Assembly: GCA_964516435.1 (NCBI GenBank)
Contig: CAZEZP010000078.1
Location: forward strand, 118,707-182,706
Direction: 5' to 3'
From: an uncultured Kofleriaceae bacterium
Lineage (GTDB): Bacteria > Myxococcota_A > Polyangia > HGW-17
DNA: 64,000 bases
Below the pieces are notes generated by a model that was not told where the DNA came from, searched no databases, and saw only the letters and a program-made list of their open reading frames with translations. How positions within the stretch are numbered: position 1 is the stretch's first letter; every line of letters begins with the position of its first letter. Below are positions 1-64,000 of this stretch, piece after piece. The translations under genes were made by a program, and so were the position numbers.

Positions 1-126
1 CTCGTACAGGGAAACGAAGGCGCGCGCCTGGTCGAAACCGCGCGCGCATTCCTGCAGGAACAGCGCCTGCGCCAGGAGGAAAACTGGCTCACCCTGCTGG
101 TTCCTGGTTTTTCCCCTTCGATTTGA
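1..126 (+). CDS. partial CDS (C-terminal fragment) of unknown protein entering from left edge
   Basis: Frame 1 is open from base 1 to the TGA at 124-126 in high-GC coding-like sequence. No homology recognised. Confidence 0.3.
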   Translation, partial: LVQGNEGARLVETARAFLQEQRLRQEENWLTLLVPGFSPSI

Positions 127-168
127 TTTTTTTGAAAATAGATAATTACAGGGTCCGAATGCCGTGCA

Positions 169-2661
169 TCAGGCGGAAGCGGACCTGGTCATGCCCTTGG
201 ACATCCACCGGGCCGCCGCGATCAGCGCCACGGGGCTCACCAGCGCGATCAGGCCATAGATGAACCAGAGCATCTCGGGATTCTGCGGGCCCACGAGCGG
301 GCAGTACTTGGACAGGAAATACCCGCTGTAGAAGCCGGTCATCACCTTGGTCAAAAACCAGGGGAACTGGGCGATGCCCATGTACGCGCCGGTCTTGCCC
401 TCGGGGGCGATCTGGGCGACCCACTGCAAAAAGCGCGGCTGCCACATGGCTTCGCCGATGGTCATCAGCAGGATGTACAGCAGCAGCATGGCCGGCGAGG
501 GCGGCAGCGCCAGCAGAAACGTGGGCACGGCCATCACCAGCGTTCCCCACACCATCATGGTGTACACGCGCACCTTCGACGTGAGCGCCGCCACGAACGG
601 CGTGAGGAAGAAGATGAGGATGGGATTGAGATTCGAGAACATCTCGAAGTTCTGTCCCACATACGTGCCGCCGAAGGCGCGGTCGATGTAGTACGGCAGC
701 GTCAGCCAGTTGTGCGCGAACAGGGTCTGCACCGGAATCAGGATGAAGATGAAGAATACGAACCGGCCGTTGTGGAACGGATGGTCGGGACGCTTCCTGA
801 GCAGCAGGATTACGAGGAGCACAGTAAAGAAAATTACGGCGGCCAGCGGTACGCCATAGCGCTTCATGAACGAGCCGAAAGCGGTGAGACCCGAAACGTA
901 CACGGCGTTTTCCGCGGCTTTCTTCATGTCACCGGAAAAGGCCGCCTGGAGTCCGAAGTGCATGGACAGGATCGTCCCATTGAGCGGCGTGCTGGCCTTG
1001 GCGGCCAGAAGCGGGGCCACCTGCTTGATCAGGAGCGTGCCGACGCCATAGAACCGGTCGACGAACAGGTTCGCCGCCGCCGGGCCGCCAGCCGTTCTCT
1101 GGGCGGCTTCCCGCAGCAGGCGGGCTTCCAGTTGCAGCGACTGCGAAAGCGCCTGGACGCCATCTCCCAGAAGTTGCACGGCCAGGGCGCCCGTCTCTTC
1201 CGAGAGTTGGGCCAGCGACTCGAACATGCGGGCCCGGTCGGCGGACGTCATCTCCATGATGCGGGCGCGGACGGGTTCTGGAATGGGAATCGTCGCCTCT
1301 TCCGGCAACTTCTGCTGGCGGGCGATGCGTTCCAGCACCTTCGCATCGAAATTGCCCACCAGGCGGTAGGCGGCCGACATGTACGCCAGCCCCAGCGCGC
1401 GCACCTGCGTGCGCACCTGCAGGGCCGCGGGCGTTCCCGTTTCGGCCTTCACGTCCAGTTTGGGCAGCAGCGCGCCCAGGGAGGCGGCGAATTCGGCCTG
1501 ATGGCGCACCACCGCGCGAATCGCCTGATACACTTCCGGATCCAGTTTCGCCCCATCGGGCAGGGTCGAGGGTTCCCGGATGCGATCCGCCAACTGGGAG
1601 ATTTCACCGGCGACCTTCCTGAATTCCTCTTCCGTCGGAGCGGGAGCGGGCTTCTGCGGATCCGCGGGAGCCAGCATGCCCGCCGTGTTTCCCATGTGCC
1701 GGGCGAACGCGTCCATGGGACCGTCGACGGGTCCCGGCGGCGATGTGAACATCAGGTAGAACACGCCTCCGAGCGCGGCGATGACGCCCACGGCCGCAGC
1801 GATGAACCCCGGCGTGAACAGGGGAGCGGGCTTCTCTTCCTCCTTCGCGCCTTCCCCGGCTTCTCCCTCCTTGCCGGAAGGCTTCTTGGAGATGTCCGTC
1901 ACGGTGTCGCGCTCCACCGCCTTCTGGGACATGATGAACAGCACGCACAGGAACGCGAGCACGCTCGAGCCCGCATACACCCAGTACACCGCGCCGATGC
2001 TCAGCGAATTGCGGATGACCGGGCTGAGCAGGCCGGAGAAGAACGCCCCCAGGTTCATCAGCCCGTAAATCATGGCGAACGCCATGGAAGCGTTCTTTTC
2101 GTCGGTGAACTGCTTCACGCCGGAATAGGAAGCCGGCTGGTACATGCCGTACCCCAGCACCACGAAGAGCATCCCGATGACGATGAACAGGAACATCATG
2201 GAGCCGAAACCGCCCCCGCCGGGGAAGAATGTTCCGGATGCGGCGAAGGAGATGCGGCCGAGGATCATCAGCCCCAGGGAAATGAGCAGGGCCTTGCGCA
2301 CGCCGATCCTGTCCGCGACTCCCCCCAGGAAGAGCATGGACAGCGTGATGCCGCCGGTGAAGAAACTGTACACCCAGCCAGCGTGCACGTCGGAGAGTCC
2401 CACGTTCTCGGACAGGTACTTGCCGAAAATGGTCAGGATTCCAAAATACACCATCCCTTCGAGAACATAGGAGAGATACAGGCCCCACAGGGAGCGGCTC
2501 GTATTCGCCAAGCCCTTGAAGGGCTCCACGATTTCCTTGATGGCCTGGCGCAGCGGGCTCGATTTTTCAGTTGTCTGTTCCGGAGCCTCATCGGCCTTCT
2601 TTTCCGGTTCCTGGCTTTCCGTCTTCTTTTCCGGTTCCTGGATGTCGGTGGGGTCGGTCAT
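169..2661 (-). CDS. POT/PTR2-family proton-dependent oligopeptide transporter (MFS) with a large hydrophilic insertion
   Basis: POT signature motifs EGMVYFGI and GGVADRIGVRKALLIS are present, with multiple TM helices in the N and C halves. The likely start is ATG 2659-2661 (MTDPTD), preceded by AAGGAG; the listed ORF runs 57 nt further upstream. A hydrophilic segment of roughly 330 aa is inserted mid-protein. Confidence 0.7.
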   Translation of the reverse strand: MTDPTDIQEPEKKTESQEPEKKADEAPEQTTEKSSPLRQAIKEIVEPFKGLANTSRSLWGLYLSYVLEGMVYFGILTIFGKYLSENVGLSDVHAGWVYSFFTGGITLSMLFLGGVADRIGVRKALLISLGLMILGRISFAASGTFFPGGGGFGSMMFLFIVIGMLFVVLGYGMYQPASYSGVKQFTDEKNASMAFAMIYGLMNLGAFFSGLLSPVIRNSLSIGAVYWVYAGSSVLAFLCVLFIMSQKAVERDTVTDISKKPSGKEGEAGEGAKEEEKPAPLFTPGFIAAAVGVIAALGGVFYLMFTSPPGPVDGPMDAFARHMGNTAGMLAPADPQKPAPAPTEEEFRKVAGEISQLADRIREPSTLPDGAKLDPEVYQAIRAVVRHQAEFAASLGALLPKLDVKAETGTPAALQVRTQVRALGLAYMSAAYRLVGNFDAKVLERIARQQKLPEEATIPIPEPVRARIMEMTSADRARMFESLAQLSEETGALAVQLLGDGVQALSQSLQLEARLLREAAQRTAGGPAAANLFVDRFYGVGTLLIKQVAPLLAAKASTPLNGTILSMHFGLQAAFSGDMKKAAENAVYVSGLTAFGSFMKRYGVPLAAVIFFTVLLVILLLRKRPDHPFHNGRFVFFIFILIPVQTLFAHNWLTLPYYIDRAFGGTYVGQNFEMFSNLNPILIFFLTPFVAALTSKVRVYTMMVWGTLVMAVPTFLLALPPSPAMLLLYILLMTIGEAMWQPRFLQWVAQIAPEGKTGAYMGIAQFPWFLTKVMTGFYSGYFLSKYCPLVGPQNPEMLWFIYGLIALVSPVALIAAARWMSKGMTRSASA

Positions 2662-2735
2662 GTCGTTCTCCTTTGCAGACGGGCGAACTGCCGCGAAGCA
2701 AGAAACTTTTACCGTCAATTTTCCGCCCGAGTAAA

Positions 2736-2764
2736 GAAAAAACCGAATCGTGCCCGACTTTCGG
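2736..2764 (-). terminator. weak hairpin plus U-tract downstream of the 2832-3212 gene
   Basis: CCGAA-N12-TTCGG stem followed by a T-run on the minus strand. The stem is only 5 bp, so this is a low-confidence terminator. Confidence 0.25.
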
Positions 2765-2831
2765 CTGCCTGTCGTTTACCCCTGGGTGGCCGTCCGGTTT
2801 CAATCTTTCATTTTATTTTTTATTTTATTGA

Positions 2832-3212
2832 TTATTTACATCCAGGGAACGAATCGACAAACTTGATCTTGTAATCAGGAAAAGATTCAACGAATTTGAC
2901 CTTGTAATCAGGAAAAGAATCCACGATCTTCCATTTTCCGGGGGCATCGGGGAAGGAATCCACGATCTTGACCTTGATGTCGGGAAAGGATTCCACCACC
3001 TTGACCGTCACGTCGGGGAAGGAATCCACATACTTGATTTTTCCATACAGTTTGCACTTGTCCGGCTTGCCGCTGGCCCAGGCCTCCTCGCAGGCCTTCA
3101 GTTCGATGCCGAAGCGCTCGGATTTCGAGAGGGAGCGGGAATGGGGAGAAGACGGCGCCCACTGCAGGAGGAAAGCGCCCAGAAACGACAGGAGAACGAC
3201 GATTTTCTTCAT
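2832..3212 (-). CDS. secreted repeat protein with 11-aa (V[DE]SFPDxKVK[IVF]) tandem repeats
   Basis: N-terminal signal peptide MKKIVVLLSFLGAFLL, then six tandem VDSFPD/VESFPD repeat units ending in a C-terminal Cys. Confidence 0.6.
   Translation of the reverse strand: MKKIVVLLSFLGAFLLQWAPSSPHSRSLSKSERFGIELKACEEAWASGKPDKCKLYGKIKYVDSFPDVTVKVVESFPDIKVKIVDSFPDAPGKWKIVDSFPDYKVKFVESFPDYKIKFVDSFPGCK
2835..3041 (-). repeat. in-frame 33-bp tandem repeat array (about 6 copies) inside the 2832-3212 CDS
   Basis: Repeated tcaggaaaagattc/aatccacgatctt... units, corresponding to the protein-level VDSFPDxxVKx periodicity. Confidence 0.6.
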
Positions 3213-3242
3213 GATGCACCTCCCGGACCGCGGCCCGGAGAA

Positions 3243-3810
3243 CTAGAAGAACGCCTGGACGCCGAGATACCCGACATCCAGGATGAAACTGTCGTAATTG
3301 GACGCCGCGGGGTGGTCGTTATCACGCCAGATCCGGGTGATTCGCGCACCCACGTCCAGTGCCACGGACGAAGAGAGCGGAATGAGCATGCCCAAGGGAA
3401 AGATCACGCCGAAATCCAGGGTATCCTCGTCGGAAGCCTCGTAAGACGTGAAGAACACGCCCGCCTCGGCCCCGGCATACAGGTGCAGGACCGCCAGCGG
3501 CTGCACCAGCCGAAAGCCGCCGCCAATGGAAAAGACATGGCGCTCCACCGCGTCCCCGGAGATGGACTCGTAGCCCACGCGGCCGACGAAAACCAGGTAT
3601 GAACGGAAAAAGTATCCGAATTCCGGAGAAAAACGGAAGGTCTCGACCGTGGCGTCTCCGGCCGGCGAAGGAAAATCCATCTCGTGGGTCTGGAATTCGA
3701 TGACGCCGCCCGCGCTCATGGTGCCCGGCTGGAAGAGCATCGCCGACTGGGCCAGGGCGGGAACGGGAAAAAGAAGGACTGCGAAAAGAATCCACCACGT
3801 CCTGCGCATG
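3243..3810 (-). CDS. outer-membrane beta-barrel protein (OmpW/OmpA-like small OMP)
   Basis: Signal peptide MRRTWWILFAVLLFPVPALA, alternating amphipathic beta-strand pattern, and a C-terminal aromatic terminus ...GVQAFF. The start is chosen at the internal Met; the ORF finder extends it to 3932. Confidence 0.7.
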
Positions 3811-3926
3811 AAGATCTCCTGTCCGTCATCCCGGGACTTCCCGGGCCGCTGCCAATACGCGGGCAGTATAGAAGCATTCATGACCCGGAGCAAGCCGTGC
3901 AAAAAAATCCATGGCGATTTTCTCCT

Positions 3927-3954
3927 TTGCAAGAAAGGCGGCTTTCCATACTAT
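3927..3954 (+). promoter_or_regulatory. candidate sigma70 promoter for the EBP operon
   Basis: TTGCAA-N16-TACTAT lies about 45 nt upstream of the GTG start at 3996, in the divergent intergenic region that also contains the palindrome CCCGGGActTCCCGGG (3868-3883). Confidence 0.35.
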
Positions 3955-3995
3955 CCCTGCTTGAGCCCATATGCGGGCATTTTCGAGGTACGAGC

Positions 3996-5480
3996 GTGAA
4001 TTTCGATCCCCGGCGCCATCCCATCCTGTACGTGGACGATGAAACGGACAACCTCGACGTGTTCCGCTTCAACTTCCGCTCGCAGTTCACGGTGCTCACC
4101 GCGGCTTCCGGGGAGGAAGCGCTCCAGATCCTGCAGCGCGAGCCCGTGGCGGCCATCGTGTCCGACCAGCGCATGCCGCGCATGTCGGGCCTGGAATTCC
4201 TCTCCGAGGCCCGCAAGGTGCGCCCCCGGGCCATCGGCATCCTGCTGACCGCCTATCGCGACGTGGACGTCCTGATGGAGGCCATCCGGGCAGGAACCGT
4301 CTACCGTTTCGTCACCAAGCCGTGGAATGCCGAGGAACTGCGGACGCTGCTCCTGCAGGTGCTGGAACTGTACCACCTGCGCGAGGAGAACGAGCGCCTG
4401 GAACAGCGCCTGCGCGCCTATGCGGGCTACCTCGACAAGGAAGTCCACCAGGAGTTCAATTTCGGCAACATCATCGGCGAATCTCCGGGACTGGCGCGGG
4501 TGCTGCAGCAGATCGAACGCGTGGCGCCCACGTCGTCCACGGTGCTCATCCGCGGCGAGACGGGAACCGGCAAGGAACTGGTGGCGCATGCCATCCATCT
4601 CAATTCGCCGCGCAGCGACGGGCCCTTCGTGAAGGTGAACTGCGCCGCGCTGAGTCCCGGCGTGCTGGAAAGCGAACTGTTCGGCCACGAGAAGGGCTCG
4701 TTCACCGGCGCCGTCTCCCGCCGCCTGGGCCGCTTCGAACTGGCCGACGGAGGCACCCTCTTCCTCGACGAGGTGGGCGACATTCCGCCGGAAATCCAGG
4801 TGAAGCTCCTGCGCGTCCTGCAGGAGCGCGAATTCGAGCGGGTGGGCGGCGAGGAGACGATCAAGGTGGACGTGCGCGTCATCAGCGCCACGCACCGCAA
4901 CCTCGAGGCGCTGGTGGCGTCCTCGCAGTTCAGGCAGGACCTCTACTACCGGCTCAACGTGTTTCCCATCGAACTGCCGCCCCTGCGGGAGCGCCCCACG
5001 GACATCCCCCTGCTGGTGCAGCATTTCATCGCCCGATTCACCCCCATCACCGGCCGCCGCGTGGTGCGTGTGGACGATTCCTTCATGGATGCGCTCCTGT
5101 CGTATTCATGGCCCGGAAACGTGCGGGAACTGGAGAACCTCGTCGAACGGGCCATGGTGCTGTGCACCGACGGCGTCCTCACGCGGGCGGAACTGCAGTT
5201 CAATCCCGCCATGCCGCCCGAGGGAACGGCCGTGACCCCTCCGCCCGTCCAGGTGACGCCTGTGCCCATCGAAAACCGTCCCCTCTCGGAGCGCCTCCAG
5301 GAGGAGGAACGGCGCAACATCCTCAAGGCCATCGAGTCCGCTTCCGGAAACATGGCCGAAGCCGCCCGCATGCTGGGCATTCCACGCTCCACGCTGTACT
5401 ACCGCATGCGCAAGCACGATCTGCTGCACCTGCTGCCATACAAATGGACCCGCAATGCGGCGGATGAACCCGAGTCATGA
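3996..5480 (+). CDS. sigma-54-dependent Fis-family response regulator (NtrC-like enhancer-binding protein)
   Basis: REC domain (ILYVDDE ... SDQRMPRMSG), AAA+ sigma-54 activation domain (GESPGL..., GETGTGKE Walker A, GSFTGA motif, ESELFGHEKG), and a C-terminal Fis-type HTH (IPRSTLYYRMRKHDL). Start is GTG 3996 after GAGGT. Confidence 0.9.
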   Translation: MNFDPRRHPILYVDDETDNLDVFRFNFRSQFTVLTAASGEEALQILQREPVAAIVSDQRMPRMSGLEFLSEARKVRPRAIGILLTAYRDVDVLMEAIRAGTVYRFVTKPWNAEELRTLLLQVLELYHLREENERLEQRLRAYAGYLDKEVHQEFNFGNIIGESPGLARVLQQIERVAPTSSTVLIRGETGTGKELVAHAIHLNSPRSDGPFVKVNCAALSPGVLESELFGHEKGSFTGAVSRRLGRFELADGGTLFLDEVGDIPPEIQVKLLRVLQEREFERVGGEETIKVDVRVISATHRNLEALVASSQFRQDLYYRLNVFPIELPPLRERPTDIPLLVQHFIARFTPITGRRVVRVDDSFMDALLSYSWPGNVRELENLVERAMVLCTDGVLTRAELQFNPAMPPEGTAVTPPPVQVTPVPIENRPLSERLQEEERRNILKAIESASGNMAEAARMLGIPRSTLYYRMRKHDLLHLLPYKWTRNAADEPES

Positions 5481-6748
5481 AACCGCAGCATGCGCCCATC
5501 CTGTTCTTCGTGCTGGTGTTCGCCGGACTGGTCGTGTTCCTGCTGCTGCGGCCCGATGTCCGGGAAAGCCCGGAACCCTTCTGGCGCCTGGATCTCTCAC
5601 AAAAGAACGATGCGCCCCGGATTCCGGAGAACTGGGGCCGCGAACTGGACCTGAACGCCTTTCGCGAGCGGGATGGCGCCTACTGGCAGAAGACGCCATC
5701 GGGAATTCTCGTGCAGGCTTCGCTGGAGCCGGCTCTCCAGACGTTCTTCGAGCAGGAATTCAAGAAATACGAGTTGCCGTACGCTGCCGCCGTGGTCATC
5801 CACCTTCCGGACGGAGAGGTACGCGCCCTGGCCGGCCATTCCAGCCGGGATCCGCGTCTGACGGCCGGCGAACTGGCCCTGACCCCCTGGGCGCCCGCGG
5901 CCTCCCTGTTCAAGGTCGTGACCGCGCTGGCGCTGCTTTCGGTCCCCGGATTCGACCCGAACGAAACGGTGTGCTTTTCGGGAGGACAATCCGGACTGGC
6001 CGCCAGGCATCTGGAGGAACCGGCGCCGGGCGATCCAAAGGCCGTCTGTGAAAATTTGGAGATGGCTCTGGCCAATTCCTCCAATGCCGTGCTGGCGAAA
6101 CTCGCCCTGCGCCATCTGGACACCCGGCGCCTGCGGGATGCGGCCAGCGCCTGCGGTTTCAACCAGACTCTGCCCTTCGAATTCGAGGTGGGCCGCAGCG
6201 TGTTCCGCCTTCCCGACGACGGAGCCGATCCCATGGCGTTGCCGCTGGCCGCCGCCGGATTCGGGCACACCGCCATGAGCCCTTTCCATGCGGCGTGGCT
6301 TTCCGCCCTGCTGGCGGCCGACGGCGTGGCGGCGCCCGTGCACGTCATCCGCCGGGCGCTGGACCCGGATGGCCGGGAGATTCCCGTGAAGCATCCGCAA
6401 TGGGAAGCGCAGCCCCGCTTTCCCGATGTAAGCAAACTGCGCCGCATGCTCGCGGCGACCGTGGAGACGGGAACCGCCCGGGAGGGTTTCTTCCGCGGCG
6501 AGACGCGCCTGGTGCCGGTTCCCGTGGGCGGCAAGACGGGCACGCTGGCGCGCCAGGAGCCGGAAATCCTTACGTATACGTGGTTCATCGGGTATTTTCC
6601 CGTGGACGGCGCGCGCTGGGCGTTCTCGGTGCTGGTGGTGAACCCGGAGAAATGGCGCACCAAGGCGGCCCACGTATCCGCGCGTCTCGTGAACCGCCTG
6701 CTGGAACTCGAGGAAAAGGTCGCACCGACGAAAAAGACCGGAGAATGA
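5477..6748 (+). CDS. penicillin-binding-protein transpeptidase-fold protein (PBP/beta-lactamase superfamily), membrane-anchored
   Basis: N-terminal TM helix plus the active-site triad SxxK (ASLFK), SxN (NSSNA) and KTG (GGKTGT) at canonical spacings. ATGA overlap with the upstream EBP gene. Confidence 0.75.
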   Translation: MKPQHAPILFFVLVFAGLVVFLLLRPDVRESPEPFWRLDLSQKNDAPRIPENWGRELDLNAFRERDGAYWQKTPSGILVQASLEPALQTFFEQEFKKYELPYAAAVVIHLPDGEVRALAGHSSRDPRLTAGELALTPWAPAASLFKVVTALALLSVPGFDPNETVCFSGGQSGLAARHLEEPAPGDPKAVCENLEMALANSSNAVLAKLALRHLDTRRLRDAASACGFNQTLPFEFEVGRSVFRLPDDGADPMALPLAAAGFGHTAMSPFHAAWLSALLAADGVAAPVHVIRRALDPDGREIPVKHPQWEAQPRFPDVSKLRRMLAATVETGTAREGFFRGETRLVPVPVGGKTGTLARQEPEILTYTWFIGYFPVDGARWAFSVLVVNPEKWRTKAAHVSARLVNRLLELEEKVAPTKKTGE

Positions 6749-6751
6749 GAC

Positions 6752-9079
6752 ATGGGAACGTGGATGTTCGCCCTCCTGCTGACGGGAACGCTCGACTGCG
6801 GTTCGGGCGCACGGCTGGAAACCTCGCCCCGGCTCCGTCTGGTGGCGCCAGCCGGCATCGATTGCCCCCTGCCGCCGGACACGCAGGCGCCGGTGGATTC
6901 CTGCGCATGGCATGCGCCGGGCCGCCTGCTGCACGTGGTCGCGGGAAACCGCCAGACGCTCTTTCTCGTGCATTGCAACAAGAACAGCGGCGCGAACACC
7001 CAAAACGAAGGCATGTCCCAGGTGCGCGAGGGCCGCATCGATGCGGGACATCCCTGGCGTTTCGATGCCGCCCTGGGCGAAGTCTACCAGGAGGCCGGAC
7101 GCCACTGCGACGGCCGGCCGTTTCGGGTGCGCCGGGAGCGCTTCACGACGGCCGGCTGGGTTCCGGCGGAGGAAAACACGGCCAAGACCAGGGCCATCGC
7201 GAAAGAATACCAGGCCGTGCGCGGGCTTCCCCCCGGAATCCTGCGCAGGCCCTGGCTTTCTCCCCCCGTGCCGGATGTGATCGGGCCCGCTTCGGACCCC
7301 GACGAGGAAGCGCCTTCCCCCGTACGCCTTTCCGATGCCGACGCCGAAACGGCCTGGGTGGATGATGCGAAGACTCCAGGAACCACTCTCATCTACAGGC
7401 TGCCGGTTTCCTTTCCGCCCATGCGCGTCCTATCCATCCTGCCGGGACACGGCGGCAGCGAAAATGCCTTCAGGCGCCATGCCCGGCTCAAAAGCCTGCG
7501 GATCACGTCGGGAAACCGGGTTGTGCGCTTGCGCTTCCCGCAGGATCCGGCTTCCACGCCCGGATCGTTCCATGTTCCCTGGCACGTGGAATTCAAGGAA
7601 CCTCCAGGAAACTGCCTCGAAATCACAATCGAGGAACTGTATCCCGGCGAAAACGCCGCCATTTCCGAAATTTCCCTCTATACGGCCATGGATTTCGCGC
7701 CGGATCCGGTGGCGTTCTTCGCAGGGGCGGCGGCTTCGTGGCCCGCCGAAATCACACTGAAGACGGCTGGCGGCTTCACCGATGCCCAACTGGCTCAGGC
7801 ATGGCGCATCCTGCCTCCGGAGCAAAAAATAAAGATTGCAGCCGAAGTGATCCGCCGAACTTCCCCGGAACTGGTGAGCGCCCAACTGGAAATGCTGGCA
7901 TGGGCCGATGCTTCCCTCCTGCCGCGGCTGGCCCGTATCCTGGCGCGGCCGGAAGCCCGCGGCGCACTTCTGGAGAAGATGAAGACCGTCGCAGATGTGG
8001 AAATCCTGGCCCGCATCCTGCCACCGTTCCTTGCGGGCGGGGTTCCCGAAGCCGGCATTCTGGACGGCATTCTCGAAAAACGCCCGGAACTCTCCTCCAT
8101 GGTGCGCGATCACGTCCGCCCCGCCGACCGGGCCGCCCTGGTGGAGGCCTGGTGCGCGATTTTGCCCCAGCGCTCTTTCGTGCTGACCCACTGGGCCAAA
8201 AACGACCCGCGGGTCCACGAAAAAGCCGTGGCGTGCCTGGCGGCGGCGCCGGCGGCGAAAAGCCTGCAGGAGCGGCTGGACCTCCTGCGGGCGGCGTCCA
8301 TCCTGGGCGACCGGAAACTGCGGGCCCGCGTGAAGGAAGAACTCCGCAGGCCGGGTCCGGACGTCGTGCGCCTGCAGGGGCTCGCCACGCTCCTGCATCT
8401 GCAGCCCACGCCCCGCGAACTTTTGGAACTGGCCCGCACGCGGCGTCCCGATGCCCAGTGGGTGCTTCTGACCCACTGGCCCGAAAAGGCGCCCCTGACG
8501 CCCGAAATCGCGGGCCTCGCGAAAAGCCCGTGGCCGCCCGTCGCCCGGCAGGCGCGAAACCTGCTGGCATCCCGCTGCCATCCTTCATTTTTACCCATTG
8601 CTCGCACCATCCTCCTGAAAACTCAGCACGAGGACTGGTTCGACGTGCTGAATCGCGTGAAGGATTGCGGATACGACACCCTGCGCCGGGACCTTTTGGC
8701 CGTGTTCGCCCGCAAGGGGCTTTCGGCGGATGCCTTTGCAGCCCTGGCCCACGTGTTCGCGCTCGAGGGAGAAAGAAAGACGGCCGCCGCCGTGGCGCTC
8801 CGGATGCAGGATTTCTTCTCTCCCCGGCATGGCAGACGCTTCCTGGAGGAACGCGCACCGGAAGGCTCCCGCCTGCTGTGGGCGCTCGCCGCCTACGATC
8901 GCCCGGAAGACACTGCGACCTTCGCCGGCCTGGCGCGCCGCGACCTGCCGGAATCCCACCTGGAAATCCTCGCGTCCATTCTGGCGGCCCGCTGCAGAAA
9001 GCCGGTCGTCGTGCCCGAACGCGTATGGCGGCGGCCAGCCGAGTTTCACGCCTTCATCCGGGACTGCACGGGGTATTGA
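6752..9079 (+). CDS. hypothetical large protein with HEAT-like helical repeats (possible lipoprotein)
   Basis: 775-aa ORF with an N-terminal hydrophobic segment and Cys (LTGTLDCG), and repeated helical LARILARPEARGALLEKM-type HEAT-like segments. No catalytic motifs recognised. Confidence 0.5.
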   Translation: MGTWMFALLLTGTLDCGSGARLETSPRLRLVAPAGIDCPLPPDTQAPVDSCAWHAPGRLLHVVAGNRQTLFLVHCNKNSGANTQNEGMSQVREGRIDAGHPWRFDAALGEVYQEAGRHCDGRPFRVRRERFTTAGWVPAEENTAKTRAIAKEYQAVRGLPPGILRRPWLSPPVPDVIGPASDPDEEAPSPVRLSDADAETAWVDDAKTPGTTLIYRLPVSFPPMRVLSILPGHGGSENAFRRHARLKSLRITSGNRVVRLRFPQDPASTPGSFHVPWHVEFKEPPGNCLEITIEELYPGENAAISEISLYTAMDFAPDPVAFFAGAAASWPAEITLKTAGGFTDAQLAQAWRILPPEQKIKIAAEVIRRTSPELVSAQLEMLAWADASLLPRLARILARPEARGALLEKMKTVADVEILARILPPFLAGGVPEAGILDGILEKRPELSSMVRDHVRPADRAALVEAWCAILPQRSFVLTHWAKNDPRVHEKAVACLAAAPAAKSLQERLDLLRAASILGDRKLRARVKEELRRPGPDVVRLQGLATLLHLQPTPRELLELARTRRPDAQWVLLTHWPEKAPLTPEIAGLAKSPWPPVARQARNLLASRCHPSFLPIARTILLKTQHEDWFDVLNRVKDCGYDTLRRDLLAVFARKGLSADAFAALAHVFALEGERKTAAAVALRMQDFFSPRHGRRFLEERAPEGSRLLWALAAYDRPEDTATFAGLARRDLPESHLEILASILAARCRKPVVVPERVWRRPAEFHAFIRDCTGY

Positions 9080-9102
9080 AATAAAATTGCAATTTATTGT
9101 AA

Positions 9103-9732
9103 TCAGCAGGATTTATATGCGGGGTCTGGAACACCAACGGGTATCACATACAATACCTTTTCGCTGGTGACGGACAACCCCACCAGCGGCTGCAGTTCCT
9201 CTTCCGTGAACGCCCCCACCGGCACCGAGCCGAGCCCTTCCGCCACCGCCTGCAGATGGAGGTTCTGGGCGATGTGGCCGGCCTCCAGGAAAAGATACTG
9301 GACGCTGCGGTCCTTATAGCGCGGCATGATGCGCTCGTGAATGCCGGTGAGAAGAAAGACCGCCGCCCCCTGGCGCACCCACGGCTGGGACAGGCAGGCA
9401 TGCATGAGGTCCTTCGCGATGTCCCGCTCCCTTTCGCAGGACAGGGCATGGCGGGCGTGCCGGTAGCGATACAAGCCGGGCTCAATGCCCTCCACGCGGT
9501 GCGCCGAAACCAGGATTTCCACGGGATAGCAACTGCCCGCGGACGGCGCCGTGCGGCACCCGCGGCCCGCTTCGTCGAACACCCGCCCATCGGCCGCGAA
9601 CAGCAGGTTCGAAAGTTGACGTTGCGTGATGGGATCGGGAGAAAAATGGCGGACGCTTCGGCGCGCCAGCAGGACATTCTTCAAGGGTGTCTCGTTCAAT
9701 TCGGGCGGCGGCAGGGAAATCCATTCATTCAT
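9103..9732 (-). CDS. nitroreductase-family protein (SagB-type/NADH oxidase-like)
   Basis: LLARRSVRHFS motif typical of nitroreductase N-termini, with a conserved C-terminal GxxxQNLxLxAxxLGLG-like segment (GHIAQNLHLQAVAEGLGS). Start chosen at MNEW; the ORF is open to 9792. Confidence 0.7.
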   Translation of the reverse strand: MNEWISLPPPELNETPLKNVLLARRSVRHFSPDPITQRQLSNLLFAADGRVFDEAGRGCRTAPSAGSCYPVEILVSAHRVEGIEPGLYRYRHARHALSCERERDIAKDLMHACLSQPWVRQGAAVFLLTGIHERIMPRYKDRSVQYLFLEAGHIAQNLHLQAVAEGLGSVPVGAFTEEELQPLVGLSVTSEKVLYVIPVGVPDPAYKSC

Positions 9733-9752
9733 TCTTTTCTTCTTTCTCTTCT

Positions 9753-11072
9753 TTATATCTGAAACTTCATGGAATCGATTGCTTTTTTCCATTCATTGCC
9801 ATTGAAATCGATTCCCAGTTCCAATGCAATCAGACGCACAAGAAAATACATGGCTTCCGGTGGGGAGACAATGGAAAACAGGTGGTGCACAAAGGGATGA
9901 TCGAGCGCCAGCGCCCATTCCCCGCAAACATCCGGTTTCGGAAAGCGACGGCATGCCACGCGGCGCGCCACTGGCAGCGCGGTCGCTGGAAAACCGGGAA
10001 GTTTTAGTTCAAAAACCCCCGCAGATGGCGGCATTTCCCGGTCGTCGGATGCAAGGACGAACATGGGCCAGCATTCCATTGGCGCAGGGTCGAGAAAAAC
10101 CAGATGCAGTCGGCCCCCGTTTCCCGGAAGAAACCGCAGGAGGGATGCTCCGATGCGCTCCAGTTCGGAAAACGGCCCCGCAGCCTCCAGCATGTGCGCC
10201 ACACAGGCCGGTTTTTCATCCGCGGGCATGGATTTTTCATCCTGCGCTTTCCTCTCCAGTTTCATGGCGTCCTGAAAGTCGCGCGCCACGGCGGAAGCCG
10301 CATTGCCGGCATCCATGCGGAAGCGGGAATCCCAGTCGAAATGATGGAACGCTACCGGACATGGCTGGCTCTGGACCCAAAAACCCTTATGGAACAGCCG
10401 GATTTCCCCATCGGGATGATCCAGCCGGTACAGGACGCACTCGCCCCACGGACGACTGAGCCTGCAGGCGGAAAGCGCGCCCGCAGGCGTCGAAGGCCAC
10501 GAATGCTCCCTGCCATTGACGAACACCCGAAGTTCCGGCCGCGCGGGACGGCTCTGCAGCACCCTGGCCAGACGACCCTCCAGCGTTTCGGGCGTGAAGC
10601 CGCGCAGAAACCACTGGATGCGCTGCCCCGGCGACGGTTCCGACAACACATGGATCTCGGCCGATCCATCCGACAGCAGCCAGGCTTCCAGCGTGGCGCC
10701 GGCAGCATGCGTTCGCCACAGCGTCAGAATGCACCCATCGGGCGGCCCGACCGGAAGGGAAATCTCCATGCGCGTCCAGTCCGTCGAATCCGTTTCCCAG
10801 ATGCCTTTCTCCAGCAGTTGCTTCAACTGCGTGAAATCGGGACCATCCGCGGCATGCGCGAACTGTGCCACCGCAAAACCGGCCCCGACGGGATCCCAGA
10901 ACGTGCGGATGTCCAGATCCCGCGCGCCGGCGGCCACGGCTCCCTGCAGCACCTGGAAAAGCGCATGCTCCAGGCTCCTCTCGTCCGCATCGGGCGCCTG
11001 CACCGCCTGCAAACCGCCCTCGACACGGGGAAACAGCCATTCCCGCAGAAGGGAGAATCCATCTTCTTCCAT
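9753..11072 (-). CDS. hypothetical protein (last gene of a 4-gene coupled operon)
   Basis: 439-aa ORF with high-GC coding statistics, 3 nt downstream of the AAA gene stop. No recognisable motifs. Confidence 0.5.
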   Translation of the reverse strand: MEEDGFSLLREWLFPRVEGGLQAVQAPDADERSLEHALFQVLQGAVAAGARDLDIRTFWDPVGAGFAVAQFAHAADGPDFTQLKQLLEKGIWETDSTDWTRMEISLPVGPPDGCILTLWRTHAAGATLEAWLLSDGSAEIHVLSEPSPGQRIQWFLRGFTPETLEGRLARVLQSRPARPELRVFVNGREHSWPSTPAGALSACRLSRPWGECVLYRLDHPDGEIRLFHKGFWVQSQPCPVAFHHFDWDSRFRMDAGNAASAVARDFQDAMKLERKAQDEKSMPADEKPACVAHMLEAAGPFSELERIGASLLRFLPGNGGRLHLVFLDPAPMECWPMFVLASDDREMPPSAGVFELKLPGFPATALPVARRVACRRFPKPDVCGEWALALDHPFVHHLFSIVSPPEAMYFLVRLIALELGIDFNGNEWKKAIDSMKFQI

Positions 11073-11075
11073 GGA

Positions 11076-12668
11076 TCACGCTTCCGTTTCCAGTTCGAGC
11101 ATCGCCCGGCGGCGGGCCCGTTCCTCCCGCACCCATTCCCGCACCCGGGCATTCACCAATTCTTCCTCCTCGCGCGCGCTGGCTGCTTTCACGAAATCCA
11201 TAACGTATTGATATTGCTCGAAAAATTCGCGCGCCGAAAGATTGCGTCTGGTTTTGCGAAGCATTTCCCGGCGGGCATCCGGATCGGCTTCGAAAAATCC
11301 ATCGGGATATTCCACGTCGTCCATCAGCGCGCACAGCCGACGGGCGAAATGGGCACAGTCACGGCCCGAAAGCCCGGCTGCGGCTGCCTTTTCACCGAAT
11401 TCTCTCCACTGGCGCGCCGAAAGCCCCGCGTGCGGCGCGTACTCTTCCCCCAGCAGGCGGTCGCGCACCAGCACGGTGTACTGCTGGGGCGTCACCGGGC
11501 CTTCCAGCAGATAGGGCTGCTGCGCCAGACGGCTGATGGTGGCGTCGTCCATCTGCATGTAGTTGGCGTCGCAGATCAGGAACCACTGTCCGTTGCCGGG
11601 AAGAAGCGTGCCATCGAACAGGCCGAACGCCGCCCCCAGGATGCTCTTTTCCTCGGGGCGCAGGTCGCCGCCGGAACGCGTGCCGAACGCCGTGTCGATA
11701 TCCGGCCAGTAGAAGCCCACCACGCCGGGAAACCCCTGCAGTTCGCTGGTGAAACGCTCGATGAGCGCCGAAGCCGAGGCGTTCTGGTATGCCGAGGCCC
11801 AATCGGTGCGCCGGATGACGCAGAACTTGGCTGAAAGCCCCACCGCGGCTGCGCGCTCCAGCAGATGCCGGCCCAGCGCATGCGCGCTGGCCGTCTTGCC
11901 GCATCCCGGCTTTCCCAGCGCGAACAGGATGGGATTGATGCGCTTGGGATTCGTTCCCGAACGGGGATCGTAGGCCAGCACGTCGCGCACCAGGCGGCGC
12001 CCCGCGGCCAGGAATTCCTCGTTGCCCACGATGTCCTCCATCCGGACGGGAAGAATGGGCTGTGGCTGGATTTTTTGAATGTCTCCAAAGGGTGTATAGA
12101 AAAACTCGAACAATTCGAAGGAATTCGATCTGATTCCATTCAATGCCCCGTGGTAGCGCGGATCCATGGATTGCATGATGCAGAAGGACGCCATGAGATG
12201 CGCATATGCACACAGCGCCTCGTCGGCGGCATATCCTTTCTGCACGTGATCCTTCACGAACAGGAATGCGTCCTTCAGGAATACTTCCAGCAGTGGATCC
12301 CGAAGCAGAATGGCGCGGGTTTCGGCCTGTGGAAGCGCGTTGACGGTCCGCACGCGGCCGCGGGTGACCTCGTCCATGCCCCGGGCCAGAAACGATGCGG
12401 CCGCATGCACGGCCACCAGGCGGTTCAGGGGAAGCGGTGCGTCACCGGCGGCATCCCCCGTGCTGCGCTGGAGAAATCCCTGCATGGCCAGCAGCACGCC
12501 GCCGGCGCGCTCCAGCATGCCGAGCACCGCATGGCCCCGGGGTCCCAGCCCATAGGGCCAGCGTTCCCAGGCAACCAGGAATGCCGGCCAGCCGGCCTGC
12601 AGGATGGCGGGTGCCAGGTCGGCCTGCAGCGGTGCGAACTGTTCCACGTGAAACGTGAAGCGCGTCAT
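11076..12668 (-). CDS. AAA+ family ATPase with about 230-aa N-terminal extension
   Basis: Walker A GKPGCGKTASAHAL and a Walker-B-like FYWPDIDTAF segment. ATGA overlap with the upstream gene. Confidence 0.65.
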   Translation of the reverse strand: MTRFTFHVEQFAPLQADLAPAILQAGWPAFLVAWERWPYGLGPRGHAVLGMLERAGGVLLAMQGFLQRSTGDAAGDAPLPLNRLVAVHAAASFLARGMDEVTRGRVRTVNALPQAETRAILLRDPLLEVFLKDAFLFVKDHVQKGYAADEALCAYAHLMASFCIMQSMDPRYHGALNGIRSNSFELFEFFYTPFGDIQKIQPQPILPVRMEDIVGNEEFLAAGRRLVRDVLAYDPRSGTNPKRINPILFALGKPGCGKTASAHALGRHLLERAAAVGLSAKFCVIRRTDWASAYQNASASALIERFTSELQGFPGVVGFYWPDIDTAFGTRSGGDLRPEEKSILGAAFGLFDGTLLPGNGQWFLICDANYMQMDDATISRLAQQPYLLEGPVTPQQYTVLVRDRLLGEEYAPHAGLSARQWREFGEKAAAAGLSGRDCAHFARRLCALMDDVEYPDGFFEADPDARREMLRKTRRNLSAREFFEQYQYVMDFVKAASAREEEELVNARVREWVREERARRRAMLELETEA

Positions 12669-13432
12669 GGACCTGCCTCCGGAAACTCGGGTCTCAGGTA
12701 GGGAAAGGTTTCGCGAAAATGCTCGAAATCACTTGAACTTCCGCTCAGCACCAGCCGTCTCCGGCGCTCCACGCGATATCCCGCGCGGCGCCGGAATGCA
12801 TGCAGACGGTCTGGCGGAAAAATCCCGGGATGCTCGAAAAACGGATCGTCGCAGATATCGGGTCCTTCCATGGCGGACACCATTTCCATCGGAACGTGCA
12901 GCAGCAGCGCATCTGGATGCGATTCGAAGAAACCGCGAAAAGCATCCGGGCAGACCCGTGCGCTCCATATCGGCCCCAGCCGCACCCAGGATGCCGATTC
13001 CATGCGCACACCGGAATTGGCCAGCGCCTGCACGAATCCCAGTTCGGCCTCCTGGAGGAAAGCATTTTCAAAAAAATCCAGAATGGCCGGTTTCACGAAG
13101 TCGGATGCCGGCGGCAGGGAAAACGGATCCGGACCCGCAGTTCCGCGAACCTCGAACACGCATCGATGCCGGCCCCAGACGTGGTGCACGGGGTCCACGC
13201 GATCCCGAATCCATTCCATGCGTGCACTCCCGCCAGTTGCGCCGAGCCAATCCACCCGCGAGCGGGGCGCCGGGGCATGGCGGGAGCCGAAGTGCAGCGG
13301 CATGCCGGAAACGGAATGAGCGAAATTCCCCGCATGCAGGCAGGCATCCGCCGCCGCCCGGGCATCCGGTGCGCGCACATCGGTGCGCAGGTGGTTCAGC
13401 AGATGGGATGCGGCCTGGGAAAAATCGTTCAT
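12665..13432 (-). CDS. hypothetical protein
   Basis: 255-aa ORF, translationally coupled (ATGA overlaps) to both neighbours. No recognised motifs. Confidence 0.5.
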   Translation of the reverse strand: MNDFSQAASHLLNHLRTDVRAPDARAAADACLHAGNFAHSVSGMPLHFGSRHAPAPRSRVDWLGATGGSARMEWIRDRVDPVHHVWGRHRCVFEVRGTAGPDPFSLPPASDFVKPAILDFFENAFLQEAELGFVQALANSGVRMESASWVRLGPIWSARVCPDAFRGFFESHPDALLLHVPMEMVSAMEGPDICDDPFFEHPGIFPPDRLHAFRRRAGYRVERRRRLVLSGSSSDFEHFRETFPYLRPEFPEAGP

Positions 13433-14493
13433 TCCCCGGTTTTTTCACGTTCTTCGAGCGCCTTCTGCAGGATGCGCTCGAGTTGCTGCTGGCGGATTTC
13501 CTTTTCGGCGGCGAGATTGCGTTCCACCAGATCCTCCACCTGCCGGTCGTAGATGTGCATGTCGGCCACGATCTGCTCCACGTTGCGCGTGAGGAACAGC
13601 GAGGTTTCCGATGTGATCACCGCCACCTTGTTCATGCTTTCCTTGAGGCTCTCCATGCTCGCCGTCACCTGCAGCGACAACTGGCCTGCTTCCGCCAGCG
13701 TGGCCAGGCGCGCCGCATGCTGGCGCAGTTCATCGAGCACCAGTTCGGCGGTATCGTGGATGATCGTCATGTTGGCATGCAGATTTTTCGAAATTTCCTC
13801 GAAATGGCGGTTCATCTTCATGATGGAATCGAGATGGGACAGGGCATGGTCGAACATCTGCATTTTTTGTCCATGTTCCCACACCAGGCGGTCCACCTCC
13901 ACCAGTTGCGCTTCCAGGGTGCGGTATTCCTCGGAACTGGCATCCTGAATCTGCGACAAGCGGCTCATGATCTCTTCCCGCGCCTGCTTGAGCTCCAGCA
14001 CCAGATCCACGAACTGCCTCTTGCCCTTGGCCGCCTCCACCTTCTTGGACTGCAGCGTCTTCTGGTCTTCGTGAAGCGCGGAAATGGTCCGCTCCACCCT
14101 GCGCAGGTATTCGGAAATCTTCTTCAGATGACCATCCGCGATGTCGATCTTGGCCGCCAGCAAATCCGCCAGCGGCCGGCGCCGGAAGGGACGCCCCAGC
14201 AGGGGAATCCGGCCCAGCGCGCCGCGCAGGCCCCTGGAGAAGCCTCCCTTCTCTCCGGACGCCATGGTCTTGATTTCATCGAGCAGGCTGCGCTGTTCGG
14301 CGATTTCCCGGTTCATGTCCGCCGCCAGTTTCTCGTGCTCCTCCTGCAGGCGCTTGAGTTCCTGCAATCCATCCTGATGCCGGGCGCGATACTGCTCATC
14401 GATTTGCGCCGTCGCCTCCCGGCTCCACCGGCTGCCGTCGAATTCCACCTGCTTCTTGAGAATTTCCTCGATGTGCGACGCTTCGTCCGTCAT
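13429..14493 (-). CDS. coiled-coil protein (TelA-like? uncertain)
   Basis: Highly charged heptad-rich sequence throughout. Likely start is MTDEAS, preceded by a GAAGGAAGGGAAGG Shine-Dalgarno; the ORF is open to 14598. Confidence 0.55.
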
Positions 14494-14673
14494 GGATGCC
14501 TTCCCTTCCTTCGCCCGCGGGCGGTGCCTGCATTCTAGTGAAACATCCCGGCGCAAATCAATTGCGAAATGCTCCGCCCGCAGTTTCATCTCCTGCAAAT
14601 ACCCGAGGCCTTCCCACTTTCGGGATCGGCGGTTCCCCCTTTCATTTCCCGGGTCTTTGGCATGGACACAATC

Positions 14674-14697
14674 ACCCGTTTCGTTATAGAAACGGGT
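14674..14697 (+). promoter_or_regulatory. 9-bp stem/6-nt loop hairpin in the serS 5' leader
   Basis: ACCCGTTTC-gttata-GAAACGGGT lies about 25 nt upstream of the serS start. There is no U-tract, so a terminator is unlikely. Confidence 0.3.
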
Positions 14698-14720
14698 CTC
14701 GTGAAAGGACGTGTTTCCTC

Positions 14721-16004
14721 ATGATCGACATCCGTTTGCTCGTGGAACAACCCCAGTGGCTGCGGGAGCGTCTTTCCACCCGCGGCGCCAACGCCATTTC
14801 CCGCCTGGACGAACTCGAAGGCGTCCATCTGGAATGGAAAGCCCTCAAGCAGGAAATCGACAACCTCAAGCATGAGCAGAATCAGCGCAGTTCCCGCATG
14901 AAGGAACTCAAGGGCGAAGAGCAGGCCGCCCTGCGCGCGCAACTGCGCGAACTGTCGGACATGATTCGCGATAAACAAAAAATTCTGGCGGAACTCGAGG
15001 AAAAACGGGAAAGACTGCTGCTCTTCATTCCCAACATCCCCCAGGAGGACGTGCCCGTGGGGGACGAGTCCTGCAACCAGGTGGTACGTTCGTGGGGCCA
15101 GCCGCGCACCTTCGATTTCCCCGTGCTGCCGCACTGGGACCTGGGCGCAAGACTGGGAATCCTGGATTTCGACCGGGCCCAGAAGATGTCGGGGTCCCGC
15201 TTTTCCGTACTCATCGGGGCCGGAGCCCGGCTGGAGCGCGCGCTCATCGATTTCATGCTGGATTTCCACCGGAAGGCCGGCTACGTGGAGATTTCCCCGC
15301 CGCTCCTGGTCAAGCGCGAAACCATGGTGGGAACCGGACAGTTGCCAAACCTCGAAGCCGATGCCTACAAGACGGCCGACGAGGATCCCTACTACCTGAT
15401 CCCTACGGCGGAAGTGGTGCTGGTCAACCATCATCGGGAAGAAATACTCGAGCCGCATCAACTGCCCATCCGCTATGCGGCCGCCACGCCCTGCTTCCGT
15501 TCCGAAGCCGGTTCCTACGGGCGCGACGTGCGCGGGCTCATCCGCCAGCACCAGTTCTACAAGGTGGAAATGGTGCAGATCACCACGCCCGAAACGTCGG
15601 CGCAGGCCCTCGAGGACATCACCCGCCAGGCGGAAGGCATCCTGCAGGCGCTGGAACTGCCATACCGCGTCGTACTTCTTTCCACTGGAGACATGGGATT
15701 TTCCAGTTCCAAGACATTCGACCTGGAAGTATGGCTACCGTCCGAAGAACGCTACCGGGAGATTTCCAGTTGCTCCAACTGCGGCGATTTCCAGGCGCGA
15801 CGCGCCCGCATCCGTTTCCGCACCGAAGCCGGAGCAAAGCCGGAACTCGTCCACACGCTCAACGGCAGCGGGCTGGCGGTCGGGCGCACGCTTCTTGCAC
15901 TGCTGGAAAACGGCCAGCAGCCGGATGGCACCATCGTGCTTCCCAGGGCGCTTTCTCCCTATCTGGGCGGAGGCACGCGCATCACATCGAAAGGAATCGA
16001 GTAA
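14721..16004 (+). CDS. serS: seryl-tRNA synthetase
   Basis: N-terminal coiled-coil arm MIDIRLL...[10 protein letters not shown] and a class-II aaRS core with motifs [21 protein letters not shown] and [16 protein letters not shown]. Start is ATG 14721 inside a longer read-through frame. Confidence 0.92.
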
Positions 16005-16027
16005 CTCCTCGAATATGGAGGAAAATC

Positions 16028-16819
16028 ATGCGCTTTCAACGACGTCAATGTGCCGGCATCGAGTACTACGTGCAAATCGATGAGCAGGGAAAGATCCTGG
16101 CCGTATCCCAGTCACTGGAACTGCTCATGCAGGGCCGCGGCATCCAGGCGCGCGTCCTGCTCGACAAGATCGAGACTTCCCAGGGGAAGATCCTGCCGCC
16201 GGTGCCGGTCGGAAAAATCGTGGCCGTCGGCCTCAACTACAAGGCCCATGCCGAGGAGACGGGAAAGGAACTGCCCAGGGAGCCGCTTCTTTTCATGAAG
16301 CCCTCCACGGCCGTCATCGCCCACATGGATCCCATCCTGCTGCCGCCGGACAGCGAGGAAGTCCATTTCGAGGGAGAACTGGCATTCATCATCGGCAAGA
16401 CCGCCAAGGACGTCCCCGTGGAGAAGGCAGCCGATTACATTCTCGGATACACCATCCTCAACGACGTCACCGCGCGCGACATCCAGCGCCGTGAGGGAAA
16501 GTACACGCGGGCCAAGGGCTATGATACCTTCGCGCCGCTGGGTCCGACCGTCGTCACCGACATCGATCCGATGAACTGCGTCATCGAAACCCGCGTCAAC
16601 CATGAACTCAAGCAGCACAGCCCCACGAGCGACATGATTTTCAGTCCATTCCAGTTGCTGAGTTTCATTTCCTCCATCATGACGCTGCAGCCCTTCGACG
16701 TCGTCACGACCGGCACCCCCTGCGGCGTGGGAGCGATCCATCACGGCGATACGGTGCGCATCAGCATTTCCGGCATCGATACGCTGGAAAATCCGGTCCT
16801 TTCCCGCTCCATGCGCTGA
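16028..16819 (+). CDS. fumarylacetoacetate hydrolase (FAH)-family protein
   Basis: FAH-fold motifs VGLNYKAHAEE, FMKPSTA, EGELAFIIGK and TPCGVG. GGAGG sits 8 nt upstream of the ATG. The real start lies inside a 575-aa read-through frame. Confidence 0.85.
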   Translation: MRFQRRQCAGIEYYVQIDEQGKILAVSQSLELLMQGRGIQARVLLDKIETSQGKILPPVPVGKIVAVGLNYKAHAEETGKELPREPLLFMKPSTAVIAHMDPILLPPDSEEVHFEGELAFIIGKTAKDVPVEKAADYILGYTILNDVTARDIQRREGKYTRAKGYDTFAPLGPTVVTDIDPMNCVIETRVNHELKQHSPTSDMIFSPFQLLSFISSIMTLQPFDVVTTGTPCGVGAIHHGDTVRISISGIDTLENPVLSRSMR

Positions 16820-16946
16820 TTCGCCCGGCGGCCCCGGATTGCAAATCCTCCTTCATCCGCATAGCATGCAATTCACACAAAAGGGGAAAAATGCCGCACG
16901 GAGTCCCCGTGCATTGCAAGGCATGCCCCTTTGAAGGAAAATTCCG

Positions 16947-18485
16947 ATGAACATTCCTTTCACTCACATCCAGAGTACCCTGCAACCCTATTCGAAAAAA
17001 ATTTTCTTCGCCCTCACACTGATATTCCTGCATACCCTGGCCGGTTTCCTCCTCATTTTCTTTTCCCGCAAGGTTCAGAGGGACAGTTTTCCCGTCTACA
17101 TCATCTTCATCTTTTCCTTCCACCAGGTTTTTTCCATCTTCGATGACTGGATTCTTTCCGGCCTTTCCCACGCCTGGACGCGCGATACCCGAAGGAACAT
17201 CCTGCAGCAGTACATCCACAAGAAAATGACCATCACCGGAAACAGCCAACACGACTGGAACGAAATCCAGAAAGAAATCTACTGGCTTGGCGAATCCATC
17301 TTTTCCTTCTTTCGGGGCACGTTCCGGCGAGTTCTCCAGATTGCCGTCTTCTCGGCCTTTCTCCTCTATCTTTCACCTGCCCTCTTCCTGTATTGCTTTA
17401 TATTCTTCCTGCTGCTGCTGCTCTTCGGTTTTCTTCATGGCCGGATCATCAATTCCATCCGTTCCCGCTACATCGACACGGAAAGCCGCCTCTCGGTATT
17501 CGAACTGGAGGCGGCCCGTTACCGTGACATCATCGAAATTCACGGCAAAGGTTCGTTCATGGAGAAAATCCACGCATCATTCCTGGATAAATCCATGAAG
17601 AACGCCATGCTTTTCGATCGCATCCGCATGACCCATCATCCCATCCAGGTCATCCTCTTTTTGATTACCGTTGCGTTCATCTTCTACACTGGCAATAACT
17701 GGGTCCAGCAGGGATCCCTGTCTCCCCGGGATTTTCATTCCTTCCTCGCGGGACTTTCGCTTCTGTACACGCCGCTCAGCGGCATTTCGAGCGACGTGGG
17801 AGCTTTCCTGAGCCTGCAGCGGATGAAAAATCTTTCATTCATCCTGCAGCGAAGCGACATTCCGGAATGTTCCTCCATTCGAAATCTCGTGTCCCTCTCC
17901 CGCATATCCATGAAAAATGTTTCTTTTTCCTATGATTCGACTCCCCTCTTCGTCCGGATGAATCTGGAAATCACGGATCCCATTGCAGGTTTTCGCGGCA
18001 GCAACGGTTCCGGAAAAACCACGTTGGCGTTGCTCCTCGCCCGCATCCTTCATCCAAGGGAAGGAAGCATCCGCTTTCTGGACAATCAGAACGAGGAACG
18101 CAGCGACATCGCTATTTCCTATATCGACCAGAATGGTTCCGTATTTTCCCTGAGTCTGGCAGACAATCTCTTTCTCTCCAGAATCGGTGAACTCCACTTC
18201 CTCCAGCATTTCCATGAACTGACGGAAAAAGAATCCGTGGGACCGGAAATTATCTCCGCGGGCCAGAAAAAAGCCGTTTCCATCGAGAGGGCCCTGCAGC
18301 ATCCCTGTTCGCTCCTCATCATCGATGAGCCGGAAAATGCCCTGGATTCCGAAAAAAAACAGATATTGAGAGAAATCCTCCTGGAAAAAAGCCAGAAGGG
18401 CGTCAGGATCATCCTGTTCAGCCACGACGATTTTTTCCTGAAAATTTGCTCAAAAGTCGTGGATATGCAAACCTTGCGGAACTAG
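16947..18485 (+). CDS. ABC transporter permease/ATP-binding fusion protein (exporter type)
   Basis: N-terminal polytopic TM domain, then Walker A GSNGSGKTT, signature ISAGQKK, Walker B LLIIDEPENALD and H-loop FSHD. Noticeably lower GC than its neighbours. Confidence 0.8.
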   Translation: MNIPFTHIQSTLQPYSKKIFFALTLIFLHTLAGFLLIFFSRKVQRDSFPVYIIFIFSFHQVFSIFDDWILSGLSHAWTRDTRRNILQQYIHKKMTITGNSQHDWNEIQKEIYWLGESIFSFFRGTFRRVLQIAVFSAFLLYLSPALFLYCFIFFLLLLLFGFLHGRIINSIRSRYIDTESRLSVFELEAARYRDIIEIHGKGSFMEKIHASFLDKSMKNAMLFDRIRMTHHPIQVILFLITVAFIFYTGNNWVQQGSLSPRDFHSFLAGLSLLYTPLSGISSDVGAFLSLQRMKNLSFILQRSDIPECSSIRNLVSLSRISMKNVSFSYDSTPLFVRMNLEITDPIAGFRGSNGSGKTTLALLLARILHPREGSIRFLDNQNEERSDIAISYIDQNGSVFSLSLADNLFLSRIGELHFLQHFHELTEKESVGPEIISAGQKKAVSIERALQHPCSLLIIDEPENALDSEKKQILREILLEKSQKGVRIILFSHDDFFLKICSKVVDMQTLRN

Positions 18486-18497
18486 GTTATCCGGTCG

Positions 18498-18515
18498 ATG
18501 TTTCACGTGAAACAT
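18498..18515. promoter_or_regulatory. perfect 18-bp palindrome ATGTTTCACGTGAAACAT
   Basis: Located 12 nt after the ABC transporter stop and upstream of the next ORF. Candidate dimeric-regulator site or hairpin. Confidence 0.35.
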
Positions 18516-18546
18516 GACGGAAGAAGTTTTGAAAAAAGGATGAGCG

Positions 18547-19071
18547 ATGCTTCATACATTGATTTTCACGTGTCTGTTTTTTCTGCAGGGAACATCGAAC
18601 GAAACGCCCAAGGATGCCCCGAAGCCCAAGAACGTGGTCGTAGCGAAGTACGATGGCGTATCCCCCCCGAATCCCACACTTCCAAAAGAAATTCCTCCTC
18701 CCGGGGGAAAATGCACGTTGCTGTGGCCGGGTTTCCAATTGCTCGCTTCCCCTGGCGGTTCCCGTTTCTTTTTCCTTTTCAGCGTGCCCTTCCAGTTGCA
18801 AACCCAGGAATTGAGCGCCAATTCCATGCTGGTATATCGCCTGATTGCACCTGGATGCGCTGCATGGGACAAGCACGCATGGCGCGACCTCATCACGCGT
18901 TTTTTCCAGACTCCCATCGAAAAGGTTGGCTTTTACCGGGATGAAAAGGGAACGAAACTTTTCATCGACTTTCTCTTCAAGGATCCGAAATCCACCGTCC
19001 GTCCGAAAATTTCCAATCTCAATTTCATGAACTACTATCTTCTGATCCTGGAATTTCCCCCACAGCCTTGA
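18547..19071 (+). CDS. hypothetical secreted protein
   Basis: AAAGGA Shine-Dalgarno 7 nt upstream. Hydrophobic N-terminus MLHTLIFTCLFFLQG. Confidence 0.45.
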   Translation: MLHTLIFTCLFFLQGTSNETPKDAPKPKNVVVAKYDGVSPPNPTLPKEIPPPGGKCTLLWPGFQLLASPGGSRFFFLFSVPFQLQTQELSANSMLVYRLIAPGCAAWDKHAWRDLITRFFQTPIEKVGFYRDEKGTKLFIDFLFKDPKSTVRPKISNLNFMNYYLLILEFPPQP

Positions 19072-19120
19072 TTATTTCTCGATCCTGAAATTGATTTCGA
19101 TTCCCTGATCAGTTCGATTT

Positions 19121-20155
19121 TTACCCGATTTTGCCGTTTTCCACCTGCCACGCGTGAGAAAAATCCGGATTCTTCCGTCTTCCGGTGATGATCGAATCCA
19201 CACCGAAGTCCTGGATGACACGAACGATGTTGGAAACACGGATTTCATCCATTTCGCTTTCCAGATCATCGAGCAGAACCAGGCAATTTTCGTTCTTCTC
19301 CCGCAACAGGGAAAGGAAGGAAAAATGAAAGGCCAGCAATAGCGCCTTTTTTTCCCCGTTGCTGAAAAAATGGCGGATATCGCGGGAATCCTTCCTGAAA
19401 AGAATCTCATCCTTGTTGCAACCGAACAGGGATTTCTTCTGCATCATCTCCTGCTCGATGGCGTTTTCGGGAATGGAGCGCACCTGATACCGTATTTCCG
19501 TTCCCAGCAACTTCGCGTTCTTTTCGGAAAGGAAGAAATGAAATCTATCCTTCAATGTTTCTTCCAGGAATTTTTTCCGAATGGAGGAAATGGACTGGCT
19601 CGTTTCCGCGAATTCTGCATGATCGATTTGCAGCAATTCCCGCATCTTCCGCGTGCTGGAAAGAAGAATTTGAATGCGCCGGTTGCGCAGATGCTGGTAT
19701 CGATTCAACAAATGGATGTAATGCTCATCCATGTAGGAAATGTATCGGTCGATGATGGAACGGCGGTATTCCAGACTCTGCAGAAAATTTGCCGTATCTT
19801 CAGGTGAAAAATACAGGATGCGCCTGCCGCGGATGAAATCCAGAGCCCCTACGGTCTTTTCATCCCGGAAAAAACTCTTTTTATTTTCTCTTCTCGAGTA
19901 TACGATTTCGCATGAATTTCCGCTGATTTCGGCCTGGATGCGAAAAAAATCCTCCCTGTCTTTCACGCAATCCTGAAAACTCTTCCGGTTGCGGAAACTC
20001 TTGCTCGTGTAGATGGAGAAAACGGCTTCCAGAAAGTTGGTCTTTCCGCTGCCATTGTCTCCATACAGGTAAACGCTTTGAACTTCTTCAGGAAAAGAAA
20101 GATGAAGATGCGCGTAATTGCGGAAATGCGTCAGCGTGATGGATTGCAATTCCAT
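19121..20155 (-). CDS. recF: DNA replication and repair protein RecF
   Basis: N-terminal LTHFRNY...YGDNGSGKTNFLEA Walker A and the SMC-like signature FSNGEKKALLLAF...LLDD near the C-terminus. Confidence 0.92.
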   Translation of the reverse strand: MELQSITLTHFRNYAHLHLSFPEEVQSVYLYGDNGSGKTNFLEAVFSIYTSKSFRNRKSFQDCVKDREDFFRIQAEISGNSCEIVYSRRENKKSFFRDEKTVGALDFIRGRRILYFSPEDTANFLQSLEYRRSIIDRYISYMDEHYIHLLNRYQHLRNRRIQILLSSTRKMRELLQIDHAEFAETSQSISSIRKKFLEETLKDRFHFFLSEKNAKLLGTEIRYQVRSIPENAIEQEMMQKKSLFGCNKDEILFRKDSRDIRHFFSNGEKKALLLAFHFSFLSLLREKNENCLVLLDDLESEMDEIRVSNIVRVIQDFGVDSIITGRRKNPDFSHAWQVENGKIG

Positions 20156-20184
20156 GGAAAGGGAAGAAAAGAAAAAAAGAGAAA

Positions 20185-21297
20185 TCAGTCGATGCGGATG
20201 GGCATGAGAACAGCCAGGAAATTCGACGTATCCACGGGCTTGAAAAGCACGGGACTCTTGGAACTGTGCAGGAACATGGAAAATTCCTTGCCCCTGATTT
20301 TATTGATGATCAGTTCGAAAAATTTGATATTGAAAGCCAATTGCATGGGTTCTCCCACGTAATCGACTTCGATTTCCTCACGGCCCTTCCCTTTGATGGT
20401 ATCGATGCCGCTCATGTGAACGCGGTCCTTCTCTACCTGCAGAATGACGCCGGATTCGGATGAATCGAAGAGCAGACTGATGCGCTTGAGTGCCTGCAGG
20501 AATTCATCCTTGGGCACCACCAGGCGGTTCTCCTTGTATTGCGGAATCACCTGCTCGTAAGGTGGAAACTTGGAATCCACCAGTTTGATATTCATTTTTG
20601 TCGTATCTGTTTTGATTCCAAGAATTTTATTATCACGGTCATAATATAAACCAATATTTATATTATCATCAGACAAGAGTTTGATGATGTCGTTCACTCC
20701 CTTGCGGGGAATGATGATTCCCGAGGATACCTGAAATTTTCCTTCATAAGGATATTCCGCCAAGGCCAGTTTGTGCCCGTCCGTGGCTACCGTTCTGGCG
20801 ATGTTCTTGTCCGTGATGAAATACACGCCGCACAGATGCGGCTTGCTTTCGTCGGTTCCGGAAGAAAACAACGTCAAATCCAGCAGTTCGCGAAGGATGA
20901 ACGCTTCGAAGGAGGTATACAGACTATCTTCGTAAAATGAAAACGTCGGATAATCTTCATCTCTCAAAGATGTAATTTCAAATTGACTTTTTTGACTAAA
21001 TATATTTACTATTGTATCATTTTTTTGAATTTCTATTTCATTTCCAGACAAATTGCTGGCCAGTTGATACAAGAGTTTGCCGTTGACCGTCATCGTGCCG
21101 GGCTGAAACACTTCGCCATTGAATTCCGAAACGACGGAAGTGCTCATATCCGTGGCCTTGCATACGATTTTGCCATCGCTTTGCGCCTGGATCTGGATGT
21201 TGGACAGAATGGGCTGGATGCTCGCGTTTCCTTCGGATATCTTTTGGGGCATGAAAATTCCGTTGAGAAACGTGGACTTGTTCACTGATATTTTCAT
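20185..21297 (-). CDS. dnaN: DNA polymerase III beta sliding clamp
   Basis: 370 aa with the three-domain clamp pattern (MKISVNKSTFLNG...; ...PVLFKPVD...AVLMPIRID). Located immediately upstream of recF as in the canonical order. Confidence 0.92.
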   Translation of the reverse strand: MKISVNKSTFLNGIFMPQKISEGNASIQPILSNIQIQAQSDGKIVCKATDMSTSVVSEFNGEVFQPGTMTVNGKLLYQLASNLSGNEIEIQKNDTIVNIFSQKSQFEITSLRDEDYPTFSFYEDSLYTSFEAFILRELLDLTLFSSGTDESKPHLCGVYFITDKNIARTVATDGHKLALAEYPYEGKFQVSSGIIIPRKGVNDIIKLLSDDNINIGLYYDRDNKILGIKTDTTKMNIKLVDSKFPPYEQVIPQYKENRLVVPKDEFLQALKRISLLFDSSESGVILQVEKDRVHMSGIDTIKGKGREEIEVDYVGEPMQLAFNIKFFELIINKIRGKEFSMFLHSSKSPVLFKPVDTSNFLAVLMPIRID

Positions 21298-21614
21298 GGT
21301 CTACCTCGCCTGCGGCACATTATCCGTTCATTCGGGAGAAATCAACAGGATCCATGAAGATCCATACATGGAGAAGTCTTCTCTGTCGAAAAATGGTGAA
21401 AAGACCAGGATGAAAAGGGAATTTTCATCGACAGGCGGAATAGTCGAAAAAAACGATATCGACATTTTTGCATGGAAACCTGTTCATATCTGGCATGAGT
21501 TGTCATTTTCCTGTTCTTCGGGAGGAAAAATGGGAATAGGGCTACCATCCCCGTTTCTTTCGGAACGATCATGATTTATAACGGCAAGGGAGTCACAACC
21601 CGAAGAGGTCATCC

Positions 21615-24600
21615 ATGATTCGCAAATGTCTGCATTGTGGTTCATCCATTTTCGAAAATGCGACACAGTGTGCCTACTGCTTCAAGGAGTTGGATGAAAA
21701 TTCCATTCGTTTTTCGATAGATGGAATTTCTCATGTCTATGTGAAGAGAGAAAACGAGAAAGTATTCGGTCCTTTTCCCGTCGAAAAGGTCTTGTCGCTG
21801 GTGCGTACCCAGAAACTCAAGGAAACGGAATGGATTTCCGATGACCGCAACGTGTGGGTAGAAGTTTCCAAGATCATCGAATTTCTGCCATCGAAGGATT
21901 CGTCTGTTCTTCCTCATTCTTCTCCGCCGGGCGCCGGTCTGCCAGGGTTGAAGCCGGATTTGCCGGGATTGAAGACCGATTTGCCAGCGATCAAGCCGGA
22001 TTTGCCGGGCATTCGTCCTGACCTGCCGGGATTGAAGACCGATTTGCCAGCGATCAAGCCGGATTTGCCGGGTGTTCGTCCGGATCTGCCGGGTGTTCGT
22101 TCGGACCTGCCGGGTGTTCGTCCGGATCTGCCAGGTGTTCGTCCGGATCTGCCGGGTGTTCGCCCGGATCTGCCGGGTGTTCGCCCGGATCTGCCGGATA
22201 TTCGCCCGGATCTGCCGGAAGAAAAGCAGAAGGAGGAAGAGGAAAGTTCCAGGGAATCGAGAGATTTCTCACTGCCTCCCATCGGTGGTGGCGCTCTTCC
22301 CGAACTCAGAATCGACATGAAATCCAGTCCGCTGGAATTGAAACTCGACGAGTTCATCGGGAAGGCGGAAAATACGCTGAATCCGCAAAATCAGCCGGCC
22401 GGGAATGATATCCGGTCTTCATTGTTCTCTACATCGGAGGGCATCGATTTTTCGGGATTATCTGCTGGAAGCTCACGGGAAAAGGCGGACATGCAGCCAC
22501 TTTCCCTGCAGCCGATGACCGAGGAAAAGACGCTGCCGCTCATGGACGACTCGGATGAAGTGATTCCCGCGACGGCCGAAAAGGCGAAAAAGGAGAGAAC
22601 GAAATCAGAATCCGACCGTGAAAGAAGAGCCTCCCTGCTCCTTCCGCTTCTGCTCCTTCTGGTCGCAGGTGCCGCCGCTGCCGGATTTTTCCTCTTCCAG
22701 AAAAAGGATGCCCGAAAGGAGACGGCTGGACCTTCCATTTCACAGAAAACCGTGACCAAACAGGAAATATCCGACCACGAAAGAAAGATATTGAATCTGG
22801 ATTATCCCGGACTTCTCTCATCCGCATCGGGAAAGGAATTGATCCACTGCGAATCGGCGCTCGCTCTCGTCTGGCTGTTCCATGATTTTTCCAGGGTCGA
22901 AGCCTGTTCGCCTTTCGCTGCCCAGAATCTGGAATCCGGCGGCGCCCCCGCCCTGCGCCGCTACCAGTTCCTGCGCGCCATGGTGCTGGCCAGCCATTCC
23001 AAGGCCTCCTGGATCGACAAGGTCTTTTCATCGAAGAATCCGGTGGATGCCGGGCGCATTGCGGAAGAGATCCTGTCCAGGGCGAAAAGCGAAAATCAAA
23101 ATTCTCCGTTCTGGCGGTTCGTCTGTGGTGTCCGGCAACTGGAACTCGGCAAGAAGGAAAAAGCCCTGGAAGAATTCTCGTTCATTCGCAACACGGAAAC
23201 CACGGTGCCGCCTTCCGTGCTGTTCTTTGCCGCCAAAGCCGGCGACGAGAGCGCGGCGAAGAGCCTCCAGGAAAACCGGGAAGCCGCCTTCTGGAAGGAT
23301 TTGTTCGAAGGCGAGCGCTTCATGAGCGCGCATGAGAAGGATTTCTCGTTCCTGTTCCTGCCGGAGGGCTTTCCTGCGATCGGCAAAGCCGAAAACGGGG
23401 TCGATCACGGTCCGCGCTTCACTTCCCTGCATAGGATGCATGCAGGCATCTCTGCCTGGCAGAAAGGTCTTCTGGACGAGGCCATGACGCTGTGCGAGGA
23501 GGCCTTGAAACTCGATCCGGAATCGGCAAAGCCGTGCAGGAGCCTCCAGGTGTTTCACGGGCAGTTCGGGTGGATCGCCACGCAGGTTCCAGCGCAGCCG
23601 GATGTCGCGCATATCGTTTCGCTTTTGGCCGAAGGCCGCATCCAGACGGCGCTCTCCAACTGGGACGAGTGGAAGAAGGCCAATCCGGAAAAGACATGGG
23701 TGGCCCCGCTGGTGCTGCTGCTTTCCCGCTCCGACCGGGAGGAATGGAAAAAGGCGCTGGATGCCGCGTTGAGCGCAAATATCGAAAAAACACTGGATCT
23801 GCTCTGGGTGGGAATCTGGATTTCGGAGCAGAAAAACTGGATGCGGGAAGACCTGGCTTCCTGGAAGGAAGAAAAGAAACCGCAGGGCGTGTCGATCGAT
23901 GCGTTCCTGGATCTGCTGGATGCCGTTTTGGCTTTCAATCAGGGGGATGCGGAGAATCTCAAAAAGCGTTCGGAATCCGTAAAGGGATCGCCAGCCGTGG
24001 CCCGGATCCTCGAAGGCTTGCAGATGCAGATGGCGATCCAGGCCGACAGGAAGAACGAAAAAGCGGCACGCTGGGCCGAGGAAGCCGCATCATCACTGGT
24101 CGCCGATGCCCGGATAGCCGCTGCGGTCATCCGCATATACACGCTGCTTGGAAAATTGCAGGATGCCCACGTCATTTTGGACAAGGTTCAGGAAAAACTC
24201 ATGGATCCCCAACTGTACCGCGCCGCTGCGCAACTGTACCTGGAGGGCACCCGCATGGACCGCCTCATGCGCGCGCGCTTCTTCGTGGAAAAGGCGCTCA
24301 AGATCAACCCGCAGGATTTCGAGTCGCTGATGGTGACGGGCTTCGTGCAACTGGAGAGCGGACAATTCGACGCCGGCGAGAAATCCCTGGTGCAGGCGGT
24401 TTCCTTCATGGCGCAGCCGGATCCCCGCTGGTTCATGCGCTGGAGCGAACTGGAAAGCCGCCTCAAGCGCTCGCAGATGGCGCTGGCCGCCATGGACATG
24501 GGGTTGCGCAAGATTCCCGACTACACGCCGTTCCTCTTCCGCAAGGCGCAGATTCTCGCGACCCAGGACAAGCCGAAGGAAGCCTTGGAGTTGCTGGAAA

Positions 24601-25052
24601 AGACGAAGAACGCCCAGGGCATCGAAGAGGTGCAGAAGCACATCCTCACGGGACGCTGCCATCTATCCCTGCGCCAGAAGAAGGAAGCCGAGGATGCCTT
24701 CGCAAAGGCCGTCGGGGCGGATGGAGACAACATCCTCGCCCGTTACATGCTCGGAAAGACGGCGCTTTCCAACGGAAACATCCGGATGGCCCTGCCCCAC
24801 CTGGAGGAGGCCGTGAAGAGACTGGAAAAACTCCAGTCGGAACAGCGGATTCCGGAAGAAGCCGCCCACTGGCAGGCGGAAACGGTCGAAAGCATGCTGA
24901 CCGAGAGCTACAGGCTGCTGGGGGGCGCCTACAAGGAAACGGGAAACCGGGCGCAGGCCATCAAGTATTTCAAGAAATACGCAACTCTCGTCCCCGACGG
25001 TCCCATGAAGGACGAGGCCATGCGGATGCTCCTGCTGCTGGGAGGGGAATGA
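21615..25052 (+). CDS. membrane-anchored zinc-ribbon/TPR-repeat protein with a PDLPGVR heptad repeat region
   Basis: N-terminal CxxC...CxxC ribbon, a DUF4339-like segment, 13-14 tandem DLPG[VLI][KR]P heptads, a TM helix LLLPLLLLLVAGAAAAGFFLF, and a long C-terminal TPR-like region. Confidence 0.7.
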   Translation: MIRKCLHCGSSIFENATQCAYCFKELDENSIRFSIDGISHVYVKRENEKVFGPFPVEKVLSLVRTQKLKETEWISDDRNVWVEVSKIIEFLPSKDSSVLPHSSPPGAGLPGLKPDLPGLKTDLPAIKPDLPGIRPDLPGLKTDLPAIKPDLPGVRPDLPGVRSDLPGVRPDLPGVRPDLPGVRPDLPGVRPDLPDIRPDLPEEKQKEEEESSRESRDFSLPPIGGGALPELRIDMKSSPLELKLDEFIGKAENTLNPQNQPAGNDIRSSLFSTSEGIDFSGLSAGSSREKADMQPLSLQPMTEEKTLPLMDDSDEVIPATAEKAKKERTKSESDRERRASLLLPLLLLLVAGAAAAGFFLFQKKDARKETAGPSISQKTVTKQEISDHERKILNLDYPGLLSSASGKELIHCESALALVWLFHDFSRVEACSPFAAQNLESGGAPALRRYQFLRAMVLASHSKASWIDKVFSSKNPVDAGRIAEEILSRAKSENQNSPFWRFVCGVRQLELGKKEKALEEFSFIRNTETTVPPSVLFFAAKAGDESAAKSLQENREAAFWKDLFEGERFMSAHEKDFSFLFLPEGFPAIGKAENGVDHGPRFTSLHRMHAGISAWQKGLLDEAMTLCEEALKLDPESAKPCRSLQVFHGQFGWIATQVPAQPDVAHIVSLLAEGRIQTALSNWDEWKKANPEKTWVAPLVLLLSRSDREEWKKALDAALSANIEKTLDLLWVGIWISEQKNWMREDLASWKEEKKPQGVSIDAFLDLLDAVLAFNQGDAENLKKRSESVKGSPAVARILEGLQMQMAIQADRKNEKAARWAEEAASSLVADARIAAAVIRIYTLLGKLQDAHVILDKVQEKLMDPQLYRAAAQLYLEGTRMDRLMRARFFVEKALKINPQDFESLMVTGFVQLESGQFDAGEKSLVQAVSFMAQPDPRWFMRWSELESRLKRSQMALAAMDMGLRKIPDYTPFLFRKAQILATQDKPKEALELLEKTKNAQGIEEVQKHILTGRCHLSLRQKKEAEDAFAKAVGADGDNILARYMLGKTALSNGNIRMALPHLEEAVKRLEKLQSEQRIPEEAAHWQAETVESMLTESYRLLGGAYKETGNRAQAIKYFKKYATLVPDGPMKDEAMRMLLLLGGE
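21938..22220 (+). repeat. in-frame 21-bp tandem repeat array (about 13.5 copies) inside the TPR protein gene
   Basis: Repeating ccggatctgccgggtgttcgt units coding for PDLPGVR. Confidence 0.7.
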
Positions 25053-25855
25053 GCGTGAAATCCGTGCATGGCAGGGAACTGACCTGGTTTCCGAGCAAGG
25101 CCTTCGGGCAGAACTATCTCATCAATGAGGGTGTGATCCGGAAAATCGTCGATATCGTGTCGGATCATCCAGGGCACGTGGTGGAAATCGGGCCCGGCCC
25201 AGGCGCCCTGACGCAGGAATTGCTCGCCCGCGGCTTTTCGGTGACGGGCATCGAGTTGCATCGCGAGACGGCGGCCGCGCTGCGTGAGAAGTTCGCGGGG
25301 GAGGCACGCTTCGCTCTCGTCGAGGCCGATGCCGCGGAAACCGATTTTTACACTCTGCTTCGATCCCCGAACGATGTGGTGCTAGGCAACCTGCCCTATT
25401 GCGTGGCCTCCCGCATCCTCTTTCAACTGTTCCGGACGGGACGTTCCGCCGCCCGCTGGGTGCTCATGTTCCAGCGCGAGGTCGCCATGCGGATCACGGC
25501 ATCGCCGAAGAGCCGGGATTACGGCCAACTCTCCATCGTTTCCCAACTGGCTTCCTCCCCATCGATGGTATTCCATGTGAGTCCCGGGTCGTTCTTTCCC
25601 GCCCCCGAGGTGGTCTCCACGGTGGTCGCCTTTCGCCCCTTTGCGGAAGCAGATTTGCCCTGGGATGATTTCTCCGCCTGGCTGACGCGGGTCTTTTCCT
25701 TGCGCCGCAAGCAGATGGGCCGCATTCTCGCCACGCTGGCGCCAGGGATCGATGCCGCACGATTGGCCGCCGCCTGCGGCTTCGACCTGAAGCAGCGGCC
25801 AGAGGAACTGCCGGCGCCGGTGCATTGGCGCCTGTTTTGCGAAGTTTTCCCGTGA
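25049..25855 (+). CDS. rsmA: 16S rRNA (adenine1518-N6/adenine1519-N6)-dimethyltransferase
   Basis: KsgA motifs GQNYLINEGVIRKIV, VVEIGPGPGALT, NLPYCVASRIL. The ATG overlaps the stop of the upstream gene (ATGA). Confidence 0.9.
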   Translation: MSVKSVHGRELTWFPSKAFGQNYLINEGVIRKIVDIVSDHPGHVVEIGPGPGALTQELLARGFSVTGIELHRETAAALREKFAGEARFALVEADAAETDFYTLLRSPNDVVLGNLPYCVASRILFQLFRTGRSAARWVLMFQREVAMRITASPKSRDYGQLSIVSQLASSPSMVFHVSPGSFFPAPEVVSTVVAFRPFAEADLPWDDFSAWLTRVFSLRRKQMGRILATLAPGIDAARLAAACGFDLKQRPEELPAPVHWRLFCEVFP

Positions 25856-25907
25856 CAATTTGTCACACGGAACAGCCGCCTTGCATCTTCTCGTGACAAT
25901 TTGTCAT
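25852..25907. promoter_or_regulatory. two copies of the palindromic operator-like motif GTGACAAtTTGTCAC, 41 bp centre to centre, upstream of gspC
   Basis: The first copy is perfect (7-1-7) and overlaps the rsmA stop. The second (GTGACAATTTGTCAt) has one mismatch. TTGCAT lies between them. Confidence 0.4.
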
Positions 25908-26083
25908 GTTTTCGTTTTTTCAATCCCGGCAGGCGCATGGAAAATTCTCGGAAAAACCATGTTTTTTCTTGAAAATTCAATCGAAATCATCATGATGCGG
26001 AATGCTTTTCATCCGGCGCGGTTCTTGCATGCAGAAGGCGCCGGTCCGCATGAGGCAGGAATTTCATCCGCGGGCCCCAATCC

Positions 26084-27019
26084 GTGAAAGATGGCGAAGT
26101 GATGGAAGAACTGAATCGTTTTGCTCCCCATCTCATCCAGGCGCTTTTAGTGCTGGTTCAGGGCGTCGGCGCCGGTGCGCTGGCGGCCAGCGCCGTTTCG
26201 TATTTTTTATACAAAAACCCCACCCATTCCGGAACCGTTCGCCGCCCGGAAACAAAGGCGGCTTCGGCACCGGTCAAACCCCAGTACCAAGCCGATTACA
26301 AGGCGCTTCTCCAGCGCAACATGTTCTGCGCGTCCTGCGATCCCATCCTGGTGGAGGAAACCCCGGCGCCCGGAGACGCGACGGCGGCGGCGGGATCCAG
26401 AGCCGCCACGCTGGAGGGAGCCGCGCTGGTGACCACGATGGTGGCTTCCGATCCGAAGGATTCGCTGGCGACCGTGGTGCTCACGGATCAGTCGGACGCC
26501 AAGTTCGTGCTGCTCTCCGAAGGGGATTCCTTTGGCGACGCCCAGGTGGTTTCCATCGAGCCCAAGCGCGTGGTGTTCATGCAGAACGGGCAGGAGAAGG
26601 TGCTCGAACTGATGGGCGAGCCCAAGAATACGCCGATCGTGGCCACGACGACCCCGCCGCCCGGCATGGGGAACACCGGCCCGGGCGACGACCAGATCCG
26701 CCAGGTGGGACCCAACAAGTACGAGGTGGACCGCTCGGTGATCACGGACTTCATGAAGAACATGGCCACGGCGTCCAGCGGCGCCCGCGTCATGCCGGAT
26801 CCCAACGGCGGCTTCCGCGTCACGTTCGTCCGCTCCTTCTCGATTTTCTACAAACTCGGAATCCGTTCCGGAGACGTCATTTCTTCCGTGAACAACATCC
26901 AACTGGATTCCATCGACCAGACGTTCGCCCTGTACACGAAACTCAAGGACGCCAATCACCTCACGGTGACACTCAACCGCGGCGGCCAGACCATCAACAT
27001 GGATTACTCCATCCGGTAA
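26084..27019 (+). CDS. gspC: type II secretion system protein C
   Basis: N-terminal TM helix and a C-terminal PDZ-like domain (GDVISSVNNIQLDSIDQ...LTVTLNRGGQ), immediately upstream of the secretin gene. Start is GTG 26084 or ATG 26102. Confidence 0.65.
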   Translation: MKDGEVMEELNRFAPHLIQALLVLVQGVGAGALAASAVSYFLYKNPTHSGTVRRPETKAASAPVKPQYQADYKALLQRNMFCASCDPILVEETPAPGDATAAAGSRAATLEGAALVTTMVASDPKDSLATVVLTDQSDAKFVLLSEGDSFGDAQVVSIEPKRVVFMQNGQEKVLELMGEPKNTPIVATTTPPPGMGNTGPGDDQIRQVGPNKYEVDRSVITDFMKNMATASSGARVMPDPNGGFRVTFVRSFSIFYKLGIRSGDVISSVNNIQLDSIDQTFALYTKLKDANHLTVTLNRGGQTINMDYSIR

Positions 27020-27028
27020 GCGTGCCCC

Positions 27029-29704
27029 ATGAAGATGCAGACACTCTCCCTTTCGGTTTTCCTCTCCATCGTTCTGGCGGCTGGATCCGTCTTCGCGCAG
27101 AATCCGCCGATCAACCGTCCTATCAAACCCATGACCCCGGCAGGCCCTTCTGCACCGCCGCCGCCGACACCGCCTCCACCGCCCGGCGGCTACAATCCGC
27201 AGGCCGGAAATCAGCCTGGATCCAAGCAGCCGCCTCCCGGCTCCACGGCGGACGCCGGGTCGGCCAAGGACGACCCCAATTTCAACGAATGCAAGAACAT
27301 CCCGGGTGGCCGCAAACTCAAGGTGACGCTCAAACCGGAGGCCACGCTGGCGGATCTGGTGTCCTGGATTTCCTCCATCACCTGCAAGCGCTTCATCGTG
27401 AGCGCCGGCCTGCGCGCCCAGCGGGTCACCATCTACAGCCCGTCCGAGGTCACGGCATTCGAGGCGTACAAGGCTTTCCTCTCGGCGCTCGAATCCATGA
27501 ACCTGACGATCGTGCAGACGGGATCCTATTACAAGGTGGTGGAAATCCAGGGCGCCAACAGTAATATCATGCCGCTTCGGCGCCCCGGAGAAGACATTCC
27601 CGACAATGAAAGTTTCACGACGGCCATGATCCGCGTGAAGCACGCGAGCGTTCAGGAAATCGCCGAAGTCCTCGGGAAATTCAAGTCGAAGTATGGTGAT
27701 ATTACAACATATGCGCCGACGAATCTTTTAATCATTACAGATCTGGGAACGAGTATCAACCGTTTGCTCAAGATCCTGAAGCAACTCGACGTGGAAGGCG
27801 TGCACGACGAACGCGTGTGGGTGCTCAAGGTCAAGCACGCGGATGCCGAGGAAATCGCAGGGAAACTGCTGGAAGTCTTCGAAATTTCGGATTCGGGATC
27901 CAGCGGGTCATCGCCATCCTTCGGCGGCCGTCAAACTGCGGGCGGCCCCAAGGTGTACAATCCCGGCGGCCAGCCGCAGGGGGGCGGCGGCGTGCAGAAC
28001 GTCGGAACCAAGAGTTCCATTTCCAAGATCATCGCCGAGCCGCGCACCAACAGCCTGATCGTGGTGGCCAACGACAAGGCGTATCTGGAATTGTTGGCAC
28101 TGTTCAATAAACTTGATGTCCCGTTGCCGGGCGGTGAGGAAAAAATCAACATCATCTATCTCGAGAATGCCATGGCCGAAGACATGGCCTCGCTGCTCAC
28201 CGCGCTCACGGGTGGCTCGTCCATGGGCCGTACCAGCACTACGCGCAGCACGCGCAGCACGCGCACGTCCACGTCGCGCAACACCAACACCCGCCAGCCG
28301 CAGCAGAATTTCAATCCTGGCGCCAATCCCTGGGGTGCCGGTGGAACCGACAGCATCTTCCAGGGCCCGGTGCAGGTGCAGCCCGACACGGCCACCAACT
28401 CGCTCGTGATCGTGGCGTCCAACAAGGATTTCCTGGCGCTCAAGCGCGTCATCAAGGAACTCGACCGGCCGCGCCGGCAGGTGTTCGTGGAAGTGACCAT
28501 CCTCGAGGTGTCCCTCGACAAGACGCGCAATCTGGGGCTTTCCATGCATGCCGGAGACCCTATCGGTTCCGGAGATAAGCAATCTATCCTGTTTGGCGGA
28601 TCCATCACCAATTCCTCGCTCAACTCCATCGTGCTCAATCCGCTTTCCCTGATGGGCCTGGCCGTGGGCCTGCGCGGGCCTGAAATCAAGGATGCCGAAT
28701 CCCTGCTGGGCATTCCGGGGCTCACCCTCCCTTCCTTCGGCGTCATGTTCCAGGCGCTGCAGACGGACAATGCCGTCAACGTCATCTCCTCGCCGCACAT
28801 CCTGACCACCGACAACGAGGAGGCCGAGATCACCGTGGGCGAGAACGTGCCGTTCCAGAGCGGCTACAGTTCCATCTCCTCGCTTCTGGGCAGTTCCTCC
28901 ACGTCGCTGACTTCGCTTCCCATGGTTTCCGTGCAGCGCCAGGACGTGGCCCTGCGCCTGAAGCTCACCCCGCACGTGAACCAGAGCGATTTCGTGCGCA
29001 TGGAGGTGGAGCAGGAAATCAATGAAGTGAAATCCATCGACCCGATCGTGGGACCCACCACGTCCAAGCGCAAGGCCACGACGGTGGTGGTGGTCAAGGA
29101 TCAGCAGACCGTGGTCATCGGCGGCCTGATCACCGAGAAGACCAAGGAGAATGTGCAGAAGGTGCCGCTTCTGGGCGACATGCCGATTCTGGGATACCTG
29201 TTCAAGACGACGACGCGCGTCAACGAGAAGACCAACCTGCTCATCTTCATCACGCCCTACATCATCCGCGACGAGAGCGACCTGCGCCGGATCTTCATGG
29301 AAAAGGTCAAGTTGCGCAAGGAATTCATCGACAAGTATTCTTCCTTCAAGGACCACGATTTCGAGGCCGACATCAATTACAAGCACAAGCACGGCTTCTT
29401 CGAGGAGATCAACCGTACGGCCGCCCGCATGGAAGAGGAAGTGGTGCAGCGCAAGAAGGCCATGGACGAATACAAGGTGGTGGATTCCTCTGGGCCCGTG
29501 GGGGTGAGCAAGACAGACGTCAGGAAATTGCAGGATATGCTGCAGAAACTGCGCGAGGAACAGGAAGCCGAGCCCGTGGATCCGGGCGCGGAGGATGGCG
29601 GCAAAACGGACGCGCCGCCCGCCGACGCGGTCCGGCCGGATTCGAAGGACGAGAAGAAACCGGCCGATTCCGGCTCGAAGAAACCGAAATCCCTCCAGCG
29701 GTAA
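27029..29704 (+). CDS. gspD: type II secretion system secretin
   Basis: Signal peptide, N0/N1 domains, and the secretin core (VPLLGDMPILGYLFKTTTRVNEKTNLLIFITPYII). Contains low-complexity Pro-rich and STRSTRSTRTS stretches. Confidence 0.92.
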   Translation: MKMQTLSLSVFLSIVLAAGSVFAQNPPINRPIKPMTPAGPSAPPPPTPPPPPGGYNPQAGNQPGSKQPPPGSTADAGSAKDDPNFNECKNIPGGRKLKVTLKPEATLADLVSWISSITCKRFIVSAGLRAQRVTIYSPSEVTAFEAYKAFLSALESMNLTIVQTGSYYKVVEIQGANSNIMPLRRPGEDIPDNESFTTAMIRVKHASVQEIAEVLGKFKSKYGDITTYAPTNLLIITDLGTSINRLLKILKQLDVEGVHDERVWVLKVKHADAEEIAGKLLEVFEISDSGSSGSSPSFGGRQTAGGPKVYNPGGQPQGGGGVQNVGTKSSISKIIAEPRTNSLIVVANDKAYLELLALFNKLDVPLPGGEEKINIIYLENAMAEDMASLLTALTGGSSMGRTSTTRSTRSTRTSTSRNTNTRQPQQNFNPGANPWGAGGTDSIFQGPVQVQPDTATNSLVIVASNKDFLALKRVIKELDRPRRQVFVEVTILEVSLDKTRNLGLSMHAGDPIGSGDKQSILFGGSITNSSLNSIVLNPLSLMGLAVGLRGPEIKDAESLLGIPGLTLPSFGVMFQALQTDNAVNVISSPHILTTDNEEAEITVGENVPFQSGYSSISSLLGSSSTSLTSLPMVSVQRQDVALRLKLTPHVNQSDFVRMEVEQEINEVKSIDPIVGPTTSKRKATTVVVVKDQQTVVIGGLITEKTKENVQKVPLLGDMPILGYLFKTTTRVNEKTNLLIFITPYIIRDESDLRRIFMEKVKLRKEFIDKYSSFKDHDFEADINYKHKHGFFEEINRTAARMEEEVVQRKKAMDEYKVVDSSGPVGVSKTDVRKLQDMLQKLREEQEAEPVDPGAEDGGKTDAPPADAVRPDSKDEKKPADSGSKKPKSLQR

Positions 29705-29715
29705 GGAATGCACCC

Positions 29716-31464
<1,749 letters not shown>

Positions 31465-31478
31465 CACGAGGAGCCGCC

Positions 31479-32714
31479 ATGCCGCTGTATGCCTACAAAT
31501 GCCTGGATGCCAAGGGAAAGACGGTCAAGGGCACCCGGGATGCCGACACCGAGAAGGCCCTGCGGGCGCTTTTGCGCAAGGAAGGCCTTTTCCTGCAGGA
31601 AGTGCGTCTGGCCACGGAGAAAAAAGGCAGAGGACTCCAGCGCGAGGTGGATTTATCTTTTTTAAACAAGGTATCTTCCGCCTCCGTGGCCGTGTTCACC
31701 CGCCAGTTGGCTACCCTGCTCAAGGCGGGCGTGCCGCTGACCGAAAGCCTGGCGGCCATCGCGGATCAGTTGCAGAGTGACAAAGGACAGAGAAAACTCG
31801 CGGCGCTGGTGGCCGATGTGCGCCGGGTGGTCAACGAGGGCCGCTCGCTGGCGGAAGCCCTGCAGCAGCATCCCAGGGAATTCAATGAATTCTACGTATC
31901 CATGGTGCGTTCCGGCGAAGCCGCCGGCAATCTCGATTCCGTGCTCTTCACGCTGGCGGATTTCCTGGAGCGCCAGCGCCGCCTCAAGGACAAGGTGTCC
32001 TCGGCCATGACCTATCCCGTCATCATGATGTTCATCACGGCGGGCATGGTGGGGCTGCTCATGACCACGGTCGTGCCCAATGTGGTGACGGTATTCGAGG
32101 ACAGCGGCCAGGTGCTGCCCATCTATACGCGCCTGCTCATCGGTGTGAGCCATTTCGTGGGCTCCTACTGGTTCTGGATGCTTCTGTTCCTTGCCGCGGC
32201 CATCTACGGCTTCCGCAAATGGAAGAATTCCCCATCCGGGCGGCGGCGCTGGGATCGCTTCGTGCTCAAGGCTCCGCTGGCGGGCAATCTCGCGCGCATC
32301 CTGGCCGTGTCGCGCTTCTCGAGCACGCTGGGCACCATGCTGCGCTCCGGGGTGCCCATCCTGCAGTCCCTGGAGATCGCCAAGAGCGTCATGGGCAACA
32401 CGCGCCTGCAGGAGGTGGTCGACGACGTGGCCGTGGCCGTGCGCGAAGGCGAGAGCATGGCGCGCGTCATGGAGCGCTCCGGCGAGTTTCCGCCGCTGGT
32501 GAGCCACATGGTCGCCATCGGCGAGAAATCCGGGCAACTCGACCAGATGCTGCACAACGTGGCCCAGGCCTACGACAACGAACTGGAAACGAGCCTCTCC
32601 CGGCTCACCTCCGTGCTCGAACCGCTCATGATTCTTTTCATGGGTGGTATGGTTGCTTTTATTGTATTTTCAATACTCATGCCGATCATGCAAATGAATA
32701 ATATTGGTTTCTGA
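31479..32714 (+). CDS. gspF: type II secretion system inner-membrane platform protein
   Basis: Duplicated GspF/PilC cytoplasmic domains with three TM segments. GAGGAG Shine-Dalgarno before MPLYAYKCLD. Confidence 0.9.
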   Translation: MPLYAYKCLDAKGKTVKGTRDADTEKALRALLRKEGLFLQEVRLATEKKGRGLQREVDLSFLNKVSSASVAVFTRQLATLLKAGVPLTESLAAIADQLQSDKGQRKLAALVADVRRVVNEGRSLAEALQQHPREFNEFYVSMVRSGEAAGNLDSVLFTLADFLERQRRLKDKVSSAMTYPVIMMFITAGMVGLLMTTVVPNVVTVFEDSGQVLPIYTRLLIGVSHFVGSYWFWMLLFLAAAIYGFRKWKNSPSGRRRWDRFVLKAPLAGNLARILAVSRFSSTLGTMLRSGVPILQSLEIAKSVMGNTRLQEVVDDVAVAVREGESMARVMERSGEFPPLVSHMVAIGEKSGQLDQMLHNVAQAYDNELETSLSRLTSVLEPLMILFMGGMVAFIVFSILMPIMQMNNIGF

Positions 32715-32730
32715 TTCAAGGAGATAACTC

Positions 32731-33171
32731 ATGGAAAACACCGAAATCACCCTCGAAAATACCGCTTCTCCCGCCCGGAACGAAAAGCCCCGCCGCAAGC
32801 CGTACGGCATGACGCTCATCGAAATCATGGTGGTCATCGTCATCATGGGTATGGTCATGGGTGCCGTGACGGTGGGTGTGATGTCGTACCTCAAGAAGGC
32901 CAAGAAGAAGACCACGCAGACCCAGGTCAACCGCATCGCGGCCACCATCAACGCGGAAGCCGCCGAGCCCGAGAACAAGGGCAAGGACGCCAAGGCCATC
33001 CTGGAGGGGCTGGTTTCCGACGGCTCCTTCAAGAAGAAGGATCTGCTCGATGCCTGGGGCAACGAAATCCGCGTGGAGAAGCAGGATCGCACGTTCTGCG
33101 TGATTTCGGCCGGCGCCGACGAGAGTTTCGGCACGGGCGACGACATCAAGGACGAGGACTGCGGTGAGTGA
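32731..33171 (+). CDS. gspG: major pseudopilin
   Basis: Prepilin motif G|MTLIEIMVVIVIMG with Glu at +5. AAGGAG Shine-Dalgarno before the ATG. The leader peptide is unusually long at 26 aa. Confidence 0.85.
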   Translation: MENTEITLENTASPARNEKPRRKPYGMTLIEIMVVIVIMGMVMGAVTVGVMSYLKKAKKKTTQTQVNRIAATINAEAAEPENKGKDAKAILEGLVSDGSFKKKDLLDAWGNEIRVEKQDRTFCVISAGADESFGTGDDIKDEDCGE

Positions 33172-33943
33172 ACCCTTCCCGGATGGAATGCCCCGAAAAG
33201 CGCGAAACTGCCGGCTGGAGAGGACCGGGTTGCATGAAACTGGCTTCACGCTGGTGGAAGTACTCACGGTCGTCATCATCGCGGCGCTGCTGTCGGCCGC
33301 CGTGGCCGCGGGCTTTTCCCAGGTGCCCCGCATGAAACTGCGCGAGGCCGCCCGCAAGATGTCCGGCATCATCCGCTTCGTTTCGGGGCGTGCGCGCACG
33401 TCGCGCACCATCCTGCGCCTGGTCATGGATCTGGACCGCGAGGGCTCCACGGTCACCCTGCAGCAGTATCCGCCGGGACAGCCGGCCCCGGTGCGGGACC
33501 CGCGAATCGAGGAGGAAACCGCGGAAAACCTGGAATGGCGCTATGAGAACTGGGTGCGTTTCGACCCGGCCAATCCGGTGGGCCCACTGGGGCCGGCGGA
33601 TACCGGAAAACCGTTCCTGCCGCCTGTAAGCCAGTGGGAAGAGTTGAAGACCGGACTCAAGGCGAGTTTCGCCCTGGAGGACGTGCGCATCGCCCGCGTG
33701 GTGTTTCCCTGCCTCGGTCAGGAATTCGAGGAAGGCAAGGTGGGGCTCGTCTTCCATCCCGACGGCACCAACGAGGGCGCGGTGATCCTGCTGCGCTCCT
33801 CGGGGGATCACGAAATCAGCCTCATCGTGGATCCCATGGACGGCTCCATCCGCTACGAATCCGGATTCACGGTCCCATCCGACCTGTGCGTGGATGCCGC
33901 GGGCAACGAACTGCCGGCAGGAGGCGAAGACGATGCGCAATGA
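33164..33943 (+). CDS. gspH: minor pseudopilin (GspH-like)
   Basis: Prepilin motif G|FTLVEVLTVVII. The listed ORF starts at GTG 33164. An in-frame TTG at 33230 with a GGAGAGG Shine-Dalgarno would give a canonical 5-aa leader (MHETG), so the true start is uncertain. Confidence 0.6.
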   Translation: MSEPFPDGMPRKARNCRLERTGLHETGFTLVEVLTVVIIAALLSAAVAAGFSQVPRMKLREAARKMSGIIRFVSGRARTSRTILRLVMDLDREGSTVTLQQYPPGQPAPVRDPRIEEETAENLEWRYENWVRFDPANPVGPLGPADTGKPFLPPVSQWEELKTGLKASFALEDVRIARVVFPCLGQEFEEGKVGLVFHPDGTNEGAVILLRSSGDHEISLIVDPMDGSIRYESGFTVPSDLCVDAAGNELPAGGEDDAQ

Positions 33944-34658
33944 ATCCGGCTTCACCCTGCTGGAAGTGATGGTCGCGCTGACCATCCTGGGCATGTCGCT
34001 TTTGTGGCTGCTCAAGGGACAGGCGGATTCGCTCGCGCGCAACATCGGCGCGCGCATGCGCCTGCAGGGAATCCATCTGGCCAACTATAAAATGCTGGAA
34101 ACGGAGCAGTTGATGCGCAAGGAGGGATGCGGCACGTTCGAGGGAGAGACGTGCGGGGATTTCGAATCCGATCACCTCGAGGGCGTGGAGCAGTTCCGCT
34201 ACTGTGTTTCCATCGAGAAAATCGAATTGCCCGATTTGTCCATGTTCACCCAGCAACTCTCCGGCGCCCTGGGGGGCTCGGACACCACGGGCGCGGCCGA
34301 TGCGGCAGCCGCCGGCGACATGCAGTTGCCGCCCTTCTTCCAGGACATCCTCTCCCAGTTGATTCCCGGCGGGGGCGGCGACGTGCTTTCGGGACTCTCC
34401 GGCATGATGGGCAACATATTGACCATGGCCATTTCGACCATCCAGAACGTGCTCGAGCAGGCCGTGCGCCGCGTCCGGGTGACGGTGTTCTGGAACCTGG
34501 GAAAACGTCAAAAATCCTATGAACTGATAGCCTTTTTCACGGATCCCACGGTGCTCGACCAGAACATCCTCGATCTTTCGGGACTGGCTGGTTCTCTGAC
34601 GGGAGGATCCTCCCCGTCCGGCGGAACAAATCCCGCTTCCGGAGGCCGAATTCCATGA
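33933..34658 (+). CDS. gspI: minor pseudopilin (GspI-like, extended)
   Basis: MRNESG|FTLLEVMVALTILG prepilin N-terminus. At 241 aa it is longer than a typical GspI. Confidence 0.6.
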   Translation: MRNESGFTLLEVMVALTILGMSLLWLLKGQADSLARNIGARMRLQGIHLANYKMLETEQLMRKEGCGTFEGETCGDFESDHLEGVEQFRYCVSIEKIELPDLSMFTQQLSGALGGSDTTGAADAAAAGDMQLPPFFQDILSQLIPGGGGDVLSGLSGMMGNILTMAISTIQNVLEQAVRRVRVTVFWNLGKRQKSYELIAFFTDPTVLDQNILDLSGLAGSLTGGSSPSGGTNPASGGRIP

Positions 34659-35485
34659 AACGGCCGCTCGGTTTCACCCTGGTGGAAATGATCGTAGCCA
34701 TGACGCTGGTGGCGTTCATGTCCTTCCTGCTCATTTCCACGGTGCGCACCACGCGCGCGGCCCAGGCCGTTTCCGAGGAGCGCTCCGAGCGCACGTTCGC
34801 CGCCGCCGCCGCCCTGGACATGCTGGTTTCGGATATCAATATGGCCTACCTGTCCATGGCCGAAGACGCCACGGTGGAGTTCAAACGCACTTTTTTCAAG
34901 GCTGTCTTCGACCTGGGCGGCATGGACGTGATGTTTTCCACGCTCTCGCACCGTCCTTCTTCGCGCAATGCCAAGGAATCCGATTCCTGCGTGGTGCATT
35001 ACCGCCTGGAGAGGGATCCGGAGAGCAAGGGCCGCTATTCCCTCGTGCGCAGCGAGTCCTACCGGCTGGAAGCCTCCGACCCGCTCAATCTGCCGGCCCG
35101 TACCCGCCGCCTCGTGCGCGGCGTGGCCGTTTTCGAGATGTGGTTTTTCGATCCGACGCGCGACGAATGGATCGACACCTGGGACACCACCACGCTCGAC
35201 GGCCAGAACCAGCGGCTGCCTTCGCTCGTGCGCATCCATCTGGGCGTGGATACGGGCACCGGCTTCATCATGCATTTCCACACCATGGCGCGGCCGCACA
35301 TCCAGGAGCCGCTCAACCTGCTTCCGGCGACGGGCCGCGTGACGCAGTTCAAGACCCAGGAAGGAACCCGCGGCGGCAGCAGCGACGGGTCCAGGCCTTC
35401 GGATGGCTCCTCGCGCCCGTCGCGCCCCGACGGCGGCGGCCCGTCGCGCCCGGTGCGGCCCATCGAAATGCCCAAGGTGCAGTGA
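34655..35485 (+). CDS. gspJ: minor pseudopilin (GspJ-like)
   Basis: MKRPLG|FTLVEMIVAMTLVAF prepilin N-terminus. ATGA overlap with the previous gene. Confidence 0.6.
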   Translation: MKRPLGFTLVEMIVAMTLVAFMSFLLISTVRTTRAAQAVSEERSERTFAAAAALDMLVSDINMAYLSMAEDATVEFKRTFFKAVFDLGGMDVMFSTLSHRPSSRNAKESDSCVVHYRLERDPESKGRYSLVRSESYRLEASDPLNLPARTRRLVRGVAVFEMWFFDPTRDEWIDTWDTTTLDGQNQRLPSLVRIHLGVDTGTGFIMHFHTMARPHIQEPLNLLPATGRVTQFKTQEGTRGGSSDGSRPSDGSSRPSRPDGGGPSRPVRPIEMPKVQ

Positions 35486-35487
35486 CC

Positions 35488-36747
35488 ATGCGCAGCGCGA
35501 CGCCTTTCTCCCGTCCCTCCCCTTCCCGCGGCCAGCGGGGCGTGGCCCTGCTGGTGGTGGCGTTCGGCCTGTCGCTGGTGGCGGTGCTTGTCCAGATCTT
35601 CATCTATCGCAGCCAGATCCACCACCGCAGTGCGATCGCCGAGGGGGAACGGCTGCGCGCCCGCTACTACGCCTATTCCACGCTGGAGATCGCGCGCATC
35701 TTCCTGCGGGTGCAGGCCAAGTTCATCGACAACAATTCCATGGCCCAGAATCTGGGTCTGGACATGACGCAACTGGTGCCCACGATCATTCCGCTCTTCT
35801 TCGACGAAGGACTTGCATCGAAGATGCTGGGCGGGGAAGCACTCGGACTGGGCGCCTTGCCGGAAAAGGGTTCGGGCGTGCTCGACGTGTTCCGCCCGGA
35901 GGAAGGCCGCATCAATGTCAATTGCGCCTACAACTCCACACAACTGGAGCGCTTCAACCAGTTGACGCTGGGCCTCTTTCTGGACCGCCGCTACGACGAA
36001 CTCTTCGGACGTGTGCTCGACGACGGCCAGACGCTGGACCGGCCGTCACAGGTGGCCGCCATCGTGGATTACATCGATCTGGATCAGAGTTCCACGGGAA
36101 GCACCGAAGATGAAAACTCGTATTACAAGAATCTTCCACAACCCAGCCTGTCTCGAAACAATCTGCTGGATACGGTGAGCGATCTTCGCCTGATTCGCGG
36201 CGTGGACGACATCTTCTGGGCCAATTTCGGCTCCAGTTTCAGCGTCTACGGCGGCTGCCAACTGCACCTGTGCGCCATGGATCCCGAAAACTGGCAACTG
36301 CTCGCGGCCCTCATCGTGCTTACGGCGGTCAATCCCAACGATCCCGTCATCACGGACCCCGTGAAACTCAAACTGCTGGCCGCGACCGTGGCGCCGCAAA
36401 TCCCCGTGCTGTGCCAGGACCTGCAGGCGTTCGTGCAGGCAGTGGCCAATCCGGGCGCGGCGTCCACGCTCATCTCGGGCCTCACGCAGACGTCGGTCGA
36501 GGATTCCGGCGACCTGGGCGGGGATGGCATCGCGGACGCCCAGGTACAGGGCGTGGAACTGGATGCGGCCAAACTGCGCTCGCTCGTGGTGGGCGGCCAG
36601 AAGCGCTATTACCGTCTGCGGGCCGTCGGCGTTTCAGACCAGGCCGCCTTTTCCATCGAGGCCGTCTGGGACCAGTTGGCCGTCTCCACGCAGGCGAACG
36701 CCTCGGCATCGGGTCCGGGCGCCTACATTTACTGGAAAGAAGATTGA
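35488..36747 (+). CDS. gspK: type II secretion system protein K (minor pseudopilin, no E+5)
   Basis: Hydrophobic N-terminus GVALLVVAFGLSLVAV without Glu+5, and a GspK-type EGRINVNCA helix-hairpin-helix region. The real start lies inside a 535-aa read-through frame. Confidence 0.7.
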   Translation: MRSATPFSRPSPSRGQRGVALLVVAFGLSLVAVLVQIFIYRSQIHHRSAIAEGERLRARYYAYSTLEIARIFLRVQAKFIDNNSMAQNLGLDMTQLVPTIIPLFFDEGLASKMLGGEALGLGALPEKGSGVLDVFRPEEGRINVNCAYNSTQLERFNQLTLGLFLDRRYDELFGRVLDDGQTLDRPSQVAAIVDYIDLDQSSTGSTEDENSYYKNLPQPSLSRNNLLDTVSDLRLIRGVDDIFWANFGSSFSVYGGCQLHLCAMDPENWQLLAALIVLTAVNPNDPVITDPVKLKLLAATVAPQIPVLCQDLQAFVQAVANPGAASTLISGLTQTSVEDSGDLGGDGIADAQVQGVELDAAKLRSLVVGGQKRYYRLRAVGVSDQAAFSIEAVWDQLAVSTQANASASGPGAYIYWKED

Positions 36748-36756
36748 GGTCGGCTC

Positions 36757-38505
36757 ATGACATTGTGCGGATCCATCGATATCGGCTCCTCCACCCTGGC
36801 CGGGTGCGTCGTGGAAAAGAATCGCGCGGGCGTGCGCGTGCTGCGCTATGAAGTCCTTCCCCGTCCCGCCGATGCGGAAGGCTTTTCCGCGGCCCTGCGG
36901 GAACTGGCCGCGCGCCTGGATTTCTCCCATGTGCGGCACGTGGCGGCCAACGTGGACGGTCCCCTGTTCGTGCGCAACCTGGAATTTCCATTCGCGGACC
37001 TGAAGAAGGTGGAGCCCCTGGTGAACTACGAGCTCGACGAGCAGATTCCCGGGGACGTGGAAGACATGGTGGTGGTGACGGTGCCCACGGTTCTCAGGGA
37101 GAAGACCGAGGTGCTGGCGGCGGCCGTCCCGCGGGAGACCATTTCTGCCCAACTGCAGGCGTTTGCGCAGGCGGGCATCCAGCCGTACCGCCTGGTGCAT
37201 CCCGCCGCGCGCGCCGCGATTCTGGCGGGTGCGGAAAAAGGCTGCACGGCGGTCATCGACATCGGGGCCACCCTGACCCATCTGGCCGCCGTTGTGGACG
37301 GCCGCCTGCGTTCCGTGCGGACATGGGCCGAAGGCATGGAATCCCTGGTCAGCGCGCTGGCTGCCTACAGTTCACAGAATCCAGAACAGATTCGTTCCTG
37401 GCTCTCTTCTTCGGGGCACATCCAGCCGCCCGTTCCCGGCGAGGAAGGGTACGAGGAGGTCATCCGTTCGTCCATGGGCCGCGCCTTCGAAGAATGGCGG
37501 CGTTTCCTGCTGCAGGCGCAGGCCCGCCACGGCGTGCCGGTCTCCCGGCTGGTGCTGTGCGGCGCCGGCGCGCGGTTGGCCGGATTGGCCGCTGTGGCGG
37601 CTTCCTTCTTCGAGATTCCCGTGCAGATCGCCCAGATTCCAGGCGACGTCCCGGATCCCAAGCGCGCATCCGTGGCCGCGCAGGCGCTGTCGTGCCTGCA
37701 GCCGGAAATCCTCAATTTCCGCCGTGGCGAATTCGCGTATGGCTCCGGGGAGAGCCTCGTCAAGAAGAAGGCTCTGGCCATCGCGTGGGGATTGAGCCTC
37801 TTCTTCCTGATGACCTCCGTATCCGCCCTGTTCACCCTGTGGCGCCTCGAGAGGGAAGAGAAGGATGCGCTCGAGCGCCTGGGGCGGATCAGCGGGGAAG
37901 TGCTAGGCAAGACCACCTACAATCCGGCTTCCGTGCGCAAGCAGGTCAAGCAGCGTTCCCAGAAGGGCGCGCGCGCTTCCTCCGGTGCCCAGTTGCCTTC
38001 CATGAGCGCCTGGACGCTTCTGAGCCTGATTTCCCAGAACCTGCCGGAAAATGCCCTGCGCGCATCCGGAAATCCGGCGCCGGAGGCTCCGGGAACAGCG
38101 GAAAAGAAAGAGGAAAAGAAGGAAGAATCGCCGGAAACCGCCAAGACCGAGGCCGCCAGGCCGGCGGATTCGGGCAGTCCATCGGGTTCGGATGCGAAAG
38201 CCGGCGTTCCGGGCGAAAGCGCCGAAAACAAGCCGGATTCCGGCAAGGAGGGCGACAGGAAGGAAGAAAAGAAGGAAGAGCCCATTTCCCCGGTCGTGGT
38301 GGACATCCAGAAACTGCACATCCGCTCCGGCAAGGTGACCCTGGGCGGCGTCGTCACCAAGGCCCAGGAGGTGGATGAAATCGTGCGCGCGCTCAAGCGC
38401 ATCCCCTGCTTCCAGGAGATTGCTCCGGGCGCCATCAAGACGGTGGGTTCGGGAGCGGACGAAAAGCGCGAATTCTCCATCGAAATCACGATGGACTGCC
38501 TGTAG
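36757..38505 (+). CDS. gspL: type II secretion system protein L (actin-like cytoplasmic domain + TM + periplasmic domain)
   Basis: N-terminal GSIDIGSSTL PilM/GspL actin-like fold, a single TM helix (LAIAWGLSLFFLMTSVSALFTLW), and a K/E-rich linker. Confidence 0.65.
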   Translation: MTLCGSIDIGSSTLAGCVVEKNRAGVRVLRYEVLPRPADAEGFSAALRELAARLDFSHVRHVAANVDGPLFVRNLEFPFADLKKVEPLVNYELDEQIPGDVEDMVVVTVPTVLREKTEVLAAAVPRETISAQLQAFAQAGIQPYRLVHPAARAAILAGAEKGCTAVIDIGATLTHLAAVVDGRLRSVRTWAEGMESLVSALAAYSSQNPEQIRSWLSSSGHIQPPVPGEEGYEEVIRSSMGRAFEEWRRFLLQAQARHGVPVSRLVLCGAGARLAGLAAVAASFFEIPVQIAQIPGDVPDPKRASVAAQALSCLQPEILNFRRGEFAYGSGESLVKKKALAIAWGLSLFFLMTSVSALFTLWRLEREEKDALERLGRISGEVLGKTTYNPASVRKQVKQRSQKGARASSGAQLPSMSAWTLLSLISQNLPENALRASGNPAPEAPGTAEKKEEKKEESPETAKTEAARPADSGSPSGSDAKAGVPGESAENKPDSGKEGDRKEEKKEEPISPVVVDIQKLHIRSGKVTLGGVVTKAQEVDEIVRALKRIPCFQEIAPGAIKTVGSGADEKREFSIEITMDCL

Positions 38506-38523
38506 CCGGGGGGAGGTGGACAC

Positions 38524-39171
38524 ATGAATTTCACGCAACGCATCGAAAACGCCTATGACCAACTCGCCCCACGGGAACGCCGCGTGGTGGTGGCGCTTTT
38601 GTTCGTGGTCGTATTTTTCATTTTCTCGGTGTTCGCATTCTTCATCATCGATGCTTTCGATGAGCGCCGGGAACGCATCCGGGCCATCGAGGACGCCATT
38701 TCGCTTCTCCAGAAGAATGCGCCGCAACTGCAGGAGAAGCAGGAGAGTCTGGGCAGCCTGGAATTCAAGGCCGTACAGAAGCCGCCCTCCCTGCAGGGGC
38801 ATCTGGACCAGTTGGCCACCCAGGTGGGCCTTTCGCCCAACTTCACGCCCCAGAAGCCCAAGGATCTGGGCGACAACCAGGAATACCAGGTGGAAAGCGT
38901 GGAAGTGCGCTTCAACGACGCCCCGATCGCGAGTTTCATCCAGTTTCTCGACAGCATCGAGAAAGGCGCCAGCCTGATTCTGGTCACCGAGATCAAGCTC
39001 AACACGCGCCGCGGGCAGCCGGATCGCATCGATCCTACGATAGTTGTAAGTAGTTATTACAAGAGAAGTGCTGAAGAATTGAAACAATTGCATGAAAAAG
39101 CCTTGGATGAAAAAAACAAAGGCAAGAGTAGTGACAGCAAAGACGAAAAACCCGTGACCGATGAGATTTGA
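38524..39171 (+). CDS. gspM: type II secretion system protein M
   Basis: Bitopic protein with an N-terminal TM helix (VVVALLFVVVFFIFSVFAFFII) and the position and size typical of GspM. The C-terminal 45 aa are encoded by an AT-rich K-rich tail. Confidence 0.6.
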   Translation: MNFTQRIENAYDQLAPRERRVVVALLFVVVFFIFSVFAFFIIDAFDERRERIRAIEDAISLLQKNAPQLQEKQESLGSLEFKAVQKPPSLQGHLDQLATQVGLSPNFTPQKPKDLGDNQEYQVESVEVRFNDAPIASFIQFLDSIEKGASLILVTEIKLNTRRGQPDRIDPTIVVSSYYKRSAEELKQLHEKALDEKNKGKSSDSKDEKPVTDEI

Positions 39172-39219
39172 CATGGCTTGTAAGAAGCCCGTCCACATCG
39201 GGAAGGGAGTTGGACCCTC

Positions 39220-40347
39220 ATGCTCAAGAAAATCGCAATCAGAGTGGCCGTGGCCTTCGGGTATTCGCTGCTGGGAGGGCTGGCGTTCTACCTGGCCTTC
39301 GACGGATTCATGGACTGGAACCTCGTGCGCCAGCGCGTGGCGTACGAACTGGAGCGCTCCACGGGCTACGACGTGAAGCTCTCCTCCGTGTCTCTGTCGG
39401 GATTTTCGGGCATGACGCTCGAAGGACTGGTCCTGGAAGAGAGGAATCCCAAGGATCCCGAAAAGCCCACCCGCATCAAGGTGGCGCAACTGGATCTGAA
39501 GATGGGAATCTGGGGCATGCTGCGCGGCCGGCGCGAGGTGGATTTCGACGCCGAGGCTCTGGGCGGCCAGATTCGCGGGCGTTTCGTGGAATCCAGAAAG
39601 TCGCGCCACGTGGACCTGGACATCGACGGCATCAGGGTGGACCAGATTCCAGGGATGGCCTCCGCCATCACGCTGCCGCTCACCGGCCGCCTGGACGTGA
39701 AGGGCTACCTGGACATGCCTCCCGACGGTCTCAAGTCCGCCGACGGAAAGATCCATCTCTCCTGCCGCAAGTGCGTCATGGGCGACGGCAAGGCCAAGGT
39801 CAAGGCATCCTTCGTGGCCACCCCCAACAATCCGGGTTCCGCCGCGTGGGCCAAGGAAGGCTTCACGCTGCCGCCGCTGTCGCTGGGCAAGTTCGCGGGC
39901 GAGGTGGAAATAAAAAAAGGCAAGGCCACGTTCCGCGACATCTCGGCATCGAGCCCCGACGGCGAGGCGGAACTGAGCGGCTTCATCACGTTCCGCACGC
40001 CGGTGAAGATTTCCTCCACGAACCTGTACTTCCGCTTCAAGTTCTCCGACGAGGTGAAGAAGCGCCATCCCAACCTCGAGGGCATCGAGATGTCGCTTTC
40101 GGCCCGCGGCAAGCGCGCCGACGGCTATTTCGGCATTTCCATGACGGGCCAACTCGGTTCCATGCGCTTCATGCCGGCCAAGACGGGCGTCAAGGATTTC
40201 GCGCGGCCCGAGGGCGAGCCCGGAATCGAACTCAAGCCCGGCGGCACGCGTTTCGAGAAGCCCGACAAGTCTGCGCCCGACAAGCCCCCGCGCACCCGGC
40301 GCGAGCGCCCTTCCACTCCGCTTCCGGAAGGCGAGAAATGGGAATGA
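39220..40347 (+). CDS. gspN: type II secretion system protein N
   Basis: N-terminal TM helix and a GspN-like periplasmic domain. Last gene of the gsp operon; C-terminal Pro/Arg-rich tail. Confidence 0.6.
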   Translation: MLKKIAIRVAVAFGYSLLGGLAFYLAFDGFMDWNLVRQRVAYELERSTGYDVKLSSVSLSGFSGMTLEGLVLEERNPKDPEKPTRIKVAQLDLKMGIWGMLRGRREVDFDAEALGGQIRGRFVESRKSRHVDLDIDGIRVDQIPGMASAITLPLTGRLDVKGYLDMPPDGLKSADGKIHLSCRKCVMGDGKAKVKASFVATPNNPGSAAWAKEGFTLPPLSLGKFAGEVEIKKGKATFRDISASSPDGEAELSGFITFRTPVKISSTNLYFRFKFSDEVKKRHPNLEGIEMSLSARGKRADGYFGISMTGQLGSMRFMPAKTGVKDFARPEGEPGIELKPGGTRFEKPDKSAPDKPPRTRRERPSTPLPEGEKWE

Positions 40348-40394
40348 TACAGGTGGATACCGAAATATTGTTTTATTGAAAAAGGATATTAAAA

Positions 40395-41552
40395 ATGTTT
40401 CCTTTTATTTATTACAATCCAGTTCGCATATTGTTTGGTCAAAATGCATTGGAAAAACTGGATGGGAAATGGCTGGGCGAAGGACCGGTCCTGGTGCTTT
40501 CCGCCGGCCGCTCGTTTGCGGAAAGCGGCGCGCGCGCGGCGGTGCTCGCAAAACTGGCCGGCCGGGATTTCGTGGAATTTCCGGGCATCCGGCCCAACCC
40601 GCACCTGGACCAGTTGCTCGATGCCGTGGCCCTCGTGCGCGAAAAGCGCGTCGGGTTCATCCTGGCGTGCGGCGGCGGCTCCGTCATCGACGCGGCCAAG
40701 TTCATCGCGGCCGCGGCCGTGCACGAGGGTTCGGATCCATGGGATCTGGTCATCGGCAAGGCCAAGATCCGCAATGCCCTGCCGCTGGGCGCCGTGCTCA
40801 CGCTGCCGGGCACGGGCTCCGAGCACAACGATGGCGCCGTGATTTCCCGCAGTTCCCCCACGGACAAGCAGGCTTTCCGCAATGAAAGGCTCTATCCGCG
40901 CTTCGCCGTGCTGGATCCCGCCTTCACGCTGAGCCTGCCCTGGCGGCAAACGGCCAACGGCATCGCGGACGCCTTCGTGCACGTGATGGAGCAGTACGCC
41001 ACGCGCCCGGATTTCGCGCCGCTGCAGAACCGTCTGGCCGAATCCATCCTGGCCACGCTGGTGGAGACGGCGCCGCTCGTGCGCGCCCGGCCGCAGGATC
41101 TGGCGGTGCGCGGGGAAATCATGTGGTGCGCAAGCCTGGCGCTCAACCGGCTCATCGGCTGCGGCGTGGCGCAGGATTGGACGACACACCTGATCGGCCA
41201 CGCGGTCACGGCCGTCACCGGCATGGATCACGCCCGCACACTCACGGCGATTCTGCCGCAACTGCTGCGCGACCGCCTGGAATCCAAGCGTGCACGCCTG
41301 GCGCAGATGGGCCGGCGCGTCTTTTCCATCGCCGAGGCCGACGACACCCGCGCCGCCTTGGCCTGCATCGAAGCCATCGAATCCTTCTTCCTTTCGCTGG
41401 ACATGCCGGTGCGCCTGCCTGCCGACGAATGCCCGCCCTCGTCTCTACCCGCCATTCTTGAGATCTGCTCGCGCTACCGCTTCGGCCTGGGCGAAAACCG
41501 CGACCTCTTCCTCCCCGACCTCTCCCGCATCCTCACCTCCAGCCTGCAGTAA
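40395..41552 (+). CDS. iron-containing alcohol dehydrogenase (YqhD/BdhA-like)
   Basis: Fe-ADH motifs GGGSVIDAAK, TLPGTGSE, and the His-rich metal site HLIGHAVTAVTGMDHA. Confidence 0.88.
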   Translation: MFPFIYYNPVRILFGQNALEKLDGKWLGEGPVLVLSAGRSFAESGARAAVLAKLAGRDFVEFPGIRPNPHLDQLLDAVALVREKRVGFILACGGGSVIDAAKFIAAAAVHEGSDPWDLVIGKAKIRNALPLGAVLTLPGTGSEHNDGAVISRSSPTDKQAFRNERLYPRFAVLDPAFTLSLPWRQTANGIADAFVHVMEQYATRPDFAPLQNRLAESILATLVETAPLVRARPQDLAVRGEIMWCASLALNRLIGCGVAQDWTTHLIGHAVTAVTGMDHARTLTAILPQLLRDRLESKRARLAQMGRRVFSIAEADDTRAALACIEAIESFFLSLDMPVRLPADECPPSSLPAILEICSRYRFGLGENRDLFLPDLSRILTSSLQ

Positions 41553-41646
41553 GGTCCAATACAGCCTGCAGTAAGACATAACTTGGCCCGGCCGGTGACG
41601 TTGCCCAACGGGTCCCCCAAATCCTCGCCTACAGTCTGCAGTAGGA
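41541..41646. repeat. three phased copies of CAGyCTGCAGTAgG (23-nt phase: offsets 0, 23, 92)
   Basis: Copies at 41541-41554 (overlapping the ADH stop), 41564-41577 and 41633-41646. Each contains the CTGCAG palindrome. Confidence 0.3.
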
Positions 41647-41738
41647 ATCGGAACCTTTGAAAAATTCTGCAATTTGTTGATTTTCCAATAAAAAAAGTTC
41701 TTGACAAAACATTTGGTTCTCTGTACAAAGGAAATGCC

Positions 41739-41831
41739 ATGACTTCATGGTCTGATTGTTTCCAGGTTCTACAAGAGGCCCTGCAGTATAAAGAATTGCC
41801 ACTTTTTCCATGGCATGAACCTAAGCAGTGA
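41739..41831 (+). CDS. candidate 30-aa small ORF in the AT-rich intergenic region
   Basis: AAAGGAAA Shine-Dalgarno 4-6 nt before the ATG. Peptide MTSWSDCFQVLQEALQYKELPLFPWHEPKQ. No homology recognised, so this is speculative. Confidence 0.2.
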   Translation: MTSWSDCFQVLQEALQYKELPLFPWHEPKQ

Positions 41832-42118
41832 AAATAGAGACACAAACAAAACAAAACAACATTACACAATTTTTTTCATTTTTTTTGCTCCTTGTTATTG
41901 TTTGAAAATTTCAAAAAAAACCGAACAAATCAACGATAGATAAAATCAAAACTTTGTAAATTAAAATTAATAAAAATGTATAGGTTTGTCAAGCCGGTTT
42001 TTTCATTAAAAATTTTTCAGCGTGAGAAACACGAATACCGGAACTTCTGTCAGATGCAGGAAAAACTTCCGTCTTTCAGCGAAGAAGACCATTTTGCGGT
42101 CTTCAGAAAGGATTGCTC

Positions 42119-43231
42119 ATGAAAACGATGAACGAACAGGAAATGCGCCGGCAATTTGAGGCCGAATACCAGAAAACCCGCCAGAAGAACTTCAAGCGTC
42201 CCAACATTCTGGTGATCGGCTATACGGGAGCCGGAAAAACATCCCTGATCCAGACGATCCTGGGCAATGACCTGGTGCCGGAAAGCAAGATCGGCAGCGG
42301 AAAGCCCGTCACCCAGGGATACGAATACTTCGAAAACGAACTGATTCGCCTCTGGGATTCCAAGGGCTTCGAACTCGGCCACACGGAAGCGGAGTTCATG
42401 GAGAACACGCGCCGCTTCCTGCGGGAGCGCCAGAACGATCCGGACGTGGACAATCACATCCACCTGATCTGGTATCTCATCCAGGGGCCTTCCGCCCGCG
42501 TCACGGATTGCGACCGCAGTCTGATCCAGAACATTCTCCCGAAAAACCGCACGCTCGTGGCGATCAGCAAGGTCGACATCACGCGTCCCCAGCAGGAAGC
42601 CGCCATCCGTGAAATCGTCGAATCCTGCGGAATTCCGGCCAGCCAGATCTTTGCGGTATCCGATGCGCAGGCGAGATCCATCGGCGTCAGGGAGTTGGTG
42701 GCGCGCTCGTATGAGATGCTTCCGGACGCCTACCGGGCCGCTTTCGTGGATGCGCAGATCGTGGACCGCGAGATGAAGATTGCCGAAATCCGAAGCCGCA
42801 AGGGCAAGGCTTCGGCCATAATCTCTACCGCCACGGCGGCCGCAGCGGCCATTGGCGCCACTCCCATCCCCGTTTCCGATGCACCGATCCTGATGGGCGT
42901 GCAGGTGAGTCTGATCGGTTCCCTGGCGGCCCTGTACGATTTGCCGAAAGAAGGACTGAAACAACTCGCCTATCCCCTGCTTCTTCGTATGGTCGGCATA
43001 TACACGGCTTCCAGTCTGCTGAAACTCTTTCCTTTTCTGGGTTCTGCGATCAACGCGGCCGTCGCGGGCACGCTCACCGGTGCCCTGGGCTGGTACGTCG
43101 CCAATAAGTTCGAGAAAGCCGCCATCGCCCGCATCGAATCGAACTCACAGTATTATATCGACAACATCGATTTCGATATCGATGAATTCATGAACTTCAA
43201 GAATCAATACGAAAAGGAGCAGGGCAGATGA
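42119..43231 (+). CDS. GTPase-domain protein with C-terminal membrane/DUF697-like region
   Basis: G1 GYTGAGKTS, G3 DSKG, G4 SKVD. The C-terminal hydrophobic Gly/Ala-rich segment resembles YcjF/DUF697. AAAGGA Shine-Dalgarno. Confidence 0.7.
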   Translation: MKTMNEQEMRRQFEAEYQKTRQKNFKRPNILVIGYTGAGKTSLIQTILGNDLVPESKIGSGKPVTQGYEYFENELIRLWDSKGFELGHTEAEFMENTRRFLRERQNDPDVDNHIHLIWYLIQGPSARVTDCDRSLIQNILPKNRTLVAISKVDITRPQQEAAIREIVESCGIPASQIFAVSDAQARSIGVRELVARSYEMLPDAYRAAFVDAQIVDREMKIAEIRSRKGKASAIISTATAAAAAIGATPIPVSDAPILMGVQVSLIGSLAALYDLPKEGLKQLAYPLLLRMVGIYTASSLLKLFPFLGSAINAAVAGTLTGALGWYVANKFEKAAIARIESNSQYYIDNIDFDIDEFMNFKNQYEKEQGR

Positions 43232-44250
43232 AACCCAACATTCTCGTATGTGGAAAGACGGGGTCCGGAAAAACCTCGCTCATACAGGCGATCACCGATG
43301 ACGGGACCGTTCCGGAAAGCGCCATCGGCCATGGTGCGCCCGCCACGCGGGGATTCCAGGTGTATTCGACCCCGGCTGCCAATTTCATCGATACGGAGGG
43401 CTTTGTGCCCGGGCAGTCCCTGGAAGAAATGGTCGAATTCATCCGTGCGGAAATGCGGCGCCGGCTGGCAAGCGACTCGCCCGAATTTCTGGTGCATTGC
43501 ATCTGGTTCTGTGTGGACGGCAGCGGCGCCCGCATCACGGATGCGGAAATGCAGGTGATTCGGCATTTTTCGTCGCGATGCCTCCTGGTCCTCACCAAGA
43601 TGGACCTGCTCGAGGGGAGTGACCGCGGCAGGAAACAACGGGAAGAACTGCATGCCGCGGCGCAATCCTGCCTGGATGCCTCCCGCATCGTGATCGTATC
43701 GGCGAAGGACAGGACGGGATTGAAAACGCTCGTTGAGCAATCGGAAAATCTGGCCCGGGAAACCATGCTGGGCGCGCAGGAGGAATTGCGCCGTTTCTGG
43801 CAGACCTGGGAAGGATATTTCCGGGAACGCCGCCAGCAGTGGCTGGCGCGTGCCGCACAACGGGCCGATGAAGCCATCAGATGGGCAGCCGGCCGGGCGG
43901 CGGCCATTGCCATCGTTCCCATTCCGCTGGCCGACGTGGGACCGCTGGTGCTCAATGAAATCTACATGATCCACCGGATTGGAAATGCATATGGCATCAG
44001 TGTCACGCAGTCCATGGTGGCCATGTTGCTGGGCGCCAGTGCGGCCAGCACTCTGGGAAAAATCCTGGCCAGTTTCCTGCCGGGCTTCAAGATCCCCATC
44101 GCCGCCGCCATCACCTACGGTCTGGGCAAGGGCGTCAAGGCGTATTTCGAATCCGGCATGGAACTCAGTCCGGAAGAACTGAAGATACTCGTCCAGGAAG
44201 AAACGGAAAAAGCCAGGAAAAATGATTTTCAACCCATTCGGGAAGAATGA
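43228..44250 (+). CDS. GTPase-domain protein, paralogue of the upstream gene
   Basis: G1 GKTGSGKTS, G3 DTEG, G4 TKMD, and a similar C-terminal DUF697-like region. ATGA overlap with the upstream paralogue. Confidence 0.7.
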   Translation: MKPNILVCGKTGSGKTSLIQAITDDGTVPESAIGHGAPATRGFQVYSTPAANFIDTEGFVPGQSLEEMVEFIRAEMRRRLASDSPEFLVHCIWFCVDGSGARITDAEMQVIRHFSSRCLLVLTKMDLLEGSDRGRKQREELHAAAQSCLDASRIVIVSAKDRTGLKTLVEQSENLARETMLGAQEELRRFWQTWEGYFRERRQQWLARAAQRADEAIRWAAGRAAAIAIVPIPLADVGPLVLNEIYMIHRIGNAYGISVTQSMVAMLLGASAASTLGKILASFLPGFKIPIAAAITYGLGKGVKAYFESGMELSPEELKILVQEETEKARKNDFQPIREE

Positions 44251-44346
44251 AATTTTGCTGTAGAGTTCCTGCTTTTTAATAATCTTCCAAAAAAATGGTT
44301 GTCTGATTTGAAAAGTTGTGAAAATACTCAGTCAAAGGGGTTTGTC

Positions 44347-46803
44347 ATGACACAATCAAAAAACATGGAAATCCTCCTTTTGTATAACAAAATTATCAAG
44401 CGGCTGGTTCGTTCTGGTCGCAACAAATATCCACACCCCTATTTAAAAAATTTGATTAAAGAAATAAAAATTTATGGATTGAATCTTGATCCACTTGTGG
44501 TGTGGATTCCTGATTCAGATTGTATTTTTAGATTGAAATTTCTCGTTATTTTTATTGGAAAATTATTTGATCTTTATAGAAAAAGCATAGAGTTGGATGC
44601 CTATGAAAAATTTGTAAGGTATATTGATTTTTTTGAAAATTTAAAAAAAGATTGTTTTTATCCATTAAAAAATATTCTGGATAAAGAAATAGAAGAGAGA
44701 AAAATAACCTTCAAAGAGTCTTTAGAAAAGAAAAAGAAACGTGAGAGAAAGAGTCAGATTCAAAACGGTCCAAAAGACAAAAATCCATTCAAAAGCAACC
44801 AAGCATTGCAGTCAGGTGAAAACCCAGAATCGAAACAACCGCGGAAATTGTTCTTGAAACCGCGGCCCATCAATGTGGGATTCCGGGAAAAACTCAATAA
44901 AATCATATCGATATACGTTGATGAATCCTGGCCGCATGAGGAAATTGCCGGAATTCTGGCTGGCATCGTATGGCTCGGAGAAAAACCGGATCCCCAGGTT
45001 CTGCCGATTCCTCCGCAGCATACTCGCGGAACTGACAATATGCGGCATTATCTCGAAAGACTCGATGCCTGCGACCGGGCCATTCCGTTTTTCGTGGAAT
45101 TCGAGCCGCCTCCGGAAATATCGCGCGGATTGGCCTATGAACAGATGGTGCATGAGACGCTTCTGGTGGTTTTGGGATGGCTGCTGCCGGAAAAACTGGA
45201 ACTGAAGGCTGGGGAAACCGTAGGGGTGAACGTCGTTTGCGAGGCGATTGCCGGATACGAGCATGGAACCGATCATACGCGGGAATTTCAGGGAATTCTG
45301 ACCCAGGCGGCCCGGCGCAACCCTTCCCTGTTCCAGAGGTGGCGGATCCAGAAATTCCAGTGGGTGCAAAAAATTGGAGGACTGCCAAATAAATTTTCGG
45401 ATTCCCAGATCGAGGAACAGGGATACCTGGCGTACGGGGATTTGCTGGCATACCTGGCGTTCCGCAACACCAATGACAATGCCGCCGCCGTGGCCAGACG
45501 AATTGGCTTCGACAGTTTTCCCAACCGGATGCGCATTTCCCCCGGGTTGCTCTCGACGCTGGAGTTTCTGCAGTCCCATCAGACTTTCCGTCCGGACGTG
45601 TTTCTGGATCAGATGGCGCCCAACCAGCATCTGCCCTTCCTGCAGGCGTTTTTCGACAATGTGCGGCAAGCGCTTGCACAGGACAAAAAAGCACGGCTTT
45701 CCCTGCTGGAGGAACTGGACCGGCGCTATCAGGAGAAAGTGCGCGATCTGCACGCGTTGTCCCGACAGTTTTCCCTCGTGCAGCGGGTGGTAGGCGAACT
45801 CTCCGAAGATGCGCCGCGACGTCTTCGCCTGCTGGACCTGGGAATCCGGCTGCAGCATGCCAACCATTTCGGAGATCCGGAAAAACTGGGAAACCTGGAG
45901 GCCAACTACGCGCAACTGCGTGAGATCGCCCTGGAAAACGGCGATGCCGACCTGGTGGCGCACGTGGATCTGAATCTGGCCGTCCGGGCCGCGGACCGTT
46001 TCGAGCCCGAGGAAGCCCTGTCGATCGTGGAGGAACTGCTCGAAGAGGAGCACCGCCTTTCCCTTCTTTTCAGGGGCCGGGCCCATTCGGCACGCGGCCA
46101 GTACCTTTCGATGATGGAAGACCATGAGGAAGCCCGCCGCGAGTTCGAACGGGCGATTTCGCTCTTCGAGCGGGCCGACCTGAGCCCCGGGGAGCGTCTC
46201 GGGGAACTCGATCAGACGGGCATTTACCGCGCGTTCGCGGCCATCGATGCCGAGGATCCGGATGCGGAAACGCTGGTCGCCGCCCTGATGCGACCTGGAG
46301 AACCGAACCTGTCGCTGGAGAACCAGTTTCGCCATCACCTGTATGTGCGCTGGCTGGATTCGCTCGACGAGTACGCGGAAAAACGCCGGGCATACATGGA
46401 AAACGTCACACGCGAAATCCTGCCGGATACGCACCCGTGGCAGTTGATCGCCATGTATCGCGGTCTTTTCGCCCTGGAGCAGGAAAAGGACGAAGATGCC
46501 ATTTTCTGGCTGCGCCAGGCCATCGACATCGCCAGCCAGGGAGCGGGAGGCAGCCATGGCGCCACCTTGCGCATGATGGCCGCCGTCATTGCCACGCTGG
46601 CCTGGGTGACCACGGAAGAAGAAGAATTCCACAGGCGTGCCCTGGTGCTTCTCGACGGTGAAGCGCCGAATCCCGTCCGGCTCGAGGACGTGCTTCCTGT
46701 TGTGCGTGAAAAAACCGGATTTCTGCGGGAGGTGCTCGAGCGATATCCGCCTGCCGATTCGCTGGACGATGTCCTTTCGGTATTGACATTCAACTACAGG
46801 TAG
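44347..46803 (+). CDS. large hypothetical protein with TPR-like helical C-terminal half
   Basis: AAAGGGG Shine-Dalgarno before MTQSKN; the ORF is open from 44299. The N-terminal 180 aa are K-rich and AT-rich, the rest GC-rich and helical-repeat-like. Confidence 0.5.
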   Translation: MTQSKNMEILLLYNKIIKRLVRSGRNKYPHPYLKNLIKEIKIYGLNLDPLVVWIPDSDCIFRLKFLVIFIGKLFDLYRKSIELDAYEKFVRYIDFFENLKKDCFYPLKNILDKEIEERKITFKESLEKKKKRERKSQIQNGPKDKNPFKSNQALQSGENPESKQPRKLFLKPRPINVGFREKLNKIISIYVDESWPHEEIAGILAGIVWLGEKPDPQVLPIPPQHTRGTDNMRHYLERLDACDRAIPFFVEFEPPPEISRGLAYEQMVHETLLVVLGWLLPEKLELKAGETVGVNVVCEAIAGYEHGTDHTREFQGILTQAARRNPSLFQRWRIQKFQWVQKIGGLPNKFSDSQIEEQGYLAYGDLLAYLAFRNTNDNAAAVARRIGFDSFPNRMRISPGLLSTLEFLQSHQTFRPDVFLDQMAPNQHLPFLQAFFDNVRQALAQDKKARLSLLEELDRRYQEKVRDLHALSRQFSLVQRVVGELSEDAPRRLRLLDLGIRLQHANHFGDPEKLGNLEANYAQLREIALENGDADLVAHVDLNLAVRAADRFEPEEALSIVEELLEEEHRLSLLFRGRAHSARGQYLSMMEDHEEARREFERAISLFERADLSPGERLGELDQTGIYRAFAAIDAEDPDAETLVAALMRPGEPNLSLENQFRHHLYVRWLDSLDEYAEKRRAYMENVTREILPDTHPWQLIAMYRGLFALEQEKDEDAIFWLRQAIDIASQGAGGSHGATLRMMAAVIATLAWVTTEEEEFHRRALVLLDGEAPNPVRLEDVLPVVREKTGFLREVLERYPPADSLDDVLSVLTFNYR

Positions 46804-47119
46804 TTTTTCAAGATTCAAGAAATTTTTCGAAATGAATGAAATAACCTTTTTTCGATTTCGATTTTTGTTGAAATCCCTGTGACTTCAAAGGCGAACATCG
46901 GTGGAACCCAACTTTCCTTTTGACCATCAGAACCAGAAAGCCCGTAAAAACGTGGATTTCACGGCATCCAGCGTGCTTCTCTGCACATTGGGTACAACAT
47001 GGACGGTTATACCGGAAGTTGCAGGCATGATGTGCAGGGAGATGTTTGGCTGAGTCGTCAGAAAAGCCCGGGCATTCCGTCCGCGAAACGGAAGTTCGGG
47101 AGAATCTTGGAGGCACGAA

Positions 47120-48331
47120 ATGAGCGGACGCAAGGATTACCCGGTGTATTCGAGCCAGTTGGAACAAGTGGTGGGCCGATTGCGCGGTCAGATGCAAAAC
47201 CAGCGGCAGGAACTGAAACGGCAGATGGATGCGAAGATTTCCAGCATGCAGAGCCAGATGCAGGGATATGTGAAACAGCGGGTGAATTTTTTGCATCAAA
47301 ACATCCAGCAGGTGGAAGCGAATTTTCAACGTGATCTGCAAAACATGCAAGGCAGATTGCAATCGTCCATAGATGCTGTACGGCGTCACGTGGATGCTTC
47401 CATTGGAAAGTTGCGCCAAGAACTGCGTCTCGAGCGTGAAAACAGGCAGAAAACTGCAGAAGAATGGATGCGGGTACAGGAGTTTCTGCTCACGGAGCTC
47501 GATCGGCTCCAGGCAGGCCGTTTTCGTCCGGTGGAAGCGCAGAAGCATGTGCAGATGCGGGAGTTGATGCAACAGAACATGGCCAGCGGGAATTTCGAAG
47601 CCGTCATTGGTCAGGTGCAGGCCCTCTACGTCGATTCCTTCGCCCTGCGCGCGGAACTGGAAATCGTCAACCAGCAGGCGGCGCAGATGGAAATGGAAAT
47701 CCGGCAGGGCATGGAGTTTCTTGCGCAGGCGCTCCAGAATCCGGTTTTGCGGCAGGAATACGGCACATCCGAAGGCGGGAAGGAACCGGTGGAAATCGAC
47801 CTGCGCTTCTGGGCCGAGGAAGCCTGGAAGGATTTGGAGTCGAGACAGGTCCAGTTGCAGGATGCCGTGCGGGACATGTCCCGGTTCGATATCGATGCGC
47901 TCCGGCAACTTCGCGAGAGCGTCGAAGCCACCTTGCAACTGCATGCGGAAGCGATGGAAGAAGGCTTGCGTCGCCATTTTCTGCACATAGCTAGCATGGA
48001 TCGGCAGGAAAGCATCGTCGAGGCGCTGGCACGCCAGGGCTTCGAGGTCATCGACAACTTCTTCGAGCAGGATGACGAGCGAAAAGCCAATGTACTGCTG
48101 CTGGAAAACGCCTCGGGAGAAAAGATCCTGGTGCGGGTGGTGCCCACCAGGGATGGAGAGAACATCAAGATCAGTTTCAGTTCGCTCAATCCCGTGACTC
48201 ATGGTTCCCGCATGCGGGCACTCAACCAGGCCATCGGCGTTCAGCCGAGGGAAGAACCCGGCTACGAGACACGGCCGGCGCCGCCCGAGGATTTCGATTT
48301 GGAGCGCTATCGCGTGAAACAGAAGGCATGA
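47120..48331 (+). CDS. Gln-rich coiled-coil protein
   Basis: GGAGG Shine-Dalgarno. Long heptad-repeat N-terminal two-thirds (MQNQRQELKRQMDAK...). No catalytic motifs. Confidence 0.55.
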   Translation: MSGRKDYPVYSSQLEQVVGRLRGQMQNQRQELKRQMDAKISSMQSQMQGYVKQRVNFLHQNIQQVEANFQRDLQNMQGRLQSSIDAVRRHVDASIGKLRQELRLERENRQKTAEEWMRVQEFLLTELDRLQAGRFRPVEAQKHVQMRELMQQNMASGNFEAVIGQVQALYVDSFALRAELEIVNQQAAQMEMEIRQGMEFLAQALQNPVLRQEYGTSEGGKEPVEIDLRFWAEEAWKDLESRQVQLQDAVRDMSRFDIDALRQLRESVEATLQLHAEAMEEGLRRHFLHIASMDRQESIVEALARQGFEVIDNFFEQDDERKANVLLLENASGEKILVRVVPTRDGENIKISFSSLNPVTHGSRMRALNQAIGVQPREEPGYETRPAPPEDFDLERYRVKQKA

Positions 48332-48903
48332 TCATGACTTTTTTGCGTGTGGCCGATTTTTGCCACAAAACCACGGCGTTCGGTCCGCAGCCCGCCTGTG
48401 TGCTGTGGCTGCAGGGCTGCACCCGCACCTGCCCGGGCTGCATCGCTCCGATGTGGCAGGATCCGGCCGGCGGTCAGGAGCATTCCGTGGCAAAGGTGCA
48501 TTCCTGGATCGAGCAGTCTGATATGCCCGTGCTGGTGGTCTCGGGGGGAGAGCCCCTGGATCAATGGCAAGGATTGCATGAACTCATGCGCACAACGTCC
48601 CGGGACGCACGAAGCGCCATTTTATATACGGGATACACCTATACGGAATTATTGCAGCATTCAGGCTTTCAATCGCTCATTCCATTTTTTGATTTGCTCA
48701 TTTGCGGCCCATACATCGAGGAATTGAACGATTCGAAAGGCCTTCGGGGTTCTTCCAACCAGGAGTTGATATTCCGGACGGCGCGCTTCGAGGCATGGCG
48801 GGAATGGTTCGTTTCCGGTGCGCGCACGCTGGAAGTGGAAATCCGCTCCGATTTCGTGCGCATGACGGGGATTCCCCCGGCAGGCATGCACCTGAATTTC
48901 TGA
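48328..48903 (+). CDS. NrdG-family radical-SAM activating enzyme homologue (anaerobic RNR activase-like), orphan
   Basis: CxxxCxxC cluster motif LQGCTRTCPGC, SAM-binding SGGEPL, and NrdG-like C-terminal blocks YTGYTYTELL and LRGSSNQELIF. Compare E. coli NrdG WTGYKLDELN and WRGSSNQVV. Confidence 0.75.
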   Translation: MIMTFLRVADFCHKTTAFGPQPACVLWLQGCTRTCPGCIAPMWQDPAGGQEHSVAKVHSWIEQSDMPVLVVSGGEPLDQWQGLHELMRTTSRDARSAILYTGYTYTELLQHSGFQSLIPFFDLLICGPYIEELNDSKGLRGSSNQELIFRTARFEAWREWFVSGARTLEVEIRSDFVRMTGIPPAGMHLNF

Positions 48904-48919
48904 GAGGCGGTGAGATTCG

Positions 48920-51469
48920 ATGGCACAGTCCCAGGAACAGGCATTTGCGCTATTGAGTGATTATTCCCGGCGCATCTTTTTGTTCAACGGAAAAACCAAG
49001 GATTATTTCCTCATGCCCGATGGGCGTTACATGCGCTTTGAATTGGTACTTCATGAATATCTCAAAAAAGAATTGAATTATGATATTGTCGCTTTTGTTG
49101 ATCATAATGGGCTCTTTTTCTGGGATGAAGAATCTGCCAGAGAAGCCATGCAGGCCAAAAGCCGCCGGGAGAAACCGCGCCCGGCATCCATTCGCGGCCT
49201 CATGAAACGCCCGAAAGGAATCACGACGCGTCCGCCAGCGGAAGCGGAAGCGCCAGCCCCCGTGCAGTGGCGCTATGATTTTGCGGGCGATGCGCGCATG
49301 CTGCTGCCGCAGGTGATGGGCATCCTCCAGCGGGACATTTCGGCGGCCGTGGTGGTGCTGGAGCGCAGCCTGCTGTTCAACATCCACCCGCAGGATCCCG
49401 TTTTTTTCAATTTTCGCGGCTTCCTGTGCGATACGATGACGTTTTTCCCGCACGATAACCGCAATCTCATGATATTTGCAGAAAACACCGAAAACATTCA
49501 GGACCTGGCGCGCCAGTTTGGAGAAATGGGTCTGGGAGACCTGTTTTTTACCCGGGAAAACAGCCAGAGCGACGGCAAGGCTGGATTCGCCTACATCGGT
49601 CCGCCGGGAAGAGAGGAATGCCGGCGGCTTTTTTCCTGGTTCCGGGTGGTCAAACAGCGGCCTGTCCACCTGCCGGATGCCGATGCCATGGGGGTGCTGG
49701 CAGCGTCGTGGTCAAAAGAAAAAAATCAAGGTCTGCATGTTCTAGCGGCGAGACTGGAAAAGGTTCGGGAGTTTCGCCTGGATTCAGTTGAGGAAAAATT
49801 GGAGATGAAGGCCGAAAAGAGCGCGCAGGAATTGCTCGACGACCTGGTAGGCATGGAGGAAGTCAAGAAACAGGTTCTGTTGCAACTGGCCACCCTGAAC
49901 CGGGAGGAAGCGAAAAAGGAGGATGCCAAAAAAGAAGAGATGTTCTGGCCGAAAAGGCTGGGCGCACAGAAAACCACCGGAACCCACCCTTACCTGGATC
50001 ATTTCGCATTGCTTGGCAATCCGGGAACCGGCAAGACCACTGTGGCCCGCATCATCGGAAAACTTTTGCAGGAACGGGGGCTTCTGGAAACGGGGCATTT
50101 CATCGGCGTGACACGGGGAGACCTGGTGGGGGAATACGTGGGAAGCACGGCCGTGAAGACCCGCCAGGTGCTGGAGCGGGCCATGGGAGGCGTGCTCTTC
50201 ATCGATGAGGCGTACTCCCTGTACAAAGGTGAGAGCGATACATTCGGGCAGGAGTGCATCGATACGCTCATCGAGGCGATGGAGACGCAGCGCGGGCGTT
50301 TCGTGATGATCCTGGCCGGCTATCCCAACGAGATGCGCAGACTGATCGCCTCCAATCCCGGCTTCAGGAGGCGCGTAAAGGAAATCGTGATTCCGGATTA
50401 TACGGATGCGCAACTGGCTGAAATCATGCGCCGGATGCTGGCGAAGGATGCCTGCGAATCCGACGTTCGGGAAAACCTCGATTTTTATGTGAAGAATCTG
50501 CTGGCCAACCGGACGGTGAGGAACGACTGGGGCAATGCAGGCGAAATCCGCCGGATTTGCGAAGATGCCCGCAAACGATGCGATGCCCGCAGGGGGAAGG
50601 AACTGTGTGCCCAGGATTTCGAGCATCCGGAATATTTCCAGCCGACTTCGGTCAGGACGGAAACGACGCTCGATGACCTGATTGGCATGGCGTCTCTCAA
50701 GCAGCATCTGAAGAAACTGTTCGTGAGTTTCAAGAGCAAGCAGAATCGGGGGCAGAAGGTGGACGTGGGGCATTATTTCTTCATTGGCAATCCGGGAACG
50801 GGGAAAACCACGGTCGCCCAGATTCTGGCCCGGGAACTGTATGCGCGCGGACTTTTGCGGACACCACGCTGTCTGGAGCATACGGCAATGGACTTCATTG
50901 GCCGGTACGTGGGGGAAACCGAAAACAGGACCCGGGAGATTTTCGAAAAGGCTTTGGGCGGCGTGCTGTTCATCGACGAGGCCCACCAGTTGGTGGATGC
51001 CACCCCCAGAGGTGAAACGTATTCCTATGGACAAGCGGTTCTCAAGACACTGGTGCCCTTGATGGAAAATCACCGGCATGAAATTTCGGTCGTCTTTGCA
51101 GGCTATCCGCAGCAGATGAAGCGTTTGCTGGAATACGACCCCGGGATGAAGAGTCGCATTAAAAGTACAATTCGATTTGAAGATTATAGTAATGAAGAAC
51201 TTCTTCAAATATTTTTAATACAATTTAAAAAAGAATATCCAGACATGTCTTTCCCCCTGGAAATGCAGGCGCCGCTGGCGGATTTCTTTGGAAAAGTGCG
51301 TGCCCTGGAAAGGGAGAAGTTCGGCAATGCACGCATGGTGCGCAATTTCGTGGGAAAACTGGTGGACACTTTGGAGTCGCGCTGGAACGAAGAGTCCGAA
51401 AGTGAAAAAAACATCTCAATGGCAGATCTGGAAAACGCCATGCAGGAATACATGCACCAGAATATGTGA
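48920..51469 (+). CDS. tandem AAA+ ATPase of the CbbX/SpoVK family
   Basis: Two modules, each with GNPGTGKTTVA[RQ]I Walker A, ...GGVLFIDEA[YH] Walker B and sensor regions. The first module is near-identical to the CbbX consensus. 849 aa. Confidence 0.8.
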   Translation: MAQSQEQAFALLSDYSRRIFLFNGKTKDYFLMPDGRYMRFELVLHEYLKKELNYDIVAFVDHNGLFFWDEESAREAMQAKSRREKPRPASIRGLMKRPKGITTRPPAEAEAPAPVQWRYDFAGDARMLLPQVMGILQRDISAAVVVLERSLLFNIHPQDPVFFNFRGFLCDTMTFFPHDNRNLMIFAENTENIQDLARQFGEMGLGDLFFTRENSQSDGKAGFAYIGPPGREECRRLFSWFRVVKQRPVHLPDADAMGVLAASWSKEKNQGLHVLAARLEKVREFRLDSVEEKLEMKAEKSAQELLDDLVGMEEVKKQVLLQLATLNREEAKKEDAKKEEMFWPKRLGAQKTTGTHPYLDHFALLGNPGTGKTTVARIIGKLLQERGLLETGHFIGVTRGDLVGEYVGSTAVKTRQVLERAMGGVLFIDEAYSLYKGESDTFGQECIDTLIEAMETQRGRFVMILAGYPNEMRRLIASNPGFRRRVKEIVIPDYTDAQLAEIMRRMLAKDACESDVRENLDFYVKNLLANRTVRNDWGNAGEIRRICEDARKRCDARRGKELCAQDFEHPEYFQPTSVRTETTLDDLIGMASLKQHLKKLFVSFKSKQNRGQKVDVGHYFFIGNPGTGKTTVAQILARELYARGLLRTPRCLEHTAMDFIGRYVGETENRTREIFEKALGGVLFIDEAHQLVDATPRGETYSYGQAVLKTLVPLMENHRHEISVVFAGYPQQMKRLLEYDPGMKSRIKSTIRFEDYSNEELLQIFLIQFKKEYPDMSFPLEMQAPLADFFGKVRALEREKFGNARMVRNFVGKLVDTLESRWNEESESEKNISMADLENAMQEYMHQNM

Positions 51470-51478
51470 AGGTGAATC

Positions 51479-52072
51479 ATGTCGGATCCGAAACAGGCCT
51501 TTTTTCAGGAAATACGGAAAAGAATCCGCAACCATCCGGAAGGTGGCGTGCTGGAGGTCATGGATGCCATCCTGAAACTTTTCAACATGCTTCCGCCGAG
51601 TCATTCCTGGGGGCAATCCGATGCCTGGATGGAAAAGTTCCAGAAATTGATCGTAGCCATCGATTTTTGCGTGCATTCGGCGGGAATGGAAACGGAAAAG
51701 CAGAAAATCGCGCAGTTGCAGGAAAAGATTGAAAAAAACCAGAATGAGAAAAAAGCACTTGAAGATACGATTCAAAATTTGGAAAATACGCTGGGATTGG
51801 AAAACAAGACGCTGGCCGATTTGCGCGCACTCCTGGAGCAATTGCAGAGCATCGAATTCTTTTTGTCAGCAAACGAGTCCGTGCGCGTCTTGAGAGATCG
51901 GCTCAAGGACGACCAGCAGTTTTGCGTTTCGCTTCCGCAATGGCGCAAGGAGTATGAGAAAGACATGGAAAAAGCCCTGCAGCATCTCACGGAAGCCGAA
52001 AAGATCGTGCAAGTCATCAGCGAGGAATTCGAGCGGCATACCCGGGAAATCCAGGAACGCAACGGAAGGTAA
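51479..52072 (+). CDS. hypothetical coiled-coil protein
   Basis: AAGGTGA Shine-Dalgarno. 197 aa with a central KQKIAQLQEKIEKNQNEKKALEDTIQNLEN heptad region. Confidence 0.5.
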   Translation: MSDPKQAFFQEIRKRIRNHPEGGVLEVMDAILKLFNMLPPSHSWGQSDAWMEKFQKLIVAIDFCVHSAGMETEKQKIAQLQEKIEKNQNEKKALEDTIQNLENTLGLENKTLADLRALLEQLQSIEFFLSANESVRVLRDRLKDDQQFCVSLPQWRKEYEKDMEKALQHLTEAEKIVQVISEEFERHTREIQERNGR

Positions 52073-52081
52073 GGAGAAAGA

Positions 52082-53854
52082 ATGCTATTCGAGATGAAAG
52101 AACTCAGTGCTGAAGAATTTGAAGAGCGGGTCGCCTTCTGGAGTGAGCGGCTGAATAGCAATCGGGTGAAATGTACGCCCGGCCATATGCGCTATTACAT
52201 CGCCGCGCCCCGGCAATCGGAACTGGTGCTGGTCCAGAATGTGGCGGGTTTTTCCCAATGTTTTCTGGAAAAAGCAGATTTTTCACCCCTTTCCAGGATT
52301 CTTCCCACGGGAAAGGAACTCATTCGCCGGCTACTCGATGGGGATTCCGAAGAACGCCGGATTCTGGAAACGCTGGCGGATGCGCTGGATCAACTCGGTT
52401 CATACAACCGGCATGTTTTCTGGCTGGATCCCGATCTGATCCTGTGGGATGGCAGCCGCATCCTGTTTCATCCTTTCGCGTGGCCCCAGATGTTCGTTTC
52501 CGACGAAACCGTCGTCAATCCGGAAATCCGGAACCAGTATGGCTACAAGATGGCCGTAAAAAATCCACGGATTGCCGCAGGCCAGATCGACAGCGACCTG
52601 GAGCGGGTCGCCTTCCTGTATTTTTTGCTGGAGTTGCTTTTCCCCGAGGTTCCATTCCGGAAAATGGACCGGACCATGATCCCCAAATTCCTCAAGTATT
52701 TTTCGAGGGCAGGTGTGTTTATGAAAAAATTTTTGTCGCGCTGGTTTGGAAAATCGCAAAATGAAAAGATTGCGGAAAAACCGCGGGAGATGCTTCAGGG
52801 CATCATCGGCGCGGCCAAGAACAATCCGCTGGCGCCACTTCCCTATCAGGAAGCGCGATATGAATGCGAGTATGATGTGCGCCGCGGGAGACACAAGAAG
52901 GGAACGCACAGCGAAGACGAATATGAAGTGATTGAATCCGGAAAGCACGAGAAGAGCCGGTATTTCATCTTCGTGAGCGATGGCGTGAGCACGGCGGATT
53001 TCGGGGATGGGGACGGCATGGTCCGTTTCCTGCGCGATCAGGTGCAAAATCAGAAGGAACAGATTGCATCCTTCCTGGATTCATTGCCCACGGATGATGC
53101 AAGGAAGTTTGCGGAAGAAAGCCGCTCTTTTCTGCTTGATTTGTGCCGCAAATTGAATGAGGCCGCTATTGAAAAACTCAATGAGCAACTGAAAAAGGAA
53201 AGCAAATCGGCCGAAGACATCCAGCATCCCATGAGCGCCACGCTCGTGCTGGGCGTGGTGTGCGGCAACTGGGTGCATTTCGTTCACATGGGCGACAGCG
53301 AGGTGATTTTCGTGCGGGGTGCAGATGCGTACATTCTGAATACGCCGCACAACGGGCTGCGCGACCGGCTTCTCGAAGAAGCGGCCCATGCGCAGGAAAT
53401 CCGCTCCCGCGTCGATGGGGACGAAGAACTGACGCTCGTCATTCCGGAATTTTCCATCGAGCAGGGGCGATTCGTCTCCAGTCTGGATGCCAATGCCCTG
53501 GAAAGTGTTTCCCTGTATCTGCAGAAGGGGGATTTGCTGCTGTTCTGCACGGATGGCCTGCTCAGTTGTCTGGGACACAATCCCGCCCAGCGGGAGGATG
53601 CCCTTCCGGAGTTGCTTCGCATCCTGCGGGAAACCGATGCGCTTCCTTTCTATGACCGGATCCAGAAGTTGCTCGATGAAGCCAAGAAAACGGGGGAAGA
53701 CGACGTGGCCGTGGTGGGACTGAAGAACATGGGACTGCCCGTTGCAACTTTGGCATCGGGGCAGGAAAAGGAAAGGGAGAAGCCAGGTTCCAGGGAAAAG
53801 GAATCCAGTATTTCTATTACAATCAGGGATTCAAAAAAAGAACGTAAATTATAA
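52082..53854 (+). CDS. PP2C-family Ser/Thr phosphatase with about 270-aa N-terminal extension
   Basis: PPM motifs FVSDGVSTADFGDGDG, HMGDSEVIF, FCTDGLLS and DDVAVVGL in the C-terminal half. TAAGGAGA Shine-Dalgarno. Confidence 0.75.
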   Translation: MLFEMKELSAEEFEERVAFWSERLNSNRVKCTPGHMRYYIAAPRQSELVLVQNVAGFSQCFLEKADFSPLSRILPTGKELIRRLLDGDSEERRILETLADALDQLGSYNRHVFWLDPDLILWDGSRILFHPFAWPQMFVSDETVVNPEIRNQYGYKMAVKNPRIAAGQIDSDLERVAFLYFLLELLFPEVPFRKMDRTMIPKFLKYFSRAGVFMKKFLSRWFGKSQNEKIAEKPREMLQGIIGAAKNNPLAPLPYQEARYECEYDVRRGRHKKGTHSEDEYEVIESGKHEKSRYFIFVSDGVSTADFGDGDGMVRFLRDQVQNQKEQIASFLDSLPTDDARKFAEESRSFLLDLCRKLNEAAIEKLNEQLKKESKSAEDIQHPMSATLVLGVVCGNWVHFVHMGDSEVIFVRGADAYILNTPHNGLRDRLLEEAAHAQEIRSRVDGDEELTLVIPEFSIEQGRFVSSLDANALESVSLYLQKGDLLLFCTDGLLSCLGHNPAQREDALPELLRILRETDALPFYDRIQKLLDEAKKTGEDDVAVVGLKNMGLPVATLASGQEKEREKPGSREKESSISITIRDSKKERKL

Positions 53855-53877
53855 TAAATATAAAGGAGATTTGAAGC

Positions 53878-55182
53878 ATGTCGGAAGGAAAAGTCATTCT
53901 CACCATGTATTCCAACCCGGATTACCTTCCGGGCAACCAGGTAGACCAGGTCATCGAGGGGGTGCTGGTCGTGGAGCCGCCGACGTCCAGCCAGAACGTC
54001 CAGACGGGCACGGATCTCGTGCTGCTGCTCGACTCCAGCGGTTCCATGAATGAAGCCTACTATGACGTGGGCATGTCCAAGCGCCAGAAGGTGGTGGAAG
54101 CCGTCCGTTCGCTTCTGCCGCTCATGTCGGATCTGGATACGCTGACATTCATCAGTTTCAATACAGGCGCTACTTTGTTGCTGGATCATGAGCGCAGGTC
54201 GGCATCCACCCGCATCGAAACCTGCCTGCAGGAATACATGGGCCAGGATGGCGGCACCAATTTCGAAGCCGCCATGCAGGTAGCCAGCACGGTGTGCCAG
54301 AACCGGGTCAACCCCGTTACCCGGCTCATTTTTTTGACGGATGGGCACGCATATGGCGGCAACCCCCAGCGGGCCGTTGAAATTGCCGGGCGTATGGCCA
54401 GTCAGGGAATCATGATCGATTCCATGGGCATTGGCGCCGAATTCAATTTCGATTACATGCGTCAGTTTTCCGCCCTCTGTGCTGGCATCACGGAAAACCT
54501 CGCCCGGGAGGCCAATCCGCAGGTGATATTCCGCAACATCCTGCGTTCCGGCCAGCGCACGATAGCTGCCAACCTCCAGTTGCAGGTGTTTTTCGGGAAT
54601 CACGTGCGCGACGTGGAAATCTACCAGTGCGCGCCCGAAAAGCGCTCGCTGTCCGCCTCTTCCACCACGAGTGCCCATGGGACGTTCTACCAGATGCTCA
54701 TCGGGGATTTGTCCATGGGAAATCCCAAGCAGTTCGTCATGCGCTGCCATGCGGACCTGCCGGATGCCTCCTATGTCAAACTGGCGGATATCCTGGTTAC
54801 CTACCGGGATCCCGCGACCGGCAACCCGGGAAAGATGGAAATCGCCTGGACGATCAACCTGTCGAAAGACGACAAAAACGTGCGCTATGACAGTTTCGTG
54901 CGCGACTGCCTGCGGGAAGTGGAACTGCTCATTGGTCTGGAACAGGCCTTGCGCCTCTACCAGAATGGCAACATCGCCGAGTGCCTGAAGAAAATGGACG
55001 GTCTGATCAAGGATGCCCGGAGCCTGGGCGACGTGGAGCAGGAGCGCATGCTGAGAAAGGCTTTTGAAAAGGTTCAGCGCAACGAGAATCTTTCCCAGGA
55101 GGAACTCAACCGGATGCTACATCGCTCCTCGCGATCGAGCCGGGTGCGCACGACACAGCCGAAGAATACATCCACGTTGTAA
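53878..55182 (+). CDS. von Willebrand factor type A (vWA) domain protein
   Basis: MIDAS motif DLVLLLDSSGSM, plus GGTNF and IFLTDGHAYGG. AAAGGAG Shine-Dalgarno. Confidence 0.75.
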   Translation: MSEGKVILTMYSNPDYLPGNQVDQVIEGVLVVEPPTSSQNVQTGTDLVLLLDSSGSMNEAYYDVGMSKRQKVVEAVRSLLPLMSDLDTLTFISFNTGATLLLDHERRSASTRIETCLQEYMGQDGGTNFEAAMQVASTVCQNRVNPVTRLIFLTDGHAYGGNPQRAVEIAGRMASQGIMIDSMGIGAEFNFDYMRQFSALCAGITENLAREANPQVIFRNILRSGQRTIAANLQLQVFFGNHVRDVEIYQCAPEKRSLSASSTTSAHGTFYQMLIGDLSMGNPKQFVMRCHADLPDASYVKLADILVTYRDPATGNPGKMEIAWTINLSKDDKNVRYDSFVRDCLREVELLIGLEQALRLYQNGNIAECLKKMDGLIKDARSLGDVEQERMLRKAFEKVQRNENLSQEELNRMLHRSSRSSRVRTTQPKNTSTL

Positions 55183-55194
55183 TCGAGGTGTTGC

Positions 55195-56250
55195 ATGACG
55201 CAGAAAGCCTTTCTTTGTGCGGGCACTTCATCGAACAACTATTTATTCAACCCATTTTATCCAGAAACGGACGTAGAATGGACCATTCCGGAGAACTTTC
55301 CGGAAGAAAACGTTCAACTTCACAAGGATGAGAACGGACATCTGCACATCCAGTGCAAGGAAGCCGATGATGTCTATGTTTTCATCTGCAACCGGGGGGA
55401 CATGAAACAGGAAATCGAGAGCCGGTTTGTACGGTTGCCGGAAGTCCTGGAGATTCCCGTGAATGGTTCCTGGCAGTTCCCGCTTTTGGACGGTGCCGTT
55501 TCTCTGCAATGCGAGATGCTGCCGGAAATCGGTCGTCTGGAGCGTTCGCAGGCCGGAAATGAATGGAAACTGATGCCTTTGCAAGAAGGATATGCCACAT
55601 GCACCTGCGTATGGGGTGAAGAAAAAAAATATAAAGTGCAGTCCCAGTTCCGGCTGCGTATCATCCAGGTATCCACGTACTTCGCTCCGTCCGAATCGAG
55701 CCGTCCCGGAATTTTGGCTTCCCCGGACAATGCGAGGGATTCCCTTTCGGCGGCCGCAGATTCTCGGCAAACGGGGCAGGAAGCATCCGGAAAAACCGGG
55801 ATACAGGCGCAGGATTCCGATTCTCCGGCGGATTCCCTGGCATCCCCCAATTCTTTATCGGGAAGTTGGACGGGAAGCATCGATGCCGTTCCAGAGTTGC
55901 GCGGCCCCGTTTTTCTGGTCGTGCGGAAAAAAAATGGAACGGAAGAAATTTCGCGCCATTCCGTGGGATTGGGAAAGAGTCTCGTCGTGGGTAGGGCTTC
56001 CGGATCGGCGCCGCTGGCCGTGGATGTGGATCTCGCTCCCCATCTTTCCAGGGAGAACCGGGACCTGTGTTCCCGCAACCAGTTGCGCGTATTCATTTCC
56101 AACAACCGGGTATACGTGAAAAACATTGGAAGCGTGGATGTCGAACTGGATGACGGAAAACTGCTGCCGGCCGGACAGGGGATGTTTCTGGCCGTTGGCC
56201 GACAGTTGGAAATCGCAGGAGAGATTGCGCTGACGCTGCAGGAAGGATGA
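55195..56250 (+). CDS. FHA-domain protein
   Basis: C-terminal FHA fold (GKSLVVGRASGS...SRNQLRVFISNNRVYVKNIGSVDVELDDGKL). N-terminal 200 aa unknown, with a Ser-rich linker. Confidence 0.7.
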   Translation: MTQKAFLCAGTSSNNYLFNPFYPETDVEWTIPENFPEENVQLHKDENGHLHIQCKEADDVYVFICNRGDMKQEIESRFVRLPEVLEIPVNGSWQFPLLDGAVSLQCEMLPEIGRLERSQAGNEWKLMPLQEGYATCTCVWGEEKKYKVQSQFRLRIIQVSTYFAPSESSRPGILASPDNARDSLSAAADSRQTGQEASGKTGIQAQDSDSPADSLASPNSLSGSWTGSIDAVPELRGPVFLVVRKKNGTEEISRHSVGLGKSLVVGRASGSAPLAVDVDLAPHLSRENRDLCSRNQLRVFISNNRVYVKNIGSVDVELDDGKLLPAGQGMFLAVGRQLEIAGEIALTLQEG

Positions 56251-56251
56251 C

Positions 56252-58582
56252 ATGCTGCCCACCATCAGGACCTTCGAGAACAAGGGCGTACAGTACCAGA
56301 TTCCAGAAACCCTGCAGCAGGGCCGCTACCGAGTCACCGGGGTGCTGGCCCGCGGGGGAATGGGAATCATCTACAAGGCGCTGGATACGCGTCTGCACAA
56401 CAAGATGGTGCTGATCAAGAGCCTCATCTACAAACCATCCATTTTCCAGTACAAAAGCGACAAGGCGCGTGATGAGGAAATCCTCGCCCGGCGGGAGCAG
56501 ATGCGTTCCGAGAAGGTCGTATTGCAATACTTGTGGGAACGCGGTATTGGTGGGGTTCCAATCGTCCTGGATGCATTCGAGGATTTCAATCCCATGCTCC
56601 ACGGTCCGCACCGGGACGAATCCACGGGCGATCTGTACACGTGCAGTGAGTTTTCAACTTCGGATCCCTATCTGGTGCTCAATTATTTCGACGGGGTTCC
56701 CGTTGGCGACTGGGTGTTGGCAGACCCGACGCAACGGCAGAATTTTGCCAAAAGGATTCTGGTCAGCATCACCAAGATTCTGGAGGTGTTGCATCAACCC
56801 TACCGGATGACACTGACGGATGGCCGGGAAATCGTCCTGCAATGCATCTATGGCGACATGAAGCCGGGAAACATCATTCACACCACGGACAAGTCCATCG
56901 TGCTGATCGATCTGGGCAGCGTCGTCAAGAAAATCAATGGCAATATCGAAGGCATCATCACCACCACGCCGGGCTACTGCGCGCCCGAGGTCAACGAGCA
57001 GCTGCAGAATTCCATCCTTGCGGCGGATGTCACTCCTGCGGTGGATGTCTACTCGCTGGCCGCCACGCTCTACGAAATCCTGGCCCGGCAGCCCCCGGCA
57101 GTTTCCATGGGCCACAACCAGTTCGATTTTTCCTTGATTCGCAGGGATTTTCCGGCATGGGAAAAATTTTTACTCACAGCGCTCGATGAACTTCCACAGA
57201 ACCGGTTTCAGAACATGGCGCAGATGCGTGCGGCTTACTATGCCATGGTGGAAGGAAAAACACAGGCAAGTCCACCCGTTGATCGCGGCGAGATTTCCCG
57301 CCGGCTCATGCCGCCGCAGCGGCGGGTTTTCTTTGCTTTTCCGGGCTGGGAAACCCGCCATGAACATTGGGAGCAGAGAATCTTCCTGATGGCCACCCTG
57401 CAGAAGTTGGCCGGCAATTTCTATCTCAATGCCCAAGGGCTGTATGTAGACGCTTCCCGGTTGACTCCTTTGATACCGTTGACTTCCGTGGAAAGAACGA
57501 TGTATTTTCCTTCCTTGAAGTTGCAGTTGCAACAGGTATCGAAGATTTTATGCAAAAACAAGGTTTATTTGCCTGAATTGCTGGAAGAGTATTTTTCAGA
57601 TGAATATTTTTATATAATTTATAAAAGCAAGCAGGGGAATTCCATCAACAAGGATAACCCGGATAAAAATTACATATACAAGAGAATTTCCAGGATCATC
57701 AATACATTCATCGACATGCATGCCAGCGGCATTCTCCTGCCCGAGATTTCCTGGGATGAAATCCGGTTCGACATCACGGATGCGCCGTTGTTCACCCATG
57801 TTTCCCGCCTTACCCATTTGGAGCATCCGCAGCAAGCCTTTCCGCAGTTCCTGCTGCGGATGCTCCAGCCGCGGCATTCGGCGCCGGAAATCGTGCAACT
57901 CAATGAATTCAACGAAAAAACCTACAGCTACCTGGTGGGCCGGCTGCTGCTGGAATTTTTGGCCGATGCCCGCCGGATTTCGTTGGATGACATATATCGG
58001 GGACAGGATTTTCTGGAAAAAGATGCGCTCGAGTCCTGGGCAGGACATCTTACGAACGATCCCGTGCTGCAGAAGTTTCTGTTGCATTCCCTGGCCATTC
58101 CATTGAATTTCCGGGCGTCCCTGTGGGATCTTCGCAGCCTGCTGGCCGACGGAGATATAAACACCCATCAGAGAGCGGGACACGCCGCCGCCGTGCAGGG
58201 GAATCTGATTACGATCCTCTCCAATTTCCATTTGGATTATCAACGGATCTATGCACGGGCTCTCGAGGTTTTTGGAAAGAGGATTCTGTATCAATCATTT
58301 GCCGTCCGGAGAAATGGCGGTACGACCAAATTACCCTCCTTCGTGCAAGTCGTTGTGCATGCCCAGCCGGAAGTCGCCCTGCAGCAAATTCTCCAGCAGC
58401 ATGCCCAGCCGTATCTGATCCTGTGCATCAATTCGCACCACGATGCATGTTTTCAGGTCATCGATCGTCATGCCCGGAATTTTAAGGGGATATTCATCCT
58501 GACAGACAATTTCAATTATTCCTTCCGGCATGCCAACGTGCATGTTCAGACGCTGCTCGAATTTCAGAAGAGGGGAACATGA
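56252..58582 (+). CDS. Ser/Thr protein kinase (non-RD; catalytic motif YGDMKPGN) with about 450-aa C-terminal extension
   Basis: G-loop ARGGMGIIYKA, beta3 Lys VLIK, catalytic loop IYGDMKPGNIIH, DLG (in place of DFG), and TTPGYCAPE. Confidence 0.8.
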   Translation: MLPTIRTFENKGVQYQIPETLQQGRYRVTGVLARGGMGIIYKALDTRLHNKMVLIKSLIYKPSIFQYKSDKARDEEILARREQMRSEKVVLQYLWERGIGGVPIVLDAFEDFNPMLHGPHRDESTGDLYTCSEFSTSDPYLVLNYFDGVPVGDWVLADPTQRQNFAKRILVSITKILEVLHQPYRMTLTDGREIVLQCIYGDMKPGNIIHTTDKSIVLIDLGSVVKKINGNIEGIITTTPGYCAPEVNEQLQNSILAADVTPAVDVYSLAATLYEILARQPPAVSMGHNQFDFSLIRRDFPAWEKFLLTALDELPQNRFQNMAQMRAAYYAMVEGKTQASPPVDRGEISRRLMPPQRRVFFAFPGWETRHEHWEQRIFLMATLQKLAGNFYLNAQGLYVDASRLTPLIPLTSVERTMYFPSLKLQLQQVSKILCKNKVYLPELLEEYFSDEYFYIIYKSKQGNSINKDNPDKNYIYKRISRIINTFIDMHASGILLPEISWDEIRFDITDAPLFTHVSRLTHLEHPQQAFPQFLLRMLQPRHSAPEIVQLNEFNEKTYSYLVGRLLLEFLADARRISLDDIYRGQDFLEKDALESWAGHLTNDPVLQKFLLHSLAIPLNFRASLWDLRSLLADGDINTHQRAGHAAAVQGNLITILSNFHLDYQRIYARALEVFGKRILYQSFAVRRNGGTTKLPSFVQVVVHAQPEVALQQILQQHAQPYLILCINSHHDACFQVIDRHARNFKGIFILTDNFNYSFRHANVHVQTLLEFQKRGT

Positions 58583-60024
58583 ACTCGCCGGTTTATGAGG
58601 AAACCCGGAAAAAGGCGCTCGAGGCGCTCCGGAACAAGGACTACGAGTCGTCATTTCTGCTGCACCTCCAGCAACTCGAATGGTTGCGGCGGGAACCGGT
58701 GGACGTGGAGAATCTCCAGGAACGCCAGCGGGTGCTCAACAACCTGCTGGTGAGCCTGCATGGCCGCATCCAGCGCGGGCAGGCGGAAAATCCACGGGAA
58801 TCCTGCCGGTTGTTCCAGGATTTTCTGAAGGAATACCTGGACGTATCCGGAAACATTCCATTCGAACAGCGCCGCCGGGGAGCCGATAATGTCATTTCGG
58901 ACCTCTACCGCCATGCCCTGCGCGTGACGCTGCTGCAGGTAACGGAAGACGATGGCATTTCCCTGCAGGAACAGGAAAGGCAACTCAAGTGGCATGTGCG
59001 GGATATTTACGACCGGTTCTTCCAGGTATTTTGCCGTGATGGCGCTTTCCCATATGAAATTTTGCTCGATCCATCTATGGATATGTTGTATTTTGAACGT
59101 CGAAATATTTTGCGTAAAGGTCATTTGCAGCAAAATTATTATAATACAATCTGGATGGCAGAGGTGTTCCTGCAATTTTTCTCGGGAGAGCATATGGCAC
59201 GGGTGCGCTCCGAGATCCTGCTGCTGTGCAGTGATGTGAGCCAGTTTCTGCCGCCGCCCCCTGAACATTCCCGGATGCGGTTTGCCGCCGAAATGCAGGC
59301 GATTTCGTGGCTGGACAAAAGTCTGGCGGAATATCCGGAAAACCGGGTGGCACGCGAACGCCGCCAGCAACTGGTTTCGTTCCTCACGGCGGCCGAGCAG
59401 ATCAACCGTTTCCGCCATGATGTCGTTTCCAAGATCGAATCCATCCGGGGAATCCTGGGGAAACTGCAGGAAAGGAATCCCGATGGGGAAAGCCGGCAGC
59501 AACTGCAGGCCGCCATGGTCCACGTGCGCACCATTCTGGGTTCGTTCCGCCTGACCATGCGCGAGCGACCCTCTTTGCGGGGCGTAGCGTCCATGGAATC
59601 GTTCCTGGAACGCTTCGCGGATGCAGATGTCACGGCCAAACTGCAGGGAACTCCGCGGCCGGTGGTGACGGACGAGGAATATCTGGCTCTCGTGGTGCAG
59701 AACCTGGTGCAAAATGCCCGGGAGGCCTATGCCCGGAACCGGATTTCCGGCGGGCAGGTGCATGTCGTGTTCGATTACGACCGTCTGGCGCTGGAAGTTC
59801 GGGATTGGGCCGGCGGCATTCCGGAGGAATTGCGTGCCAATGACAAATTGTTTGAGCCCTATGCCTCTTCCAAGGGCATCCAGCAGAATGCTGGTCTTGG
59901 TCTGGCCAATGTGCGGGAAGCCTGCCGGCTGCTGGAAGCTTCGATACGGTACGAAATCCTGAAACAGGATGGCCATACAGGTACGGTTTTCATTATCACA
60001 CTGAAAGAACCAGAAAGGGATTGA
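58579..60024 (+). CDS. GHKL/histidine-kinase-like ATPase (cytoplasmic, degenerate H-box)
   Basis: C-terminal HATPase_c N-box LVQNLVQNAREA, G1 VRDWAGGIP and G2 GLGLA. FRHDVVSKIESIRG is a possible divergent phosphoacceptor box. ATGA overlap with the kinase gene. Confidence 0.7.
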   Translation: MNSPVYEETRKKALEALRNKDYESSFLLHLQQLEWLRREPVDVENLQERQRVLNNLLVSLHGRIQRGQAENPRESCRLFQDFLKEYLDVSGNIPFEQRRRGADNVISDLYRHALRVTLLQVTEDDGISLQEQERQLKWHVRDIYDRFFQVFCRDGAFPYEILLDPSMDMLYFERRNILRKGHLQQNYYNTIWMAEVFLQFFSGEHMARVRSEILLLCSDVSQFLPPPPEHSRMRFAAEMQAISWLDKSLAEYPENRVARERRQQLVSFLTAAEQINRFRHDVVSKIESIRGILGKLQERNPDGESRQQLQAAMVHVRTILGSFRLTMRERPSLRGVASMESFLERFADADVTAKLQGTPRPVVTDEEYLALVVQNLVQNAREAYARNRISGGQVHVVFDYDRLALEVRDWAGGIPEELRANDKLFEPYASSKGIQQNAGLGLANVREACRLLEASIRYEILKQDGHTGTVFIITLKEPERD

Positions 60025-60027
60025 AAC

Positions 60028-61020
60028 ATGCGTTCACTCAAAATCTTGATCATGGACGATGAAATCTTTGCCAATGACCAGAATCCGGCTATCCAGGCCG
60101 CCCAGCGCCTGCTTGAGGAAGGGCATCTTGTGCAGGTGACCGACCGGATGTCGGAAGTGCTGGGGGGCCTGCAGAAGAAGTTTTTCGATGTCTATGTGCT
60201 GGATATCGACATGTCCCTGGTGCAGGACATCGACAATGCCAGCGGTTCCAATGTCGGCCGGGCGCTTCGGAAATTCAGTTCGCTGACCAACATCGTCGTC
60301 TTCAGTGCGCGCGGCGAGGTGCCCGACTGGTTCACGGCCGCCAACTACCATTTCCAGGGATACGTATTCAAGGGCGATGACGGTGTGGAGAATCTGGCCC
60401 GCCATATCCGGGAACTGGCCGAGCGTCCGATTCCGGTGCCCCGCTTCGATCTCGGAGAACTCGAGCCGCCTTCGCGGGTTCTCGTGTACCGCCATCCCAG
60501 CCTGGGAGAACGCTTTGCGCCCGAGCGCATCCGTCCCTGGATCCAAGCCGTTTATCCCGATGCGGAAATCCATGTTTGCACGCAGTTGCAGGAAGTCGTG
60601 GATTTCCAGCAGGAATGCGGCTGCATTCTGCTCTTGCACACCATGTTCCGGGACCAGGAGAGCACCTGGAGCGATTTGGAGCGGATTTTTGGGCGCCAGC
60701 CCAGACCGCATGTCATCGTGGCCGTGGATAGTTCCGGGGATACGCCCCAGACGCATCGCGGCACCATTCTGAATCTGGTAAACCGGCATCCGTTCCGCCT
60801 TCTGGACCTTGCGGATCCCCGTTTCGAATCCAGTCTGCAGCAGGCCATCGAACGCTCCCGTTTCTGGTATGGCCGCCAGGAAGTATTCGAATATCCCGAG
60901 GAATTCCGGGATCGCATCGGCATGCCACTGACGGCAGAAGACGTGGCCTTGATCCGCGAGCAGGATGAGCGTTTCGATGAACTTTCAATGCAGGACGAGG
61001 GGGATGATCATGAAGCATGA
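60028..61020 (+). CDS. response-regulator receiver (REC) domain protein with uncharacterised C-terminal domain
   Basis: REC motifs ILIMDDE, phospho-Asp YVLDIDM, VVFSA, YVFKG. The C-terminal 200 aa are of unknown function. Confidence 0.7.
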   Translation: MRSLKILIMDDEIFANDQNPAIQAAQRLLEEGHLVQVTDRMSEVLGGLQKKFFDVYVLDIDMSLVQDIDNASGSNVGRALRKFSSLTNIVVFSARGEVPDWFTAANYHFQGYVFKGDDGVENLARHIRELAERPIPVPRFDLGELEPPSRVLVYRHPSLGERFAPERIRPWIQAVYPDAEIHVCTQLQEVVDFQQECGCILLLHTMFRDQESTWSDLERIFGRQPRPHVIVAVDSSGDTPQTHRGTILNLVNRHPFRLLDLADPRFESSLQQAIERSRFWYGRQEVFEYPEEFRDRIGMPLTAEDVALIREQDERFDELSMQDEGDDHEA

Positions 61021-61702
61021 AATTTTCCTTCTGGATACGAACGTCCTGTATGAAATCATTACCCTCTACAGTCCAGAGCCTTCGTCTCTGGCCAAGAAAA
61101 TCGACGGATTTTTGAAAGGCAGAAAACTCGTCTATATTCCGGATATCGTGTGGACGGAATTTACGGCTTCCATATTTCAAAAGAAAATTGATTATAGCGA
61201 TTACAACTCGTGGCATCAAAGAGTTCTATCTTCATATCTTCATGTGTATCAATATCTGCTTGAACATAAAGTAAGAGATTACAAAACCTCCGGAATCGCA
61301 TCCGTCGTGAACATCGATTTCATCGGCTTGGCCCGCGATTTCGCATTCATCCGGCCGGAAGATGATTTCATCCAGTCTCTGGTTGGTGAAACCAGCCAGA
61401 AACTGCAGGCTGCACTGGCGCAGGAGAATCCCGACCCGGCGACCCTGGAATTCATTGAGCGGCAGCGCCACAACCTGGCATCCGGAAAACTCATGGATGG
61501 CTGCGATACCATGATTCTGGCCAGCGCCATCGTGTTTGCCATCCAGCGTGCCGATTCCCGCGTGATTCTTCTGTCCAACGACCGCTGGATGGGCAGGGTC
61601 GCCAACCATTTATTGCAAAATCTGAACAAATATGGCCTGGAAGACCTGAAAAACCGGAGTTTTTCCTTGACAGTGGAAAACCCGAAAAACTTTCGCTTTT
61701 GA
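61010..61702 (+). CDS. PIN-domain nuclease (VapC-like fold, extended)
   Basis: N-terminal IFLLDTNVLYEI and the downstream acidic residues (DGCDTMILASAI) of the PIN fold. GAGGGGG Shine-Dalgarno. The start overlaps the REC gene stop. Confidence 0.7.
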   Translation: MKHEIFLLDTNVLYEIITLYSPEPSSLAKKIDGFLKGRKLVYIPDIVWTEFTASIFQKKIDYSDYNSWHQRVLSSYLHVYQYLLEHKVRDYKTSGIASVVNIDFIGLARDFAFIRPEDDFIQSLVGETSQKLQAALAQENPDPATLEFIERQRHNLASGKLMDGCDTMILASAIVFAIQRADSRVILLSNDRWMGRVANHLLQNLNKYGLEDLKNRSFSLTVENPKNFRF

Positions 61703-61718
61703 TGAGAAAGGAGCATCC

Positions 61719-61955
61719 ATGAATCAATGGAATTATTATTATGTTTTTTCATCAAAAAGTCTTCAAAAATACATTTTACATGGAAATAAATTGCAGTTTC
61801 TGGTAGGCGCAAGCAATCTGATTGAAGGCATTCCAACAAAAGTGATTCCCGCGGTTCTGGATTCGATGGGATTGCAGGCAGACACTGACTACCAGATTCT
61901 TTCTGCCTCGGCAGGCAGTACCCGCATCCTGTTTGCTTCGAAAGCGTCCGCATGA
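61719..61955 (+). pseudogene. 78-codon ORF with strong Shine-Dalgarno, probably the 5' remnant of a gene truncated by an IS256 insertion
   Basis: AAAGGAG Shine-Dalgarno 7 nt upstream. The ORF stops exactly where the high-GC IS-like sequence begins. The N-terminus MNQWNYYYVFSSKSLQKYILHGN... was not recognised. Confidence 0.4.
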
Positions 61956-62159
61956 GTCAAAGTCCAAATGTTGCTGTAAATGCCTTCGGTCCAGTATGCG
62001 CTTGAGTTCTCCAGGCGCCGGTTCCGGTCCTCGACCTCTTCATGTCATCTTCTCCGCCTTGCCGAGGTCGGGGGCAGGGCGTTGGCGTCCAGGTCAGGTT
62101 GTACCCGGCTCTCCAGGGCACCCATGGCAGGTGCCCGTGCCGAGTGCGGCCTGACCCGA

Positions 62160-63425
62160 TCAGGAGGATTCTGTATTCGTCAGGGCAAGTTCACAGCGCC
62201 TGCCCGCAGCCCGGCACCTCCTCTCTCTGGCCCCCTTCACGACCCACCCACTCCCAGAATTCTCCCATTCCAGGCAGCGCAGTTCAAGCCAGGTTTCATG
62301 CGGCTCCATCAGCAGCGCGCCGGTCAACCGCCCGGCGGACGCATTGTTGGGGAAGATCCGGATCACCCGCTCCCGGTGCCGCACTTCCGGATTCATGCGC
62401 TCCTGCATGTTCGTGCTGCGCATGCGTTTGCGGTACTTCTCCGGCAGGGCCATCAGAAGCCATGGCGTCATCGAACCCCTCCTCCAGGCAGGCCACGGAC
62501 TTCTGCGCGAACTTCTCGTATTTATTGCGAAATGCTTCCAGACGGCGGCGTGCCTCTGGAAGGTCCGATGCGTGAAGAACCAGGTTGGCGTCCGGGCCAC
62601 CGCCTCCCGGTGACGGACACTGCAACTGCCGAGGATGTCGCTCAGCAGATGAACCTGGCAGCGCTGCCATGTCATTCCCTGGAAGTTCTTGCGAATCGCC
62701 TCCCGCAAGCCATGATGGGCATCCGAAATGACGAACATCGTACCCCGCAGGCCCACGCCCCTTCAATCACCGGGCCCCTTCAATCACCGGAACGTCTCAT
62801 CCCAGGTGGCAAAACTCTCCGTATCACCGGTCTGGAGCCCGAACACCTCCCGGTAGCCGTCCTCGCGGATGCCGCTCACGATCAAGGCCGCCCGTGACAC
62901 CACCCGCTCATGCTCCCAGCTCTTGAAGAACATGGCGTCGACCAGAACGAATGGGAACGCCGCTTCCTCCAGGCGACGGCTGTTGAAGCCCTTCACCGGC
63001 AGTTCCAGCCACGCGCACAGCGCGCCCACCGTCGACTTCGAAAAAACTCGCTCCGCATAATTGCTCTGTGATTTCCGTGACTTTCCGGGTGGAGACCCCA
63101 TTGACGACCATCTCCATCAACGCCAGCAAGAACGCCTGCAGATGCGTTGATACCGCTGGAATATCTCCACGGAGAACGACCTAACCCGCGTTTGAGACAC
63201 CCGCAGGTTCAGTGGACCCACGCGCGAAAACAGCATCCGCTACCGATACCCGTTCCGGTACCCGGCCCGCTCCCCGGTGCGCTCGTGTTTCCCGGCACCC
63301 AAGGCTTCGGTCGGTTTTCCAGTATTTGATTCAATACCTCTTCCACCAACTGCGCCAATCCATCCCGGCTCGATAAAAGATGGCAAAAACTCCTGGTTCA
63401 CGCCAACTTCATATCCGGCCATCTA
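62160..63425 (-). pseudogene. IS256-family transposase, multiply frameshifted
   Basis: Hallmark segments lie in three frames: AGYRNGYR (63240-63422 ORF), LMEMVVNGVSTRKVTEITEQLCG (62908-63129), FVLVDAMFFKSWEHERVVSRAALIVSGIREDGYREV (62784-63101), and VISDAHHGLREAI...WQRCQVHLLSDIL...NMQERMNPEVRHRERVIRIFPN (62160-62756). Confidence 0.75.
62757..62790. repeat. 17-bp perfect tandem duplication ccccttcaatcaccggg/a inside the transposase pseudogene
   Basis: Two adjacent copies. A 17-bp length is not a multiple of three, which accounts for one of the frameshifts. Confidence 0.5.
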
Positions 63426-63579
63426 TTCCTCCTCTAGCGAATCAAAAACCTTGGCAATCTTGAATTTACAAAACCGAAGTGGTGGCCTCCACCTCTTTAC
63501 AGCACTCTATGAACTCGATCTTGAAAGTCGCGTCGGATTTTTATGAACCGTCAGGATTAGCAGGAATTCGATGGAAGGC

Positions 63580-64000
63580 TCATGAAATGAGCTCGATACG
63601 CGTGATTTTTACATTGTTTCCATCGATGGCAATAGTAATTTTTCCTTCGACCTCTTTCTTGCTTTCCTTGATTTTCTGCGCGAATTCAGCAGATATTTGT
63701 TGTTCTTTCACCAACTCCTCGAGGTCTGCTTCCACAGAAGTTTTTTTTGTTTTTTCAGATTTGATTTGAATACTAATTTTTTTATTTCCCTTATTGTAAT
63801 TTATTGTTTGTTGAAATGTTTCTTCGGTGCTTGAAGAGCCTGAAGTTGCAGCCGAAGAATTCCTGGATTTGCTTACAGAAATAAGGCGGCCATAACCTGC
63901 CACCGTTTTGGCTCCCACTCCCCATTCTTCGAGGGCATCGAGCAAGAGCGCCATTGCCAGATCGACCCAGTCTGAAGGGCCGGAGAGGCAGACCAGAAAC
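63580..64000 (-). CDS. partial CDS (continues beyond right edge) with a glycine-rich GhGxxxxxGhG loop and an AT-rich S/K/E-rich C-terminal tail
   Basis: The frame is open to the window end (…FLVCLSGPSDWVDLAMALLLDALEEWGVGAKTVAGYGRL...). The G-loop resembles Cas6/RAMP glycine-rich loops but is not diagnostic. Confidence 0.4.
   Translation of the reverse strand, partial: FLVCLSGPSDWVDLAMALLLDALEEWGVGAKTVAGYGRLISVSKSRNSSAATSGSSSTEETFQQTINYNKGNKKISIQIKSEKTKKTSVEADLEELVKEQQISAEFAQKIKESKKEVEGKITIAIDGNNVKITRIELIS

Follow-up and report, generated by a model that had tools for sequence, protein, structure and literature searches.

Detocs (DtcA/DtcB/DtcC) is a defensive two-component system and a precedent for phosphorelay-based defence; its effector types are swappable and in some variants are endonucleases (Rousset et al., 2023, bioRxiv 10.1101/2023.01.24.525353). 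The TerY-P triad combines a vWA protein, a PP2C phosphatase and a Ser/Thr kinase (Anantharaman et al., 2012) and, as cited in PMC11090510, was reported by Gao et al., 2020, to act in defence on its own. Cam2 is a type III effector consisting of TM and REC parts, which lacks a partner kinase and has been proposed to bind cA3 (Hoikkala et al., 2024, PMC11229360). Here we consider three genes at 58579-61702 of the window, the whole 64,000-nt stretch of DNA that was analysed, from an uncultured Kofleriaceae bacterium. From their sequences, we lean towards the view that they encode a working His-Asp phosphorelay with a PIN ribonuclease as output, which would operate with a type III-B CRISPR-Cas system. 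The three genes are:

58579..60024 (+): 481-aa cytoplasmic histidine kinase (HK), with a TPR-like N-domain (1-251), a DHp hairpin (256-326, with H280) and a CA domain (334-474)
60028..61020 (+): 330-aa response regulator (RR), with a canonical REC domain (1-132), a second (beta-alpha)5 domain (150-280) and an acidic tail
61010..61702 (+): 230-aa PIN-domain nuclease (PIN) with a helical insertion of ~110 residues

The open reading frames and their junctions are as the first-pass annotation had given them. An ATGA at 58579-58582 is common to the stop of the upstream Ser/Thr kinase (STK) gene and the start of the HK gene, the HK stop (60022-60024) precedes the RR start at 60028, and the PIN gene, which ends with the stop codon at 61700-61702, begins at an ATG (61010) with the ribosome-binding site GAGGGGG ahead of it, and shares 11 nt with the 3' end of the RR gene. 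Such an RR/PIN overlap, of 4-26 nt, recurs in eight of nine loci, and the order HK-RR-PIN is kept in all loci long enough to display it, at 25-60% identity. One lineage (L013/L014) has FHA-STK-RR-PIN and lacks an HK gene in between, although the receiver residues of its RR are conserved; its HK may be encoded at another site, or a different input may act on the RR. These data support a conserved, translationally coupled kinase-receiver-nuclease unit, and the earlier reading of a kinase, a REC protein and a separate nuclease holds up, the catalytic and phospho-accepting residues all being conserved.

The HK has a strictly conserved DHp histidine, a complete ATP-binding domain and a TPR-like cytoplasmic input domain. 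Residues 365-478 match HATPase_c (Pfam, E 1.7e-14), and all 62 full-length family members carry the QIxRFxHD motif with an invariant H280-D281, N379, D409, G413, G439 and G441 being likewise invariant (62/62). The kinase had been described as degenerate, with a divergent candidate H-box; the first term does not suit a protein with an input domain, a DHp hairpin and a CA domain, and the second understates an invariant motif. The RR possesses a complete phospho-acceptor pocket: residues 16-116 match Response_reg (Pfam, E 6.5e-9), and the full set of receiver residues (DD, D59, S93, K115) is invariant in the family. Its assignment as a REC protein stands, and the C-terminal half, previously left unassigned, is the second (beta-alpha)5 domain followed by the acidic tail, a low-confidence region with a net charge of -7 to -18 in 13/13 homologues.

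The PIN protein has a complete acidic tetrad, as the DTN, EF and KxxDGxD motifs and the final Asp are invariant across 11 diverged homologues. Its Pfam matches to PIN_12, PIN_4 and PIN lie at 1e-4 to 7e-4, with PIN_12 and PIN scoring below the gathering scores and PIN_4 at the cut-off for the 230-aa form (22.0 versus 21.9) and just under it for a 245-aa ORF. Among seven family members PIN_12 matches 7/7, PIN 6/7 and PIN_4 5/7 (best E 1.5e-7), bearing out the earlier call of a PIN-fold nuclease. The pI is 8.3-9.3 in 8 of 11 PIN proteins and 6.6 in that of the window.

The trio does not stand on its own in the window but closes a conserved 11-gene operon, ordered coiled-coil, NrdG-like radical-SAM, tandem AAA+, coiled-coil, PP2C, vWA, FHA, Ser/Thr kinase, HK, RR and PIN, of which the first eight genes are:

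47120..48331 (+): 403-aa coiled-coil protein, probably encoded by the first cassette gene; the sole Pfam match is a weak, Apolipoprotein-like coiled-coil one
48328..48903 (+): 191-aa NrdG-like small radical-SAM / 4Fe-4S protein (Pfam Fer4_12, 2.8e-22)
48920..51469 (+): 849-aa tandem AAA+ ATPase of the SpoVK/CbbX/EccA type (Pfam AAA twice, plus AAA_lid_6)
51479..52072 (+): 197-aa coiled-coil protein with only coiled-coil-type matches
52082..53854 (+): 590-aa PP2C phosphatase (Pfam PP2C_2 5.4e-10, SpoIIE 5.8e-9), its N-terminal ~270 aa unassigned
53878..55182 (+): 434-aa TerY/TerF-like vWA protein (Pfam VWA_2 1.2e-12, vWA-TerF-like 7.9e-7)
55195..56250 (+): 351-aa protein with a C-terminal FHA domain, assigned from family alignment and profile
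56252..58582 (+): 776-aa STK comprising an active kinase domain, another kinase-like region and, at the C-terminus, an alpha/beta domain without assignment

The 403-aa protein is assigned to the cassette by synteny alone because BLAST finds no similarity to its 377/378-aa counterparts in L018 and L020, which have no Pfam match and likewise precede the Fer4_12 gene. The 191-aa protein (NCBIfam NrdG 3.1e-19, below cut-off) has syntenic orthologues in the same two loci at 37-38% identity. The ATPase, with two Walker A (GNPGTGKT) and two Walker B (LFIDEA) motifs and NCBIfam matches below cut-off to spore_V_K (1.9e-113) and CbbX (3e-98), has orthologues of 30-35% identity in L002, L018, L020 and L022; a 193-216-aa gene takes the place of the 197-aa coiled-coil gene in L018, L020 and L022. 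Metal-binding Asp motifs are seen in the PP2C protein (orthologues in L001, L018, L020 and L022) and an intact MIDAS motif (DSSGS...GGT...TDG) in the vWA protein (L001, L004, L011, L018, L020 and L022). The 351-aa protein itself has no Pfam match; G266, S293-R294 and N310-G312 are invariant in the FHA family alignment, three of six members match Pfam FHA (best 2.1e-4), and the family profile matches solved FHA domains (6hc0 at 2.4e-4, ArnA weakly). The STK matches Pkinase (Pfam, 5.9e-14) and PADLOC models PD-T4-6 (8.6e-21), mad6 and C3a189 (3.5e-6), with its Gly loop, beta-3 Lys, DxKPxN, D(L/F)G and APE conserved; its C-terminal domain, without a PDB or Pfam match, belongs to a part that is a separate 503-aa gene in L022. 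Pfam, PADLOC and PDB comparisons revealed neither CARF nor SAVED nor any further known sensor of nucleotides in the cassette.

The neighbourhood on the other side, at the window's 3' end, consists of CRISPR remnants and an insertion sequence. The first-pass annotation saw no CRISPR neighbour, its own end coordinate lying 16 nt short of a cas10 fragment:

61719..61955 (+): 5' remnant of cas10/cmr2, 78 codons, matching the model N-terminus (PADLOC Cas10d 1.6e-8, Cas10 3.3e-8)
61961..63515 (-): IS256/Mutator-family insertion sequence with a frameshifted transposase, truncating cas10
63583..63999 (-): 3'-terminal part of a cmr6-like RAMP gene, continuing beyond the window (PADLOC Cmr6 1.2e-5)

The cas10 remnant, with AAAGGAG upstream of its ATG, thus begins 16 nt past the PIN stop. 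The insertion sequence is bounded by 20-nt inverted arms (61961-61980 and 63496-63515) and carries its transposase across three frames, with Pfam Transposase_mut matches of 1.2e-32 and 2e-17 on two ORFs. The cmr6-like fragment aligns with the last ~30 positions of the Cmr6 model (motif GVGAKTVAGYGRL), and its reversed orientation implies a rearrangement of the cmr operon. In the source genome the cassette looks intact and its CRISPR partner broken.

Homologous trios, a search for which had been proposed with the first-pass annotation, have type III CRISPR-Cas as their constant neighbour: type III-B cmr, Csm6, RT-Cas1/Cas2 or a CRISPR array lies within 2.7 kb in 8/8 diverged loci with readable flanks, these being the only eight, window included, in a set made up mostly of short metagenomic contigs. 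Besides the cas10 remnant and cmr6 end of the window, the neighbours are RT-Cas1 (L001); Csm6, Cmr1-6 and Cas6 directly downstream (L002); Csm6, 2.6 kb downstream (L009); Cas6, Cmr1, Cas10, Cmr3-6 and RT-Cas1 (L018); Cas6-RT-Cas1 and Cas2 (L020/21); and Cas1, Cas2, RT and an array of at least 75 repeats (L022-25). In Halonatronum saccharophilum (L016/17) the trio sits between cas1-cas2 and nrn-corA-cmr1-cas10-cmr3-6, with no STK, vWA, PP2C or AAA+ genes at the locus. The Cas10 proteins of L002, L016 and L018 lack the HD domain and retain the GGDD motif, and the type III-B systems with which the trio would work are on this basis HD-less but cyclase-competent. The module adjoins loci for type III-B cmr, Csm6 or RT-Cas1, or lies within them; of this linkage of the 11-gene signalling operon we found no description in the literature. 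In L020-L025 adaptation genes alone are visible nearby (RT-Cas1, Cas2, array), and the module may accordingly be tied to adaptation and not to interference.

How might such a module work? An infection-linked cue may reach the HK directly through its TPR domain, or through the upstream cascade of Ser/Thr kinase, PP2C, FHA, vWA and AAA+ proteins. The HK would then autophosphorylate on H280, from where the phosphate would move to RR residue D59. The order and overlap of the genes and the charges of their products suggest that the RR occupies the position of an antitoxin, its second alpha/beta domain and conserved acidic, disordered tail holding the mostly basic PIN protein inactive until phosphorylation releases or activates it. 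RNA cleavage by PIN could lead to growth arrest or abortive infection, akin to Csm6/Csx1 in canonical type III systems. For the trio, we infer phosphotransfer, RNase activity and toxicity alike.

It is possible, though rather unlikely, that the cassette with its trio is an independent abortive-infection system of the TerY-P/Detocs kind, merely co-localised or co-transcribed with CRISPR genes and without cross-talk to Cas10. TerY-P-like triads are known both as add-on and as stand-alone defence modules, the cassette has no detectable CARF or SAVED domain, other typical island content occurs nearby (TIR-NACHT-TPR at L009, McrBC at L002), and the cassette of the window has apparently outlived its cas10. 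However, the neighbours in all eight informative loci, at 25-60% identity, are specifically type III-type cas genes rather than a random defence mix, the spacing to them is operon-like (16 nt in the window, ~20-50 nt in L002, L018 and L020), and the Halonatronum trio lies within the cas locus itself.

A role of PIN in CRISPR RNA biology instead of killing, such as the trimming of crRNA intermediates or the supply of RNA-derived spacer substrates to RT-Cas1, with the phosphorelay only tuning that activity, appears improbable to us. Trimming of crRNA was proposed earlier for the PIN-like NYN RNase of CorA-type III-B loci, the Halonatronum locus is such a CorA/NrN system, and the module stands directly beside RT-Cas1 in four loci. 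Yet a ten-gene kinase/phosphatase/ATPase input would be unusually heavy for a housekeeping trimming enzyme, Cas6 is already present in L002 and L018, and the gene order and acidic-tailed partner resemble toxin control. The same order of putative inhibitor before toxin, the gene overlap and the acidic, disordered tail of the upstream protein would also suit an addiction module of the VapBC kind that keeps the CRISPR island stable, with the receiver merely adding conditional control. This we consider very improbable, since the RR lacks a DNA-binding antitoxin fold, the PIN proteins have 215-266 aa and a large insertion compared with ~130 aa for VapC, and a dedicated HK is conserved alongside. 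Nor was a small unannotated ORF found that fits between the genes: the first-pass annotation had raised an overlooked antitoxin, and the RR/PIN overlap leaves no room for a separate VapB-type gene.

A phosphorelay-controlled nuclease allied to type III CRISPR-Cas, the reading we prefer, resembles several known systems in part. The likeness to Detocs that had been proposed holds for the sensor, a cytoplasmic kinase with TPR repeats as in DtcA, and for the predicted His-to-Asp transfer to a receiver governing a cell-killing effector instead of a DNA-binding domain. Membership in Detocs is rejected: no PADLOC model matches HK, RR or PIN, a buffer receiver like DtcB is absent, and the effector is separate from the RR, which bears a second alpha/beta domain and acidic tail in its place. 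Moreover, the trio is embedded in a Ser/Thr-kinase, PP2C, FHA, vWA and AAA+ cassette and constantly linked to type III CRISPR-Cas. With TerY-P the upstream cassette shares a TerY/TerF-like vWA protein with MIDAS, PP2C and STK, though PADLOC has no match of any kind for the vWA and PP2C proteins; it is also attached to another defence system, as TerY-P is in CoCoNuTs, and SpoVK-like ATPases occur with such modules too. In contrast to TerY-P, the STK does not end in a zinc ribbon or OB fold but in a pseudokinase-like region together with an alpha/beta domain that is unassigned, and FHA, tandem AAA+, NrdG-like and coiled-coil genes are added before HK-RR-PIN. Like the type III ancillary RNases (Csm6/Csx1 HEPN, CARF-PIN, CRISPR-associated NYN), PIN is a non-Cas nuclease beside cmr/csm with the Cas10 cyclase motif kept, and collateral RNA cleavage or RNA processing would be expected of it. 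Those enzymes have CARF or SAVED domains for direct sensing of the Cas10 nucleotide; here neither is detectable and the nuclease is placed behind a phosphorelay. Cam2, finally, also has a receiver fold and its gene lies in type III CRISPR loci, but here the dedicated HK with its conserved His and the complete phospho-acceptor pocket of the RR indicate, unlike in Cam2, real phosphorylation.

The first-pass observation is real and its interpretation right in part; of more weight is that the histidine kinase (HK), response regulator (RR) and PIN-domain protein encoded at window positions 58579-61702 make up an apparently undescribed, predicted phosphorelay-nuclease module that is associated with type III-B CRISPR loci. 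The three genes are the last of a run of plus-strand genes that extends unbroken from about 47120 to 61702 in the window, with intergenic gaps of -11 to +23 nt:

58579-60024, plus strand, HK (481 aa)
60028-61020, plus strand, RR (330 aa)
61010-61702, plus strand, PIN-domain protein (230 aa)

The gene junctions proposed in the first-pass annotation hold: the stop codon of the upstream Ser/Thr kinase (STK) gene and the HK start share ATGA, and the PIN start overlaps the RR end by 11 nt. A GAGGGGG ribosome-binding site lies ahead of the PIN ATG, and HK and RR are spaced by 3 nt. The upstream part of this 11-gene cassette encodes, in order, a coiled-coil protein, an NrdG-like Fer4_12 protein, a tandem SpoVK/CbbX-type AAA+ ATPase, a second coiled-coil protein, a PP2C phosphatase, a TerY/TerF-like vWA protein with MIDAS, an FHA protein and the 776-aa STK. 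A scan for promoters and terminators returned no more sites than shuffled sequences did, and no terminator-like site in the intergenic gaps of the cassette. Among the homologous loci on other contigs (L001-L025), the identical order recurs in L018, L020 and L022 at only 23-38% identity, and parts of the cassette are found again in L001, L004, L011 and L013. Gene order and coupling of the trio are conserved, and its enzymatic motifs are all intact.

Judging from its sequence and structural model, the HK is predicted to be a genuine sensor kinase of the cytoplasm, whose DHp domain is HisKA-like but divergent. HATPase_c is the sole Pfam domain matched (E 1.7e-14), and the N, G1, F and G2 boxes of the CA domain are all present, with N375/N379, DxAGG, FEPY and GLGL conserved. 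In the AF2 model (pLDDT 84.1), residues 1-251 form an all-helical N-terminal domain, the helices 256-299 and 303-326 pair as the DHp hairpin, which carries a conserved phospho-accepting His, and the CA domain has an alpha/beta fold. The motif QINRF(R/K)HDxVSK(I/V)E(S/T)IRG is invariant in the HK relatives compared (n=7, 34-60% identity), and H280, D281, N379, D409, G413, G439 and G441 are kept in all 62 aligned relatives. The first-pass annotation had called the protein degenerate; the reading of it as a degenerate GHKL protein and no real histidine kinase is ruled out by the invariant H280 and the DHp-CA fold. When 1.84 billion representatives were searched with a profile, 42 proteins scored E<=1e-30, and the full-length relatives (440-490 aa) numbered about 80. 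The family is a small one, comprising about 80 clusters of these representatives at 50% identity. It is deeply conserved, occurring in Halanaerobiales, Cloacimonadales and other uncultured lineages; the sole match among GTDB representative genomes comes from a Methanofastidiosia MAG, on a 2.7-kb contig of uncertain binning, and no relatives were found among viral contigs.

In the receiver of the RR, the acidic pair (D10, D11), the phospho-acceptor Asp (D59), the Ser/Thr (S93) and the Lys (K115) are all present and invariant in 13 homologues. The C-terminal part consists of a (beta-alpha)5 domain without sequence similarity to the protein's own receiver by hhalign, followed by a low-confidence acidic tail of 42-63 residues that carries a net charge of -7 to -18 in every homologue. 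The trio could be taken for an ordinary transcriptional two-component system, but no DNA-binding domain was found in the 330-aa RR, and the absence of such an output domain together with the defence context rules this reading out. Nor is the PIN gene part of a conventional VapBC pair with a hidden antitoxin, an outcome that the first-pass annotation had named as fatal to its proposal: there is neither space nor a candidate ORF around it, the upstream gene encodes the 330-aa REC protein, and no other ORF fits. Assignment to the PIN fold is tentative and draws on the family as a whole. While the window protein scores below the Pfam gathering scores for PIN_12 and PIN and at the cut-off for PIN_4, seven family members match PIN_12 in 7, PIN in 6 and PIN_4 in 5 cases (best E 1.5e-7). 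A word-index homologue search retrieved the window protein alone, and homologues were therefore collected from the loci. Across 11 of them (27-44% identity) the acidic residues D9 (in DTN), E50 (in EF), the Asp of KxxDGxD and a final Asp are invariant, and between the second and third lies a helical insertion, about 110 residues long. When the family profile was compared with PDB sequences, no PIN structures were matched, only coiled-coil noise from this insertion. The pI is 8.3-9.3 in 8 of the 11 proteins.

The first-pass annotation had also suggested looking for homologous trios in defence islands. Type III-type cas genes lie near the trio in all eight diverged loci with readable flanks, that is, at least about 1.5 kb beyond PIN.

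Type III-associated features near the trio
Window: 5' remnant of cas10, starting 16 nt past the PIN stop (PADLOC 1.6e-8), cut by an IS256-family element
Window edge, opposite strand: 3' end of a cmr6-like gene
L001: RT-Cas1
L002: Csm6 and a full Cmr set
L009: Csm6
L016/17 (Halonatronum saccharophilum): trio inside a CorA/NrN III-B locus
L018: Cas6, Cmr1-6, RT-Cas1
L020/21: Cas6-RT-Cas1, Cas2
L022-25: Cas1, Cas2, RT and an array of at least 75 repeats

The type III-B locus beside the cassette in the window is broken. At 61719-63999, cas10 ends after 78 codons at the IS256-family element (61961-63515), whose transposase is split across three frames and which has only distant plasmid matches; the cmr6-like 3' end lies in the opposite orientation and runs off the window, and this, together with the element, points to an inversion of the cmr operon brought about by the IS. 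No CRISPR array was found within the window. All three readable Cas10 proteins lack the HD domain and carry GGDD, which makes their systems dependent on a nucleotide signal. In L018, CARF, SAVED and CorA effectors are absent from the 21 kb that are readable (10-kb flanks, 26-kb contig). In L009, the genes 3' of PIN (3179-9848), all on the same strand, encode a 103-aa membrane protein, a 618-aa TrkA_N+RyR-domain protein, Csm6 (CARF-6H-HEPN) and a TIR-NACHT-TPR protein.

The trio can also stand without the upstream cassette, with L002 sharing the AAA+ gene alone. In H. saccharophilum the order is cas1, cas2, HK (short), RR, PIN, a second HK paralogue, nrn and corA, followed by cmr1, cas10 and cmr3-6. 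In L013/L014 (487-4697), by contrast, the order is FHA-STK-RR-PIN, the HK gene is missing between STK and RR, and the receiver retains all phospho-acceptor residues. The closest relative of the window cassette, L001 (12.6-kb contig, 59% HK identity), is fragmented, with its PP2C, vWA, FHA, STK, RR and PIN genes broken into several short ORFs; this reflects either decay of the copy or poor assembly.

Elsewhere in the window, immediately 5' of the cassette and on its strand (42113-46803), lie the genes for an 834-aa TPR protein and for two GTPase+DUF697 proteins that weakly resemble LeoA/dynamin. Large dynamin-like GTPases follow cas2 in L020/L021 (L020 16302-21374); GTPases may recur as neighbours of the cassette. 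A low-GC island (16947-21297; 45-50% versus about 60%) encodes an ABC-type transporter-like protein, a minus-strand SMC_N/AAA_15 ATPase (19121-20155) with PADLOC matches to mad3 (3.4e-16), PtuA and GajA, and an adjoining 370-aa protein without matches; it may be a second defence locus. Genes for a sigma-54 NtrC-type response regulator, a GspD secretin and a T2SS E ATPase (3684-5480 and 27029-31464) indicate that the host is a diderm bacterium.

The adjacent PP2C, vWA and STK genes match PP2C_2 (5.4e-10), vWA-TerF-like (7.9e-7) and Pkinase (5.9e-14). STK residues from about 480 to 776 (window 57650-58582) comprise a second kinase-like region, probably inactive (motifs SAPE, YSYLxGRLLL and RASL), and an alpha/beta C-terminal domain; both parts are encoded by a 503-aa gene of their own in L022 (8493-10004). 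No CARF, SAVED or equivalent sensor of a Cas10 signal was found in the cassette proteins with Pfam, PADLOC and NCBIfam, the second domain of the RR being covered by the whole-protein Pfam and PADLOC scans and by hhalign to the receiver. The C-terminal domain of STK, which has no match in PDB or Pfam and no detectable relatives, is a candidate sensor.

In the favoured reading, an infection-related cue would activate the HK, possibly relayed by the Ser/Thr-kinase, FHA, PP2C, vWA and AAA+ proteins, and the HK would then phosphorylate RR D59. The RR, encoded in the position of an antitoxin and bearing an acidic disordered tail, may control the mostly basic PIN protein, which upon release would cleave RNA. 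A more far-reaching scenario, which we regard as rather unlikely, is that the cassette is the signal-receiving arm of an HD-less, cyclase-only III-B system that lacks a CARF/SAVED receptor. Target-RNA recognition by Cmr would then be passed on through a Cas10 product or direct contact to a new type of sensor, be it the STK C-terminus, the second domain of the RR or the TPR domain of the HK, and phosphorylation would proceed by way of Ser/Thr kinase, FHA and PP2C and then from His to Asp, ending in release of the PIN RNase. Since H. saccharophilum is a cultured and sequenced host with a compact trio inside a CorA/NrN III-B locus, the question is directly testable.

To our knowledge, the characterised ancillary effectors of type III CRISPR systems all read the Cas10 nucleotide signal directly. 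A conserved phosphorelay leading to a nuclease, usually after a kinase/phosphatase/FHA/vWA/AAA+ cascade, would couple CRISPR immunity to cell fate by a different route. A literature search found no description of an HK-RR-PIN module. Surveys of type III accessory genes include the kinase family C3a189, to which the window STK shows a weak match, and Cam2, a REC protein explicitly without a kinase, unlike the trio with its HK. A single sentence in Altae-Tran et al. (PMC10910872) mentions that vWA systems containing kinases and phosphatases are associated with CRISPR loci. The upstream genes resemble an extended TerY-P triad in that vWA, PP2C and STK genes occur together, but the C-terminal half of STK has neither a zinc ribbon nor an OB fold, containing instead the second kinase-like region and the alpha/beta domain. 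In PADLOC-DB v2.0.0 no model matches HK, RR or PIN at E<=0.01, and Detocs is compared by description only. The Detocs-like logic initially proposed stands in part: a TPR-HK, a receiver and a predicted killing effector are common to both. However, two features that define Detocs are missing: the cassette contains only one receiver-domain gene (in the window, L018, L020 and L022) and hence no stand-alone DtcB buffer, and while the effector DtcC is fused to a receiver, PIN is a separate, overlapping gene. After Detocs, the trio would be just the second type of "defensive two-component system".
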